Assembly: GCA_965644495.1 (NCBI GenBank)
Contig: CBFFSA010000014.1
Location: forward strand, 275,906-339,905
Origin: Perkinsela sp. CCAP 1560/9
Lineage: Eukaryota; Protista; Euglenozoa: Kinetoplastea
Reading direction: 5' to 3'
DNA length: 64,000 nucleotides
Shown here: piece by piece, positions 1 to 64,000 of the stretch
Layout of the letters: each line of letters opens with the position of its first letter
How positions within the stretch are numbered: position 1 is the first letter of the stretch
Translations under genes and position numbers: made by a program
The notes under the pieces: model-generated
What the model saw: the letters and a program-made list of their open reading frames with translations, nothing else
Database searches by the model: none
Told to the model about the DNA's origin: nothing

Positions 1-608
1 TTTTTCAAGATTGAGTATTTGGAGTCCGTACGGCAAGCGAGATAGGTCAATTTCCCCCGTAAGGTGGTTTGACTGCAACATTACGACTGTCAAGGAGTCA
101 GGAAGGTGGAGCCAGTCTGGGGCCCCGGAGAGCTCCCGCCCTGCCCACCATAGTTCTTTGATCGTTGCTCCTTTACAAATCACCCCAGCCCACTTGCTGA
201 ACTTGAAATCGGAACCACAATGAGTTCCCCACGAGCAATCCTGGTTGGTAATCCCTGCAACAAACCTAATAAGGTCGCCTTGTGGGGGAAGTAACGAGCG
301 GTGCACTTTTCCTGGACGGCGACGTTCTTCAGCACAGTTTCCCAATGGACACATGATTAGCTGTCGTCAAAAAATACGAAAAAAATCAAGATAATGACTA
401 GAAGGGAAAGGGGTTATCAGAAAAGGAAATCAAGAAACGTGTTGATTTGTTTGTTGTGTTCTTGGGCATTATACCACATCTACCTAGCACTTCTACACTA
501 CTTCTACGTACTTCTACACTACCACTTCTACTTGTGTCCGAAAAACAATTTAGTGTCCAATTTAGTAAAACAGTCTAGTATGGGGCACAATTGTGATTCA
601 ACGGAGGT

Positions 609-1889
609 CTATTCAGAATCGCGCCTTCTCTTGGACACCTTGGTTGAGCTCGTACAAAATTCAGGTATCTCCCCAGAGGCAAAAAGTCGTCGCGGTGGAG
701 TTGTGAGCGATAACTTTTGAGGGGGTGGGGTGAAGGGAATGACATTGGGATCTCGGTCCCCTAGAGGTGTTGAGCTGTTTGGGTTTCGTTTAGCAACACC
801 AAAGAAGTGCAGCACGTCCGTCGGGGGTAATGGCATTGGCAACCGTCGGGGTAGAAAAGGCTCCGAAAAAACAGAGTGCGAAAGACACTGTCCCGCCGTG
901 GGACGTTGAAATGGATCTAGGGATAATAATTCTTGTATAAAACGAAAGGTGTCCGGTCGAATGAAAGAGGAAATTTTATTATTCGGCGTAGAAGAAGCTT
1001 CAATCTTTGAGTCTCTCACACATAGTAGTTTCTCAAGTCCGTACCCAATTCCTTCCGATTCTCTGAATCTTATATCCCGACGAGGATACTGTAGACTTTT
1101 GGTAAATAGTGAAGGCCAAGTTTTGTTTGTAGGGTTTCCAAGAAGATTAAAAATCGACCTCAAACTGTGGAGTGACGAATCATGCGCAAAAAGAGGGTCT
1201 CCTTGGCGTAGAATTTCAACTAGCAAACATCCTATACCCCATATGTCAGCTGCATGGGGTACAACACACGCGTCAAAACCAAGAAATGATTCCGGAGGTT
1301 GATATCCACATGTTCCAATATCTCCATGCCTACACTTGCATTCCGATTGTGTTGATTCACTTTCAGGTTTGTAAACATTCTCCCATGAATGTGTCAGTTT
1401 TTGCGCTGTTCCAAAATCGCTAAGTTTTGCTATGCACCCTCGATTAGGGTCCGGTGAAAGTAACACATTTGAGGGTTTCACATCTCGATGAACAATTGAA
1501 TGTTTATGTAAGTGATGGACAGCTTCTAGTACGTCGTGGATATACGCCAATGCGTCCTTTTCCGTTAGCGCTGAAACCCCATAGGGGCTATCCATCCGTC
1601 GCACACAGTGTAAGTACTGTTTCAAATGGGTTGGGATGTATTCCAACACTAAGTAGACAGCAGTTTCAGTAATAATGGCATCTTTAACGCCGACCACATT
1701 GGGGTGCGATTTCAAGGACTGTAACAACTTTGCTTCGCTCTTTGCCCTTTCATACGCTGATTTTGGACAGCAGTACGTTTTTTTAATCGCAACGTATTCA
1801 TGGGGGCTTCGATACAATTGAACCACCCCGTGGCCTCCGCGACCAAGTATAATGTTACAATTTTCATATGCATCCATCGCTCGCAACAA
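609..1889 (-). CDS. Ser/Thr protein kinase, CMGC/CDK-like
   Basis: LGRGGHGVV Gly loop, VAIKK, HRDVKPSN, DFG, GTCGYQPPE, DIWGIGC, LLGNPT..TWP and LDPFQRPTA motifs. Confidence 0.93.
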   Translation of the reverse strand: MLRAMDAYENCNIILGRGGHGVVQLYRSPHEYVAIKKTYCCPKSAYERAKSEAKLLQSLKSHPNVVGVKDAIITETAVYLVLEYIPTHLKQYLHCVRRMDSPYGVSALTEKDALAYIHDVLEAVHHLHKHSIVHRDVKPSNVLLSPDPNRGCIAKLSDFGTAQKLTHSWENVYKPESESTQSECKCRHGDIGTCGYQPPESFLGFDACVVPHAADIWGIGCLLVEILRQGDPLFAHDSSLHSLRSIFNLLGNPTNKTWPSLFTKSLQYPRRDIRFRESEGIGYGLEKLLCVRDSKIEASSTPNNKISSFIRPDTFRFIQELLSLDPFQRPTAGQCLSHSVFSEPFLPRRLPMPLPPTDVLHFFGVAKRNPNSSTPLGDRDPNVIPFTPPPQKLSLTTPPRRLFASGEIPEFCTSSTKVSKRRRDSE

Positions 1890-2402
1890 AATTGAGACTC
1901 TAGCAGGTCGAGTACAGGGATCAGTGACGTATCCTGCAGTCTTTATAAAGTTTCATAAGGTTCATCCCCAGTTAATACGTATAATATAGTGTAAATAGTA
2001 TTATGATGAGTAAACTTCTCTAACAATACACGAAGATACCATTACGGAAAAGGAAAACGTTAAAATTGTAAGCAAGACAAGAACATAAAGATAAAAAACT
2101 CTAGTGCTGCGAGAAGTCTTAATGAGATGAAACCTCCGTTTCGATCTTTTAAGTCATTGTTTCAAAAAGAACGAAGCAGGAGGGACAGCTACATGCTGTA
2201 TTGGGCTTTACCTAAGTACTAGACCTGTCTAACGTTGGCTAATCCCTTTTTTGACCCAGTATTTCAGATACAACTTGTACATGTCACGTTCAGTACTTTC
2301 TTTAGGTAAACGGACGAGATCTGTGAGCTCTTCTCTGGGAACTCGAAGGTAAATAATGCACTACCTCACAAGAGAATATCCCGTACAGAAAAGTCTGAAA
2401 AT

Positions 2403-3014
2403 TCAAACAAGTGATTTGAAAAGAAAACTTAAATGTGGTGCTGAAAAATAGCGCGTCTGCTCCTGTGACTTCTGCGCTTGAGGATTAATACATACCAATT
2501 TCTTTACGTAGGGTTCTAGATAATCCAAAACAGAGAGATCCGAGTCAATGTAAAGCGAAGGAGTAAGGTGACGCATCATCGCCTGTTTTCCCACATCGGT
2601 TTTATAACACAATATATTTTTTCTGGGTGTAGCTCCTTTAAGCGTGGTCATCCACTTGTCCTCAACATTTCCACGTTCTTCTTCCGAGGAGACACGTACT
2701 AAAAGTATGCAATTGCAGTGTGAAGATAGATACTGTAGAGCTTTCTGAGAAGCTTCATCCGGGATATTGTTGTCAAAGATTAAGCAACTCACTGCGACAG
2801 TTTCTCCGAAATAATCTTTTGGATCCCACACGCTTTTTGATTTAGTGTTCAAACGTGTCCGAGAAATTTTCTTGGGGAAGCCTGGCACTCGGAATCCATT
2901 TGCATTACACGCATATTTGCAGAGGTACGAACAAGTGACGGCGACACACAGGGCAAAAAACATCCCTGTGTGTGTGAATAAATTTGCGATCACATTAAAA
3001 AAAGACGTGTACAT
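2403..3014 (-). CDS. PEX22: PEX22-like peroxin (glycosome/peroxisome membrane anchor)
   Basis: N-terminal hydrophobic helix; C-terminal KNILCYKTDVGKQAMMRHLTPSLYIDSD resembles the plant-type PEX22 pattern vLFCST..GR..fvRQLeP..HID. Confidence 0.6.
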   Translation of the reverse strand: MYTSFFNVIANLFTHTGMFFALCVAVTCSYLCKYACNANGFRVPGFPKKISRTRLNTKSKSVWDPKDYFGETVAVSCLIFDNNIPDEASQKALQYLSSHCNCILLVRVSSEEERGNVEDKWMTTLKGATPRKNILCYKTDVGKQAMMRHLTPSLYIDSDLSVLDYLEPYVKKLVCINPQAQKSQEQTRYFSAPHLSFLFKSLV

Positions 3015-3326
3015 GGCAAATTTACAAATACAAAGTATAAAGGATTTAATAATGTCTGAACCAGAAAGCTAAAGTGTGAAAGCCAGAACGATAATAGTAG
3101 GGGGTCTTCCAAGGAAAATAACATTTGTTAAAAAGCCCGTCACACGCACGTTCTCCCCTTTTATGATCTTTCAAAAACGAGACATAAGATTAGATACAAA
3201 TTTCGAACAAAATAAAAGACAGATCCTGTTGTGCTGCAGTTCGTTACGAATCGTAGCACACGCTACCCCTACACGCTACCCCTTTCGAGGAGAACAACGG
3301 GGTCGCTAAAAAACCGAAACCCCTCC

Positions 3327-4301
3327 TCACAACCCTTTATTAAAATACAACTTATCCACAGGCGTCCCATCCCGCATCCGTGCCCCATGAAACCGCGACT
3401 CCAACACCCCCGGCACCACGCTCGCCCGTTGCGGAAACAACCCCAACGCACACGGAACCCCGACCAAAATCCCCACCGTCATCAACCCCAGCTCCGTCAC
3501 CGCACGGTTCCTTTTCACCACCCCCACCCTTGCCAACGGCACCATCGCCAGCAACGGCAGCGTCATAATCGGCACATTCCACGCCAGCCGCGTCACACAG
3601 CACTGGGCGATCCCCTGTCGTCCCGCCACCCTACTCCTCCCGTGCTCCCCCCCCTCGCTGTCCACCACCCCCACGCCCTCATCCCACCACTCCAGCCGTC
3701 GCATCAGCGCGACGTTCGCCATCCCGGCCAGAGAGACGGCCAGCATGGGGAGCGTGGCACGGACGGCGGTGGCGCGTAGGGACCCGCGGGGGAGTTGGTT
3801 CATCGCAGCTGTCGTGGCATAGGCAATGGAGAGCGAGAGGGCGCAGGCCGCGACGTAGGTCTGGGCCACGGTGGCTAGGGGGACGGGGCTGGAGGCGTTA
3901 CGGTGGGCCAGGTTCAGGGCGGCGTTGTAGGTTTGGTTGATCCAGTGGACAAGGAGGGAGCGGGGGGCGGAGGTGACGGTGGCGGGGTGGAGCATGATGG
4001 CACAGCCCAGGATGTTGAGAGGGATGAAACCGCTGAAACGGAGGAGGGGGGGGATGAGGTCTCCGGTGTCGGGGTGGGTGCAGAGACGGAGGGTGCGTTG
4101 GGCGTCCCAGAGGGAGGGGGGGGAGGGGTGGGTGTGGGGGAGGTCGTGGACGACGTGGCGGGCGGTGTCGACGTCGGAGGGGGTGAGGAGCAGGGCTCGG
4201 GGGTCGAGCATGTCGGAGAAGTAGTGGACGCGACCGAGGTAGGTGTCCATGGGGTACGGGGGGTCGCCGGTACCGGAAGGGGAGGGGTAGGCGCTAGGCA
4301 T
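3327..4301 (-). CDS. SFXN: Sideroflexin (mitochondrial amino-acid/tricarboxylate carrier)
   Basis: TYLGRV..F, HPDTG.LIP...RFSGF, WINQTYNA..N..HRNAS, ALGLFPQ and terminal YFNKGL. Confidence 0.93.
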   Translation of the reverse strand: MPSAYPSPSGTGDPPYPMDTYLGRVHYFSDMLDPRALLLTPSDVDTARHVVHDLPHTHPSPPSLWDAQRTLRLCTHPDTGDLIPPLLRFSGFIPLNILGCAIMLHPATVTSAPRSLLVHWINQTYNAALNLAHRNASSPVPLATVAQTYVAACALSLSIAYATTAAMNQLPRGSLRATAVRATLPMLAVSLAGMANVALMRRLEWWDEGVGVVDSEGGEHGRSRVAGRQGIAQCCVTRLAWNVPIMTLPLLAMVPLARVGVVKRNRAVTELGLMTVGILVGVPCALGLFPQRASVVPGVLESRFHGARMRDGTPVDKLYFNKGL

Positions 4302-4594
4302 GGGGTGAACGAGGGGGAAACTACAGGAGTGTCTTTGTGGTACGATTACGAGTTATACCAAAAATAGAGCTAGACATTAAGAAAAAGATACACAAGGAGC
4401 TGAAAAGCTGAAGAGACAATAAAGATGGATGAAAGTTTTTTTCGAATGAGAATAGCGCAGTTCAAGTGCCCATTGAGCAAGCGGGTAAAACAGTATCTTA
4501 AGTAGGACGTTCAAACCGACAACTCGGTTGTGCTACTAGGATACTTACGTTTTCGATTGTTTAACGTTTATCGTCGTAGAAACAGGATTGTGTG

Positions 4595-4972
4595 TTAGTC
4601 TTTGCCAAGAATACGATTTACTTTTTCTAAAATGGGATCTGTAGAAAGTTTATAGCCCATGTCTTTCGATGGTATTTCCAGTACAGAAGGAAGAAGTTGG
4701 TCTGCGTATCTGTTCATTACCTCTCGGATAGATTCTGCGATATGTTGGTTCAAAAAAAGGACACCAATATCCTTGCGGCGCATCAGTCGTTCGAAGGCGT
4801 CGATGATATTTTCCAAAGGCGTAGTCGGCTTGATTACCATGATATTACTATGCTCAGAGTTCGTCTCAACTCCATGTTCTGCAATACCAATAAGCAAGAA
4901 ACTTGAAACAGTGTCTTCGTCTCCAATTAGCCCAATTAGATTCCTCTGCCCTTTGCCGCGAAAAGCAGACAT
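4595..4972 (-). CDS. ATP6V1F: V-type ATPase subunit F
   Basis: LIGLIGDEDTV..FLL.GI, RKDIG, NQHIAE.IR, PSVLEIPSKD..Y....DPIL. Confidence 0.95.
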   Translation of the reverse strand: MSAFRGKGQRNLIGLIGDEDTVSSFLLIGIAEHGVETNSEHSNIMVIKPTTPLENIIDAFERLMRRKDIGVLFLNQHIAESIREVMNRYADQLLPSVLEIPSKDMGYKLSTDPILEKVNRILGKD

Positions 4973-5174
4973 AGAAAAGTATCAAATAGGTTAGCACGAT
5001 TCCATTCAAATACCAGATTTTGCTATACACAATTATTAGACTATAGGCGCGCTATAGGAGTACTTTGAGAATGGATTGACTTGAGAGAGATAATTGCGGT
5101 GGTTGTATAACTACCGCTCTACCCTCGATTATTGCAAAAAGTGAATAAAAACAGTGAAAATATAAATATAACAG

Positions 5175-5730
5175 TAATATAATAGAAGAAAAAAATATAA
5201 AAAGGGGCTCCGGTGGTCCAAAATTGAAAAAAAAATTAAAAAAAATGGGAGGTCCATGGGGGGGAGGTGTCCAGAGGGGGTCCAGGGGGGGGCACACCCC
5301 ACGATTTTTTTTTGAAAAAAATATTTTTCGAAACAAACCAGAAGGGGTAGCCGAGGTCTTGGTGCGCATTTTCCACCCCCCCCTACCCCGGGGTGATCCC
5401 TCTGCGTATCCGCAGGACGGTTCCGACAAGTTCGGAGTTTTTTTAAATATTCAAATTGGCGAAAAAAATCGTAATATTTTTGTTCTCCAAAATCGTGTCC
5501 CCTATTGTATTTAGAGAGTTTGAGACTTATACTAGCTTTCTGCGCCGTCGCTTTCGCAAGATACACTTGCGACCACTTCTTTCGTACCACTTCTTGAAGC
5601 CGAATCTTGGCCGAATTTTCTTTTTTATACTCTTCGTTAAATGCGGTGGTAGTTTTCAACGCGAAGCGCGCACGAGTGACTTCTAAGTTGAAAACAACCA
5701 CCGTGTTTAACGAAGAGCCTAATATTTTTT
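5175..5730. repeat. Dispersed transposon-derived repeat
   Basis: 5175-5470 matches 43300-43690 (GGGGCTCCGGTGGTCCAAAA...GCGTATCCGCAGGACGG); 5633-5715 is a long hairpin also seen at 52078-52161 and partly at 14940-14985. Confidence 0.8.
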
Positions 5731-5764
5731 TATAGAGAGAGAGATAACATTTGTTAGAGAGTAA

Positions 5765-6889
5765 TTAGGAATTATGCGTCGTTGTATGGTCTGTCTGTAA
5801 AGCATTAAAAAGCACCCCCATCGCTTCTATATGCTCATTTTTATGTGATGCCAACTTGATGGTCGCAGCGATGTTTTCTCTTGTAAGCCTATCTAATAAG
5901 ACAACTGCATGCTCCTGAAGAACTATTCCTAGTGATGTGCTCATCCGAAGCTGTTTTCGGTTGTTTTCTAGGCTTGTACACTGGGTAGTAACAAGCGGAA
6001 TGTTCGTGCTATAGGGGAAACTCACGGAAGAAAGGAGGGTAGGGATCAAACTCAAGTCCCATCGATTGAGAGTTTCATACGGATTGTAGGCGAGACTCAT
6101 CAAGGTGCTTAATATCGCAGAAACACCGGTCATGCTTTGGACAAAAGCACATGCGCACATAGTCCCACGATGTTCTCTTTCAGTTAGATAACTAAAAGAC
6201 GTTTGTGAATTGAAGTTCTCCATTGTTTCTTTGTCACGTGTTTGAGTTTCACTATTTCTTTGCGCGTAAATTATTTCCTTAATTACTTTGGCTAGACTTT
6301 TACAACTTGGGTCGAAACTCATGCGCAACATCTTATGCGTAGGTTCCACCCAAAGAGCAAACGTCTTCCACGTAGGATGATTATGAAGCACTAATGAGAA
6401 AGGAGCGACGGAGCACTTTGATGACTCACTTGTGGTATTCTTAAGAAAGTGACACACCGCGTTGCATAGTTTACAAAACTGATCCATCCACTGATGCCGC
6501 TGAACCATTCTCGGCTGTATAACACCGGGTCGTGTCATTCCCTCTCCCTGAGTAAGACTGAATACCTTATCCGGTGAAACATGTTGCTGTGTAGGAGTGG
6601 AAAAATAATCGTCAAAAAGGGTAATCCCACCTACAGCGTACAATGGGTATTGATTTAGCAAAACTCGAACTGCTTTATCTGTGGTTACCGTGCTGTCGTA
6701 GGTCAACCAAAGAGAGGATAAAAGAGGCATTTTTGAAAAGAATTCTTTATGCTCAGAATTTTCCTCTGACTTGGAATCCACGATTGCCTTCTCATGTGGC
6801 TGATACAGGGAACTTATGTTGTGTGTAACAATGTTGGGATCAAAAGGATCTGGCGAAGGCAGATACTCAGAAGACGAAGTGAGAACCAT
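5765..6889 (-). CDS. Hypothetical protein
   Basis: 374-aa ORF co-oriented with the gene cluster, normal composition; no motif recognised. Confidence 0.7.
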   Translation of the reverse strand: MVLTSSSEYLPSPDPFDPNIVTHNISSLYQPHEKAIVDSKSEENSEHKEFFSKMPLLSSLWLTYDSTVTTDKAVRVLLNQYPLYAVGGITLFDDYFSTPTQQHVSPDKVFSLTQGEGMTRPGVIQPRMVQRHQWMDQFCKLCNAVCHFLKNTTSESSKCSVAPFSLVLHNHPTWKTFALWVEPTHKMLRMSFDPSCKSLAKVIKEIIYAQRNSETQTRDKETMENFNSQTSFSYLTEREHRGTMCACAFVQSMTGVSAILSTLMSLAYNPYETLNRWDLSLIPTLLSSVSFPYSTNIPLVTTQCTSLENNRKQLRMSTSLGIVLQEHAVVLLDRLTRENIAATIKLASHKNEHIEAMGVLFNALQTDHTTTHNS

Positions 6890-7275
6890 AGCAAAAACTT
6901 CGAAGAACTTTATTAAAATAAGAGCCTCGTAATGTGTGATGACTGAACAGTTGTAGTTCTTTTTCTCTAACTATTGTCAAAAACGATCTCGTTTCTCCCG
7001 TAAGAGTATGAAAAACAACCGTCTGATAAAAGACAAAGCGAGAATTGGGTATCTTGACAGACTTCTAGTGAGGTAATATTCAGAATACAGTTGACAGGAT
7101 TCCTCCAATTTTTTGTTTTGTAGGAATTGCGCGTTGTCTATGTACATGTGTATAAGGCATACTTGTAAAATAACATTCACATGATTTTATGATCATGACC
7201 ACGTTGCGCCTCTGTAATGTTCAATATGTTTCTGTATTTTTTAAATATGCTCAGTAGAGTTTAGGAGTCCTGGCT

Positions 7276-8330
7276 TCATTGCCACATATGTACAGAATCA
7301 ATATGTACATTTGGTGGTATTTGCTGCGGAATGGTACTTCTAATAGGATTTCCGATAAGCCCAAGCTCAGTCTCGGGTGACATAAGGGAAAAATCAACGC
7401 CACTAAATTTATTATAATCCAGTGAGAGGGTAACAAGAGAGGGAAGGATTTTATTTAACTGAAGGTCTCCTTTGAAAGAATTGGAGCTCAGATTAAGCTC
7501 GCTCAATTGGCCAGACTGAGTGTCCCAGAGAATTTATTTCCATTGAGAAGCAACGCTTCTAGCCCGTGGGGAAGCTTTCCGAGGTTCAGTTCTCCGCTAA
7601 GCTGTGTACTGCTAATCACAAGAACACGAAGCCCTTGTGGCAATAAATCAATTTCCAAGTCCCCTGTAAACAAATTGGCACTGAGGTTGAGATATCGTAA
7701 AGAGGAGGGTAGCTTGTGCAACACCAAATGACCCGACAACTTGTTGTGCTCAAGCGAGAGTCCTGAGAGTCCTGGAGGGAGATGGAGCAAATCTACAGGC
7801 CCACTGAGTTTGTTGTGGTTAAGATGTATTTCGTCCAATCCTTGTGGCAACTCTCCTAATCCCACGGGGCCTTGAAATCCATCATATTGTAGGTTGACAG
7901 TGCGTAGACTGTGTGGTAATGAGTCCAGAATAAGCTCACCAGTACATTCCTCACTGCACAGATACAACATAATGAGCTCCCCCGGTAGTGCGTGAAGTGA
8001 GGCATTGCCATGAAAGCCGTTGGAGCCCACGTGGAGGATTTGCGTAGTGGGGGGAAAACAATCCCACGCGAGATAGCCTCCAAGGTTCTGATGCGACCAG
8101 TGCACCCTTCGCACCACGCCTTGCTCATCACATCCCACTCCAAACCAACGGCAGGCAGGAGTCGAGTGCGTCCAACTTTCATGGGGAGTGTGTACGTGTT
8201 GAATCACACGGAGAAGAGAGAGCTCGGCGGAGAGCATTGCCCCGCGCACTTTTTGTGGTTTTCGTGTAGGGCTGGGGGTATCCCTTGCAAAACACAATCC
8301 CGAAGAAGGAAAACAAAAGCTTGCTGACAT
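7276..8330 (-). pseudogene. LRR protein with LRRNT cap, frameshifted near the 3' end
   Basis: W...TPACRWFGVGCD cap and LPxxLxxLxLxxNxLSG repeats; 7503-8330 stops at LSLAN* and repeats resume in another frame (LSELNLSSNSFKG), about 4 residues short of a repeat; could be an assembly error. Confidence 0.75.
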
Positions 8331-9267
8331 GAACCGATACTAAAATTACCAAAACAAAACAAAATTACACAATAGAGTAACAGAATTCAGAAAATGTATT
8401 AAAAATTTACCTTAATGTAGCGTAGAAAAAGACGAAAAAAAGATCCCGGCTTATTGTGCTGGGTCCTCAAAAAATAGTGCTAAAAATTGTCCAATTTTCG
8501 CAATAAAGATGGTCTGAGAAAGGCTTAAAAAGTACCCCTTTCCATTTTCGAAGGGACAACTCTGACTTCTATGTCGGGTGGGGATCATGTATGTCTTGTA
8601 TGAGCTTCGCAAACTCGGCCTCTACGGGCAGTGACATTCCGCGTATTTTTCCAAGACGCGTTTTGGGATGGGCTTCTTCGGATGCTATAACACAGAGCAT
8701 CAGCAAAAGTTTTAGGAAAAGTATAGGTCGTCGTGGAACGCATAACATTTTTCAGATGATTTTTTACATTTTCCACTCATCTACTCGCTTCATGCATAAA
8801 TGTATTGTGCGTGTGTTTCCTTCTTGGTTATATTCCTTCTTGGTGTATTTTGATGAGTGTTTCACCATTTCCATGGTAGTAAATTCCCATTTAAAGTTTA
8901 GACATAAGATTCGTCAGAAATTTTAGGATAGCACCAAAAAAAGAACTTTAGGATAGTATCAAAGCGTTCGGCAACACGTCAACGAATGGATTTAAAGTCC
9001 ATTCAAAGTCACTTTAGAGAAGAGGAGTACAAGCCGATCTTTCTCTTGGCAACATGTTTTTGCAATAAAGTAATCGGTGTGGTGAGTGTTCAGAAAGACA
9101 TTGTTCGTTCTAAACTTCCTTTAAAAGCCCTAGCGTAGTTGCGAAGGACCTACACCTGTTTGTTGTCCAAACACTCACCAAATTTTAGTGAGTGTTTGTC
9201 AAACATTCTCTCAAGTTTGTCTGAAAAACGACGCATCGGAATATAATATGCACTTTATGCCGGCGGC

Positions 9268-11307
9268 TTAAATCAGAAACGGCTTCACAATGCTGCCATC
9301 ATGGCTAAAAAACATTGTTGAAACTGTAGGCAAAGTTGAAACTGACCCTTTTAACAGCGAAGTGTCTGAATCTTCGTCAAGACTTCCGGGTGATAATGAA
9401 GAAAACGGCTTCTTCGGGTCTTTGTTTATCGCCTCAGAAATGTGATGCGTCCAATTCGGAAGACACGTGGGCCAACTGTAACTGGGTAGTTGGTCACGTA
9501 TTATGTTATGTCGGTCCCATTTTTCTGTATTCCCTACTTCGCGATGAGGAAAAATATGCTGATATGCCGTCGAATCGGCAGGAGGACATTCTTTCCAAAC
9601 GGAAAATTCCTTTTCAAATTTGAGCAAAAGGTATTCACCAGGACCATTTTTCCGCGCGTAGTTTATCGTTTGTTCAAGAACATACGCAAGTGATGCAAAA
9701 GATTTCTCTATTAAATCGCGCTTAACATCGTCTTCCATGTTGCCAGTGTTGTGGGGAAGTCGGACTATGTTATCTGAATTGGATTCACAATAAAATGTCT
9801 CTACATGCAAAATACTAGACGTATATGCATTTACTCGAACGCAATGAGTTTGAGGATAAAAGGGAATGACTGTGTGCAATCGAATACGTTCTGCCAGCGA
9901 CAATATTTCGAATTGAAAACCTGTTGGATCATCCGGAATTTGATTGTACATTTTGTTGTGGTATTCCATCTTCACCAAGAGGTATTCGAAATATACAACT
10001 TGGCGCACCAATAATTTCACAGGACCGACTTGCACAACACGATACACGAATTCTCCGCTCGAATCATCCACCTGTCGAAGCCCTTCTGCTCGAATAGCGT
10101 TTCGAAAAAATATACGATTTTTATTCCGCGCAGAGCATGCGACTCTTGAAAGCGGCTTGCCCAAATAAAGAACCCCATCACGAGACACATGCGTGGGTAC
10201 CCGCGCTCGGCTCGTCTCCACATCCGCCACCAGGTCACACAGCAGCGTGAGAAGCGTACCGAGTGATAGCACGACGTGACAACCCAACGCTTTGGCTTGC
10301 TCCCAACACTTCGGGTCCTTACTCACGGGAGGTCGGGTGAGTGGCTTGCGAAAACATTTCTTGGTCTTCGGCTTTTGATTTTCTTTAATTTCTGTGTTAT
10401 TCCCATCCGTGGCGACGCTCTCGTGGTTGTACCGAAGACAAGGAGTAATCCCACTGGGGGAGAGGTTCACGTGCTGTCGTGGAGGTCCATGCAGGAAGGG
10501 GTTGAGTGTAATATCCATTTGATGAGGCGGTACGGTCTGAGGGAGTTGCAGAGGCTTTACGTGGGGAAGTGAAGCGTAGATCTGATGGGTAGTGGGGCCA
10601 AGCAGCTCCCCGTGTAACGGTGGCAATTTCTTCCAAATCTCCGGGCTGACCTCAAGGTTCGCTTTGGTGGCGCGGTTGTAATGGGTAGGATATTGCGAAA
10701 GTCGTTGTTTTCGGACTTCCATAAGGTTATCGATGGCGCTAATTACATGCGGAAAGACACCCAAACAGGTTTGACAAACATGCTCTTTAATTTTATGCTC
10801 ACACATACGGCAACGCCGGAAAGAACGCTTTTGCTCTTCAAAGTATTTGGGGTGCGTTCCATGTATCGTTTTCTTATCGGATGGCTCATTTGCAGCTGTA
10901 CTCAATGATCTCTTCCTGGCGTGTGTATCGGCAGGTGTCATTTTTCTGCTTTCTGTTTCAGTGTGTAGTGCATCATTCGGGAGCAATTTGCGAAGTATTT
11001 CAACCGTATGTTTGGGAATTTCGGAAGTAATCTCGCGTGGAGGAGGAAATGATGCATAATCTTGCCATGAAATAAGAACCTTTTTTGCCGCCCGGGAAGC
11101 TTCATGTCCCGGAAGTTGAGTTCCAAAATGAACATGATCGCTCCGATTTAATTGCGAAGGGCCTGGTGGGAGTGCACGAGGAACTTTTGTCGGCAACGAC
11201 CATTCCTTCCACAAACTTTCAACGGGGGGAGAACTTGAGTTCATGTTGTCGTCGGCATTCTCTTCCGTATCACTCATGGAGTACGTATGTGTGAGTCTAG
11301 AAATCAA
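9268..11307 (-). CDS. Hypothetical protein with NARG2/ICE2 C-terminal-like domain and a CxxC..CxxC motif
   Basis: YLGKPL....ARNKNRIFF, VKLLVRQ, LVKMEY...FEILS, VRVNAYTSSIL resemble the NARG2_C pattern; ORF itself is secure, family call is tentative. Confidence 0.6.
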   Translation of the reverse strand: MISRLTHTYSMSDTEENADDNMNSSSPPVESLWKEWSLPTKVPRALPPGPSQLNRSDHVHFGTQLPGHEASRAAKKVLISWQDYASFPPPREITSEIPKHTVEILRKLLPNDALHTETESRKMTPADTHARKRSLSTAANEPSDKKTIHGTHPKYFEEQKRSFRRCRMCEHKIKEHVCQTCLGVFPHVISAIDNLMEVRKQRLSQYPTHYNRATKANLEVSPEIWKKLPPLHGELLGPTTHQIYASLPHVKPLQLPQTVPPHQMDITLNPFLHGPPRQHVNLSPSGITPCLRYNHESVATDGNNTEIKENQKPKTKKCFRKPLTRPPVSKDPKCWEQAKALGCHVVLSLGTLLTLLCDLVADVETSRARVPTHVSRDGVLYLGKPLSRVACSARNKNRIFFRNAIRAEGLRQVDDSSGEFVYRVVQVGPVKLLVRQVVYFEYLLVKMEYHNKMYNQIPDDPTGFQFEILSLAERIRLHTVIPFYPQTHCVRVNAYTSSILHVETFYCESNSDNIVRLPHNTGNMEDDVKRDLIEKSFASLAYVLEQTINYARKNGPGEYLLLKFEKEFSVWKECPPADSTAYQHIFPHREVGNTEKWDRHNIIRDQLPSYSWPTCLPNWTHHISEAINKDPKKPFSSLSPGSLDEDSDTSLLKGSVSTLPTVSTMFFSHDGSIVKPFLI

Positions 11308-11715
11308 ACCTTTAAATACAAAGAGATGGTCTCCTCAACTCAGAGTTCACTGTTTTAGTTTGGGATAAAACAATTTACTACATTTACAAAATAAAATGTA
11401 TTAATACGCACGGAGATGAAATCTGACAGTGCATCAAAGCACATACCCCGCACATTCATTTTCTATATGTATTTATACACTTTGTGCATCCATTTTAAAT
11501 AATGGCCGGCTGGAAATATTGAGTCTTGATCACTGACTATCCGCTAAATGCGACACTTGTTTTTACAATGAAGGCAACCTCTCTGTGCCTTGCAGATTGG
11601 AAGCCGTTGTGCTTCTATATTGAAGAGTCCTTCTACCATTTAAGAGTGGTTGCATAAAGGTCTCTGAGAACAGAAAAAATTATAGCTTAGCACTCTGCGA
11701 ACCAGAATTCTTTCT

Positions 11716-12114
11716 CTATACGTTCCATTTCCAACCGGCAAAAAAGTTAAGCACACCCAGTACAGTTAGGTAGGCAGCAATAATAATACCCCACCCTTTC
11801 CACATTAACCCCGCAAGAAAAATATAGAAGAGCCCACGACCAGTGCGGGTTGTGAGAAATTTACAGTAAACCTCAAAGCGAGGTGTCCGAAGAAATCCAA
11901 GTTCGGCTACCAGTGATATCATAGCGAACACTATGAGATAGAAATGTACCAACGTCCATCGTAGTGATGTAAAGTGGCATAACATATACGCGTTGTATGC
12001 AGCAAGGCCCAGCCCCCCAATAGCTCCGGCAATGAGCAGAACCCACCGAATGGACTGTAGACTGCGAGGCCTGGACTCTACAGTGGTGCGATACCCCGAT
12101 GAGGAATCCTCCAT
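11716..12114 (-). CDS. COPI-associated (TVP15-like) Golgi membrane protein
   Basis: Several TM helices with FL...tGRGLFYIF.G motif. Confidence 0.8.
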   Translation of the reverse strand: MEDSSSGYRTTVESRPRSLQSIRWVLLIAGAIGGLGLAAYNAYMLCHFTSLRWTLVHFYLIVFAMISLVAELGFLRTPRFEVYCKFLTTRTGRGLFYIFLAGLMWKGWGIIIAAYLTVLGVLNFFAGWKWNV

Positions 12115-12391
12115 AAAGGTTCAGTAAAGTAAGTAGAAAGCAGCAATCTAAAAAGTACTTTGTGAATCCTCTACTTATACGATGAAAAATTTGAGTACGC
12201 GTTGCGTTCCTTCTCAGGCTCCAATAACACACCTTTCAGAAAGCAAACAACCCAACAGATGATCATGTTTCATTGTCTATACTTCAGGGGAATGACTGTC
12301 ACATTTTCGAAAGTTAGTAGAACACAGCGCATCAGTAAAAACATGTACAGTGATACCCATAGTCTCGAAGAGAAAATTCAGAAGATACATC

Positions 12392-13432
12392 TCACCCCAT
12401 CACCTCTGTTTTATACTTTTCAAACGGCAGAACGCTTAAAGCGTTTAGAGCTGTGTTTAAGCCTAAATCCATTGTTTCCGTAAGCATGTTCTCCGCTAAA
12501 TTTTGCAAATGTAGTCGAGCATTCGGTTTGCCAACGTTGCTTACGTCATCCTCTTCTTTTCCACTGCGCAGTGCCTTTTCATATTGCAATGCAAGGGAAG
12601 CCATCTTCTTGAGATTTTCCACGCGGTTTTTGTTTTTCACCACTCTCGAACCCTCTCGCAGGGCGTTCTCCCACCCCTTTTTGTACACATTCTGCAACAT
12701 ATTCATCTCGTGCTCATTTTTACGATACTCCACGGGCATACTATAGTACTGTCGATTAAGATTATGCATCAGCGCCTGTATGGAGGGAGGGTTAAGAAAC
12801 CCCACGTTGGAGGTAGTCTGTCGGGGCTCCTTTCCCGTCATCATCGCACTCTGCGGAATACACCGAAACGCGTCCATCACCACTCTCCCCCGGACACTCT
12901 GAATCGGATCCACCACCACCGACACCGACCGCGGGTTGAGCTGCTCAAAACTCTGCGCCGTACTCACATCCACCCCTGAGAGCCAGCACCCGAACCCGGG
13001 GTGGGAGTGGTACCACCCCACCACCTTCTCCGGGCGCCCCACGAGCTCCAGCTTGGCCAGCATCCCGGCCTGGTACTCCGGGTCCACGGCCTCGACGGAG
13101 ATCCCGGTGCCGCTCTGGGGCATGGAGAACACGTCGACGACCCGCACGGTGTACTCGTCGAGGAACTCCCCGACCATCAGCCCCATCACCTCCATCGGGA
13201 CCCCCGCGCGCCCGTGCAGCAGCATCTTGAGGAGCGCGAGGGGGGAGAGGTGGACGGTCTCGGCGGTGTCCGCGACCGGGAGGTCCACCCCCTCGGGGGA
13301 GCCCCGCGACCCCTGGAGCTGGCGCAGGATCGCGTTCAGATCCATGGGGAAAAGGAAAAGGAGGAAGAGAGGTAAAAAAATAAAGGCGGGTGAAAATGGT
13401 GAAAAAAGTGAGAATCTCGTTTTTGATTGCAC
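12392..13432 (-). CDS. RPN11: 26S proteasome lid deubiquitinase RPN11/PSMD14 (true start probably MDLNAIL at ~13345)
   Basis: DTAETV.LS.LALLKML.HGRAGVPMEVMGLM; JAMM motif WYHSHPGFGCWLSGVD. Confidence 0.97.
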   Translation of the reverse strand: MQSKTRFSLFSPFSPAFIFLPLFLLFLFPMDLNAILRQLQGSRGSPEGVDLPVADTAETVHLSPLALLKMLLHGRAGVPMEVMGLMVGEFLDEYTVRVVDVFSMPQSGTGISVEAVDPEYQAGMLAKLELVGRPEKVVGWYHSHPGFGCWLSGVDVSTAQSFEQLNPRSVSVVVDPIQSVRGRVVMDAFRCIPQSAMMTGKEPRQTTSNVGFLNPPSIQALMHNLNRQYYSMPVEYRKNEHEMNMLQNVYKKGWENALREGSRVVKNKNRVENLKKMASLALQYEKALRSGKEEDDVSNVGKPNARLHLQNLAENMLTETMDLGLNTALNALSVLPFEKYKTEVMG

Positions 13433-14516
13433 ACAAAAATATTTACCGTCCCCCCATTTACTGTGACCCCCCCTTTAATATGCACAAAATTGAAGCTGAA
13501 GAAAGTTCGTGTAGTGAGACCGATTTGATTTTTTTCCTTTTTTATTCTGTTTGGAAAGTCACTTAGGATACCAACTTCCAACATTATGTTACTCAATACT
13601 GTAGACTTTTTAGCTTTCTCTATCTGCTTCTCTATCCGCTTAAAATCTTCTCTATCTGCTTCTCTTCGTCAACACATGTCGCACACGGACGGTGTACCGA
13701 CAACCGTTCATAGAATAAAAGGTCCGCTGTCGAGTTGGGCTGGGTCAGCGCCACCTTCCCCACAGGTAGGGGAACGGGCACCTGTTCTACAAACTAATAC
13801 ACCTCCAACGCCGTTGGAGGTTGTACCGTTGAACTGTAAAAGAAAAAAAGCGGCAGCGAGTTGAACTCACAATTTACGACAAACGCGAGATTTGTCGATC
13901 CCAGGACTCAGTGAAGGCTATTCGAGAAAAGTACGGGATATCCATACCCCAACAGTTAATTTACCAATTAACCGTGTTAATTAACCATTAATTAACCAGT
14001 AGTTAATTTGGTTAACCACAAAGCGGTTTCGCGGATGCGCGCACAGCGAGGTGTAAGAATGTGTACGTTTTGTGTACTCAGCGAGAGGTGGAGTGAAGAG
14101 GTGAATAGGCAGCGACTTTGAGGGGCGGAAAGGGGTGAGATCTCGCATTTTCATTGGAAAGTATGCAGCAGGTCTAAGTTCGTGTTGGTCCGTGATGAGG
14201 TGTGTGGTAATCCGTGTGGATTCGTGTAGAATTTGTTTTGGCATTCTTTGAGAGAGGCTCAATGGCTCGGCCGCTAGGAGGAAGGTATTGTAGACCAGGG
14301 ATAGAATTAGTTAAACCACCCTTTATGTTCCTGATCTAAGACGTCTTGATCTAAGTAACTTTATGTTGCTGGTCTAAGATGTCGTAATGGAGCCTGTATC
14401 AGTCATCATTATTTGCTGGTTTGAATCTCTGCTTGAAGATACTGGTTTGTTTTGGTTTTTGTTTCGTTTTGCTGCGATCTCGGGATACACTTGAGGGGCT
14501 GCGGGTGAGGCCCAAT

Positions 14517-14577
14517 ATGAGATCACGCGAGATCATGCGACATCACGTGAGATCATGCGAGATCACGCGAGATCTCA
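14517..14577. repeat. 10-bp tandem repeat (GAGATCAYGC)x6 next to a GAGGGGCTGCGGGT transposon end
   Basis: Seen directly; the same end motif occurs at 51875, ~47066 and (reverse) ~27825. Confidence 0.75.
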
Positions 14578-16729
14578 CTAAAGTGGATTTGTCTCGGGAC
14601 GGTGGTCGGACGATATCATATCTCGAAGAACAGTTTACGACATCCGTGCGACTGGGATTTACCCGGACAGTGGTTTAGTTAAAACACGTCACTTGAAAGA
14701 AAAGTTGAATAACAGCTGAAAGAATAACAACTGAAGGAATAAATCCGCTTAGGCACATACTAATAATCCTTATGATGGTAATGGTCGTTCCCACACGAAA
14801 ATATCGGATTTAGCGCTCTCAGAACAAAAATACTCAAAAACGCCCCCATTTTTACCTAAAAATCGGCGATTTTTGGTTCAAATCCTTCCGGTTTTTTCGG
14901 CTTCCTTTTTTTAGGCTTTTTTTCGCGAAGCTCGCAACATGAGTGACTTCTCACTTGAAAACAACCACCGCGTTTAACGAAGAGCCTAAAAAAGAAAAAT
15001 ATTAAGAATGAACTAGATAAAACTACTATAAATCGGGAAAAAAAGTGTTTCTGTGTAAGTCTGTGTGAATTCGTGTACATCCGTGTAGGTTCGTGTAGGT
15101 TTTTTTGAACCCCAACCTAGCCCATCTGCAGACTCTCCATTGTAATCGATCTAATACCCCAAAAAACAAAGTTGACTTCGGGTTCAGCATTGGAAGACAC
15201 ATATGCATGCTTTCGGAAGCTTTCGTTAGGAGAAGATGGGGAATGATACAGTGCCTGTCTCCGGCAGACGTGGAACATAGGATCTCAGTGTTTCTCACAG
15301 TTTACCTTCAGAATGCCGTTCGGAAACTCGTTCTGCTTTTTTCGGGGATGAAACGGCGATGTTGGTAAACGGTGAGGTACAAGGATATACGCTAGAGCAG
15401 ATCGGATACCTGCAACCGAAGGTGGTCGACACAAATCCCAAGGAAACTGTTACCGTCTTCCTGGCTGGAATATATGACTTTGCCCTAGATAAAGTTTACC
15501 CTCTTTACCCAACTGATATATTCAACCACAGCGCCAAGAATCGTGAGAGTTCTAGCATTTATGCTGAAATGACGCGCCAGGCTTCCGCTCTTACTGGAAT
15601 ATACGCGGATGTTAGTCAATCTGGTTGGGTAAAGGGAGATAACCCCCCTCTCATTAATAATTATAAACCTCTAAAAATCATTAACATGTTGGTTTATAGG
15701 AAATTAATTAGACTATAATTCTGAGTCTCACTTTTATAATTATAAACCCCAAATTCTTCATTTTTTATCTAGAAAGTCATCTGTACCACATGCTTTGCAC
15801 TAAAAACTGCTTCCAAGTTGAGTAAAGTGTCTCGAAAATCAAGAATTTGAAGCCCATAATAAGAAAAATTCACTTAATAAGTGAATTTTTATTGATGAAT
15901 TTTTATTTCTATTGATGATTTCTATTGATGAATTTTCATTTTAATACGGTCCCCCCCACTTAAGCGCAACCAGGTTTTGGCCTAAAATTGCGCATAAGTA
16001 GCCGGGTCAATAAAAGGGGTGAAAAAAAATTTTCGCGCCGCTTCGCGGCGCGTGTTTCAATCATGAGTTATGTACGCGGGGTGCCCCGGGGGGCTGCTTT
16101 TTATACACTCCCCCTCTAATTTCTATAAAATATATTTTATAAAAAAAATGAGTTATAAAACCCACACAGCGAATAAGTCACCCCCCTCTTTTTTTTGTAC
16201 AACGAGGCTTAGGGGGGTTGCGGCACCACTTTTTCGTTCAAAATTTTGAGATCTGCACGTTCCCGCTGTTTTTAGACCTCTTCACAGATAACAAATTAAA
16301 ACTCATTTTTTTAATGACGTTTTTACATAGTCATGCCAATATTACCTGAAAAATCTCATGTTCCTCGACCAGGGGGGAGAAGGGGGTCAACATGAAAATA
16401 GTGTCACAGATCTTCGCTAGGGGAACGAGATCTCTCGATTGCAACAAAAATGATGAAAAACAGATAACAAACATTCAATTTGTCACGTGGTGGAATATTT
16501 GTCTTTGATTGGTTATTTCTTGAAACGGTGATAAATCAACTTTTTTAAGCTGTCCCCTTTACTTTTTGCTTGAAGGGGCCTAAGGGGGTCAAGATATCAT
16601 TTTCTCGTTCAAAATTCTGAGATCTACACGTTCCCACCATTTTTAGATCATTTTAGAAACTGAAAAAGAAAATTGTTTTTAGGTTCTATTTTTTTGCATC
16701 GTCATACCACACTAATTTAAGAAAACAAA

Positions 16730-17955
16730 GGTGAAACTGAAGCAAAATTCGGTTTTTTTTCAGCTTTTGTCTATCAAATTCTCTGATTGTAGAAAATACT
16801 TCTCCAGAGATCGTATTCATATTTTCTTGAGTTTTTCGCTATTCTTTTCGCCATTTTCAGTTACTTGGTCTATCTTTCCATGCCTTGCACGGGGTGTGTT
16901 GGGTTTTTTTGTCGGCGAAAGCTGACAATAAGTAAGATTGCAACTTGGACTGAAAAGCAGTGTGTGGAGTGGCTACAAGATCATAAGTTGGTGGCACAAA
17001 AGGTCATATGTTGCAAGCGAAATCACACGAGTGACCACACTATGGAAATGAATGGTGAAAAATGGAAGTGCACGAAGTCTTGCAAAGGGATATATGAGAA
17101 GACGGGTCCACTGTTGCCGGGCAGGGTGCAGCGAAGCGCTAAACAAACACTGAAGTACATTGTACTTTACGTTCGGGGGAATAGACATGAGGTGTCTGTT
17201 GCAGAGACGGAGCTCAGTGAGAAAACAATTATATCACTACGTCAGTGGATTGATTCCATCATGACAACTTGTCATGTGCGTCGACGCGCCCGACAAAGAG
17301 GGAGCGTCCACTCGATGCAGTGTGATGAAACTTTTTTCTCGGTTCGGAAACGTCACCGAGGTAGTCACGGTTCGAGGAGCGTGCGCGCAGAAGGTACGCA
17401 AGTAGCCCAAACAGTTGCGGCGACGACTCGAAACAACAAGTTATCCGAAATTTTAATGCAAGTAGTACCAGATCGCACTGCTGGTTCTCTTGTCCCCGGA
17501 ATTACAGAACTAGCCACAGGAGAACGTACCAGAATTTGGACAGACGGCGCTCGTCACAATATTCGTCTCGGGCAGAACTACAAGTGGGAAAGCGTCAACC
17601 ACCGTCGACAGTGGGTCACAAAGGAAGGTGTGCACACAAACACTGTGGAGTGTGCGAACTCAATCGTCAAGAAGCGTTCAAAGCGTGAAGGTGGTGTGTT
17701 GGGCCGGAAAGGCGCCCGGAGAGATGATCGGGTGCAGGCCTACGCAGAGCAGGGAAGCGGAAGTTTGAAGTGTAATGGGGGGGATGCTTTGTTGCGCGTG
17801 CTTGAAAATTTAAAAGAGCATTGCGCTTGCGTATACGTATAGTGTCCGCTTTTTAAGTCTAAAGTTGTGAGTTTAAGTTTTTCAACATTTTTTGAGCATT
17901 TTTTGAACAGATTTATGAAAAAAACGAAAAAAACGAATTTTACTTCAGTTTAGCC
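16730..17955 (+). mobile_element. Merlin / IS1595 (ISXO2-like) DNA transposon, intact 325-aa transposase ORF 16865-17842
   Basis: N-terminal Cys-rich finger; QCDETFF..RK..RG, IWTDG, VNH...V...GVHTNTVE; GG-starting TIRs GGTGAAACTGAAGCAAAATTCG / GGCTAAACTGAAGTAAAATTCG; no matching TSD seen. Confidence 0.9.
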
Positions 17956-19499
17956 AGTTTTTTTCATTGAATATAGTTACTACATAGTACTATATTTACT
18001 ATATTTTACTATAAAACTATAAGAAAACTATAAAGTTTTTTTCACACTACAAGTGATATTTTTTGAGTCCTCTCCGCTTGTGAAGGACATACACACGCCT
18101 CTACATGCGTTCTTACACGCTTACATACGTATGATATGATAAGAAATTCTGAAAAAAATGTAACCCAAGCTAAAGTGGACGAGGGAGATACTAAAAGCAC
18201 CTTTGGCAAACCACCATAAAAATGGAAGGGTATGTCCCTTAAAGATTCTTTGGGCACGTCGGAATCCTTTACAAACCGGGAGATATCATTCCATTTTTGT
18301 GGTGGTTTAAAGGTGCTTTTAGAACCTCCCTCGTCCACTTTATCCTGGGTTACATAGCTATCGAAACATCCTCCCTCTTCCCCGCGATTCCATCACCGCC
18401 GAAAAATATCATCAACTGGTGTGTCATCTCCTCGGAAATAGCAATGAAACGCATGCGAAAGGAGTGACGATAGGAAGTACAAACTCTCCACTCGACAACA
18501 CACCGCGTAATTTATTCAGACTCATATGATTGTATTTATTCAAACTCATAGAATTGTGAGCAGCAGTTATTCAGTCCCAAGACATAACGTCGGTGGCTCC
18601 AGCCAACGCGCGGCGACAGCGATGCAGTGAGAAGATGTTCGGGACGCAAGGTTCGCACAAGGCAATCTGTCAAGGCCACGCGATGGGACTGGGGTACGTC
18701 CCCTCCTGACACAAGTTACATTCAACCGCTTGTTTACTTCCCTCCGTGTGCAGCAGTTCAATAAAATAATCTTTGCAGAAACTATCCCTCGTAAATTTAA
18801 TTTCGGGCATCAATTTTCGGGTTTAAAAATAAGAAAAATCGTACACAAATGAATTCGCCGTGTATTTATGGCGTGTTGGTGAGCTTCGGAGTGCTTAAAA
18901 TGTGAAACAAAAAAATATAGTTTTTTATAGTTTTCGAAAAAAGTTTATAGTAACTATATAGTACTATATTGATAGTTTTATAGTTTCTGCGAACCCTGGT
19001 AAATTTTACGAGCACACCCCGGACTAAAGTGGACGAGGGAGATACTAAACCGCAGTCCGGTTTAACATTCCGGGGGGGTAGTTAAGTAGCTACAGGAAGG
19101 TTAACTTTTTTTTGAGTTTGTAAATCATCTTCTTGAAAAAAAGGATGACATAAAAGTTAACATACCTGTAACAAGATAACGTACCGGGGGGGGGTATGTT
19201 ATCCTGTAACACCGCTTACAGGATAAGGACCGTGTACGGGATAAAGAGACGTTTCCTTCAGGAAGTAAAGCGTTCAATTATTTGCGCGCGTCGCCTTTTT
19301 CCGATATACCGTAGACCCACCAGTAATAGACCCCTCATTAACAAGGATTTGGCTCGGGAGGGTGGCTCAAGGGGGGAGGGGGATTTGGGAGGGGGGAGGG
19401 TGGTTGCGCGGGAGCGAGTGTTCTTCTTTTACCCTGAATGGGTTACCCGGGCTGCTCCGATTTTTCATGCACTGATAAGTGGTCCTATACTTTGCTTTG

Positions 19500-19760
19500 T
19501 ATGCCAACGGAAGGCAGTATCATATTCCGGATTAAAAGTCATGCTCTTATGCATGAGGCCACTACTTGTTCGAAAGGTCATGAGCCACGGGTATGTACTC
19601 TTAAGGAAGAGCATTGGTTATGCTCCGATAGAAAGTGCTGCGGTAAAACTTATTTTTTGGAACCTCTTCTTACGGCCGCACGTGGGCGCACCGGAAACCA
19701 GGTTTTTAAAGTCTTATACGGTATCACTTCTGCAGCCGGCTACAGATCTCAATGGTAAAC
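19500..19760 (+). pseudogene. Merlin transposase N-terminal fragment
   Basis: IKSHALMHEATTCSKGHEPRVCTLKEEHWLCSDRKC aligns with MRNHKLTVQSVSCERGHERVLCNLKGGKFHCPVRSC of the 45.6-kb Merlin. Confidence 0.65.
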
Positions 19761-21152
19761 GGACTTGGGGCAAAAGCGATCACTCCGCTGACAAACATCC
19801 CTTTGAGTCGTGCTCTCGAACAATGAAAATCGAAGAAACGAAAAAATGAAAATCGAAACTTTTTCCAATTTCCTTCCAAAAAAATTCAAAAAAATCCGCA
19901 TTAAAGGGGGGGATCAGGGGGGTCCGTATTAAAGGGGGGGGTCACAGTAAGTGGCTTGGTTAGATTATCGTGGCCTGTACTATAGTACAGTATGTAAAAA
20001 AGTATAGAAGTAAAAAAATGGTAACCGCCTACTGTATTCGTATTTAAAATAATTTTACAAGGTGTACAAAGTCCATTCACTCAGATCTACAGTGTCACAA
20101 GAGTTCTCTCAAACGGACTTACTATACTAATTTTAGAGGGGGTGTCTTATCTTGTCGAGGGGTTTACATGTATGGAGAGTAGCGATATAAACGATAAAAA
20201 CAATCCTCTAAAAAAAATAGCACCACTTCGCGGCGCGGTATTCGTCATGCCTCAATATTGCGCTTAAGTAGCCATGTCAAACGGTTGCGCATAAGTGGGG
20301 GGACAGTAACTATCCGGAGTAACGAGTCACACGATTTCAGTTTTAGTATCTTTCCAATGAAAGGGAACCCAAAGAAGAAATATGAAAACAAAGGAATTAT
20401 CAGAACGGTCTTGAAACAGTTTGACTTCAAGGAAACGTTTTTCAATTGGAATTCAGAGAGCTGGGTTTGGATATCATCATATCAAATGAAGCTAACATAA
20501 CTTTTAAGAACTTATTTATTATTTAGCAATTTATCTTTCACGATTTCAGACCATGAAAATAATTGAGGGAAAGCTACTGGGGTGTGCCGTTAACGCAGCT
20601 AGAAAAGTATTCAAAAATAACATTCTACTGTAGTTAGAAAACGGGGGAAGAAAACGTTCTGTCATAAGAATAAAGGAATTTGAACACTTGCTCCACTTTA
20701 TTATCAATATATTTATTTAATATCTATTTATTCAACATTTATTTATTCAATATTTATTTATTTATTTATTTAAGATATAATATCTTAATAGCGTTTCAAA
20801 GTCATACGTTCGTACTTTTTATCCAACTTCTTACTATACCCCACACTTTTCCCATGCTGTTAAACAGCGGGTGGTTGATGGACCAAGCCAATTAAGCTTT
20901 ACCACAATGAGACAGGTCACGGATATTTCAAGCAATGCAAAGAAAGTTCAGGCTAAAGCAGTCCACTGGGACACAGACCCGGGTAATTACCCATTTACAC
21001 GGCAGGGGCATGTTATTAAGTAGGGGGGATAGTAGATGATAAAAAACATACTTTCATCCAAGACTTTTGACACGTAAAATAGCAGTTTTTCAGTTTGTGT
21101 CGTAAGTGGTGCAAAGGTCTCCCATCCATCTTACTGCAGGAACACTATTAAG

Positions 21153-21893
21153 TCAGCTTAGTATAATTTTTGTATTTCGAACATCCATATAGAGTATATG
21201 TAAAGTCTTAGGCATAAGACTTTTCTTCACCTCACCTTGAAGATCTACATTACCGTACAGGCGTAGAGCTGACAGGCCTGGAGGTAACGAGTCTAATTGT
21301 ACCCAACCGTCGAACTGGTTTCTGTGAATAGCCAGATTCCACAGACGTGGTGGGAGACAACGTAGTTCCGGAGTTCCTGTAAAGGCATTGCAGCCCATGG
21401 CTAACGTCTCGAGCTCTGGAGGAAGATGACTTAAATCAGCGATTCCTGATAGATCATTCGTCGTTAGACATAGGTGAAGTAAAGTTTTCGGTAAACAAGT
21501 AAAATCGATTGACCCAGTGAAAATATTATGAGCGAAGTTAGCGTCCATGGTTTGTGGCGGTAATTCATTGAGAAGTAACTCCCCAGTAAGCTGATTGTTA
21601 GAAACAATAATTTGGAGCACTGAGCATGGGAGATATTTTAAATGGATATGGCCGTACAGTTCCATGTCAATGCCCCAGTCAAGCTTAGATGTTTTATTTC
21701 CCTCATCACATATCACATTCTTCCACTCACATGCTGCCGTGTTGGTATTCCAAGAGGGATCGGTATTTCCGACGTCTTTGATAAAATTTGCAAGTTCGTA
21801 TTCTTGTGGGACGTTGGCGCTACGAATCCGACCGCGACGTGATGATGGAATGTCCTCAGCACACAGAATGTGTAAAAAAGTCCTGTGAAACAT
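21153..21893 (-). CDS. LRR protein, intact paralog (start likely MFHRTFL at 21893)
   Basis: AEDIPSSRRGRIRSANVPQEYELA family motif, W....ACEW..V.CD cap, LRR repeats; the longer ORF start overlaps the upstream gene and is probably not used. Confidence 0.85.
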   Translation of the reverse strand: MFHRTFLHILCAEDIPSSRRGRIRSANVPQEYELANFIKDVGNTDPSWNTNTAACEWKNVICDEGNKTSKLDWGIDMELYGHIHLKYLPCSVLQIIVSNNQLTGELLLNELPPQTMDANFAHNIFTGSIDFTCLPKTLLHLCLTTNDLSGIADLSHLPPELETLAMGCNAFTGTPELRCLPPRLWNLAIHRNQFDGWVQLDSLPPGLSALRLYGNVDLQGEVKKSLMPKTLHILYMDVRNTKIILS

Positions 21894-22144
21894 GGAGTGT
21901 TGTATACTTTGCAAAGAATGACTTTGAAACCATAAGGATGAATACTTTTTAAGTATGTATGTTAAGTATGTACTGTATGTAATTACCGTATGTAGTAATG
22001 TTTGCTTCAGAAAATATATGAGCCTTAGACGGTGAATATGGCTTAATAATTGGGTAAATGAGGATTTGAATTTGTGTCCTGTAATACATCCATCCAAAGA
22101 ATCCTCCGAAGCTTTCTGTATTAGGGAATGTACTGCGATGTCGA

Positions 22145-23326
22145 CTACACAATAATCCAGTTCTTCTCGAAGAGGGACCTCATTTCGTTTGGCTGCTTGC
22201 CCACAAACCAACGGGATGGAGCGATCACGCGTTTTCTAGGGGCTTCGGAGAGATAAGCACCCCACCAGCTAAAAGAGCTGTTTGCTATAATAAGGTCATG
22301 ACAGTGAGCCATAGCTGCCATTTCGACGTAGTCTTCTTCATCGCTTAGGGCCACTTGTAGCCCACTAATTGTCTTCATGGCCCCGGATTCGTATTTCCAC
22401 GTGTGAGTGGAAAACATAGAGCGAAGCATAGAGCAGAACAATTCCCCATATATTTTATCATCACTAAAAACAATGATACGTAGAGTGTTGGACACAAAAT
22501 CGGGTGTATGAAGGAGCTCGCCATAAAGCTGACGTAGCGCTAGGTCGTAATAATTCTGGAACGTTTGGATATGAAACTGCTCTGGAAGCTTCAGATAGTC
22601 TCCACGACGGATATGAATGCCCAGAATGTGGTACGGTAGCTGCGCTTCCGAAGACTCTAATGGAGTCGTGGTCTCACACTTGGAGTTGCACAGACGATGA
22701 AGAACTTGTAATCCCTGTCTCCGTATCGACACTGGAAACAACAAGCGCGAAATTTCACTATGAAAATCTGAAAAATATGCGGAAGATTGAAAGAAACCAC
22801 GAAGCACATGTGTGGAAGATTGCCCTTTTTGCTTCTCTGATAATTGAATTGGTTGCGGAGTCGATTGCTCGGCGATGACATCACATTTGGACAAGTCCAT
22901 TTCATGTATCGTCGGAGACGTAGGAGAGGGGAGGAGCATCGAAGCTCCGTCGTGTTTGCGAAAGTAGTTCGTTTCTGAGAGAGACTCGAATTGTGTTCGC
23001 CAGTACACTGGACGCGGCTCAAAGCAGCTGTCACTGCAGGGATAGTGTGGAATGTAAAGATCAAGTTCGTTTCGTAGCGCTGTAGCAATCCCGGTGGCAA
23101 GTATGAACATTTGATTTCCCAAACCTCCAACAATAGGAGCAACAATTTGAGGACGTGTTGGCGTTTTTTGTGCGCAAAACCGTACAGTGGAGCGAGTATG
23201 AAGCGAACGGAAAGAACGGACCAACATGTTTTCCCTCAATATTACTCTTGAAGAACACCTCCGAGAATTCATTCCGCTGAAATCTAGAAAATAGCACAAC
23301 ACTATCCTACTCTCTTTTGATAACAA
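22145..23326 (-). CDS. FUT1: Alpha-1,2-fucosyltransferase, GT11 family, probable mitochondrial presequence
   Basis: GGLGNQMF, GFFQS, HIRRGDYL, VFSDD, IIANSSFSWWGAYL; Arg/Ser-rich MLVRSFRSLHTRSTVRF. Confidence 0.92.
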   Translation of the reverse strand: MLSKESRIVLCYFLDFSGMNSRRCSSRVILRENMLVRSFRSLHTRSTVRFCAQKTPTRPQIVAPIVGGLGNQMFILATGIATALRNELDLYIPHYPCSDSCFEPRPVYWRTQFESLSETNYFRKHDGASMLLPSPTSPTIHEMDLSKCDVIAEQSTPQPIQLSEKQKGQSSTHVLRGFFQSSAYFSDFHSEISRLLFPVSIRRQGLQVLHRLCNSKCETTTPLESSEAQLPYHILGIHIRRGDYLKLPEQFHIQTFQNYYDLALRQLYGELLHTPDFVSNTLRIIVFSDDKIYGELFCSMLRSMFSTHTWKYESGAMKTISGLQVALSDEEDYVEMAAMAHCHDLIIANSSFSWWGAYLSEAPRKRVIAPSRWFVGKQPNEMRSLFEKNWIIV

Positions 23327-23505
23327 ACACCAAATACACCCTTAAAAACGGTTATCTTCTACATTTCTAACCACTATGTTTCTCCTACAAGCTTTCATTC
23401 CTTTGACCAAAAGAGGTAAACAAAAGATGAGTACGGTACCCAGTAGTAAATGTTACTGAAAAAAAATCCCTCCCATTTTCACACCCTTCTCCCCCCCTTT
23501 CTCTT

Positions 23506-24675
23506 TCACAACCGCATCAACGCCACCGGAATCGCCTCCGGCGCGTACGCACTCCCCCGCGGGATCACCAAATAGTGAGCCCCGGGGGTTACCTCCTCCA
23601 GGGAGCCCACCCGACCTCCCGCCACGGTGTACAGCCCCGTGGGGTAGGGGTGCACCCCGGTCGCGCGACACGCCTTGGCCACCAGCTGCCCCATCGTGCG
23701 CACGTCCTGGAGCAGCACGCGGGTGCCGGTGGCACGACGCCGCAGCCCCGGCCACACGGTGACCCAGAACGTCCCGTCGGCCTGGGTGCCGAATTTCTGG
23801 ACCGGGGCGGCGGTGAACCCGCGGGGGTGACTGAGCGCGTGGAACGTGTGGCGGGGAGGGCGGGGGGGTTGTTGTGGGGAAGGGGAAGATTGTTGTTGGG
23901 AAGGGGAAGTTTGTTGTTGGGAAGGGGAAGTTTGTTGTTGGGAAGTTTGTTGTTGGGATTGGGAAGGTTGTTGTTGTGAAGATTGTTGTTGGGAATGGGA
24001 AGATTGTTTTTGGGAAGATTGTTGTTGGGAATGTTGTTGTTGCTGTTTTTGGTAATGGGAAGACTGTTGTTGGGAGTGGAATGGGGGTGGAGGTGGGAGG
24101 GAATCAGAAGGGGGTGGGAGGGGTTGCTTTGAATGTTGTTGTGGTTGCCATTCCTGTTGTTGTGAAGTTGGCTGTTGGGAAGGGGAAGGGGGAGGGAGGG
24201 AGTGAGAAGGGGATGGGAGGAGATGGGAAATGGGATGTGAAGGAATAAGAGGTTCTGGCTCCGATTCGTGGGGATGGGATATTGTGCTACTATTGCTGTT
24301 ATGTGTGGGGAAGTAGGGTACACCTACGTCGGGGGTGGGATTTTCCGGATCCTGGGTGGAAAAGCAATGGGATAATGGCGCTGTGGTGTGGGAGAAGGGA
24401 GGGGGGTGGGGGGAGTGCTCTTGTGGGGTACATGGTTGGAGAGATTCCCACGCAGCGCTCATGTGGGATCTCCAATGTGCTTGTTGGGTGAGGAATTCTT
24501 GCTTTTGGCGTTCGAGGGTGCGCCGCTCTTCGTCGATTCGCTGTAATCCATCTTGAAGCTTCGCTTCGCGCTCCACGAAATCTTTCTCTACGTCTCGCAT
24601 GGCAGTGCGAAAATGAGAGACATACTCGTCTAAAATGGAATAAAGTTTGTTTTCCACGAATCTCGCTTCAGACAT
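23506..24675 (-). CDS. Coiled-coil + Q/S/P low-complexity + C-terminal doublecortin-like domain protein
   Basis: N-terminal heptads; C-terminal LYTVAGGRVGSLEEV..G..YLVI fits a DCX-like fold. Confidence 0.7.
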   Translation of the reverse strand: MSEARFVENKLYSILDEYVSHFRTAMRDVEKDFVEREAKLQDGLQRIDEERRTLERQKQEFLTQQAHWRSHMSAAWESLQPCTPQEHSPHPPPFSHTTAPLSHCFSTQDPENPTPDVGVPYFPTHNSNSSTISHPHESEPEPLIPSHPISHLLPSPSHSLPPPSPSQQPTSQQQEWQPQQHSKQPLPPPSDSLPPPPPFHSQQQSSHYQKQQQQHSQQQSSQKQSSHSQQQSSQQQPSQSQQQTSQQQTSPSQQQTSPSQQQSSPSPQQPPRPPRHTFHALSHPRGFTAAPVQKFGTQADGTFWVTVWPGLRRRATGTRVLLQDVRTMGQLVAKACRATGVHPYPTGLYTVAGGRVGSLEEVTPGAHYLVIPRGSAYAPEAIPVALMRL

Positions 24676-25572
24676 ACCAGAACAAAAAGCAAAAAAGGTA
24701 CGTTAAAGGTAGAATACTTTTGCCTGCGTTTTGAACGAATTTGCTTAAATAAATTATAGTATGGTGACTTTGCAGAACTTGACGTGTAGTAATAACTCCA
24801 TGCATTTCGGTCAATCCGATTGACATCCGTCATAGTACATACAGGGGTGCGGCTCTCTCAAGGGCTTCCCGTGGCGTACTGAGCGAGATCACATTCCTCC
24901 CCCGCCCATGTCTAAGAGAGTCACCGCATACTTTTTGTGGCGGAAGACGAGCGCACAGGATACTCCGCTGCATGTGGTCTGTGATGGAAACAGACAAAAT
25001 ATTTGTTCGACTCCGAAATCGACAACAATTAGAAGCCGCTATTGAGGGGCTTTCCTTGAATTGAAACAGACCCACTCTGCAACGGTCCAGAAAACGGTGA
25101 AGAGTTTCAGGAAACGTTATGAAATTGTTATTAGTCGGGACGGGGGGCACTGTGGTTACTAATTACATACCTTTTAGTTTGCTGGTGTGTTCGCTGGTTC
25201 GCTGTGTTCGCTGGTTCAGTGAACAAAATAGCGAACACAGCGAACCACTTAACTCGGCTCTTCAGAAGTTGAACTTCAAGATGGTCGAAAGCGTTACAGA
25301 AACTGTATCTCTGGAAGGATTATTCCCTTGCATGCATTAGTTTTCATCACCCAAAAGAATTTTTTTTATTTTTTTTGGCCAGTTAAGTTCATCGAGTCTT
25401 GGCAAAGAAAGAAAGAAACAGCGAAAATTCATCTTAATAAAAAAATCATACAAGCTTTATCAACGATTGCATCGATTTGAGGATCCAAACGTTTAATATT
25501 GCATTGTACGAAAATACATACTGCCATCTTTTCCGGAGACATGCTAGCCTGTCCACTGCAGTACTTACAGTA

Positions 25573-26273
25573 CCGTTAGTACCCCCTGACTTTGCACCCC
25601 CCCTGACTTTGCACATTTTTCTGTTTTTTAAAATTTCCTGATGTGCAAAGTCACGGGGGTATCAAAATTTCCAAAAATGCTGAAAACTTAGATTTGCTAA
25701 TTTTTTGTAAAAGACATGTAAAATATTTAACCAGCCGTACAAATGTAAATTGCATTGTTTACTTTCTGTCATTTTTAACATTTTGATTCCTCTTTCTCAT
25801 TTGGCATTCAATGCCAACTATGTTCGCCAACGATTCTTACCACAGGAACACGTCGTCGTGATTCCGTCAGCTGAAGAAGTCAGTGCATCCTTGGTTCAGG
25901 TTGATACACTACAGCGAGAGAAAGAGGCTGTAAACGAGAAGTGTTGTATGTAATACTTCGCACACTGTAACCTTTAAGAGCTTCAACGATCATGTCAGCC
26001 ACATGATCTGACTTTTTGCTGTCAAGTTTACGCAGTTCGGAATGCACTTTTCCGCTCGATGAGGCTTAGAAGGTATCCGCTGTGTTTGGCGCCTTCGATA
26101 AGATCAGCTTCCCGATCTCCATATCGCTCTCTGTTGTTTATTACCTCAGGGAGTTCGGAAATATCGACACGATTGGGAATACGAAATTCAAGCCACTTTA
26201 CACATCCCCTCACTTTGCACAAAAACCTGATTTTTCGCTGTTTTCGTCGTGCGAAGTCAGGGAGTACTAACGG
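25573..26273. mobile_element. Non-autonomous TA-flanked TIR element carrying an IS30 fragment
   Basis: TA-CCGTTAGTACCCCCTGACTTTGCAC ... GTGCGAAGTCAGGGAGTACTAACGG-TA. Confidence 0.8.
25943..26183 (-). pseudogene. IS30-family transposase fragment (frameshifted)
   Basis: RIPNRVDISELPEVINNRERYGDREADLIEG.KHSGYLLSLIERKS then, in a shifted frame, LRKLDSKKSDHVADMIVEALKGYSVRSITYN; matches IS30 consensus I..RP.....R...GhWEgD.i.G......tlvERKSR...SIT.DNG. Confidence 0.8.
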
Positions 26274-27982
26274 TATGTCCCTTGTTGTACAAGTTTATTA
26301 TTAGTACAAAGATTTTATGATGAGCAATTCTACATCGCTTCGACGAAGTATGGGCCTTGCTAACCGGACTTCCACAAGAATCATCGAAATCTAATACGTT
26401 GCAAGGGCTGATGTCCGTTTACAAACCGATCAAGGTATCGTATGCCACGTGGATAGCACGGATTTGGATAGTCGTCTAATGATTCAAGAGGTGATTCCGT
26501 TCTCCGTCGTGGAACGGACGGACGATGGGACGACCGAGCGGCGTTGGTTTATAGCATGGACAACGGCTGATAATATTTCCTTGTACTTTGTTGACTTGCT
26601 TTCGAAAAGCTTATACATCATTTTCAAAAGGGGGGATGCGTTGACCTGTTCATCGATATTACGCTTTGCAAAAAAGCCTTTAATCCTTTTCGCCACCCAT
26701 TCCCCCTCTGCTCCCCCCTTCTCACCTTCTCACCTTCCCTTCATCCCCTCCGCCACCCCCTTCATCGTCTCACCACCCTGTCTCCCCTACTTCGCTGCCG
26801 AATTCTTTGCCCCCCTTTCGCCCCCTCCTCGTTCGCTCATCTTCGCCGCACGTTTTGCCGCCCCCTTCACCCCCAGCGCCGCCCTCCTCGCCCCTCCCCC
26901 CTTGCGTGGCCCTCTTCTCCCCCTTCACCCCCTAGAGACGTCCCCTTCGCTCTACTGCGCCGCCCTCCTTGCCACCCTCTTCGTCGGACAGTCCGAAAAA
27001 TCAGCACCCGGCGGCAACAAAGCAAGACGCAACATGCCTAGGGTGCATGAAATCCTTTGGAGAGGATATACCCAGCACCAAGAAAGCAAGGTGCCAAACA
27101 ACTAGGGTTGCGCTCCTTCCCACCTTCTTTGAAGGCGCGCGCAGGACTGTTGGCCCCTCTCGTAGGGATCGCAGGTCAGTGTATTGCTTAGCCTCACTGC
27201 GTCTCCGACTCTCGTCCTCGGTGAAGTGCCAGCCGTGGCTTGCTACGGGTGGCTTGCTCGCCGGTCCGCAAGGACCGGTCGTATGCATCGGAGCAACATC
27301 CGAGCCGTCGGGCCCCTCAAGTGGACGGCAGAGGGCCCATTGCCTGTCAAGGCCAAAAGGGTGCAACAAACAACAACACTTTATGGCCCATTACGAAAAG
27401 TACTGAATCACACTCTGTGACTGTCAAACCCAAAGGTCTCACCAAAAGGCTGTAGTAGGATTAAACAGTTTTTGCGGCCTTATGGACGTCGTCATCAAAT
27501 TCTTCAAGACGCAAGTCCAGACCGATACCCCGAAATTCACCTTTCCGAACTGAAGTTTTCGCTCCACTGGAACCCATGCAGACCGCCACTGCCAGCCAGT
27601 GCCAAATGCTACCAGCCACTGCGAGCCAAAAACGTCCTCTCAGAGCCTTTCTCCCTGAAGCCAAACCATCTTGTTACCCGAACATGTAAGTCCTTCATGT
27701 CTTGAAGGTACGCTTCAAGGCAATAATAAACAAATGTAAACTTTTGCCAGTTTTTGTATCTCTTTCCACCGAAAATACAAACCGCGGTCTCGGTGCGGTC
27801 TCGGTCGGAGTACCCGCAGCCCCTCAACTACCGCGTTTAACGAAGACCCTAAAAAAGAAATTTAATTTCTATATGTCATGTTTCTCAAATTTGTACCATA
27901 CGCTGACATACTGCCGTACGCTGCCAAACGCTGCCAGCCACTGCGAGCCAAAACTGCATGGGTTCCACTATATAAAGTATTA

Positions 27983-28297
27983 CCGTATACCCCCCAGTAA
28001 GAAAATGGGTTTTGGGTCGAAATGGACAAATCTCTCTTACTGGGGGGGTATGCTTTTTTGGCCAGTTTCCTCCTTTCTCTCAACTTTGACTATTTTTTTG
28101 TATTTTTTCTTCGGAAAACGTGTTAAAACGCTTATTTGGGTTACCCGAGGCCCCCAACATGCAGACACCCACCCCCTACCCCCTATACCCCTCCTGTGGG
28201 GCCACCGAGCCAAATCTCTCTTACTGGGGGGGGGTTATCTTACTAGGGGGGGTATCTTACTGGGGGGGGGGGTTATCTTACTGGGGGGGGTATACGG
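27983..28297. mobile_element. MITE (CCGTATACCCCCCAGTAA TIR, TA TSD)
   Basis: TIRs with flanking TA; related copy 41660-41954 and a single end at ~19309. Confidence 0.85.
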
Positions 28298-28832
28298 TAG
28301 TATGAAAATATTAGTCAAATGCTTACGAAGTAGAAAAAGGTTCGTAGTGCTCCAACTCTCTAGTGCCGACTTCGCAACTTGGTTGAGAAAATGGTCGATG
28401 CATGACACCAGCGCCAAGTACAAGGTGCGTTGACGTCTCCCTGTAGTTGAGCAATTGATCCCTGAACAGCATTCCTCATTGATGAGAAATCGCTCTTACC
28501 CGAAGTGCCCAATCGTCGATGCAATTCGCCAAGTTCGTTCTCAGTCTCCTGCCGGACCACATGATTGATGGCAACCCCATCTACTATGAGGTAGGTCCAT
28601 TTTCGCAGACGTTGCGCCCCTCAACGGCGGCGAAGATCATCAACAATTTTTGCAGCGATCTGGGCACATATTCTTCATGATACACAGGAAAAAAATAGGA
28701 AAAAAAATATAGTTGAATATTGCTTTGTAACGTCGAGAAGAAATTTTTTACTGTGTAGTACTGTTTAGCACAAAAAGTGGTTCGCTTGGTTCGCTGGTGG
28801 TTCAGTGGGTTCGCTGAACCAATGGCTATGTA

Positions 28833-28991
28833 CTGTCCCCCCCGTTTAAGGGCACCTCGTTTTCCGTGAAAAGTGAGCTTAAACGCGGGGGTCTGAATCA
28901 GTACCTAAAAAAATCGCCGGAAACTCCACCTCAACTTTATGTGCGCTTAAACGGGGGTCTGACCGGGTGCGCTTAAGGGGAGGGGGGACAG
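28833..28991. mobile_element. MITE (CTGTCCCCCC..TTAAG.GCACC TIR, TA TSD)
   Basis: Imperfect TIRs flanked by TA. Confidence 0.7.
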
Positions 28992-29267
28992 TAATTATCT
29001 TTTTCAATCCAAATTACAGAAAGTATTAACTGCTCAAAAGTATTGCAATGTGTGTTTTTGTCCTTTCTATAAAAAGTGGGCACCGCCCCCCCCATCCCCC
29101 GGAAACTACCTATCCTAAAACATACAACTCTGTGAGAGCTATTCAATGCGCTATTCTTTTCCAAACTTGGACAACTTTTACGATTTTTAGATCCCCCACC
29201 TTTAGCTTCGCATCCATGTGTAGTATGATGGAAGTGTAATGGTGCTTCAGTTCAAATGGAATTCTAA

Positions 29268-29870
29268 CTAATCGTCCCCCTTTTCCTTGACAGAATTCTC
29301 AGAAACTTGCACTTCCTCGTCTAAGAGCAGCCATACAGCTTTTAGGGCCGGTGCTTTTTTGATAATTCCAATTTCATTTTTATATCTCATGCCACTAAAA
29401 TTTCGCACGAATATGTGTTTAATATCTGTGATTCCGTACAGATTCTTTAGATAGCTTCGTATTTCGGGTCGCGACGCCTCAGGGGTAAATAGGAACATAG
29501 GCATTTTAGTTTCCTGGTTTAGTACGGAATCAAGAACCATGGTACATTCCACATCGGGAAAATGATGAAACATATATTCGTCATAATTCGCCCACGACTT
29601 ACGAATGCCTTGAGGTACAGGCTTGGGTCCTTGGGCCAGGCGCCGTGTTATGTATCCATGTACTCCGGGAATGGGATTCGTGATAATTTGGCGCTGAGTA
29701 TAATCTTTGTTCTCGGGAGGTTCTGGAAAAGGGTTGGGATCCGGGGGCCTTGTTCGCTGGAATCGATAAATATGACTCTCATTTCGATACACATTCGATT
29801 TATTGTAGCGATTTTGCAGATACCCATTCACTGGTAAATAAAATCGGCACGCTACAGACGTAGGACGCAT
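29268..29870 (-). CDS. MRPL23: Mitochondrial ribosomal protein uL23m
   Basis: FLFTPEASRPEIRSYLKNLYG...VRNFSGMRYKN...KAVWLLL L23 pattern, basic N-terminus. Confidence 0.8.
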   Translation of the reverse strand: MRPTSVACRFYLPVNGYLQNRYNKSNVYRNESHIYRFQRTRPPDPNPFPEPPENKDYTQRQIITNPIPGVHGYITRRLAQGPKPVPQGIRKSWANYDEYMFHHFPDVECTMVLDSVLNQETKMPMFLFTPEASRPEIRSYLKNLYGITDIKHIFVRNFSGMRYKNEIGIIKKAPALKAVWLLLDEEVQVSENSVKEKGDD

Positions 29871-30279
29871 TAAGTGTGTAAATTTTACATTAAAAAAACA
29901 TAGGTTACTCTAGGCGCTCTATTTCAGCCCACTCTATTTCAGCCCTCTTAATGTGGCTAATATCCCAGAGAAAGAGGAGAACTGGTTTTCAATGTCATTG
30001 TCCAAAACATCAAATTGATATTCTATTTTCTTGTACAACCATTCTGTTTGAATTTGATCGTGAACGACGCTAGCAAACATTTAAAGCGCACCACGCTTTT
30101 ATCAAAGACCATCTCAATCTTAGCTGTAGATGTGCTCAATCTTAGTTGTAGATGAAGTAACTGTTGCAATAGTAGACGTCAATAGTTGACGTCTGTAAAT
30201 CGCCATAATCCATGAAGTTTATAAATTCCAATTGAACCAATGTATCGTAAATTGACTTTGACATTCAAAGCAATGTATT

Positions 30280-30480
30280 TTACGCAAAAGGCGATCTTGT
30301 TCGCATGTTGTGAAAGATCTGAAGCACTGCCGACCCTAGAACAACAAATAGAAGCACGGCTAGCACCGCTGGGCCAACGGCGTTCTTCTTGGTTATACCA
30401 GCTTCTTTTTTGGATTGAGTACGTCCGATGTGACCATGATGCTGCGCCGCTCGTCTTCTAAGCACTACAGGCTGGCCCAT
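30280..30480 (-). CDS. SERP1: RAMP4/SERP1 ribosome-associated ER membrane protein
   Basis: 66 aa, basic N-terminus then VGP..LAVLLFVVLGSAVLQI. Confidence 0.85.
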   Translation of the reverse strand: MGQPVVLRRRAAQHHGHIGRTQSKKEAGITKKNAVGPAVLAVLLFVVLGSAVLQIFHNMRTRSPFA

Positions 30481-31069
30481 AAACTTTAACTGTAACTAAA
30501 GATTTTTAAAAATCTACTCGAGATAATTAGTAGTGATGTTTGCGCTCTTTCAATAAAGAAATATAGTTAAGAATAGGAAACATATTTTCTTGTATCATGA
30601 GGTGCGTGACCCTTTTTTCTTTAAGACATACAATATTTAAAACGATTAATAGATTAAAAGAAGATAAATGGAAATACAATGTAATTTAAGCCCTATTGCC
30701 GCCTGCCCTCCACTGCAAATACTTCTATCTTTTGTTAGCTAATATACATAATTCTATTATCCTTAATATTTTAAGTATTTTGATGTTTTCTAAAATAATT
30801 AACATTTTTTCAACATCATAAAATAATAAAAATACGAATCTATCGATCAATTATCGCCCGTTGATTGCTTATTAGACATCTTCCTTCTTTGCACAGAATA
30901 CGAAAAGGTAATTTAGATATACATGTGAAATTTTGGGAGTCTTTATTTAATATTTAAAAATATTTTACTGAATTACGTGTAATATTTACCCCCAAAGAAA
31001 ATTTATCACCCAAAGAAACAAAAAACCTCAAAATAATAATTCTTAATCCAAATTACATACCGCAATTTA

Positions 31070-31681
31070 TTAATTATCCTTCACGCATTCTATCTGCGTA
31101 TCAACGAGACACACCTCACACGGATTCCCATCCACAACAGGTAACAATGATGAGCGACTCACTCCTTGCAACTTCACATTTTTTCCGAGGTTCAACTCGG
31201 ACAGATTCGTTGGCAGCTTATCCATGTTGGTGAAGCCCTCCAGATCATTGTCATCGACCTCAAAGCACTCCATAGTATCGGGCAATCCCTCCAAGTCGAG
31301 CTCACCTGTAAATTTATTTGAGGACAAGGTAACCTCCGTCATTGCACGAGGTAAATCTTTGACTGCAATGCCTCCAGACAATTCATTTCCTGGGAAGCGC
31401 AAGTTTATTATCGTATCGGGCAAGTGTGCCCAGGATAGTTCACCGCGGAGGGGTTCGTTGAGTGCGTGCCACCCTACATATTCGAATTCTGTTGGATTCT
31501 TTTCCTCGTCGCAAGTCACACCATACCATTCACAAAGAGGTGTAGTTGCATTCCACGTGGGATGTGGATTCTCAATGTCTTTTATAAACAAGGCTAATCC
31601 GTATTCTTGAGGTAGTGCCGCTTTCACTTTGCCGAGCCGCGTGGATTCCGATTCAGCGTCCGCTGTGTGGAGAGAAAGCAT
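31070..31681 (-). CDS. LRR protein (same family)
   Basis: TAD...TRLGKVKAALPQEYGLALFI motif, W....PLCEWYGVTCD cap, LRRs. Confidence 0.88.
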   Translation of the reverse strand: MLSLHTADAESESTRLGKVKAALPQEYGLALFIKDIENPHPTWNATTPLCEWYGVTCDEEKNPTEFEYVGWHALNEPLRGELSWAHLPDTIINLRFPGNELSGGIAVKDLPRAMTEVTLSSNKFTGELDLEGLPDTMECFEVDDNDLEGFTNMDKLPTNLSELNLGKNVKLQGVSRSSLLPVVDGNPCEVCLVDTQIECVKDN

Positions 31682-33550
31682 TTTTTGAAAAGTAATATTT
31701 TAAATATTATTTTTCAAAAAAATGCCTTCGTATACATATACATGTCGTACGACGTTCGTCTGTCAACATCTCATGTTGACAGATGTTGTACATGTGACTG
31801 AATAGATGTATGACATACATCTATTCAGTCACATGTACATCTCCGTTCGTCAGAACGAAACGTATGACGTTTCGTATGACATGTACATCTGTTCTATACA
31901 TGAGTCCAAATAATTTTGACTATTTTGTGGCTGCCTTTCGTAGATATACACGAGTGCAAACAGTACACAATACAGTAGAAACGTCGTAAACAATCCGATA
32001 CGTACTCTATCCAGTATACAATTATCCAGTACGTGCAGTACAACAAAGAACTGCAACAAGAAATTAGGATGCAAATCTCACTTTCGCCATTTTTATCATT
32101 CTTGGGAAGAACGGGCTGTTGAAAACATGAAAGGTTTGGTCCTGCAGTACCACAACAAGTCAGATACTACACGACGAAGTTAGTGAAATGGCCATCAAAC
32201 TGAACAAACGGCCACTAAGGTGTTTAAAATAAGTTTCACCAAAGAGCTTGGAAGACAAAATTTTACTATAAAGAGATGCAACATAAAAGCAACGAAGTTG
32301 TAAAGCAGTAAAGGCAAAACAATTGAGTTGTAAGATTGAGTCCCAAGTTTGAATGAACACAGGAAAGACTCGATTATTATTAGGTTTCCAGCACGAGCTG
32401 AATAGTGATATTTTTCCCAACTCATGGATTCTTGCGGTGCTCCTTTTTAATAATCATTTCTTTTTAGTGAAACTCTGAAACTATCTACAAGTATTTAAAA
32501 TTTTTGGTAGGTACGAGGATCTCCAATTGCTCGTCACGATTTTCTGCACTGCCTTCTAAAACTATTCTGTCTTCTTATTGCCCAGCGAACAGAAGATGTT
32601 CGATGCGCTTCAGTCATGCAGCAGGAATCTATGCTAAATGAATGTGGAATGCACGTAGTGAATAGCTTATATTCACTCTTGTTCTCCACTCTTGTTCCAC
32701 ATTTAGTCGGGTCGATAATTTTCTGACGCGAAAGAATCTTTCGAAGTCATGGTCGACGTGTGGACGAAGAATTTCTTCCTAAAAAACGAAGTGTTAACGC
32801 AGAAACCTAGGAGAGCTTCATGAAACTGATTCAGATTGTGATTATCCTCTAGATCTTTAGAGATATAGTAGAGGTACCGTACAACATAAAAAGTGTTCTG
32901 GTCCGTTCCTTATTGAGCCAACAGTGATCGCCTAGTGCTCCTCCCTATCATCCGAATTCTACCAAAAACACTCATAGAATGTTAAAATTAAAGGGCATCG
33001 TGTAAAAGGGTGTCCCTAGGGACAATACTGTAACCCGGACGGTCTGAATCACGACTAGATCTAATCATGAATAGACAGAGAAAGGAGATACAGAGGACAA
33101 AAAAAATAAGATGACAAAAAATGAAGATGATATAAAAAATACCTTCGTCCTGCACTTTCATCCAACACTTTTAACTCGTACATTCAATAAGCCAATTTTT
33201 TCAGTTTGTGCGTAAGTGGCGCAAAGGTCCCACATTAAACATATCAAACGGAGAGTACGATTAACCACTCGCATTAGGCGATCATCTCAATCATGCATGT
33301 CGTCAACTGACTATAATTTTCGTATTTCGAGTATCCACAGAAAGTATATGTAAAGTCTGAGGCATAAGACTTTTCTTCAGCTCACCTCGGAGATTTTCAT
33401 TATGATCCAACATCAGACTTCGCAAACCTGAAGGTAATGTGTCCAACTGTACCCAGCCTTCAAATTGATTTTTATGAAGCATCAGATTATAGAGAGTTGG
33501 TGGGAGACCACGTAGATCCGGAGTTCCCGCAAAGGCATTGCAGCCGATGG

Positions 33551-34163
33551 TTATGATCATACGCTCGTGGCGCAGAGATACGTCTCTCTGTGTGACGGCC
33601 GATACCATCGGCGCATGACCCGCATACGACGGGTGTCACACAGAGAGTGGAGTGCGAGGTAGGAGACGAGACGCCCATCGGTCATGCTACAGCACGTATA
33701 GCCATGGTTCATGCTGCAACACGGTCAAGCCGTGGGTTCATGCTGTCAGATGGTCTATCGTGGATCATGATGCATCATGGGGAGGTCCGTTACCGCCGCA
33801 CTCGCTACAGCATGTAGGGAGAGAGGCGTGCAAGTTCGCATCCCCTATACACGCATACAACGTGTCCTCCCGCTGTAGCACGCCCAGTGGTCCTCAAGGG
33901 AGGCCACCATGGCGCATAGCTCCCGGGAGAAGAAAGCACGAGAAGGAGAGAGCCGGGGAGGGAAGAAAGCTCACTCGAAGAGAGCGAGCCGGGGAGGGGT
34001 GAAGAGTGCGAAGTGCGTCCCCTACTTCCGCGACAAAGAGGGACAGTTTCAGCTAGCCGTCAGCCGGAAACGGGCATTTAAAAGTAAGAATACGCCCGTT
34101 TCCGGGAAAAGAAAGGAAGGGCTAGCAAAATGTACCAACAAGGTACAGAAACTGTATCTTTAT
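33551..34163 (-). mobile_element. SL-RNA-headed non-coding element, copy 1 (613 bp)
   Basis: Starts ATAAAGATACAGTTTCTGTACCTTGTTG|GTACA; ends in stem-loop + ATAA; absent from the intact paralog. Confidence 0.85.
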
Positions 34164-34230
34164 GCGAGCGTCACGAGCTCTGGAGGAAGATGACTTAAAT
34201 CAGCGATTCCCGATAGTTTATTCGCCGTTA

Positions 34231-34804
34231 TTTTTTGTTTATCATGCGCTCTTTGGCGCAGAGATAATCCCCTTAATGCGACGGCCGATGTCATCGGCAC
34301 ATAATCCGCCCACAACGGATGTCGCCAAAGGGGATTCGACGCGGACTCTGTCGGTAGAGAGGTCCAGACAACTCGCCTCTCTTTACGCAGCCGGAGGGGC
34401 GTACTGCAACCGACTCGGTCCCAGTCGGTAGAGGTGGTCCAGGCAACTCACCATCTCTTTACGCAGCCGGAGGGGCGCACTGCAACCGACCGCTGCCTCG
34501 CGATAATGCAAGGCAGAGTCACGCCCGGTGGTCCTCAAGGGAGGCCACCATGGCGCATAGCTCCCGGGAAGAGACAGGCGCGAGAAGAAGAAAGCCGGGG
34601 AGGGAAGAAAACTCACTCAAGGAGTGAGCCGGGGAGGGGTGAAAAGTCGGAAGTACGTCCCCTACTTCCACGACAAAGAGGGACAGTTTCCGCTAGCCGT
34701 CAGCCGGAAACGGGCATTTAAAAGGAAAATGTATGCCCGTTTCCGGGAAAAGAAAGGAAGGGCTAGCAAAATGTACCAACAAGGTACAGAAACTGTATCT
34801 TTAT
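34231..34804 (-). mobile_element. SL-RNA-headed non-coding element, copy 2 (574 bp)
   Basis: Same 28-nt head, ends ...GATAAACAAAAAA, flanked by a 5-bp direct repeat (CGTTA 34226-34230 and 34805-34809); internal ~73-bp tandem duplication 34352-34490. Confidence 0.85.
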
Positions 34805-35715
34805 CGTTACAGGTGAAGCAAAGTTTTCGGTAAACAGGTGAAATCGATTGACCCAGTGAAAATATTATGAGCGAAGTTAGCGTCCATGGTTTGTGGCGGT
34901 AATTCATTGAGAGACAACTCCCCAGTAAGCTGATTATTGGAAACAAGAATTTGGAGCACTGAGCATGGGAGATATTTCAAAACAATAATGCCGTTTAGAG
35001 CACACTTTCCCCAACGCAACTGCGACACATTATCTCCCTTGTCACATATCACATGATTCCATTCACATGCTGGCGTGTTGGTATTCCAAGAGGGATCGGT
35101 ATTGCTGACGTCTTTAATAAAGTTTGCAAGTTCGTATTCTGGTGGGACGTTGGCACCACGAATCCGACCGGGACGTGACGACGGAACGTCCTCTGCCATA
35201 CGTATAATATACATGTATGAAGGAAAACTGTGATACATAGCGCAATCGGAATAATACGTTTAGGGGAACAGAGAATCAAAGAAAAACGTAAATAGACTCA
35301 TGTATTTGGTGAAATAACGTGAATGAAATTTACCATCAAAAATATTTGCAAAACGAGCTCCTCAATTCGGAAAAGAATATAGGAATTTCCTGTACTGAGT
35401 GATATAAAATTTTCAAAAAAGAAATGTGTCTTGCGGAGCGCAATGACTCCAATGATGGAGTTTTCAGATCCCTCAACCGATACCGTTCACATGCTATCTT
35501 TCATTTACATGATGTTGCTTTGATAATCGAATGGAGATTGAGCATCTCCAATGTACCGCATTTATGTGAGACGTTTTTACAATGAATCCGACCAGCACGT
35601 GTTGTGTTCATTTAAGCAATGCCCTCAGCTGCCCAGAAAATGAAGTATCTTACTATAGGGAACATCTAATGCTAATTCGAATAATATTATAAATTATTAT
35701 GTGACAGGGCAATGG

Positions 35716-36228
35716 CTATTCCAAACATTGGTTCACCACTCGAATTAGGTTCGGGTTCTCCAAGGCAGCAGCCACGCGTTCCATATCATTCAGTTGCTTG
35801 TTGACGCTAGTCTCCTGGTAGTGCGATCCAGGCGTCACCTCCACTCTCACATGAAACGACTTTGGCAGCGTACGCATTAATTTCACACGAATACACAACC
35901 CGATGAGTGTACTCATACCACAGTGGGGTACAGTTGGGGTGAAGCGCACACGAAGACTTGTGTAGCGAGGCGGGATGGTTCTGTTCTGTAACTTTGCTAA
36001 CTCCTCCGGGGAGGTAAGTGTAACACTGCCAAGCTCCAATACGCGCAACTCTTCTAGAGAATTTGGATGCTCAGGGTCCTTGATATCTTTTATTAATTCG
36101 TATATCTCAAGGGCATCGATGGGGTCTTCTCCATCGACGTCGCCCTGGGTAGAAGACGGTACGCGCTGGTGAGTTTTGACTTTGTGTATTACAGGATTCG
36201 CGTTGGAGAGAGTGCCAGAGGGATCCAT
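35716..36228 (-). CDS. CIA2: Cytosolic Fe-S assembly component CIA2/MIP18 (FAM96B)
   Basis: IKDPEHP.SLEEL.V, FTPTVPHC.M.TLIGLCIRVKL, VNKQLND.ERVAAALEN. Confidence 0.95.
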   Translation of the reverse strand: MDPSGTLSNANPVIHKVKTHQRVPSSTQGDVDGEDPIDALEIYELIKDIKDPEHPNSLEELRVLELGSVTLTSPEELAKLQNRTIPPRYTSLRVRFTPTVPHCGMSTLIGLCIRVKLMRTLPKSFHVRVEVTPGSHYQETSVNKQLNDMERVAAALENPNLIRVVNQCLE

Positions 36229-36450
36229 AGGGGATAGTAATGAACAAATTGGGTAGGATTTATTTAAGAATCTCTCTTACAAACCCAAGTCACCACGGTT
36301 TGGTAACTACGTGTCACTCTTATAAATTGCTTATACTTATGAATGATAAGGAACAAAACATAAAATCACATGAACCTGAATCCTTCCAGAACCGCCAAGT
36401 ACTGTGTTTTCAATCTGTTTGATAATGAATGTAGGCCTCTCAAGCCTTCC

Positions 36451-38127
36451 TTAGTCATTACTCTCGGACTCGCTTGTGTGCCTCAACTTCCATTGCACTA
36501 CTCGGTTCTCGACGCACCCCCAGGTGTACCATCGGCCCAACCGAGGTTCCCTTCCGACACTCGCCACCAAGATATCACCCGTGTCATTGATCGCCAAGTC
36601 GGTTACGATGCCATCCACCGGCACCTCCCCTGCACTTTCTATCCTGTGCTCTGGGGTGACGTTCCAGAACCGTACAAAACCATCACAGCTACCGGTGACA
36701 AACCGCGCTACACCTGTCGGCTGCCGTGCTCGTTTCGCGAAACGCCCACTGGATCCCCCCGCCATGACCCCCTCGCCCGCCCCGTCCTGCCTTATCCTAA
36801 ACGCCCGCATGGCACTAATCGCATTCCCGTTAAACCCACTCGCGACCGTGGCCGGGGTCGGCGGGTACACCCTCTCAAACCCCGTCCCATCCCCCACAAA
36901 CCCAAAATCATGCGCCACCTCCCTCACATCCACCGCCCCACTCCTCCCGAACTGGTACAACACCAGCCTCCCCCCCACCGTCGCACACACAAAATGAACC
37001 CCATCCCCCAACCCACACACCCGCTCCACACTCTCTCCCACCCCCCCATACGCCTCCTGTATTCCACTCCCCGTTTTAAACACCCGCGGGACGCGATCCT
37101 CCCCGGAGACCACCACCACCACCGTGGCGGCTGCAGCCCCCTTACCCCCCCCGCCCCCGCCCCCGCCCTCCACGGTACTCCCCGCCCCCACGGGGCCGTA
37201 CCACGTCCCCACGTGCATCATCCCCTCCGCGGGGTCCCACACCTTCACGGTGCGGTCCCCCCCGGTGGAGTACACGCGGAGGGGGGAGGGGTCACCGCTC
37301 CCACTCCCCCTACCACTGCCCCCCCCAATACTCCCCCCCCCGACACAGAGCGCGCGCACGCCCCCGGGGTGGGAGGGGGAGAGGACGCGGAGGGGGGTGC
37401 GGGTGGCGACGTCCCACAGGCGTAGGGTGCCGGAGGCGTCGCCCGTGAGTACGGTGGGGACGACAAGGCCAGGGGGAGTAGTGGTACTTGTTGTGCTGAT
37501 AGGAGTACTGTTGCTTGTTGTACGGATAGGAGTACTGTTGCTTGTACTTGTCGGACATATACAGAGTATGGCGGGATGGGAGGGTGTGGGGGAGGAGGAG
37601 GGGGAGGGTGGTGGTGGTGGTGGAGGGAGAGTTGTGAGGGGGGGAAGACCGGGAGAGGCTATGTGGAGGTGGCCACGTTTATCCCCACACCAGATTTCAA
37701 GGTTGTGGTGTCGTGGGATGAGGGTGACACAGGTAAGGGGGTGGGGGGAGAGGCAGAGCTCCTCGGGGTGGGAGGCGGTGGTGGCGGTGGTGGTCGAGGG
37801 GGAGGGGGAGGGGAGGGGGGAGGGGGTGTCGAGGTCGGGGGGAGGGGAGAGGGTGGCCTCCTCTTCCTCCTCCGCGAGGAGGATGTGTTCTGTGGCGGGT
37901 TTTGTGTCGGTACATTTCTTTTTGGTTCGTCGTGGATGGGTTGTTTTTTGTTTTTTACGGCGAAGAAACATGGAGAGGGGATAAAGAAAAGGTGTAGTGG
38001 GAAGAGACGACTTGTGAATATTTTGTTTTTGGAATGTACAACGCTTAATTGTATGAAATAACGTTGAAACGGTATCGAGGTCCTTTTGAGTCAAAAATAC
38101 GGGAAAATGAAAAGTGTGCGTAAACAT
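36451..38127 (-). CDS. RRP9: U3 snoRNP WD40 protein RRP9/U3-55K, with expanded low-complexity loops
   Basis: WD repeats (TGDASGTLRLWD, STGGDRTVKVWD, TGSCDGFVRFWN) and C-terminal VASVGREPRLGRW typical of RRP9. Confidence 0.8.
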   Translation of the reverse strand: MFTHTFHFPVFLTQKDLDTVSTLFHTIKRCTFQKQNIHKSSLPTTPFLYPLSMFLRRKKQKTTHPRRTKKKCTDTKPATEHILLAEEEEEATLSPPPDLDTPSPLPSPSPSTTTATTASHPEELCLSPHPLTCVTLIPRHHNLEIWCGDKRGHLHIASPGLPPLTTLPPPPPPPSPSSSPTPSHPAILCICPTSTSNSTPIRTTSNSTPISTTSTTTPPGLVVPTVLTGDASGTLRLWDVATRTPLRVLSPSHPGGVRALCVGGGSIGGGSGRGSGSGDPSPLRVYSTGGDRTVKVWDPAEGMMHVGTWYGPVGAGSTVEGGGGGGGGKGAAAATVVVVVSGEDRVPRVFKTGSGIQEAYGGVGESVERVCGLGDGVHFVCATVGGRLVLYQFGRSGAVDVREVAHDFGFVGDGTGFERVYPPTPATVASGFNGNAISAMRAFRIRQDGAGEGVMAGGSSGRFAKRARQPTGVARFVTGSCDGFVRFWNVTPEHRIESAGEVPVDGIVTDLAINDTGDILVASVGREPRLGRWYTWGCVENRVVQWKLRHTSESESND

Positions 38128-38240
38128 AAAAACACATCATACTACTACGAAAAACATTATTCTACTGAAGCAAAAAAAAAATATTTCCATGGTAAGAACT
38201 ACAAAGCCCAAACGCAGTCGAAATGCTCCATTACGTCCCA

Positions 38241-39173
38241 TTAAGCTTTTCGCATATAACGAATCCCATCCCATACCATATGGGCGACGTTAAGGACTTG
38301 GTATGTGATCCATACCACAAGTAGAAAGTCAAGTAAGATGTGGTGCAGGACCCGTGAAGCTCCCCACGCCACGGCGCATAGTAGGAGTCGAAACAACATA
38401 CCAAAAAGAGCTTCTCTCCAATCACCATGTCCTCGTGCAAAGGAGGTAAGTGCGACAACTTCGTGAAACTGTGCCGCTGTTTGAATCAGCGCGTAGAGAA
38501 CAACCAAAACAAAGTTAGATCTGACCCACATACGGGTCATAACAACGAAATAGCAGTGTGGTAAGACAAGAATTGCGACCCAGCGCAGACAGCAATGGAA
38601 GAAAGAATCCTCGGAGCGCTCAGGTCCATCCATTCGAGGGAGAAAATTCGAGCCAAGGGAAAGGGCTCTGTCAGTGTTTTGTTGCCAGAGAGATTCCGGG
38701 GACATGATTCCCGTGTGTCCAATGTAGAAAATAGTCAATCGGGGGGCTACAATTGAGGTTACCGATATTGTCCACAGGCTGGTTCGATATCTGTTGTAAA
38801 ACGACCAGTAGTCACTCACGTCACAAAACTCTGAACTGGTCCCTCGCAGCGCACCGATATGCGTTTCTATTTTCAATTGATGCACATCATTCTTAAGAAG
38901 AAAAAACTTCCGGATCATTCGTGGTGTCATGCTAAGAAGGGTGAGTCCATCAATTTTGTTTTCTTCAATAATCGGCCCGAGAAAAGGATATTCCAGCACG
39001 TTGGATGCCCACAAACTTACGTCTTGTGAAGTCCAAGTACGCGCATCCGGGGATAGAATGCGGACATCGTCACCTGCTCTTGTTTGCGAGTCAAATTTCT
39101 TTGCGTCAGACTGAACATGCTTTTGCCCATCAGTACAATACGCGAAAAACGCTAGTGTGAGACATTTTATCAT
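38241..39173 (-). CDS. Signal peptide + SAM domain + multi-TM protein (BFAR-like architecture)
   Basis: WTSQDVSLW...IEENKIDGLTLLSMT SAM motif; several C-terminal hydrophobic helices. Confidence 0.75.
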   Translation of the reverse strand: MIKCLTLAFFAYCTDGQKHVQSDAKKFDSQTRAGDDVRILSPDARTWTSQDVSLWASNVLEYPFLGPIIEENKIDGLTLLSMTPRMIRKFFLLKNDVHQLKIETHIGALRGTSSEFCDVSDYWSFYNRYRTSLWTISVTSIVAPRLTIFYIGHTGIMSPESLWQQNTDRALSLGSNFLPRMDGPERSEDSFFHCCLRWVAILVLPHCYFVVMTRMWVRSNFVLVVLYALIQTAAQFHEVVALTSFARGHGDWREALFGMLFRLLLCAVAWGASRVLHHILLDFLLVVWITYQVLNVAHMVWDGIRYMRKA

Positions 39174-39498
39174 TGCAATGATTAAAGCTATGATTAAAAT
39201 GGATGTCGTTTATTTCGTTGCGCAAAATAAATTTCGTGACGAATTCAAAAATTAAACTTCGCGACAAATTCTCCCCGGATGCATTACAGCCCTGTCGTAA
39301 ATTTAGATAAGAAACAGCTACATGTATTTCTGTTGCGCAAGAAATGTTGATAATTAAGCACGTTAAAAATAGCAAATGACTGCTACTGACACTTACATTA
39401 TAAAGCCGAAACGTTTGTCATAAATCAAAGCACTACATGAAAACCAGTGTGTACTGTACCACATGAAAAGAAGAATGTGCCCAGAATAATATCATATT

Positions 39499-40977
39499 TT
39501 ACAGTACGCTGCCTCTCTTAACTTCACCCCATCCAATGAGCCGAAAATGCTTCTCAACACGGCGACTCAGTGCAAGTTTTTCTCCAATGGACGTACACAC
39601 GGGTTGAGTCAAAGTCAGCCGCGCAAGATTGCCTTTCGCACGAAGAACTCGGCCGCCTGTGGATAGTGCTCCAATATTCACTTGCAGAATTTCCCCCTCC
39701 TGCAGACCTTGCACCTTCCTGGTCTGGTCTACAGCATCAAATTTCACGCCTACATATTGTCGCATAAGAAAAAAGCTAATTTCTAATTCATCGTATACCT
39801 CGGGAAGTGACCCTACGTCTCCCAAAACTTGACCTACAAGACGGTCGCCCCGGGTGAGTGAGGGATCCATGTCGGTGCCTACGCCGATCAGCCCACCAGG
39901 CACGGCAAACTGCAGCTGATTGTCTTCTGCACAGAGCGACACGATCCGTGTACGAATTGGGTGACACGTAACGCGCAATTGTCCAGGCAGCGGTTTGCGA
40001 ATTAACCCGGGCCTTATTTCAATGTCTTGCCCCACGCGAAGCACGCCTTGTGTGATAGACCCTCCAGCGACCCCTCCGCGAAGCTTCGCACACTCCTCGC
40101 CTGGCTTGTTTACGTCAAAGGAGCGAACAACTACCATTCGGGCAGGGGCTGTAAAATCACGTCGGGGAATCGGTATGAAATCTGTATTGCACAAATACTC
40201 ACAGAGAATATCAATGTTGTAACCAAGTTGAGCACTGATTGGAATCACGGGTGCATTATCAGCGGGGGTACTCTGAACGAATTTAGCAATTGCTTCTCGA
40301 TGGCCTTCAGCCTCGCCTTCATTGATCAGATCAACTTTATTCTGCAGAACAATTATATTCCGAAGTCGAGTGATTTCAATAGCACACAAGTGTTCTCTGG
40401 TTTGTGGTTGCGGACACTCCTCGTTTGCTGCGATTAATAGTAAAGACGCATCCATTATCGACACTCCATTTAGCATGGTTGCCATGAGAATGTCATGTCC
40501 TGGACAATCCACAAAACTGACGTGCCTCTTCAATTCCATATCTGATCCACACCTTTTACAATTTGGATTGTCCTCCTTCGAGCTTCCGTATGCAGCGTAA
40601 CAGCCAGGGCGGACACAATCGTCATTTTTACATTTAAAGATTTTGGCGTTCGCATAACCAAGTTTTATTGTGATATTTTGTACTAATTCAGATTTAAAAC
40701 GAACGGTTTTTACCCCGCTGATCGCTCTGACTACAGTAGATTTTCCATGGGCCACGTGTCCAATTGTTCCGATGTTGATAGTAGCCTGACGAGAGATCAC
40801 TTCTGGTGTTAAAGGCGTCAATTCTCGAGGGTTCAGCTCATCCAAGTTCTGATTTTTTAACTGTCCCGCATTTGAAAGTCCGGAAACAGGTTCAAAGCTA
40901 GCAACGTCCAATTCCATATTGATAAAATAATAAGAAAGAGGACTGAAAAATCGAATCAACGCTTCAAAAACAGCCAT
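39499..40977 (-). CDS. EIF2S3: Eukaryotic translation initiation factor 2 gamma
   Basis: [44 protein letters not shown]. Confidence 0.98.
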
Positions 40978-41282
40978 AAACTGTTTGCAAATAATATTGA
41001 TGTCAAAACTTTCTAGCGGAAAATTTCAGTGTCGGAATATTCCTCTGTAAGGGGACGACCATGGAAAAGGTTGACTGCGAAACAGAAACTATGGTTCCAG
41101 TCTCTTTTTTAGATGTCGTAAAACTAAGTCTACGTCTTGATGAAACGTGCGCCTTAAAACTTTACGATTCAACCACGGAAAGGAAGCACTGGAAATTTTT
41201 AACTCCTTCGCAGTTTTTGACGTAGGTAGAAAAAACAATTACTACGAAGAAACTGTTGAATGATCTTCTCTAGCGGCTCTTA

Positions 41283-41395
41283 CAGTAAACCGGGGGTCAG
41301 TTCAATATTAAGGTTAGTTTAATATTAAGATTGACACTTTAATATTAAAATGACACTTTAATATTAAGATTCACTTTAATATTAAGATTCGACTT
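41283..41395. repeat. ~18-bp tandem repeats (ACTTTAATATTAAGATT) after a TA-CAGTAAACCGGGG transposon-like end
   Basis: Five degenerate units seen directly. Confidence 0.7.
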
Positions 41396-41659
41396 TTTAA
41401 GAATTTTCTTTGGTTCATTAACTTTTAACCTTATTGCTTCACAATTAACGGCACTATCGCTGCGTAGCCGCTGAGAGGCAATCAACGAATGTTACAGAGC
41501 TATCGAAGATTACGTTGATGAGGTTTCCTCCTCATCGAATATTAGGTTTCCTCCCTTAAGGATGACGAAGGTGTTATGGAATCCTCCGATTTAAACGATT
41601 CTCTGCTTCATGAATCTAAAAACTGAAATAATATTGCGATAGTCGAAGTAACAATAATA

Positions 41660-41954
41660 CCGTATACCCCCCAGTAACAGAGATTTGGCCATTTTTGGGC
41701 TGACCCCCAGTAACAGAGATTTGGTTCGGGAGGGTGGTTGGAGGGGGGAGGGGGTGTTTGGGCGGGTGGGGGTCGCTAGGCTGGGTGAGGGTGGTTGCAC
41801 GGGAGCGAATGGCGTACTTGCAGGGTTGTCTGGACAGAAAATCAACGCACCCACGAACAAAAAATGTCTTTTCCCACCAAAAAAGAATACCCCCCAGTAA
41901 CAGAGATTTGGCCATTCGGGTCCAAAATCGGTTCTATTACTGGGGGGTATACGG
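41660..41954. mobile_element. MITE, same family as 27983-28297
   Basis: CCGTATACCCCCCAGTAA TIRs flanked by TA. Confidence 0.85.
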
Positions 41955-42063
41955 TATATTTATTATGAAATGTTTTTTTTTGTTTTTACGGAGGATTCTT
42001 TTTTCGTGATGTCTTAGAGTTTGTTTTGTTTTTCCCTTTCGTAAACGTATTTCTTATAAAATA

Positions 42064-42215
42064 CTGTAAACGGGGGTGCGGATTATTATTGCATTTTGGA
42101 TTATTATTGCATTTCGGTTTATTATTGCACTTTCGGATTATTATTGCATTTTACACATTATTATTACACTTTCGGATTATTATTGTATTTCGGATTATTA
42201 TTGCATTTCACTTTT
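42064..42215. repeat. 18-19-bp tandem array (GGATTATTATTGCATTTC)x7 after a TA-CTGTAAACGGGG end
   Basis: Seen directly; subterminal repeat of a TIR element. Confidence 0.75.
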
Positions 42216-42399
42216 CGGATGGATAATTTATTTAAAGAAGGGGCTATTCGGCATCGGGAACAAACCTCTGATTTTGTACAAACGGTGGACACAGACGAAG
42301 AATATGTATCACTGAAAGGTGCCGTAGATGAACTTGGAGTCGAAGAAGATATGAGCAATCTCGATACCTACTCTATCCGTGAAGGGTTGCTTCGTTAAG

Positions 42400-43291
42400 A
42401 AAGCAGCTTCGTACAAGTGTCCGTTTGAGCTGATTTTTGTTGCATTTTGCAGATCTCAACACAAGGACTTTGCGCGTGAAGAAATGAGACAAAAAGAAAC
42501 GAATACGCACAATTTAGAGAAGAGTTACCATTTTGTCACTTTTTCGCCCTTCAATCTTATACACTCCTTAAGGCGAGAGTCAAAGCTTAAGACCGTTTTG
42601 TCGATCACTTTTTGAGGCAAAGAAGACCATGCTTTACATACACATCGGATAAGTGAAGGTTTGTCCGATGGGGTTTGTTCGTCTACTGCCTCTTGAACCA
42701 TAGACCAGACGTTTTCTATGGGGGAAAGGTCTGGTGAATTGGGGGCCAATTTTTTAATACATCTTTCGTTCTACTTGTAATGTAGTCCTTAGAGGCGTGG
42801 GCGGTGTGTGCCGTGGCCCCATCTTGTTGAAAAATACAATTCATGGGGAATGTTACCTTTTTGAGCGTCTCTATGTAGGACATACTCGTGATAGACGAGT
42901 CAGAATCCAGAATAACCAAGTGTCTCCACCCTACTCCTATGAAACCCCAAACTTGACATCTTGGCGCCCAGCGTACTTTCTGACGCGGGGCTGCTTTTTG
43001 ACCGGGTGCTACCCACACATTCGCGGGATAGCTTCCTTTTTGACACACCCTGACCGTCCCTCATCCTTAACAAAAGCTTTTCGCTATTCGTAAGCCCCTC
43101 TTTCGGTAGCCGAAAAGGTTTTCCGAAAAAATGAAGTTTTTCAAAAAAAGAAATCAGTTTTTTTAAAGATGTTTAAAAGAACTGAAAATAGCGGGAACGT
43201 GCAGATCTCAAAATTTTGAACGATAATGTGGTGCCGTAACCCCCCTACGCCCCCCTGTGCGAAAAATAAGGGTGGGTCACTTATTCGTTGG
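42400..43291 (-). mobile_element. Tc1-like transposon remnant, frameshifted transposase 42525-43048
   Basis: QVWGFIG, FQQDGATAHTA, W.PNSPDLSPIENVWS; end motif AACC..CCCCC.ACGAATAAGT shared with 16158 and the 56072-56620 MITE. Confidence 0.85.
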
Positions 43292-43851
43292 GGGGGAGGT
43301 TATAATAGAAGAAAAAAATAAAAAGGGGCTCCGGTGGTCCAAAACAGAAAAAATGAATTAAAAAAAATGGGGGGTCTAGGGGGGGTCCAGGGGGGGGTCC
43401 AGGGGAGGGTTCCAGGGGGGGCATGGTCGAGCAAATTTTTTTGAAAAAAATATTTTTCGAAATAAGTCCGCAGAAGGGGTAGCCGGCGGTCCATGGGGGG
43501 GTCCAGGGGGGTTCCAGGGGGGGTGGGGCGTGTTCGAGCAAATTTTTTTGAAAAAAATATTTTTCGAAATAAATCCGCAGAAGGGGTAGCCGGGGTCTTA
43601 GCGAGCATTTTCCACACCCCTACCCGGGGGCGACCCCCCGCGTATCCGCAGGACGGGTCCACCTAGTTCGGATTTTTTCGAAAAAAAAATATTTAAAAAA
43701 AGCAGCCCAAAGTATTGTATACTTGCTCACGGGGTGGGGGCAGAGTTCCAGACGGATGGGCTGCGGCGTCGTTTTCCCTCGTCTCCGCGTCCGTCCCGCC
43801 ATGTCTCTCTTCCCGCTTTTTGCCCTTGGCGCGACAGCGTCTTTGCGCTTC

Positions 43852-43996
43852 GTTACCTCCACGTCTCCCACCCTCGTACAGCAACACAAAGTATCTGATA
43901 CTGCTAACGGGGTGGGAGCGGAGGTCACCTCCACATCTCCCACCCTCGTACAGCAACATAAAGTATCTTATACTGCTAACGGGGTGGGAGCGGAGG
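43852..43996. repeat. Two tandem 75-bp direct repeats
   Basis: ACCTCCAC.TCTCCCACCCTCGTACAGCAACA.AAAGTATCT.ATACTGCTAACGGGGTGGGAGCGGAGG twice. Confidence 0.9.
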
Positions 43997-44664
43997 CTCT
44001 GGACCACATGGGCGCTCGCGCGGACGAGTCGGTATAGGGTAGGGGGTAAGGACGGGGATGGATGAGAGGGTTAAGGGAAAGTGTGGAAAGTGGGGAGTAA
44101 GTACGGTGAAGTGGGGAGAGTAAGTACGGTGAAGTGTGAAAAGTAAAAAAAAAAAAATACAACTCGGCGAAAAAAAATGGCAAAAAAAATATTTTTCCAA
44201 AATCGATTCCCATATTGTATTTGTAAAAATTAATGAGAGGGGTTAGAAAAAAGTCATGCTTGGTGGTCGTGCGCCGTGAAAAAATCGCTTGATCAGCGAT
44301 AAGATGTGGCGAAAAGTGAAACTCAAGGCCCTTGTGCGAAGTGGGGGCTGGTTCAGGAAAAAGTGCTCTATTAATGTTCACAAGGGCAGGAATCAGAGCA
44401 AAAGTATAAATTTTTGCAAAAAAGCGCCAAAAAGTGACAGATAACTAGGGGGGGTGACGTGTGACAGATAACTAGGGGGAGGTACAGTAAAAATATATAA
44501 ATTTTCTTTTTTGTTAAATATTAAGTTATATTTATAGAAATTAATGAGAGGAGGAGTATACTGTGACCCCCCTTTTAATATGCACGTTTTTGGCGTTTGT
44601 ATAAAAAGGGGGGTGCATAATAAAGGGGAGGGAGTCCGAAAAAAATTGATTATAAAAATTAATG

Positions 44665-45876
44665 GGTCGGATTGAACGAATAATGTACAAAATTTCAGTT
44701 TTCAGAATTTTTAAAAAGACGATATTTTCCCTTCGATCATTATCTAACAAAAAAAATGCTTCTTACTGCAGAACATAATGCGCACAATACACGCGAAGAT
44801 CCTCCAAAACTCGCTTCAAAACACTTGCTCCATTCACCCGCAGAGATCCGTTACATTTTTCTGCCAGGGCGCGCACACGCTCATGCCGGTTTTCATTGCT
44901 TCTACCAAGTTGGCCGCCACAACGCGTCAAAGTTCTCTTCAACATGCTGTTTGCTCCTTCTACGGTGTTAGTGTGCACACCGGAATCACTGATCCACTCA
45001 TTTCTGTGGATAACCGAATCCCATTGATACTTTCCTTCAAGAAAATTGCTGTGCCTGGCCCCGTCGGTATGGATCCGCGTACGCGAGGAGGCACACATAG
45101 CCTCGATGGGGGGAATTAAGTGTTCTGCGCTTTTTTGAGGCACAGGCGTGACATGTATCTCTGTCAGCTTGCTGTCACGAGTACATTCGGCCAGAGTCTG
45201 AACTATCTGGCTACCACCAGCGTACCCGCTGGTTTCGGTTGTTTCCCCCTCGCTTGATCTTTGAGAACCACGTCTCATCGACTTGCATAAAGGATACTGT
45301 TCCCTCGGCGTTCCGCTGACGGATTTTATGAACCTCAGACAATGATTTTTCGATAATTTGGCGTTGCAAAACTACAGTTCTTTGAGAGACTTCTTCTTCC
45401 TTTGCAACTTCTGTTCCCAGTATGCTATAAGAAAAGGAAACGATCCCAATTAGAATCTGCTTTGCGGACACCTTTGTCTTTGAGTGCTTGAGAGGACCGT
45501 CCTGTGACATCAAATTGCGGCAGGAGCGTACTGGGCAGTGGAACTTGCCTCCCTTCAGATTACACAATACCCGCTCATGCCCACGCTCGCAGGAAACGCT
45601 TTGTACAGTGAGTTTGTGGTTTCGCATCCACAACATACACGTTTCCTCTGCGGCAGAGCCGACTGAAGTCAAGCGAATTTGAGCAGCGAATCAAAACGAG
45701 GGCAACCTGTGCAGTTCATTGAAACCTTAGAGAAGCAATACTAGCCGTAATTTTAAGATAAAAATTGACTAATAATCCAAAAAATTCATACATATTACCC
45801 TAGGAAACACAAAAAAGGATTTCATAAAAATTTAAAATTATTTAAAAAAAGTGTACATTATTCGTTCAATTCCACC
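44665..45876 (-). mobile_element. Merlin / IS1595-like transposon, full length, one frameshift
   Basis: TIR GGT.G.ATTGAACGAATAATGTACA, 8-bp TSD AATTAATG (44657-44664, 45877-45884); QVDETWF, IHTDG, GVHTNTVEG in ORFs 45211-45672 and 44763-45278. Confidence 0.93.
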
Positions 45877-45927
45877 AATTAATGAGAGGGGGGTATCAAG
45901 GAAGTCTTACTCTTTGATTACACAGGC

Positions 45928-46863
45928 TCATATAGTCTCTATCTGTGTATTTTCCATTTCAAAAGAAATTCCAAGCGGTAACTCGATTTCCCTTACTCGT
46001 CCACGTAAACTACGATTGTTTTTCACCCAACAATATCGAACCGCACTTGACAAGTACTCCACGTTTACCATTGATTCAAATTCATTGTCGTGTGCATACA
46101 GTTCAGCTAAGGAGTCTGGCAAACTGCGAAAATCCAACGTCCCACTCAAACGGTTGCAAGAGAAGTCCAAGACTAATAACTTTGTGGGAAGGTGACACAA
46201 ATCTACCCCCCCTTCAAAATTATTCTCTTCCAGCCACAACTCTTCTAGATTTGGAGGCAAATCTGTGAGATTGATGTTTCCAGTAAGCTCATTATGATCC
46301 GCGTAGAGCTCCTCAAGTGACGAAGGCAAGAAGTGCATCTCAAGTACGCCAAAAAATTGGTTATGACTAAAACTCAATGTTTTCAGTTTTGTCGGAATCA
46401 ATTTCGGTACGACTTCACCTCTCAATTTATCGCCGTCAATATTCAAAGATGTAAGAGTCACTGGAAGGTACTTCCAAGCTACTGAACCACGTATTTCACC
46501 ATGTACCAAAGAAAAATAACCCGATGTACTGCCCCACTTTATTGTTTTTACTTCATCCATCTCGTTACACGTCACACCCGCCCACTCACATGCTGTTACG
46601 TTTGTACGCCATGTGGGATGCAGACCTTCCAGATTTTCAACAAAACGAGCTAAATCGTATTCTTGTGGTAAAGCAGCACCACGAATTCTACCCGGCGCTC
46701 GTGATGTGGAGTGTGATGGTACAGAACCTGGTAGTGATGCCGTTGCCTCACTTCGAATAGATGCGTCGTCAGCAGCGGTTACAGATGATATACAAAGCAT
46801 AAAATATGGTAATGAGTATATTGTATGCATGTAATAGTAGTGACTTATCACGGGGCGACACAT
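45928..46863 (-). CDS. LRR protein with probable signal peptide
   Basis: Hydrophobic N-terminus, GRIRGAALPQEYDLA motif, ACEWAGVTC cap, about 6 LRRs. Confidence 0.88.
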   Translation of the reverse strand: MCRPVISHYYYMHTIYSLPYFMLCISSVTAADDASIRSEATASLPGSVPSHSTSRAPGRIRGAALPQEYDLARFVENLEGLHPTWRTNVTACEWAGVTCNEMDEVKTIKWGSTSGYFSLVHGEIRGSVAWKYLPVTLTSLNIDGDKLRGEVVPKLIPTKLKTLSFSHNQFFGVLEMHFLPSSLEELYADHNELTGNINLTDLPPNLEELWLEENNFEGGVDLCHLPTKLLVLDFSCNRLSGTLDFRSLPDSLAELYAHDNEFESMVNVEYLSSAVRYCWVKNNRSLRGRVREIELPLGISFEMENTQIETI

Positions 46864-47176
46864 CTTTTAGTTTCCTCGTGAATGAATTATCATTGTATTC
46901 ATACACCCCTTATCAGAAGTACTCCCTAGGAAAGTCAACTTTTTAGCATTGGGATAGTCAAAATTTTAATTTTTACATGATCGACCGACGGAAGTCTTGC
47001 ACACTCCGAATACATGTAATTTAAAGGCATACGCTAGCGTTAAAGGCATTAGCGTTTTAAAGGTGAGGGGCTGCGTGTTAGACTTGTGAAACACGTAGCG
47101 GTTTGTTTTTTGGTCTTCTTAAGCCGGTTGAAGGTCTAAAATTCAGTATTCAGGTTCATTTTGTATTTAACATATA

Positions 47177-47921
47177 CAGGGGTGTAAATTTGGATGTGGG
47201 GGGGTCTAAAATTTATAAAAATTGGACAATTTCGGAAAATAATAGCGCATTCGAGAGCTCTCGAACAGGGCTCATGAACGTAACATGACCGAACTAGGCA
47301 CAAGGGGGTATTACCCGCTAGACAAAGAACCCCCAAAAGCTATTTGCAACTTTCTAAAGCAATATCAAATATTAAAAAAAAAATAATAATAATTGCCATT
47401 ATCGTCGTTTTATCTCAATTACAATACGGCATCGCTTTCAAAAGCTCTTCGTGGCATTTTCAGGGGCCTTGAAACGCTGCTTCGATCGCGATGATCAAAT
47501 GTGCGCGATTCCGAGGGGCTCAACCATTTTTGAAGTCGCCCACTATGGAAAATAAATTTTTAGAGCGAAAAAGATTGTGTTGTTTCGTAATCGGCAACAA
47601 GAACCATGCACCAGCTTGCTTTTACGTGCCCAGGCGAGGAATAAGCCCTTTCGTAGTCTTTGTGTTCGGGCGATCTCCCACAACCCCGTCTTTGTTGCAT
47701 GAATCAGGGGAGAAGTCACAAAACCTGTGAAAAATGCAAGATTTTGTCTCCCAAAAAAATAATTTTTTTTTATGTGCACTTGAAAATCTAATTAACGCAG
47801 ATGCCGTACATGCACGTTCATGAGCCCTGTTCGAGGGCTCTCGAATGCGCTATTATTTTCCAAAATTGACCAAGTTGTACAAATTTTTGACCCCCCCCCA
47901 CATCCAAAAATTACACCCCTT
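47177..47921 (-). mobile_element. Degenerate Tc1 element related to 52857-54416
   Basis: CAGGGGTGTAA TIRs; minus-strand remnants PRNRAHLIIAIEAAF and RCRIVIE match the C-terminus of ORF 53086-54207. Confidence 0.75.
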
Positions 47922-48361
47922 TATACATATATATGTGCTGAGGAATAGCGTGTATGAGATTGATAACCTCAATAAAATATCTTTTCCTGACAGTTCCCTG
48001 TTCATATACTGTGACCCCCCCCTTTAATGTAGACACAATTTCGCGTTTTGTCTCTATTAAAGGGGGGGGATGAAATGAGAATCCGAATCACGAAAAAAGA
48101 AATCGGCGCCGCTTCGCGGCGCCTTTTTTTCTAACTCAATAAAAACCATCCCACCCTTATGCCTTGCAGAGAGGGGAAGAGATCGCTCGCACGCGCGATG
48201 TACGTGTTCCATAGCTGCTGCTTTACTGTATGTTATGGCCTCCTCGTCATTGTAATTCCCCCTCTTGCCTTAAAGCCGCGATATCGGCAACTGCCACCCA
48301 TAGAACGATTGATCAGGTTTTGATAATGTCTCGGAACCCCCGCAGGGCACCAAATCCCGTA

Positions 48362-48435
48362 CCCGGTGTGGGCGTAGTTGGCAGACGGTGGGCCTTCTAA
48401 CCTGTAAGTTGGGGGTTCGATTCCCGCTATCGACA
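48362..48435 (+). pseudogene. tRNA-like sequence, probably Arg(TCT)-derived; possible SINE head
   Basis: A-box-like TGGGCGTAGTTGG, CTTCTAA loop, B-box GGTTCGATTCCC; acceptor and anticodon stems have mismatches. Confidence 0.6.
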
Positions 48436-48767
48436 AACTTGCAGCCTGGCGGCCCCATTACAAAGGGAAAGCGATCACGAGTGCCTTCAAGGCCCACACC
48501 CAACCCCGATCCCCGGGAGGACCGACCAGGAACCGAGCTGAACCAGGCTCCAGCGCAGCCTCTAAATTGCGAGCTGCTTACGCAAAGGAGGCTTGAGACA
48601 CGGCCTACACGATGCAACGGGGTAGACGCCCGTCCTGGTAGCTACGGTTGGGTAGTCGTGCTCGGGCCGGAAGGCGTCGAGTGCCGTCTGGGAAAGGGGT
48701 TGAAAGATAATGAAGGTCGGTGACCTGAGACTCTACCCTAACGGTTGGCGCTGCAGAGCTCTCCGTG

Positions 48768-49370
48768 TCTTCTTCTTCTTCTTCTTCCCGTACCCGTCGT
48801 GGGCGTCAAACAACTTTAAACACGTCGGCACCCCCCTGGACAAGCGGAAACTGGTAGAGGCGTTCGGTTCTCGTACCCCCAACCGTCTGTGAAGGGCCTG
48901 GCGTGTCACCCTTGAAGGAGGGTGGCAAGTTCCCAAAGGAGGCACAACCTCCTGAGGGAGCCAGCGGCCAGCCTGGGCGACCCGGTGCCCTTCATTCACT
49001 CAGAAACGCATTTGCCGTCCTGCAATCGTCACCTCCGTTAAAGGTAAGAAATTGATGATTTCACGTGGTGCAAAGCGTCGAAACTGCTCTAGAGCGCGCG
49101 AAAGAGGGAGATGTTGCTTTTTCATGCAGGGCAAGACCTGCAGAGATATTTAGGCCCAGCAGGGGTAGGCGCAATCAACGCTTCCTGCTGGTCCTTTTTG
49201 ACTTCCTCGGCGACACAGGGAAAAGCGCGGGATATCTTCCCCGGGAAGGCGAAGAGAGACGGCCTCATCGGGATAAGGTGTCTCGAGATGTTCAGTGAGC
49301 GCAATGCTCCAGGGAAGATACACGGATTTGTGGGACGCGGATGGTATTCCCATCGTACATGCTGCAAATT
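48768..49370 (-). mobile_element. Probable 3' end of a non-LTR retroelement with (AAG)n tail
   Basis: Minus strand ends GCCCACGACGGGTACGGG(AAG)6; degenerate ORFs upstream with no recognised motif. Confidence 0.4.
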
Positions 49371-49375
49371 TTTCC

Positions 49376-49460
49376 TTCTGTACCTTGTTGGTACATTTTC
49401 CTTTAGTTCATCTTTTCTTTCCCCGGCAACGGGCATAGTCTTACTGTTTTGTATGCCCGT
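49376..49460 (+). mobile_element. Third, divergent SL-headed element 5' fragment, cut by a TA-CTGTACCCCCCCTAG MITE end
   Basis: TTCTGTACCTTGTTG|GTACATTTT...ACGGGCATA..TATGCCCGT homologous to the 34-kb copies. Confidence 0.8.
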
Positions 49461-50896
49461 ACTGTACCCCCCCCTAGTTTTCTGTCACTACTTTTGGTCA
49501 AAAGGTGACAGATAACTAGGCTGACCAGTGTGCGACAGATAACTAGGGGGCAGGTCACAAAAAAAGTGAGAGCATGGAATTGCAGAAACGGTATCTTTAT
49601 CGCCTAAGAAAATTCCTTTCTACCCCAATGGGGTACTGTGTCCCCCCACTTACATGTATAGTGCCGCAGGGTACCCCCATTTATAGTGCCGTTTAGAAAA
49701 AAAAATTGTCCGAAAATATTTTGACCAATCTTTTTTTGACCAAAAATGTAGAGTACACATTGTGTAAATTTCCAATATTTTCATTTATGGAAATCACTGA
49801 AACTTTATTATTAGTTCCCTTCATCCTGTCAATGACTGTCGATTCTCCCGAGAACGAGACGTCAGACAAAGCGCACACTCGTGGATCGGCGATTTCAGGT
49901 CCTTTGGGGCGCTGGTTTACGGTTATTCCGTCAGCGCCGAGAATTGGTCCCCCGGTGGCCAGCCGTCTTCCCACCAACACACTTGGTTCTCTTCCCATGA
50001 GCACACCTAGGACCTCTAGAGTGTGTTTGACTATGCAAGAAAAGTTGAATGCGTGTCTGAGCGAATTGGATACAAAAAAGCTGAACGAAAATATCGGATC
50101 ACTTTAATAACCTTCCGAAGTATTACAGGTAAAAGAAGCGGTGCCTCTTTTTATCAATCACGAATTAATCGTGATTTTTAGAGTGGTTTCTTTAGAGTGG
50201 TTTCTAGAGTAAAAAAAACAAAAAAATATATTATAGAACTACTAATTAGTATTGAGCGACTGTGTTCAAAAAAAAAAGAAAAATAGTAAAAAAACAAGTT
50301 TGATATAGGATAAATGGGGGAGGGCACCCCACCTATATTACAAGACCCGGACACATATACAGTGGCCGTCACCAATCTGAGAGTCACGAAAATGAAAATG
50401 ACCCTCTCAAAAATTCTCAAGACAAATTATGGTGTCAACATTCAACTCGAAAAGGACCTTGAAAATGAGAATAGGTCAAGAGGGACTCTGTTGTGCAATC
50501 TGAACTTCGAAAAGGAAGCATCCGCATAAAAATTCATTTTCACGTTTTACTTAATCAGCAACCCTGTATAGTATTTTTAGAGTACACATCCACAGCTCTG
50601 TTTATAAAATAATAAACCACCGTCCGGGTTATTATACCTAGGGACACCTATTGTACCTCCTAGGTATAATAAGTGCCCCTAGGGTCCTTATTATACCTCC
50701 CCCCCTACCGCATCAGAGGCAGGTACAGAACTTACAGGACCGTAAATTTGGATGTGGGAGGGGTCTAAAATTTGTAAAACTTGGCCTATTTTGGAAAGTT
50801 AGCGCATTCGAGAGCTCTCGAACAGGGCTCATGAACGTGCAGGCACGGAATCTGTGTTATTTGGATTTTCGAATGCACATATAACACTATGTTTTT

Positions 50897-51420
50897 TGGT
50901 AGACAATCTTTTGAATCGCAACAGACACTTGGCAGATGAACCAGTTCCTCTCCCTAAACATAACAGATGCATACTAGCGGCTTGGCGCGACGAAGTTCTA
51001 AGTAATATACCAATTGAACCCCCTCCGCACCCCGATGTGGTGCCTCACAACCATCGGTTATACACGGACGCGTCCAGTAAGGGATGGGGCGCAGTCCTTT
51101 ATCTGGATGATGGCCAGGTGCATAACTCATGGCCACATGATTTTCATTACGAAGTAAACCATGCGGAAGCGATGGCCGTGACGAATGCCATAAGAGATTT
51201 CGGGCATCATTTTAGAAAGGGGACATGCCTAGATTTGTTTATCGACAACACGTCCTGTCAGGGTGCCATTAACCGACGCGTCGCTAGATCCGACAATATA
51301 GCCAGGGAGCTGAAGAAAGTTTTAATGATTAGTCGACAAAAAAGGTATTTGCATTAAGGCTCAATATGTACGTTCTGAAAACAACCCTGCGGATCCGGTG
51401 AGCCGTTTAGAAAAACATTA
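50897..51420 (+). pseudogene. DIRS/TATE-like RNase H fragment
   Basis: LYTDASSKGWGAV, VNHAEAMAV, LFIDNTS, then YVRSENNPADPVSR in a shifted frame. Confidence 0.85.
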
Positions 51421-51570
51421 GTTTATTAAAATTTCAAACATACGAGTGATTCGTTAGCCGCCACTGACGAATGATTCTTAGCAACTAGTTTCTAGGTTCA
51501 ATATACAACAAAAAAAAATCTTATTCATATAGAATCATCAAAAATATATATATATATACAGGGGTATATA

Positions 51571-51867
51571 CAGGGGTGAAAGCCTCGTGGTGGTGGGGGT
51601 CTAAAATTCGTAAAAATTATCCAATTTTGGAAAGTAATAGCGCATTCGAGAGCTCTCACAGAGTTGTATGTTTTAGCACTATTTGCGGCCTGTGACTCAA
51701 CATGAAACGATGAGACAAAAAAAATCATGATTTTTTTTCTTGCCCAAATTTACGTTTTTTCAGTTTTTAGCTGTTTTTCAGTCAATATTAGCACTATATG
51801 CCCCAGAAACGGATTCGTTCCCGAACCTCACGTGGTGTACTCAGCGACAGGTCCTATTCCTCCCCTG
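51571..51867. mobile_element. Short derivative (first ~300 bp) of the 52857 Tc1 element
   Basis: Near-identical to 52857-53154, closed by CCCCTG-TA. Confidence 0.85.
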
Positions 51868-51874
51868 TATATAT

Positions 51875-52840
51875 GAGGGGCTGCGGGTATGCATCACCGA
51901 ACCCGCACCGAACCCGTGCTTTGCATTTGAGGTCGAACGAGGTCTATTTCAGCCCAAAAAAATGGATTGTACACGTACAAAGTAGCTTACAGTGTAGTTT
52001 TTTTAGCTTGTTACCGTACATAGCCGCCTTACTGTGAAAATACGGTGTATGCTGTATATTTTTCTTTTTTAGTTTCTTCGTTAAACGCGGTGGTTGTTTT
52101 CAACTTAGAAGTCACTCATGCTGCGCGCTTGGCGTTGAAAACTACCACTGCGTTTAACGAAGAAACTAAAAAAGAAAAATCGCCAAAATATCATAAATAA
52201 TCTATTTTTTTGGGTGAAAATTATATCATGTACGGCATTACCAGAGAGCAACTTACAGATTTTTTTCTTGAGCTGCGGAGAGCAAATCCTCTTGTCGCCA
52301 CGGACACTGATCTCAGATGCCTTAGCTCTTCCTTAGCTATGTGCGCTTTGAATTGTACATGGGAGCAACTGTATGATTTACAGCCCATGTGGATTGCTCC
52401 CGAAACCCCTCCTCTATCCATCAGGACTCTCCGCGATGACTTTAGCCGAATCGCTGAGCTTTGCCGCTCCCCTGCTCTAATGAATCCAAAACTTCGTTTC
52501 GAGCATGGGATATCTTGGTTGTCTGACGTCACATGTATGATGGACGTCACGACAATTCCATGCCGTGCAAGAAAACCTCGGGACGTATGGGACGAAGCTT
52601 TACAAGAAAAGAAGACAAAGGATTCAACTTATTCCGGAAAGCACAGGGAACGCTGTTTCAAAGTGGAGTTCTGGCTAACTCTTGCTGGAGTCCCCATATT
52701 TTTTCGCGGGCCAGTTCCAGGCAGTGTGCATGACGCAAAGATATATAAAGAGAGAACTACTCACGGAGCCTTCCTTTTTGATCAGCATGAACAAGAAATG
52801 TTTCTGGCAGATCTAGGGTACGTGGGTTGTCCTCGGTATA
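51875..52840 (+). mobile_element. PIF/Harbinger/ISL2EU-like (DDE_Tnp_4) transposon, 3'-truncated at the Tc1 insertion
   Basis: MDVTTIP, YSGKH....FK, PGSVHDAKI, LADLGY in ORF from 52210; GAGGGGCTGCGGGT end motif upstream. Confidence 0.85.
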
Positions 52841-52856
52841 AGAAGCTATATATATA

Positions 52857-54416
52857 CAGGGGTGAAAACCTCGTGGTGGGGGGGGGTCTAAAATTCGTAA
52901 AAATTATCCAATTTTGGAAAGTAATAGCGCATTCGAGAGCTCTCACAGAGTTGTATGTTTTAGCACTATTTGCGGCCTGTGACTCAACATGAAACGATGA
53001 GACAAAAAAAATCATGATTTTTTTTCTTGCCCAAATTTACTTTTTTTTCAGTTTTTAGCTGTTTTTCAGTCAATATTAGCACTATATGCCCCAGAAACGG
53101 ATTCGTTCCCGAACCTCACGTAGTGTACTCAGCGACAGGTCCTATTCCTCCCCCGCACGGGTGATACCAAGTCACCGTATGCTTCTTGTCTCAGATTATC
53201 TTGAGACAGGGTCCTATTCTCGGACAGCCCAAAACTTCGGCGTCCACGAAAATACAGTAAAACGTCTTGTGATACGCTATGAGAACACTGGAGACATGGA
53301 AAGCTCTCCTATTTCACGCCCATCTCCTGTCAGTACCCCTGCGCTGCACGAAGCAGCTATCCGCCTCATTGATGAGGGATACCGTGACCTCCCGTACGGG
53401 ATTGAGAACTGGTGTGCACTCCATAGAGTTGTGCTTTCTCTTGGATTTCAGTGTTCAAGAGCAACTTTGGTTAACGCCATGAAGAGCCATGGTATGATCA
53501 TGCGAACTTTAAAAAGAAAGCCCGCACTGACCGATGAACACAAGAGGAAACGAGTGCATTTTTGTTCTGAGATGCTCACTTGGTCAGATACCCAACTGAG
53601 ACAAATTGTTTTCTGCGATGAGAAGAAGTTCACTTGCGGTAGGGGACGAAACAAAATTACTTACCTTTGCCGGAAGACTGACCCCGCCAAGGAACAGCAG
53701 GGAGAGCTAGAACCTTGGTATGGAGGGAACGGCGTCATGGTGTGGATGGGGGTCAGTTTAAATCATGGATTTCATCTACACATTTTTCCCTCCCACGACC
53801 CTTCCGGCCGAAAAGTAACTGTAACAGGGGATGTTTTCAATGATGCCATGAAGAAGCGCAAAGGACTTTTAAATTATTTGAGGCGCCACCCATCTGGGGT
53901 CGTTGCAATGGATAATTGTCCTGTTCATAATTCTGCGCGAACAACCTTTCGCAACGAAGGTATTAATGTACTCTCTTGGCCTGCAAAATCCCCCGATTTA
54001 AACATCATTGAAAACCTTTGGGGGACCATGGACAGGATCAAAAATGATCTTCGACCCAAGAATCGGGCTGAATTAGTATCGGCCATTGAGACAGCGTTCG
54101 AAAGATTACAATCAGAACGCAAGCAAGAATGTATTAACACGATGAGCAGTTTCCGCAAGCGTTGTCGCATCGTTATTGAGCGAAACGGGTCTTCCTGTGG
54201 GTATTAAGGGTAATTTTTGACCATTTTTTACAGTTTTTAAAATTTGCAAATCGTGTTTTTGACCCTTCCATCAAAGGGGGGCACCCCCCTAACCCCCGCA
54301 AACTGCCTATCTTAAAACATACAACTCTGCGAGAGCTCTCGAACGCGCTATTATTTTCCAAAATTGGACAAATTTTACGAATTTTAGACCCCCCCACCAT
54401 GGGATTTTCACCCCTG
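52857..54416 (+). mobile_element. Full-length Tc1/mariner transposon, intact ORF 53086-54207
   Basis: ~105-bp imperfect TIRs starting CAGGGGTGAAAA within TA runs; HTH, KPALTDEHKRKRVHFC, VFCDEKKF, MDNCPVH, WPAKSPDLNIIENLW. Confidence 0.95.
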
Positions 54417-55099
54417 TATATATATATAAAAAGAAGCGGACAGGGTCCTGGGGTATGGAGGTTGTCCCTATAATTTTGGAAGGTTATGGATGTTAATCGG
54501 TTAACAGGTCTTTATTCTCACGCCTTTTTTTTTCGGAAGCAAGGTTCCCCAATGTGAGGTAGAGATGAGTAAAGGTTTCCTTTGCTCTGCGGTTAGCGCC
54601 TTAATGTTTTTTAGCCGCGTCACTGTTGACACGGCCCTACGCATCACGCCTAGTTGCTCCACACTTCTAGGTACACAAGTTGGTCTAGGGCAGAGGTTAA
54701 AAGCGTAACCTGCGTAGCTCGTGTGAGCTTGTAAAGGGCGTGGCAGTGGACTGGTCATCTATTGCTATCGTTATCCTTTTGTGAGTTCTGGGATGGTATA
54801 TGAAAAGTTATTTTACTATGTGATTGGGCATTTCTTTTGTTTATTTATATTGATTGTGTGACGTGTGTGTGGGCAGGTTGGCCGAGGGTTCCGGTGGGGG
54901 GAACCCCGTTAACAACGTGACGTATGATTATTGGTTTTATGCAGGCTTTCTTTTGAACGAGGTATAAGCGTGTGAATTCTATCTACTATACGTTCTTGGA
55001 TTTCGGGACGATTTGGATGTGTGATTATATTAGTCATAGTTGTTTACTTATATTTGTTTGTTTACGTATATGTTTTCATGGAGCCCCTCGGCGTGGATT

Positions 55100-57330
55100 T
55101 CAGACGTAAATCTTAAAGACAGTTGACTTCCTGTGCCTGGAGATGAGTTTGTTATTCCAAATCGATTTTAACTCGTGTATTTTAGTCTGTGCTGACTTTA
55201 TGCGTGATCGAATTTCAGGTCCCAGTGAGGCGTCTTCGTCAATAATAGTGCCTAGATAGGTGAACTGCTTTACTTGCTCTATTTTTACTCCGTGTAAAGT
55301 AAAGTCATCTGAGTAGTATTCTACCGCATTTTTTGGTTGGATGATTTGCAATTTGGTTTTAGACGTATTTATTGCTAAACCCCAATGTTCAAGTGTTTCA
55401 GCCAGCACGTTCGCTGATTGTTGCAGTTCTTTTAAGTCGTCGCTCCACTGGGCAATATCGTCCGCGTAAGACGATAGGCCAATAACGTCTTCACCTTGTA
55501 CACGGTTTCCTCTGCATGAACGCCCGCTGGGCAATCTCCATCGAACTTTGACACCAGAATGTGCTTTTTGGGAGGCAGCTCTAATAATACAGTCCAGGAC
55601 TCCGTTAAAGAGGATGCAGCTCAGCGCGCACCCTTGCTTCACACCCGTCAGAATATCAAATTTAGCACTTGTTGATCCATCTGTTGCCTTAACTGCTGCC
55701 GTAGTCCCGTCGTATAAAGCTTTTATCAGCTCTGCAAGGTGCCCACATACATGTATGTTCATTTTCCCTAGAACTTCCCACAAGACGATTCTAGGTATTC
55801 GGTCGTACGCTTTTGTGAGATCGATATAAAGTATATAAAGTGGTGTTCCTGTTCTATGTGCCTCCTCTGTAAGCCTCCGAAGTATAAAAATTGAGTCATC
55901 CGTGGACCGACTGGTTCTGAATCGATTTTGAGATTCCAGTAGCCGTCGGTCGATCCTTGGGGTAATTCTTGCGAGAAGAGCACTCGTTAGCACCTTAGTG
56001 GCGATATTGATGAGCGATATCGGTCTGTATGCATTTGGATCGTCAAGTTTTCCTGCTTTGATGCCCTTATAAACCCCCCACAGCGAAAAGTCACCCCCCT
56101 CTAACTTTTCAGCCAAGTGTCCGTTTGAGCTCATTTTTGTTGCATTTTGCTGTTCCCAACACAAAGACTTTGCGCGTTATAGCATGGAACCAAGGCTCTC
56201 AAATGCGTGCATCCGATAGATGGATTATCACTTCCTTCACATTTTTCAAGAGACCAATTTCTCACCCTTTAACAAAATAAATATTCCCCCCCCATGAGAA
56301 ATTCAGTTATTTTTGTCCGTTTTTGCTGATTTTTGTTGCGAACGAGAGATCTCGTTCTCCTAGCAAAGATCTTTGCCGCTATTTTTTAATATTGACCCAC
56401 TTGTGCCCCCTGGCCGCGGAGTGTTTGTTTTCTTAAATTAGTGTGGTATGACGATGCAAAAAAATAGAACCAAAAACAATTTTCTTTTTCAGTTTCTAAA
56501 ATGATCTAAAAATGGCGGGAACGTGTAGATCTCAGAATTTTGAACGAGAAAATGATATCTTAACCCCCTTAGGCCCCTTCAAGCAAAAAGTAAAGGGTGA
56601 CTTATTCGCTGTGGGGGGTTTATATGCAGGTAATCTGGGAATGTTTCCATGACTTGGGCATATCTACTTTTTCCCAGCAGAGGATGATGAAGTCCGCAAG
56701 GCGAGCAATAGTGGATTCACTTGCATATTTGAATAGTTCCGGTCGTAGGCCGTCTGGGCCTGGAGATTTAAGGTTCTTAAAGGCTTTGATATACCCGGAC
56801 ACCTCGTCGGCTGTCGGAGCGGCATTGTTTTCCCTTTCTTCCGATTGTCGTGTCGCGAGTGGTATCTCTGAGTGTTCAAAAGATTCAAGGTCATGTTTAA
56901 CCATTGAAAGATCGAACTTAGTGCTGTTAGTTTTGTGGATCATTCGCAAGTGTTTTGCGTGTTCTTCAACAATTTCTCGTGGGTCTGAAATAGACTTTTT
57001 ATCTGAGTTCGAAAGTGGGCAGTTCCCGTAATTGGGAATCTCATTGAGGCGTGAAAGGCGTTTTAGCGTTAGGAACATATTATGTTGGAGCCCTCTCCTT
57101 GCTTCCCATTCTAGTCTTTCGGTCTCTTTTTTGAAGTGATCCTTTTTTGCTTCTCTGCAGGCTTTGTTGGCAATGTATCTCGCTTTCCTGGATAGTTCTT
57201 TGGCGTCATCCTTATCGGCAAGGCTCGCATCCCTGATCCGTTCAAAAGCATTTTTCTTATTCTGTACTGCGCTCAAAGCCGCTTCCGTTATATTCTGGAG
57301 CAAAATTTCGATTTCGATCAGAGAACGGTG
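55100..57330 (-). mobile_element. RTE-like non-LTR retrotransposon RT fragment, split by a MITE
   Basis: KSPGPDGLRPELFK, YRPISL, IDLTKAYD, GVKQGCALS, YADD, FTYLG; removing the MITE restores ITCIYKGIK in frame. Confidence 0.92.
56072..56620. mobile_element. 549-bp non-autonomous Tc1-family element with TA TSD
   Basis: TIR AACCCCCCACAGCGAA.AAGTCACCC; internal blocks match 42415-42480 and (inverted) 16380-16730. Confidence 0.92.
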
Positions 57331-57332
57331 AA

Positions 57333-58341
57333 TTGTATGAGCTAAACGTAATGCCGATGGGACATCGTTGTGCGCCTGAAATAATGCACACAATCACCGC
57401 TACACTGGCAGGAGACCCGAAGTACTGCACAGAGCAGGGTGCATATTCCGACTCTTTTCAGGCAGATGTTTATGTCGATGGGTTGAGATTTGCTGGTACA
57501 ATTGAACAAACCGAAAAATATAAGGATTTTGTGGATAAGCGCGCACAGGAAGTGGGTGTAACGTTCAAGGATATAGGCAAAGAACCGATGCAACAGTACG
57601 TTTTTAATGGAGTAGAATACTGCCACGAGGAAGGAAGAGTTAGAATGGGACCTAAAATCGTGAAGCGCATGCAAAACGATCGTTTTCGGAACACGACTTA
57701 TGGAAAATTGGAGTCAGCAGTTGGAAGGTTGGTTCACGCATCGTTGGTTCTGGGTGAGCCCATCGCGAATTATCATTTTACGTTAAAATTGGTTCGTCGG
57801 CGTATAAATGCACTCAACAACAATCCATCATTACTGGACAGGAGAGCGTATCTCCCCCCGTATGTAACGATAGAGTTAACCAGGTGGAAGCACATATTGA
57901 TTTCCAACAGATTAATAACCCCTCCACCGCATCCTGACACAGTGCCACACCGCCACAGAATTTACACCGACGCATCGGGAACAGGTTGGGGAGCGATTCT
58001 CTACTTAGATTTTGGTCCTATTCTTTGTGTGGGAGATAGGTGGGAAGATGATTTCGTGTACGAAGTAAACCGAGCGGAGACGAGGGCCGTTCGTCTTGCG
58101 TTCGAAAAATTAGCGCATCACTTTCGACGTGGAACCTGTATCGATTTATTTATCGATAACACTAGCATCCATCAAGAAGAAGTCTACGAAGTCGGATGGG
58201 ATCAGTATGGAGCTCACTGGGCTGTTGAATTTTTTAAGGAAGCAAGGAATTGCAATTCAACCCCATTATGTAGCATCGAAAGAAAACCCCGCTGACCCAT
58301 TGAGCCGGCAAAGAATTGCGAAAGGGGAAACAAGTGACTAG
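57333..58341 (+). mobile_element. DIRS-order (TATE/VIPER-like) RT-RNase H fragment, frameshift near 58165
   Basis: MPMGHRCAPE, VYVDG, YTDASGTGWGA, NRAE, IDNTS, YVASKENPADPLSR. Confidence 0.88.
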
Positions 58342-58355
58342 CGAAAGGGTGGTCT

Positions 58356-59078
58356 CCGCGTGGACACCCGTTCGCGATAGGGAGGGATGTATATCTCTCT
58401 GGGAGGTGAAAAGGATAGGTATAAAATATTTGATTATTTTGCGTACAAATAATGAAAGATGCATCACATTGGAAATTCAGCATACAGGTGGATAGTCGGT
58501 TGAAAAGATAATGAGAAATACATGTATTTTAAAATATTTTGAGATATTTCAATAGCAGATTAATATTAGGACTCGAGTAGTATGCACTTGTGAAATTAAT
58601 GTTTCTTTCCCGGAGAGCAATTCTAGAAGTTTACGAATAGAATTGTTCGAAGGGATTTATACGCCGATAAATGGCCGGCGGGCATTGTACGCTTGTATTT
58701 AAAATGATTTGAATATGCAGTTTAGTCCATACGATTATCGCTTTTATTTGAAGAAGTGTTTTTCTCCATACAAAACTTTTTGTCTCACCCACCAGCCCCC
58801 AAACCACTCCCCGCGTGGACACCCGTTCGCGATAGGGAGGGATGTATATCTCTCCGGGAGGTGAAAAGGATAGGTATAAAATATTTGATTCTTTTGCGTA
58901 CAAATAATGAAAGATGCATCATATTGGAAATTCAGCATACAGGTGGATAGTAGGTTGAAAAGATAATGAGAAATACATGTATTTTAAAATATTTTGAGAT
59001 ATTTCAATAGCAGATTAATATTAGGACTCGAGTAGTATGTACTTGTGAAATTAATGTTTCTTTCCCGGAGAGCAATTC
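58356..59078. repeat. Two ~268-bp direct repeats (58356-58623, 58811-59078) downstream of the RT-RNase H
   Basis: Near-identical CCGCGTGGACACCCG...CCCGGAGAGCAATTC blocks. Confidence 0.92.
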
Positions 59079-59082
59079 GAAC

Positions 59083-60100
59083 GAGAAGGTGCAGCAAGGC
59101 CTACGGTGCAATATTTAGTTCCTTTCACAGTGGTGGAAACAGATGACGATGGTGATAAGCGACGACGATTTATTTCCTGGACACAATCCGACAACGAACG
59201 TCTCTCGGATTATGAACCGAGTGTGCCGCTTTGGCATCCTGCAAAATACTTACATCGTGTGGCCGAAGAGGTAGGGGTGAAGCGAGATTTAGCCTCCGGA
59301 TTTTATCAAATTGCTATTCCTCTTCAATTTCGCGCAAAAATTCGGTTTTTCTCCGATAGCGGAGTATTGTATGAAATGAAGGTGCTGCCCATGGGGCATA
59401 GGTGCGCCCCGGAAGTAATGCATTCGATTACGGCAGCGCTAGCGGGAGATGATTGATTGATTGATTGATTGATTAGCGCTAGCGGGAGATGCGGCATATT
59501 ATAAGCCAGGTGACGCTTACACAAAGGGTAAACTTGATGTTTACATAGATGGAGTCCGTTTTGCAGGGACATCTCCCGATGCTATACATTACGCGTCTTG
59601 GATTGATGGACGGGCACGTGCGGTAAATGCACTTTTTAAGGACAAGGGATGTCAGCCTGTTGCTGCGTACATTTTTAATGGTGTTCAGTACTATCACAAC
59701 ACTCATCGGGTTTGCCTGGGCCCGAAGGTTGTGCGCAAGTTACAAAGAAATAAATTTATGAATCTCACTTTCGTGGAGCTTGAGGCGGCGGTGGGGCGCC
59801 TTATGTACGGCTCTGCGGTGCTTGGAGTAGTTATCCCGAAGTACCATTTCGTCATTAAGGTGGCGCAAAGACGGATTAACCTCTTAAATCGATTCCCCAG
59901 TATCGCAAATAAGGAAGTTGATTTGCCCATGAAAATTCGGGCAAAGCTGGGCGAATGGCGCAACGAATTGGTATACATTAGGCCTCGAGAGCCTTTGCCG
60001 CATCCGGACTTTGCACCGCACAAAAACAAGCTTTATACCGATGCGTCGGGGAAGGACGGGAGGCATATTGTATTTGGATACCGGCGAAGTATCCATTGTA
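59083..60100 (+). mobile_element. Second DIRS/TATE-like RT-RNase H copy, disrupted
   Basis: PFTVVE..RRRFISW, RDLASGFYQI, LPMGHRCAPE, VYIDG, LYTDASG. Confidence 0.88.
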
Positions 60101-60582
60101 GGGGGGAGGTGGGGACTCAACTGGCCACGTTAACAACGTGACATTGATTGTTTTTGTTCTATGCAGGCGTGCTTCCTTTTATCTGTGTTTGTGCGTGTGA
60201 ATTATCTACGATATGTTTTGGTACAATTTGAGAGTAAGATTGGATTATTCATACTTGTTTATTTATATATGTTTGTTTATTCATATATGTTTTCATGTAT
60301 ATGTTTCCAGGAGCCCCTCGGCGTGGATTTCTGAATACTTATTCTTGTTATATTACTTTGACATTTCATAGAAGGTTCAGTGAGCCCTCGCCGTGAATTT
60401 CTTACTCTGCCCCGGTTGTGACATGTAAACTTGAGTAAGTAATTTTGGTTTCGCTTATATCTGTAGAAAAAATACTCAATACTATTTCACATTAGTAACA
60501 ATTTCTTTCACGTTATTTCACAGAAAATTTTTCTGTGGGTGGGTGCCGGCGGTACCCAGTCGTCAGTTTTATTTACCAAGTG

Positions 60583-60600
60583 AGTTTCTGTACCTTGTTG
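60583..60600 (+). other. SL exon 3' part fused to a 5' UTR
   Basis: AGTTTCTGTACCTTGTTG directly followed by 36 nt that upstream (60496-60531) follow an AG. Confidence 0.85.
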
Positions 60601-60636
60601 TAACAATTTCTTTCACGTTATTTCACAGAAAATTTT

Positions 60637-61311
60637 ATGCCTCGTAAGTCATCTGCTGAAGTCGAAAGCGTTAACATTACACAGCGTCACGACGACTCAA
60701 CACAGGAGTTCCAAACCCCTGCCCCGGCTCACCGTGTAACCTTTGCGGAGCCTGAGTTTGTTGCTTCCCCTCAGGAAGCTCTTCACATTGAAGCAGATTT
60801 TAAGAAAATGTGTACAACTCTGGAACAAATCGCTTTGCAGGTAAATCGCATGGAACAAACGCACAACAACCTTGGCACTCTGGTTCGCGAAGAAGTCAAA
60901 CGCGCCCTGCCACGAATGCTTAGCAATGTCAATGATACAGCAAACACCGAGCCAACTCAGAATGTTGAAGTATTGCCACCCCCTTATCGCTCACCAATGT
61001 CCGAAGATGAAGTCCATGATAAAGTTATTTCTATTTCCGCCATGCTAGAGGAGAATGAGCTAGAACTTGAAGTGACGTGGTACTTGCAACATTCGGCCCC
61101 GGAGACGGCTAGTACATGGCGCGGAAGCCCGAGAGTCAGTTGTGACGATGAAGGACAACCGATTCTGATAGTGAAGTACACGCGTGGAGAGTATCCTTTG
61201 CCAAAAGAAGGTGTTCGATATGTTCGCATAATGGTGGTAAACAAGGTTCCTCTTATGCCAGGTAAGATTGATTCGGATGAAAGCATCGAAGTACAAGAGC
61301 ACGGAGGGAAG
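60637..61311 (+). CDS. Retroelement ORF1/gag-like protein, truncated by the LINE insertion
   Basis: Coiled coil then VTW.......TWRG......VKY....PLP..GVRY..I, recalled as resembling kinetoplastid SLACS/CZAR-type ORF1 (unverified); the last codons come from the LINE tail. Confidence 0.45.
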
Positions 61312-64000
61312 TCCTATCCTATCCTATCCTATTAGGCTGACTTGCGTCGGCTGAAAGTACTACTGCTTCGTTTTTCGTGAAAACAATTTTCTCTTAGGTG
61401 AGTCTTCTACCTTGCGACCCACAATCTTGTGTAACTCCCTTGACCCTTTACGCTCTTCTCTCGCTTCCTTAACACATTCCGCTTCCTGGAGTGATTTTCG
61501 GTCTTTTGATGACCCTGTTCCGGTAGATGGTAAAAGCGAGGAACCCTTTTTGGGTGCACGTTCCTCTGCAGAAGTAGTGTATCCTCGTTTGTTAGATGCA
61601 ATGGGTATTGTGCCGTCGTTTGCCGGGGTCTTTCGTGTCGGGCGAACGGAAAGACGCAAGTTTTTAGATTCACGTCGTTGAGAGTCTCGAGCACTCAATG
61701 TCTTCATCCTCTTTGTCAACTGGGAAGAAAGAGGTTTCCGTGAAGCAGCGAGAGCCAAAGCGTCAGCCTTGTCATTGTACGCATTTCCGTTGTGGGCCTT
61801 CACCTTACAAACGTAGATTTCAATATTATTGCTTTGAAGAATACGAATCTTTCGATCTAAAAATTCAAGAAGCTCACCATTCGCCACCTTCTTGTATCCT
61901 ACTACTCGTTGCCGCATCCTTACGTGATGGAAAAAATTCCACACGTAAAAGGAATCAGTGTGCACCAACACAACTTCGGATCCCTCAGGTATTCTTTCAA
62001 GTGCCTCTTTGAAGGATTCTGCCTCAGCTTGTTCTGCTGAGTCAACGTCCAGCCTCAAAGAAGCATAATCATCATTCACCCACTTGCGCCTGATCACGAT
62101 TCCCGCCCCCCCTCTGCATTCATTTGTCGCCTTGATATAGCGTACCGAACCATCGATGTACATGTGAACTTCCTTTTCCCGAACTAGAAAAATTTCTGAG
62201 TTTTCTTCTACAAATTGCAACTCACTAATTGATTCGTGTTTCAGAGCATGGTTATACTTACTCTTCCATCGCGAAGAGGTGATCCTCTCATAGTCGACCA
62301 ACGGTTCCAGAGAAAGCCTGAGAGAGTCACATAACTTTTGCCGGTGTTGTCGGTCTTGAGAAAAAACGAGGGCTTCTTCAACCGTTATCCCGAGATCATG
62401 AAAACATTCCTCGCTAGGAGACATTTGCCTAGCGTTCTCTCTACTTTTCCACTGAAGCAATTCTCGAAACACTGTTGAGTGACGAATCATGTGACCCACC
62501 ACCTTTGCCCTGCTTACACGATGGATGGTGTTGAAGCGAGGTGTTCCACGATAGAGAGATTCTAGGGGATAACAATGACCGAATTCGTCTAGTTTGACAT
62601 GATTGCAGGCAAATCGTCTCATCATGTTGATTTCAACCTCAGTTTTCCTGACCATAGCATTCGAGATTGGTAGAGATGAAATTCCAAAAGTAAGAACAGG
62701 ATATACCAAACAATCGAACAGGCGGAGCTTAGTGGAGGCGTCAAGGGGTGAGTTCCAAATTCCTTTGAGACGTCGAAAAGCGGCCCAGGTCAATGCCAAT
62801 CTATCCTTAACTGGGGAGGAGGCACCGGTTTCTTGAAGCTGCCCCAGATACCTGTATTTGTCAACATATGGAATTTTGCCCAGGTAGGCCGTTCTGAGCT
62901 CCTTTTGTCCACCTGGAACTCTACCAAACCCCATCCATGCTGTTTTCGTCTTGCCTATGGCGATTTGCAAATTCGCTCTTTGAGACTCCTGAGCCGTGAG
63001 GTCAATCATGCGGGAGATCTCACCTTTAGTTGATGCCAATAGAGCGATATCATCAGCATAGTTGATGTCTTGTAGCCGTACCTCTTGTAACCCTCTGCTC
63101 TTTGTCCCTTGGCTCCTAAGAAGAACCCCAAAGGGCCTGCCGTCCAATGCTCGGTGTAGAATGCGGTCAACGACAAGAATGAAGAGATAAGGTGCCAAAA
63201 CGTCCCCTTGAAGAATACCAGTTGTGATTTGAAATGAAGTCGTATTTCCATAGGGGGTCCGAACAACACCATGAAGACCTCTGTATATAGACATTATGGT
63301 TCGCAGCATTGCAGGGCCAACGTGGAAAGCCTGAAGCGCAGCCTTGATAGCCTGAAAAGAGACAGAGGGAAATGCTTTCGCAAAGTCCAGAAAAGCGACC
63401 ACCAACCCAGACTTGTCTCGACATGCCCTGGTCTTCACCTCGTTAAGGAGTATTTGCGCGCCGGATGTAGAGCGTTCTGGGCGAAACCCATACTGACTGT
63501 CCCGCAGAATTGGTTCTATGGTCGGTCGAATTCGTTGCAATATCATGCAGTTCATCAACTTAACGATGCTATTAACTAAGCATATTGGGCGCCAATTTGC
63601 TATTTGAGATAAGTCGCCCTTCTTCGGGATAGGGACTTGAACTACAGTCTTCCAGCATTCAGGGGCAACCCCCGTAGCTCGAACCTCATTAATAATATCA
63701 AGCATCGCTAGCTTAAGTCCACTATGCTCCGAAATAATGCTTATCACTTCAGCCGGTATTGCATCAATTCCTGGAGCTTTATTTCGTGCAAGTTTAGAAA
63801 TTCCATGAATAAGCTCCTCTTCCGTAAATGCTCCATCTTGTATTGGAGTTGATGGTTTAACAACATCGTCGAACTGAATTTCAGAATCCCCTAAGTCATT
63901 GCTACCCATCCTAGAGAAGAAATCTCGGACTACATTCAGAGTCTCTTTGGTAGATGAAGTGTCAATGCAAAGCTTTGTCCTAGAATTGCCCTCCGGGTGA
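61312..64000 (-). mobile_element. RTE-like non-LTR retrotransposon with C-terminal RNase H; runs off the window
   Basis: ORF 61360-63909: KAPGID, WRPICL, DFAKAF, GILQGDVLAP, YADD, YRYLG; RNase H YIDGS, AEQAE, HTDS, KVKAHNG..YNDKAD; 3' hairpin plus (ATAGG)4 tail. Confidence 0.93.

What the first reader, a model, noticed from the sequence alone, without database searches (positions are those of the whole stretch)
33551..34804. Candidate SL-RNA-derived SINE: ~600-nt non-coding mobile element headed by the spliced leader
Seen: two related insertions (33551-34163, 34231-34804) interrupt an LRR gene whose intact paralog (21 kb) defines the empty sites. On the minus strand both begin with the identical 28-mer ATAAAGATACAGTTTCTGTACCTTGTTG followed by GTACA. 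TGTACC/GGTACA pairs across that junction. Next come a long hairpin (GCTAGCC..CCGGAAACGGGC..GCCCGTTTCCGG..GGCTAGC), single-stranded AAACTG and a third hairpin. Both end in a stem-loop plus A-rich tail and have no credible ORF. Established: CAGTTTCTGTACxxxxTTG|GT is the conserved core and donor of kinetoplastid SL RNA, which has stem-loop I across the donor, stem-loop II, an Sm site and stem-loop III. Known SINE heads are tRNA, 7SL, 5S or snRNA, and trypanosomatid short retroposons are LINE-derived. Inference: a dispersed retroposon family built on the SL RNA gene, possibly exploiting SL capping or snRNP assembly, or donating SL itself. Alternative: integrated (circularised) SL gene repeat units.
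Basis: partly seen in the sequence, partly recalled or inferred. Interest (0 to 1): 0.93.

Follow-up and report, generated by a model that had tools for sequence, protein, structure and literature searches.

The report
Spliced-leader-headed retroposons in LRR gene
Two young copies of a short, non-coding jumping element have broken a leucine-rich-repeat gene of a kinetoplastid-type protist. Each starts with the last 28 bases of the cell's own spliced leader because it spreads as trans-spliced RNA copied by R2-type retrotransposons, not because it derives from the spliced-leader RNA gene.

Summary
Two ~575-615-nt non-coding inserts on the minus strand (34804-34231 and 34163-33549) each begin with the same 28-mer, followed by GTACA. 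That 28-mer is nt 11-38 of the genome's true 38-nt spliced leader (SL).

The "SL-RNA-derived SINE" reading is only partly right. The true SL intron starts GTATGAGAAGC and has no similarity to the element body. Autonomous LINEs with a restriction-like endonuclease (RLE, R2 superfamily) carry the same truncated head on unrelated 5' UTRs.

Three results show the head comes from trans-splicing. A subfamily has the SL joined after an internal AG of the body. Eleven loci have a fresh SL stacked on an SL relic at its internal AGs. One copy carries a near-full SL.

The elements are non-autonomous partners of the RLE LINEs:
- They share the truncated head, a 3'-terminal stem-loop motif and the target, one codon boundary of LRR units.
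- They make no target duplication, and many copies are 5'-truncated.
- Both inserts are absent from contigs of other public runs of the same organism, so they are recent.

In every RLE lineage the SL relic pairs with element sequence in a conserved 5' structure. Why heads stop at SL nt 11 is unexplained; known CRE-clade LINEs cut SL genes at the equivalent position.

This scan has already reported the same family several times elsewhere in this genome.

The parts
34231..34807 (-). Element 2, an el2-type SINE-like retroposon. Its head is SL nt 8-38 (ACG + 28-mer). Its body carries an internal ~78-nt tandem duplication (34337-34490). Its 3' Y-shaped module and terminal stem-loop end in GATAAACAAAAAA.
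   Evidence: The empty allele reads CTTCACCTGTA-CC-TAACGGCG, so 2 target bases (CC) were lost and there is no TSD. L078:1677-2245 is 97% identical and L073:6972-7537 is 91% identical.
33549..34163 (-). Element 1, an el1-type SINE-like retroposon. Its head is SL nt 11-38 (nt 11 or 12; one A is ambiguous with the target). Its 3' end is ...GAGCGTATGATCATAACC.
   Evidence: The empty allele reads CTCGC-A-ATCGGC. At least 30 dispersed copies are 95-100% identical, and many are 5'-truncated.
34136..34163 (-). 28-mer head of element 1, equal to nt 11-38 of the true 38-nt SL (AACTTTAACG + 28-mer).
   Evidence: (504 genome hits).
34777..34804 (-). 28-mer head of element 2.
34010..34155 (-). Conserved 5' RNA module of element 1. 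SL ACAGUUUC pairs with body GAAACUGU, closing a junction that holds the GUACC/GGUAC hairpin and a long hairpin. A further hairpin follows.
   Evidence: z = -5.3; 12 sequences from three families, with all closing pairs kept and 2 predicted pairs carrying compensatory changes.
33549..33650 (-). 3' module of element 1. It is a Y-shaped structure containing GCCGAUGGUAUCGGC, followed by the terminal motif AUCUCU-stem-loop-AUGAU.
   Evidence: 3 pairs with compensatory changes; the terminal motif is shared with LINE 3' ends.
34164..34230 (-). 67 nt of host LRR coding sequence between the two inserts, about one LRR unit. The two inserts therefore sit at the equivalent codon boundary of adjacent units.
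   Evidence: plus translation by eye (…LTANKLSGIADLSHLPPELVTLA|IGCN…).
33303..35238 (-). Host LRR gene broken by both inserts. With both removed, as in the empty allele, the reading frame is continuous.
   Evidence: The paralog at 21153-22211 (-) is intact.
49376..49460 (+). Truncated fragment of a related SINE family (B/C type). It has a partial SL (TTCTGTACCTTGTTG) followed by GTACATTTTCCTTTAGTTC.

Best explanation
Both inserts are non-autonomous, SINE/SIDE-like non-LTR retroposons. They are mobilised in trans by site-specific LINEs of this genome that carry a restriction-like endonuclease (RLE, R2 superfamily).

Shown:
- The element RNA is trans-spliced, so its 5' end carries the host SL.
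- Target-primed reverse transcription copies that RNA into DNA. It starts from a nick at one codon boundary of LRR units (x5|L6 of LxxLxLxxNxFxG).
- The result is 0-2 nt of target loss, no TSD, a constant 3' end and frequent 5' truncation.
- LINE and SINE share a 3'-terminal motif, AUCUCU-stem-loop-AUGA(U/A).
- At the 5' end, the SL relic (nt ~15-33) pairs with element-encoded sequence in a structure conserved in all RLE LINE and SINE lineages examined.

Inferred:
- The shared 3' motif is what the reverse transcriptase recognises.
- The head usually stops at SL nt 11 because the RLE machinery, or processing of its RNP, trims the leader a few bases 5' of that hairpin. The mechanism itself is not established.
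For: Real SL:
- The true SL gene reads AACTTTAACG + 28-mer | GTATGAGAAGC. It sits in a 297-bp tandem next to a 5S gene.

Same head on autonomous LINEs:
- LINE ORFs of 1158-1612 aa have an RT domain and match R2 proteins in the PDB.
- Their C-terminus has CCHC, RHN, RPD, E-x-T and K..KY motifs and aligns to a NeSL-like protein at E = 1e-7.

Trans-splicing origin of the head:
- L042, L043 and L045 have the SL joined after the body's GCTAG.
- Nine loci read SL|TTTCTG... and two read SL|ATACAG..., that is, a fresh SL on a relic's internal AG; the reversed-pattern control gave 0.
- L055 has a near-full SL.

Retroposition hallmarks:
- At least 30 copies are 95-100% identical, with 5' truncations at positions 108-259 and a fixed 3' end.

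Target:
- 12 of 28 copies lie 6-9 nt before an L..N.F codon run, against 2.6% of random positions.
- LINE heads sit behind LP..L..L.

Recent insertion:
- Empty alleles of both inserts appear in contigs of other runs, 99% identical in the flanks.

Shared 3'-terminal stem-loop:
- Five different stems occupy the same position: UGCGC/GCGCA, UGCAG/CUGCA, UGUAG/CUACA, AGUGAU/AUCACU and UAUCU/AGAUA.

5' pairing:
- It is present in 12 of 12 SINE sequences and in 5 of 5 LINE heads. It is absent from poly(A)-type SL-headed elements.

The nt-11 boundary is specific to the RLE system:
- 20 of 33 RLE-type heads start at nt 10/11, against 0 of 18 other SL-headed copies (Fisher p = 1e-5).
Against: - No RNA data were available, so trans-splicing of this element and the 5' end of its RNA are inferred from DNA copies only. 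The one possible RNA run (X5) is a guess, holds contigs only, and barely covers the element.
- A retrocopy has ...TTG, not AG, before its body. It cannot regenerate the same SL|body junction by trans-splicing. No SL-less master copy with an AG acceptor was found: every copy in the set that reaches body position 1 has SL sequence upstream.
- The Y-shaped 3' module is not in the LINE 3' UTRs. LINE-SINE tail sharing rests on only ~35 nt.
- Which LINE family mobilises el1 and el2 is not identified.
- Only about 0.3 Mb of the 21-Mb genome could be read.
Confidence: 0.8

Rival explanations
1. One reading: a SINE whose head and 5' body derive from the SL RNA gene (exon, donor, stem-loops, Sm site). 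It would exploit SL RNP assembly, or act as an SL donor.
For: - The head is followed by GT.
- SL CUGUACC pairs across the junction with GGUACA and has the same UUGUU loop as stem-loop I of the true SL RNA.
- Hairpins follow the head.
Against: - The body has no similarity to the SL intron or spacer beyond shuffled controls.
- LINEs carry the same head without GT.
- L075 and L019 SINE copies lack the G.
- The putative Sm site AAACUG is base-paired.
- True SL RNA retropseudogenes look different: they keep the intact intron and have an A tail.
- Junction shifts fall at AG dinucleotides.
Confidence: 0.05
2. The 28-mer was captured once, or rarely, and is now an inherited, selected part of the elements. 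New templates would be read-through transcripts of DNA copies whose 5' end is cut or trimmed at nt 11 next to the conserved hairpin. Trans-splicing would be only an occasional refresher.
For: - Retrocopies lack an AG before the body, so the junction cannot be remade by splicing.
- The start at nt 11 is sharp despite unrelated upstream flanks.
- ATAAAGAT units are reiterated at 5' junctions, with no nt 1-10 sequence (L073, L022, L035, L039). This suggests the template ends at nt 11.
- The hairpin using SL nt 15-33 is conserved.
Against: - The 28-mer is identical to the host SL in LINE lineages whose ORFs are only 37-60% identical. This fits repeated re-acquisition better.
- The re-spliced subfamily again starts at nt 11.
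- Heads longer than 28 nt exist: element 2 from nt 8, L055 from nt 3.
Confidence: 0.2
3. The 'SINEs' are not independent elements but the 3' portion of composite LINE-SINE units, appearing solo through 5' truncation.
For: In all five LINE loci read, a SINE follows the LINE ORF within 10-160 nt (L073, L074, L075, L078, L021).
Against: - Different SINE families follow different LINE families.
- Each LINE has its own terminal stem-loop before the SINE head.
- In L074 the SINE is flanked by (GT)n on both sides.
- Solo SINEs have clean empty sites inside LRR codons.
- The start at SL nt 11 is too regular for random truncation.
- Stacking is expected if occupied sites keep the downstream half-target.
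Confidence: 0.05
4. The inserts are integrated, possibly circularised, SL gene repeat units.
For: None beyond the presence of SL sequence.
Against: The SL gene unit is 297 bp with a different spacer, tRNA-like sequence and a 5S gene nearby. The element body is unrelated to it.
Confidence: 0.01

Closest known systems
R2 SIDEs, the non-autonomous internally deleted partners of R2 (Eickbush laboratory; from my own knowledge)
   Same: - Short and non-coding.
- Use the RLE LINE's target site and 3' end.
- Structured 5' end.
- No TSD, or only a small target deletion.
- 5'-truncated copies occur.
   Different: - The head is a host spliced-leader relic, not a ribozyme or rRNA sequence.
- The body shows no homology to the LINE apart from the head and ~35 nt of tail.
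- The target is a protein-coding LRR family, not rDNA.
CRE-clade LINEs of trypanosomatids: SLACS, CZAR, CRE1/2
   Same: - RLE-type LINEs of kinetoplastids with an intimate link to the SL.
- SLACS and CZAR insert between nt 11 and 12 of the 39-nt SL (PMC5814959). That leaves 28 nt, the same boundary as the 28-mer head here (38 - 10).
   Different: - Here the elements insert in LRR genes, not SL genes. All 8 loci with SL + intron are uninterrupted.
- They carry the last 28 nt of the SL at their own 5' end.
- They have no poly(A) tail and make no TSD, whereas CRE elements are described as having both (PMC12278014, PMC3636483).
- Clade placement was not tested.
Relict-SL retrogenes of dinoflagellates (for example PMC12014239, PMC5585692)
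   Same: - DNA-encoded SL remnants at the 5' end mark retroposed trans-spliced RNAs.
- A new SL is stacked on a relic through an AG inside the SL.
   Different: - Here the tagged RNAs are the retrotransposons and their parasites, in a kinetoplastid.
- The relic is integrated into a conserved RNA structure and is trimmed at a fixed position.
Trypanosomatid short retroposons of the ingi clade: RIME, NARTc, SIDER
   Same: Non-autonomous, LINE-dependent and abundant in kinetoplastid genomes.
   Different: - Those share the 77-79-nt Pr77 head (PMC5814959), not SL sequence.
- From my own knowledge, they depend on APE-type LINEs and have poly(A) tails and TSDs.
NeSL-1 of Caenorhabditis
   Same: - Its proteins are among the nearest named relatives of the LINE RT-RLE region.
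- It is an RLE LINE associated with SL genes (PMC3636483).
   Different: - No C48 protease domain was found in the LINEs here.
- NeSL-1 targets SL1 genes.

Membership tests
Classical SINE (head from a small-RNA gene) | Short, non-coding and non-autonomous, in many dispersed copies. | tested here: met
Classical SINE (head from a small-RNA gene) | The head is a copy of a small-RNA gene (tRNA, 7SL, 5S, snRNA; here it would be SL RNA), including its internal part. | tested here: not met
   Only SL exon nt 11-38 is present. The body is unrelated to the SL intron. Rfam gave no hit.
Classical SINE (head from a small-RNA gene) | 3' end shared with a partner LINE. | tested here: met
   The terminal AUCUCU-stem-loop-AUGA motif has covarying stems in 4 of the 5 LINE 3' ends examined (unclear in L075) and in the three SINE families.
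Non-autonomous partner of an RLE (R2-superfamily) LINE (SIDE-like) | Same insertion site as the autonomous element. | tested here: met
   SINEs: 12 of 28 at the x5|L6 codon boundary, against 2.6% of random positions. LINE heads sit behind LP..L..L.
Non-autonomous partner of an RLE (R2-superfamily) LINE (SIDE-like) | Blunt or near-blunt integration: no TSD, small deletion. | tested here: met
   The empty alleles show a 2-nt loss for element 2 and a 0-1-nt change for element 1.
Non-autonomous partner of an RLE (R2-superfamily) LINE (SIDE-like) | Derived from the LINE by internal deletion. | tested here: not met
   BLASTN of the SINEs against five LINEs matches only the 28-mer head, apart from stacked SINE copies.
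RLE LINE (partner element) | RT followed by a CCHC knuckle and a PD-(D/E)xK endonuclease. | tested here: met
CRE clade (SLACS/CZAR/CRE) | Inserted in SL RNA genes at nt 11/12. | tested here: not met
   All 8 SL+intron loci have an uninterrupted exon. The insertions are in LRR genes.
CRE clade (SLACS/CZAR/CRE) | Poly(A) tail and TSD. | tested here: not met
CRE clade (SLACS/CZAR/CRE) | Phylogenetic placement of the RT within the CRE clade. | not tested
   No CRE reference sequence could be obtained. The nearest named hits are NeSL-like and R2-like.
Relict-SL retrocopies | SL encoded in DNA at the 5' end of a retrocopy, with the junction at an AG acceptor. | tested here: met
SL RNA gene or SL RNA retropseudogene | Exon followed by the SL intron (GTATGAGAAGC...GGGGCTT). 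| tested here: not met

The most novel reading that the evidence does not exclude
The SL relic is not a passive tag. Paired with element-encoded complement, it forms an SL-RNA stem-loop-I-like 5' hairpin that the RLE LINE machinery needs. The fixed start at SL nt 11 would reflect a retained CRE-type recognition or cleavage of SL sequence at the nt 10/11 position, or RNP-guided trimming. In that case an SL-gene-specific LINE lineage has re-aimed itself at a >1000-member LRR gene family while keeping the SL as part of its own RNA.
Probability: 0.25. Interest if true: 0.85.

Novelty: new variant of a known kind. Interest (0 to 1): 0.62.

Why it matters
- It gives DNA-level evidence that kinetoplastid retrotransposon RNAs are trans-spliced and reverse-transcribed with their leader, including dinoflagellate-style relic stacking. 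I found no report of this for kinetoplastids in the papers searched.
- It shows an R2-superfamily LINE/SINE system aimed at one codon boundary of a protein-coding LRR family. Insertion polymorphism between samples suggests it is still active, so it is a likely driver of turnover in that family.
- The conserved pairing between the invariant host leader and element sequence, together with the sharp nt-11 boundary, makes a concrete question testable: how do RLE elements define their 5' ends?
- The coincidence with the CRE-clade cut site also bears on how SL-gene-specific LINEs evolved.

Tried and rejected
- Rfam at gathering and at permissive thresholds found no ribozyme or other family in the elements. 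It also fails to recognise the true SL RNA, so this says little. By eye, HDV-like and hammerhead topologies do not fit: the 5' end lies 4-8 nt outside the first helix.
- I first took the Y-shaped hairpin GCCGATGRYATCGGC downstream of the LINE ORFs for the LINE's 3' UTR. BLASTN showed it belongs to SINE copies stacked behind each LINE, so that claim is withdrawn. Only the terminal ~35 nt are shared.
- One hypothesis was that truncated SL RNAs from LINE-interrupted SL genes donate a 28-nt leader. No interrupted SL gene is in the assembly, and poly(A)-type retrocopies never start at nt 11. It is not supported, although SL arrays may be collapsed in the assembly.
- Microhomology with the target cannot explain the nt-11 start, because upstream flanks are unrelated. 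It may explain element 2's longer head (TA).
- The literature text search for the SL sequence found nothing. The original CRE1, CZAR and SLACS papers are not held, so their TSD geometry could not be checked.
- The C-terminal 313 aa alone gave no PDB hit. The ESM Atlas gave only unnamed zf-RVT clusters.
The features are kinetoplastid, bodonid-like (SL gene next to a 5S gene).

Full report
**Observation**

On the minus strand, two inserts lie at 34807/34804-34231 and 34163-33549. Each begins with ATAAAGATACAGTTTCTGTACCTTGTTG followed by GTACATTTTGCTAGCC. The 28-mer occurs only at these two places in the window, and none is expected by chance.

The inserts share 92% identity over their first 287 nt and 76% over their last ~83 nt. 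Their middles differ, and element 2 has an internal ~78-nt duplication.

The flanks are colinear with an uninterrupted LRR paralog at about 21.15-21.86 kb. No minus-strand ORF of 80 aa or more lies inside the inserts.

**What the 28-mer is**

Genome-wide the 28-mer (up to 2 mismatches) occurs 504 times, on both strands and many contigs.

At C1:~661.3 kb, a 297-bp two-unit tandem reads ...GTT|AACTTTAACG + 28-mer|GTATGAGAAGCTTCGAAC.... This has the canonical kinetoplastid donor and intron start. It folds into stem-loop I across the donor plus two further hairpins and lies beside a 5S rRNA gene. The SL is therefore 38 nt, and the 28-mer is nt 11-38.

Only 8 loci carry SL + intron. Six of them have unrelated upstream flanks and end in GGGGCTT followed by an A-rich run, so they are retropseudogenes of the whole SL RNA. 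More than 98% of the genomic SL sequences are therefore retroposed.

**The body is not SL RNA**

After the exon the elements read GTACATTTTGC..., not GTATGAGAAGC. Local alignment of either body to the SL intron, or to the 190 nt upstream of the gene, scores at or below the mean of shuffled controls.

**A real, young retroposon family**

The element 1 body finds at least 30 dispersed copies at 95-100% identity, with 203 first-look candidates. All share the 3' end ...GAGCGTATGAT(CATAAC). About a dozen are 5'-truncated at body positions 108-259. None has a poly(A) tail or a TSD. A hairpin specific to these SINE families has 97 genome hits.

Contigs of other public runs of the same organism contain both empty sites:
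- The joint 33548->34163 appears in run X2.
- The joint 34230->34808, with GG between, appears in runs X1 and X2.
- Their flanks are about 99% identical to the window, so these are alleles or strain variants, not the 77-86% paralog.

On the minus strand the empty sites read as follows:
- CTTCACCTGTA-CC-TAACGGCGAAT (L H L Y L T A N)
- ACGCTCGC-A-ATCGGCTGCAAT (T L A I G C N)

Element 2 therefore replaced CC, a 2-nt loss, and its head begins ACG + 28-mer (SL nt 8). Element 1 begins at SL nt 11 or 12. Both sit just 5' of the L6 codon of adjacent LxxLxLxxNxFxG units.

**Partner LINEs**

PF00078 finds more than 1000 RT candidates in the 21-Mb genome. Five LINEs that I could read (L073, L074, L075, L078, L020/L023) have these properties:
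- Their ORFs are up to 1612 aa, with an RT domain.
- They match R2 proteins of the PDB across the RT and into the C-terminus.
- The C-terminus carries CCHC, RHN, RPD, E-x-T and K..KY and aligns to a NeSL-like Caenorhabditis protein (E = 1e-7). This makes them RLE-type LINEs.
- Their nearest named relatives are NeSL-like and R2-like. Placement relative to the CRE clade could not be tested.

Four of these LINE lineages (L073, L075, L078, L020/L023) start with the same truncated SL, followed by unrelated 5' UTRs (TCTTTTGTACTAAC..., TTTTTTTTTCTAAACTG..., AATTATTTT...). In L073 an ATG lies ~45 nt downstream. For L074 only a 22-nt SL match near its ORF start was seen. LINE heads lie behind LP..L..L coding sequence.

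**A correction to my own earlier reading**

I first took the Y-shaped module with GCCGATGRYATCGGC for the LINE 3' UTR. It belongs instead to SINE copies stacked directly behind every LINE I examined.

The LINEs' own 3' ends share only a terminal motif with the SINEs: (A)TCTCT-stem-loop-ATGA(T/A).... The stems differ and are compensated (UGCGC/GCGCA, UGCAG/CUGCA, UGUAG/CUACA, AGUGAU/AUCACU, UAUCU/AGAUA). I take this motif as the likely reverse-transcriptase recognition element. That is an inference.

**Target**

For 12 of 28 element 1 copies, an L..N.[FLIMW] codon run starts 6-9 nt after ...GTATGAT. The rate is 2.6% for random positions of the window.

The stacking (LINE-SINE, SINE-LINE-SINE in L078, SINEs in adjacent units here) fits a target whose downstream half survives insertion.

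**Origin of the head**

Four results point to trans-splicing:
- In L042, L043 and L045 the SL is joined not to GTACA but to CCCTTCC, directly after the body's GCTAG. This is a junction shift to an AG.
- Nine loci read ...CCTTGTTG|TTTCTGTACC and two read ...CCTTGTTG|ATACAGTTTC. In each a fresh SL sits on the AG at nt 21-22 or nt 15-16 of a relic. Reversed-pattern controls gave 0.
- L055 (element 1 family) carries the SL from nt 3.
- SL-headed, poly(A)-tailed elements and SL RNA retropseudogenes show that RNAs carrying the leader are generally reverse-transcribed in this genome.

**The nt-11 boundary**

Among 53 distinct SL-bearing loci, SL start positions are bimodal. Fifteen start at nt 3, nearly all of them poly(A)-type. 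Twenty start at nt 10/11, all of them RLE LINEs or their SINEs. That is 20 of 33 against 0 of 18 (p = 1e-5).

The re-spliced subfamily again starts at nt 11, so trimming recurs after fresh splicing. Several 5' junctions carry reiterated ATAAAGAT units without nt 1-10 (L073, L022, L035, L039). This suggests the template ends there.

SLACS and CZAR insert between nt 11 and 12 of the 39-nt SL (PMC5814959), which is the same distance (28 nt) from the exon's 3' end. Whether that is more than coincidence is open. No SL gene interrupted at that site is in the assembly.

**Conserved 5' structure**

- In 12 sequences from three SINE families, SL ACAGUUUC pairs with body G(A/G)AACUGU in every sequence.
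- GUACC pairs with GGUAC.
- A long hairpin shows compensatory A-U to C-G changes. The single sequence folds with z = -5.3.
- In five LINE heads the same SL segment pairs with (A)AACUGU(AUC) located 10-30 nt downstream, usually with a GUAC/GUAC helix.
- Poly(A)-type bodies show only chance-level complementarity.
- The 5' end of the 28-mer lies 4-8 nt outside this helix.

Its function, whether protein binding or 5'-end definition, is inferred only.

**Limits**

- There are no RNA reads. The reads tool returned contigs only, and the one possible RNA run is uncertain.

**Earlier notes of this scan**

Earlier notes describe the same family at other places in this genome. I re-tested their main claims here. 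I agree with them except on the shared 3' hairpin, where only the terminal stem-loop is shared.

Noticed in passing
L079-L084 (G000 C1:410.1k, C2:801.6k, C20:10.9k, C25:23.9k, C49:34.4k, C86:12.0k): These loci are retropseudogenes of the whole unspliced SL RNA: exon + intron up to GGGGCTT, then an A-rich tail, with unrelated upstream flanks. Only the C1:661k tandem looks like real SL genes, so the SL array is probably collapsed in the assembly.
   Followed up: partly
L006, L011-L015 and others (G000 C1:1.44-1.50 Mb): A second kind of SL-headed retroposon: ~650-nt non-coding elements and 5'-truncated RT-RNaseH LINE pieces. They have near-full SL heads and poly(A) tails, chained head-to-tail, each new SL head directly after the previous poly(A).
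   Followed up: partly
L006-L029, L080-L084 (5' ends of full SL heads): Retrocopies read (A/G)TCTTTAACG, AGCTTTAACG or similar where the gene has AACTTTAACG. The first 2-3 positions vary, possibly from reverse transcriptase misreading cap-4-type modified bases or the cap.
   Followed up: no
L073:1960-2090; L075 (upstream of its LINE head); L022:1460-1500: The first 8-10 nt of the truncated head (ATAAAGAT) are reiterated or partly duplicated at 5' junctions.
   Followed up: partly
L073, L074, L075, L078, L021: Every RLE LINE examined has a SINE copy stacked 10-160 nt behind its ORF. In L074 the SINE sits inside a long (GT)n run that follows the LINE.
   Followed up: partly
window 61360-63909 (-), 55100-56164 (-), 53086-54207 (+): An RT + RNase H LINE ORF (849 aa), an RT fragment (354 aa) and a Tc1/mariner-like DDE transposase ORF (373 aa) lie in the same window.
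   Followed up: partly
window 60582-60600 (+): A further SL-like 19-mer (GAGTTTCTGTACCTTGTTG, 1 mismatch) is followed by TAACAATTTC. It lies next to the RT-RNaseH LINE.
   Followed up: no
L077:2044-2100 (+) and the L077 spacer: A 5S rRNA gene, cut by my search range, lies beside the SL gene tandem. Judged by eye, tRNA-like sequence lies in the spacer. SL arrays linked to 5S genes have been described in bodonids (reference cited in PMC2621209).
   Followed up: no
LINE 5' UTRs: L073:2111-2135, L023:1529-1550, L020, L078: These UTRs contain TACTAAC, a perfect yeast-type branch-point consensus. In L073 it is followed by a pyrimidine-rich stretch and CTACAG just before the ATG. This could be an alternative trans-splice acceptor for translation-competent mRNA.
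   Followed up: no

What the first reader, a model, noticed from the sequence alone, without database searches (positions are those of the whole stretch)
60494..60640. Genomic fossil of trans-splicing: SL exon joined exactly at an AG acceptor
Seen: TAACAATTTCTTTCACGTTATTTCACAGAAAATTTT occurs twice. The first copy follows AG (60494-60495). The second follows AGTTTCTGTACCTTGTTG (60583-60600), with no GTACA intron start, and leads straight into the ATG at 60637. Inference: cDNA of the trans-spliced mRNA of this ORF was reinserted at its own locus, placing pre- and post-splicing junctions side by side. It independently supports the SL identity and its 3' boundary, and implies reverse transcription of mature mRNA.
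Basis: partly seen in the sequence, partly recalled or inferred. Interest (0 to 1): 0.8.

Follow-up and report, generated by a model that had tools for sequence, protein, structure and literature searches.

The report
Spliced-leader scar in recombinase retrotransposon
The doubled 36-base stretch is real, but it marks the head of a jumping gene (a VIPER/TATE-type retrotransposon) that was copied back into DNA from RNA already carrying the cell's spliced leader; it is not an ordinary gene's mRNA reinserted at its own locus.

Summary
An exact 37-nt direct repeat lies at 60495-60531 and 60600-60636. The first copy follows AG. The second follows the last 16-18 nt of the spliced leader (SL) and runs into the ATG at 60637.

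Reverse transcription of a trans-spliced RNA, the SL 3' boundary and the AG acceptor are all supported. Three points are not.
- The ORF is not a host gene. It is the Gag-like ORF1 of a VIPER/TATE-like tyrosine-recombinase retrotransposon, cut at 61313/61314 by a LINE.
- The layout is not a one-off reinsertion. At least three independent sister cases in my loci show [outron-AG-5'UTR]-filler-[SL-5'UTR-ORF1]. The upstream copy is the element's split direct repeat A.
- The 50 nt between the copies are the start of repeat B, whose native place is the end of ORF3.
- "GTACA" is not the SL intron. The real SL RNA gene continues GTATGAGAAG. The window's SL+GTACA units are 5'-truncated SL-headed retroposons.

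Contigs from three runs of one study carry every junction. No RNA data were available.

This scan reached the same general reading on other windows of this genome (s1-689798, s1-686837). New variant of a known kind; interest 0.5.

The parts
59100..60141 (+). Degenerate RT/RNase H (ORF3) fragment of a VIPER/TATE-like element, upstream of the finding. It is not shown to belong to the same copy.
   Evidence: tblastn with L066 ORF3 covers aa 381-687 in two frames, E 1.7e-49. ORFs are listed.
60423..60495 (+). 'O': the left part of split direct repeat A, that is the outron. It starts with the conserved terminal motif TGTAAACTTGAGTAAGTAATTT and ends with the acceptor AG (60494-60495).
   Evidence: Homology to other subfamilies begins at 60423/60424, with 90% identity over 40 nt. 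The same motif is the left terminus with differing flanks in sister copies, and it follows the B1 end in the 3' repeat of L067.
60496..60531 (+). 'A' copy 1: the 5'UTR in its unspliced context, forming the right part of repeat A.
   Evidence: Exact repeat. In sister subfamilies repeat A likewise ends 0-5 nt before the ORF1 ATG.
60532..60535 (+). tctg: junction bases of unassigned origin.
   Evidence: Not covered by the B homology.
60536..60585 (+). 'B': the first ~50 nt of split direct repeat B, containing the imperfect palindrome GGGTGCCGGCGGTACCC followed by CCCAGTCGTCAGT...CAAGTGAG.
   Evidence: 98% identical to C39:61690-61739 and 97% to C1:3144190; 85% to copies lying 3.9-4.2 kb downstream of ORF1 in the L006 and L010 elements. 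In its native place B overlaps the end of ORF3 and occurs again after repeat A (L067:10421-10480 and 10766 onward). Native flanks appear as loose ends of public contigs. Hairpin. Alignment.
60583..60600 (+). SL relic: the last 16-18 nt of the 38-nt SL exon. The first two bases (AG) are shared with the end of B.
60601..60636 (+). 'A' copy 2: the 5'UTR as it stands in the trans-spliced RNA.
60637..61313 (+). Gag-like ORF1 (first ~225 codons) of the retrotransposon, 3'-truncated. The open frame runs on to 61335 inside the LINE tail.
   Evidence: 46% identity to 400-460-aa ORF1s with RGG tails. Homology ends near aa 219. No Pfam or PDB match.
61314..63909 (-). Non-LTR retrotransposon (RT plus RNase H ORF, 849 aa) whose 3' end, with a (TAGGA)n-like tail, abuts and truncates ORF1.
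   Evidence: Pfam RVT_1 at 5e-30 and RNase_H at 1e-14. Another copy's contig matches only from 61314 onward (table 7).

Best explanation
Window 60423-61313 is the 5' end of a VIPER/TATE-like (order DIRS) tyrosine-recombinase retrotransposon copy that was made from a trans-spliced RNA.

Element layout. These elements carry split direct repeats: A1 - gag/YR/RT-RH - B1 - A2 - B2. Repeat A consists of an outron ('O', with a conserved terminal motif), an AG acceptor and the whole 5'UTR ('A'). Repeat B begins with a hairpin at the end of ORF3.

Shown steps.
- The cell's SL is joined to the base after the AG of repeat A.
- The SL relic stops at the exon boundary.
- The 50 nt between the two UTR copies are the start of repeat B.
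- The same order recurs in sister elements.

Inferred steps.
- The template RNA was SL-5'UTR-ORF1...ORF3-B(start).
- Normally the lost outron is rebuilt because the cDNA end switches within the 5'UTR to another copy of repeat A. This gives the scar-free copies of the form O-A-ATG.
- Here reverse transcriptase ran on into the SL, stopping 16-18 nt from the SL's 3' end.
- It then switched, through a 2-nt AG overlap, to a template carrying A followed by B, and copied B(50 to 1), A and O.
- That leaves O-A-B(1-50)-SL-A-ORF1: the RNA's 3' module and its SL-capped 5' end sit head to tail behind a rebuilt repeat A.
- A LINE later cut ORF1.
For: Element identity. The ORF has 53 matches in the genome. 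Full relatives are ORF1 followed by ORF2 (Phage_integrase, 6.7e-8) and ORF3 (RVT_1, RNase H). Split direct repeats were read in full in L066 and L067. They match the A1...B1-A2-B2 layout and the Gag-YR-RT/RH order described for VIPER/TATE (PMC6681497).

SL identity. The true SL RNA gene was read in L034.

Recurrence. The layout [O-AG-A]-filler-[SL-A-ORF1] occurs in three more independent events:
- L063: 2-nt filler, SL of 37 nt, acceptor ACAG|ACTT.
- L064: 45-nt filler, SL of 36 nt, acceptor TTAG|ACAG.
- L066: 64 nt of B, SL of 13-15 nt.
Scar-free copies are L012 and L020. Upstream A copies end at one fixed point just before the ATG in L064, L066, L026, L014 and L015, and within 2 nt of it in L063.

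The spacer is repeat B. Supported, and by native flanks in public contigs. A directly followed by the same form of B is also seen in L006 on the minus strand.

AG rule. It holds in 3 of 3 cases where there is a clear outron.

Assembly support. Contigs of runs X1, X2 and X4 carry every junction with no differences and at even depth.
Against: - No RNA data. The only possible RNA run laid nothing on the stretch, so use of the AG at 60494-60495 and the RNA's 3' end are inferred from DNA alone.
- This subfamily has no second copy. The 36-nt UTR is unique in the genome, so its own 3' repeat could not be read.
- The 3' half of the element is destroyed by the LINE.
- The A-to-B joint here has the B1 form, not the 'x'-containing A2-x-B2 form seen in the 3' repeats of L066 and L067. 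A plain copy of the 3' repeat therefore does not explain it.
- There is no poly(A) between B and the SL.
- One sister junction (L008) is not preceded by AG in its unspliced relatives and has an inverted B.
- The supporting runs belong to one study and may be the assembly's own data.
Confidence: 0.62

Rival explanations
1. Homing into a resident repeat. An SL-capped cDNA of the element was joined at the DNA level into a pre-existing solo or terminal A-B module (SIRE-like), at a preferred point about 50-65 nt into repeat B. The upstream O-A-B(1-50) would then be older resident DNA, not rebuilt in the same event.
For: - O-A-B stands contiguous in another, diverged copy (C62:18353-18515, 70% identity, match ending where the SL begins).
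- The SL joins B at similar depths in two subfamilies: about 50 nt here and 64 nt in L066.
- In T. cruzi the solo A2-B2 module SIRE exists (PMC6681497).
- These elements often sit inside one another (L064 lies in another element's ORF1).
Against: - In L063 and L064 the SL follows repeat A with no B at all, so there is no single target point.
- Tyrosine-recombinase insertion at a site in B would not be expected to leave a 5'-truncated SL.
- The downstream partner junction cannot be examined here.
Confidence: 0.2
2. A mature mRNA of an ordinary cellular gene was reverse-transcribed and recombined back into its own locus, giving a one-off duplication of the 5'UTR.
For: The two UTR copies are identical and 105 nt apart, and the UTR occurs nowhere else in the genome.
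Against: - The ORF is ORF1 of a multi-copy retrotransposon family.
- The spacer is a module of that element.
- The same layout recurs in three other independent events.
- The region is a nest of retroelements.
Confidence: 0.05
3. Assembly artefact: a chimeric join or a collapsed repeat created the doubled UTR.
For: The region is repeat-rich, and short-read graphs break inside the 37-nt repeat.
Against: - Contigs 60296-60524, 60502-60629 and 60607-61600 (X1, X2) and 60532-755 (X4) carry each junction without differences.
- Their depths are 40.6, 40.6 and 48.7. The only path through the graph that uses each piece once is the assembled one.
- Sister loci show the same architecture.
Confidence: 0.03

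Closest known systems
VIPER / TATE (VIPER-like) tyrosine-recombinase retrotransposons of kinetoplastids, and SIRE
   Same: The ORF order is Gag-like, then YR, then RT/RNase H. Split direct repeats are laid out as A1 ... B1-A2-B2 (PMC6681497; seen here). From my own knowledge of the older literature, not checked here: the T. cruzi SIRE module, which equals A2-B2, provides trans-splicing acceptor sites. That parallels the acceptor inside repeat A here.
   Different: No SL relic inside such elements is described in the papers I could search. Here the SL is written into DNA between repeat modules. Kinship to VIPER or TATE by tree was not tested. ORF1 has no Pfam family.
Relict spliced leaders of dinoflagellate retrogenes (mRNA recycling)
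   Same: A genomic copy of the SL sits exactly at the 5' end of a transcribed unit and is taken as proof of reverse transcription of mature mRNA (PMC6050394, PMC5585692).
   Different: In dinoflagellates the carriers are host genes and the relics stack by re-splicing at an AG inside the SL. Here the carrier is a retrotransposon that brings its own reverse transcriptase, the SL is of the kinetoplastid type, and the unspliced acceptor copy stands beside the spliced one.
Retroviral/LTR strand transfer through R, and the DIRS-1 internal complementary region
   Same: A terminal repeat present at both ends of the template lets the growing cDNA regain sequence missing from the RNA. Here that missing sequence is the outron removed by trans-splicing.
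   Different: The 5' end of the template is set by trans-splicing, not by a promoter. The scar would be a transfer that came too late. The mechanism is inferred, not shown. For DIRS-1, linear single-stranded cDNA intermediates have been reported (PMC7192593, title and abstract only).
SLACS / CZAR / CRE site-specific non-LTR elements in SL RNA genes
   Same: A retroelement is physically next to SL sequence in a kinetoplastid-type genome.
   Different: By my own knowledge, those elements insert into SL RNA genes, which keep their intron. Here the SL relic ends at the exon boundary, has no intron and lies far from the SL gene array.

Membership tests
VIPER/TATE-like YR retrotransposon (order DIRS) | Three ORFs in the order Gag-like, tyrosine recombinase, RT/RNase H | tested here: met
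   Met in relatives of the window's ORF: L064 has ORF1 of 416 aa followed by Phage_integrase (6.7e-8); L066 ORF3 hits RVT_1, RNase_H and RT_RNaseH. In the window itself only the ORF1 fragment and separate ORF3 fragments remain.
VIPER/TATE-like YR retrotransposon (order DIRS) | Split direct repeats A1 ... B1-A2-B2 | tested here: met
   Read in full in L066 minus strand 4758-9860 and L067:10421-10958. The window keeps repeat A (60423-60531) and the first 50 nt of B.
VIPER/TATE-like YR retrotransposon (order DIRS) | RT and YR group with VIPER/TATE in a tree | not tested
The protein search returned only five unnamed relatives.
SL-relic retrocopy (as defined for dinoflagellate retrogenes) | The SL in DNA ends at the exon boundary and is joined to the transcript body at an acceptor | tested here: met
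   ...CCTTGTTG|TAACAAT; the same TAACAAT follows AG 105 nt upstream.
SL-relic retrocopy (as defined for dinoflagellate retrogenes) | The carrier is a host gene with a poly(A) remnant | tested here: not met
   The carrier is a retrotransposon ORF1. The 3' end is removed by a LINE at 61314, so a poly(A) remnant is not testable.
SL RNA gene | Full exon followed by the GT intron of the SL RNA, in a tandem array | tested here: not met
   Only 16-18 nt of exon are present, followed by TAACAAT. The true gene has a 38-nt exon plus GTATGAGAAGC..., a 297-bp tandem and a neighbouring 5S rRNA gene. No Rfam match in the window.
LINE-mediated processed pseudogene | Poly(A) tail and target-site duplication | not testable with these tools
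   The 3' end is lost to the LINE insertion. No duplication is seen at the 5' side.

The most novel reading that the evidence does not exclude
In this kinetoplastid-type protist, trans-splicing sets the 5' end of the retrotransposition template of tyrosine-recombinase retroelements. Their split direct repeats then serve to regain the outron that splicing removes. SL scars such as this one are failed or late strand transfers. They preserve, in DNA, both ends of the template RNA: the SL-capped 5' end, and a 3' end about 50-65 nt into repeat B. That would give the first sequence-level handle on how split-direct-repeat elements replicate.
Probability: 0.45. Interest if true: 0.7.

Novelty: new variant of a known kind. 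Interest (0 to 1): 0.5.

Why it matters
How tyrosine-recombinase retrotransposons with split direct repeats replicate is still largely a matter of models. A scar that holds the unspliced acceptor, the spliced product and the element's 3' module side by side says three things: which RNA was copied, where it began, and roughly where copying started. In organisms without gene-specific promoters it also shows how a mobile element can survive losing its upstream sequence to trans-splicing.

For annotation, the finding gives a caution. In this genome most SL sequences are retroelement heads, not SL RNA genes. The 18-mer occurs 616 times, while I read only one tandem pair of true genes.

The case is one more example, in an old single-copy subfamily, of a phenomenon this scan had already met on other windows of the genome. 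It strengthens that picture rather than opening it.

Tried and rejected
- Rfam on the whole window at gathering score, and on 59000-61400 at E<=1: no family, no ribozyme, no SL RNA.
- Pfam and PDB sequence searches of ORF1: nothing significant.
- Word-index protein search with ORF3: only five unnamed relatives. The two I placed (P0001, P0002) come from one ENA assembly, which carries the same SL and a 95-100% identical ORF3 (P0001). It is therefore the same or a sister organism and not an independent comparison.
- Literature: the SL 3' end as a string gave no paper. 'Spliced leader' with 'retroposed' and 'kinetoplastid' gave none.
- Reading the upstream ORF3 fragment (59100-60141) and 60141-60423 as the same element's ORF3-B1, which would make the locus a permuted circle junction. 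Not supported, because 60100-60423 does not resemble B and is a mosaic of other repeats.
- An internal inverted A-B copy as the universal template for the rebuilt repeat. It is present in the L006 type but absent from the fully read L066 element.
- Dating the event from the two UTR copies: 36 nt is too short.
- The copies of B and O-A-B at C39:61690, C1:3144190 and C62:18353 could not be read.

Full report
**Observation**

GTAACAATTTCTTTCACGTTATTTCACAGAAAATTTT stands at 60495-60531 and 60600-60636, identical in both places and 105 nt apart. There is no third copy in the window, even with three mismatches allowed, and none is expected by chance.

Copy 1 follows cacattAG. Copy 2 follows AGTTTCTGTACCTTGTTG (60583-60600) and is followed by ATG at 60637. 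The one extra shared base (G) is unavoidable, because both an acceptor AG and this SL end in G.

**The spliced leader and its gene**

The 18-mer occurs 616 times in the 21-Mb assembly, spread over the contigs, against 0 for the reversed control.

One place, L034, has the features of a true SL RNA gene. It carries a 38-nt exon AACTTTAACGATAAAGATACAGTTTCTGTACCTTGTTG, followed by GTATGAGAAGCTTCG. Two copies lie 297 bp apart, and a 5S rRNA gene scoring 99 bits lies nearby. The exon tail ...CAGTTTCTGTAC... is the kinetoplastid SL motif; that recognition is my own knowledge, and the string search returned trypanosomatid papers.

The window's three such units carry SL pieces of 33, 28 and 15 nt (34777-34809 and 34136-34163 on the minus strand; 49376-49390 on the plus strand). 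Each is followed by GTACATTTT.... The 33-nt one interrupts a leucine-rich-repeat ORF. These are 5'-truncated, SL-headed retroposons, as earlier notes of this scan also concluded.

In my sample of 50 distinct relics, 15 are 36 nt long, lacking only the first two bases. The rest are spread from 10 to 37 nt. That is the pattern expected of reverse transcripts, not of gene duplicates.

**What the ORF is**

ORF 60637-61335 has 53 matches in the genome. The best are 46% identical, in open frames of 400-478 aa. These longer proteins end in RGG-rich tails and have no Pfam or PDB relative.

In 10-kb stretches the family ORF is followed by two more ORFs. The first carries a Phage_integrase domain (6.7e-8). 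The second carries RVT_1 and RNase H domains. This is the Gag-like, YR, RT/RH order of VIPER and TATE (PMC6681497).

The window copy is cut. Homology ends near residue 219. A public contig of another copy of the neighbouring minus-strand LINE matches only from 61314 onward. The LINE itself encodes RVT_1 and RNase_H. Upstream, the window holds three ORF3 fragments of such elements, at 51058-51354, 57282-58364 and 59100-60075. The locus is a nest of retroelements.

**The repeats of these elements**

In the best-sampled subfamily a block starts with ATAAAACTCTTGGAAATGTAATTGGG and ends with ...AATAAAAGTGG. Its left flank differs in every copy, so its start is the element's left terminus. It contains two acceptors, TTAG|ACAG and ACAG|ACTT, and then the 5'UTR.

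After ...AAAAGTGG the copies diverge five ways:
- AAATG and ORF1 (L012, L020);
- the second repeat;
- a short 'x' plus the second repeat;
- filler plus SL;
- or an internal deletion.

L066 (minus strand) shows a whole element. Repeat A comes first and the ORFs follow. Repeat B begins at the end of ORF3, then repeat A again, then B again, then the flank. L067 shows the same for the subfamily nearest the window: B1 at 10421-10628, A2 at 10629-10741, x, B2 running to ...CGGAATCGAAATTA, then the flank.

This is the A1...B1-A2-B2 pattern reported for VIPER. Repeat A therefore consists of outron, AG and 5'UTR, and it ends 0-5 nt before the ATG.

**The window in that frame**

Homology to other subfamilies starts at 60423/60424, with TGTAAACTTGAGTAAGTAATTT. 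It is 90% identical over 40 nt to elements whose ORF1 is only 46% identical. So 60423-60531 is repeat A.

The spacer 60536-60585 is 98% identical to C39:61690-61739. It is 85% identical to sequences 3.9-4.2 kb downstream of ORF1 in the L006 and L010 elements. It aligns with the start of B in L067 and L008 and with the B that directly follows repeat A in L006 on the minus strand.

Loose ends of public contigs show its native neighbours...ACCAACTAGCGAC before it and CTAGTTGG... after CAAGTGAG. The first resembles the ORF3 end of L067. So B is cut after CAAGTGAG, and the AG there overlaps the SL relic.

The order is therefore O-A, four unassigned bases, B(1-50), SL(16-18), A, ORF1.

**Recurrence**

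Taking each SL relic in my loci and searching upstream for the sequence that follows it gave the same layout three more times:
- L063: A, then tg, then 37 nt of SL, then A from the second acceptor.
- L064: A, a 45-nt pyrimidine-rich filler, 36 nt of SL, then A from the first acceptor, heading a complete element.
- L066: A, 64 nt of B, 13-15 nt of SL, then A, also heading a complete element.

Relic length, filler and acceptor all differ, so these are separate events. In all three acceptor sites where I had both forms, the unspliced copy shows AG before the joint.

One further junction does not fit. In L008 the relatives have ...GTACG before the joint, and a complete inverted B abuts the SL.

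**Mechanism**

Shown:
- An RNA of the element had received the SL at the AG of repeat A and was copied into DNA.
- The start of B lies between that copy and a full repeat A.

Inferred:
- The scar-free copies (O-A-ATG) need the outron to be regained from another copy of repeat A.
- The scar arises when reverse transcriptase runs into the SL before switching.
- The switch lands, with 2 nt of overlap here (AG) and in L066 (TT), on a template where A is followed by B.

The A-to-B joint has the B1 form here, in L066 and in L006 on the minus strand. The 3' repeats of L066 and L067 instead have an extra x segment. In L066 the joint shares GTGG with the ORF3 end. The template and the number of jumps are therefore not settled.

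A DNA-level alternative, insertion of an SL-capped cDNA into a resident A-B module, fits this locus equally well, and I give it 0.2. It fits L063 and L064 less well.

**Support from reads**

Three runs of one study hold the stretch; none is RNA. Their contigs break inside the 37-nt repeat, as 31-mer graphs must, but they cover the following pieces without any difference:
- 60296-60524, which includes AG and A;
- 60502-60629, spanning A, B, SL and A;
- 60607-61600;
- and, in X4, 60532-60755.

Depths in X1 are 40.6, 40.6 and 48.7. The only path through the graph that uses each piece once is the assembled one. These runs may be the assembly's own data. The possible RNA run laid nothing on the stretch, so expression and acceptor use remain untested.

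**Comparison with what is known**

The element is VIPER/TATE-like by gene order and repeat layout. Placement by tree was not done.

SL relics as proof of retroposition are well known in dinoflagellates. There, however, the carriers are host genes.

I found no paper describing SL relics in tyrosine-recombinase elements. That is limited to open-access text.

Within this scan, other windows of the same genome gave the same general reading (s1-689798, s1-686837). They also described SL-headed SINEs and an internal inverted copy of the joined ends. I re-derived the main points from my own loci.

**Limits**

The copies at C39, C62 and C1:3144190 could therefore not be read, and a genome-wide census was not possible. 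I did not seek another route.

**Verdict**

The reading is partly supported: the RNA origin, the acceptor and the SL boundary hold, while the host-gene and own-locus parts do not. The finding is a new variant of known kinds, and one more instance of a phenomenon this scan had already seen in the genome. Interest 0.5.

Noticed in passing
window 34136-34163 and 34777-34809 (minus), 49376-49390 (plus): SL pieces of 28, 33 and 15 nt are fused to a short non-coding repeat that starts GTACATTTT. The two minus-strand units lie 641 nt apart, and the 33-nt one cuts a leucine-rich-repeat ORF (34807-35238). These are SL-headed SINE-like retroposons, not SL RNA genes.
   Followed up: partly
L034 (G000:C1:659819-662836), minus strand 1830-1700 and 1533-1400: The true SL RNA gene: a 38-nt exon plus GTATGAGAAGC, two copies 297 bp apart. 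A 5S rRNA gene lies about 400 bp upstream of the pair (plus strand 2225-2343).
   Followed up: partly
loci L008-L066, 15 distinct relics: The commonest SL relic is 36 nt. It lacks the first two bases (AA) of the exon, and in most cases a T stands at the preceding position. This could be a signature of reverse transcriptase meeting the modified cap nucleotides of mature SL.
   Followed up: no
window 60423-60461 versus L006:1063-1102, L062:8066-8105, L065:6883-6922: The first 40 nt of repeat A are 90% identical between subfamilies whose ORF1 proteins are only 46% identical. This suggests a cis-acting site, such as a recombination or terminal site.
   Followed up: no
L008 (G000:C25:96293-99760) plus strand 2330-2570: A complete inverted copy of repeat B abuts the 5' end of a 36-nt SL relic heading an ORF1. 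In the unspliced relatives this SL junction is not preceded by AG (...GTACG|TGTTAGAAC).
   Followed up: partly
L067:10742-10765 and L066 minus strand 9572-9596: Between A2 and B2 a C-rich segment (CCCRCCCRCCTCCCC...) replaces the left arm of the B hairpin. It contains the complement of that arm's GTGGGTGGG.
   Followed up: no
window 60300-60340: This is a fragment of a repeat found at 30 or more places at 93% identity, often with a 419-433-bp period (for example C34:57792, 58211, 58630). It looks like a satellite-like family. A related motif also flanks the element in L063.
   Followed up: no
L061 (G000:C16:198000-207999): A 3.76-kb tandem unit made only of Gag-like ORFs. It consists of an SL relic, a UTR, a partial ORF1 paralogue, repeat A with its acceptor and a 401-aa ORF1, with no recombinase or RT.
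   Followed up: no
L067, L068 (ENA ERZ24900291): This public assembly carries the same SL 3' end and an ORF3 that is 95-100% identical to G000 copies. It is the same or a sister organism.
   Followed up: partly
window 52210-54207: Two plus-strand ORFs of 260 and 373 aa. The second looks like a DDE transposase with an N-terminal helix-turn-helix. A related 701-aa ORF in L063 hits DDE_1. The window ORFs themselves were not scanned.
   Followed up: no
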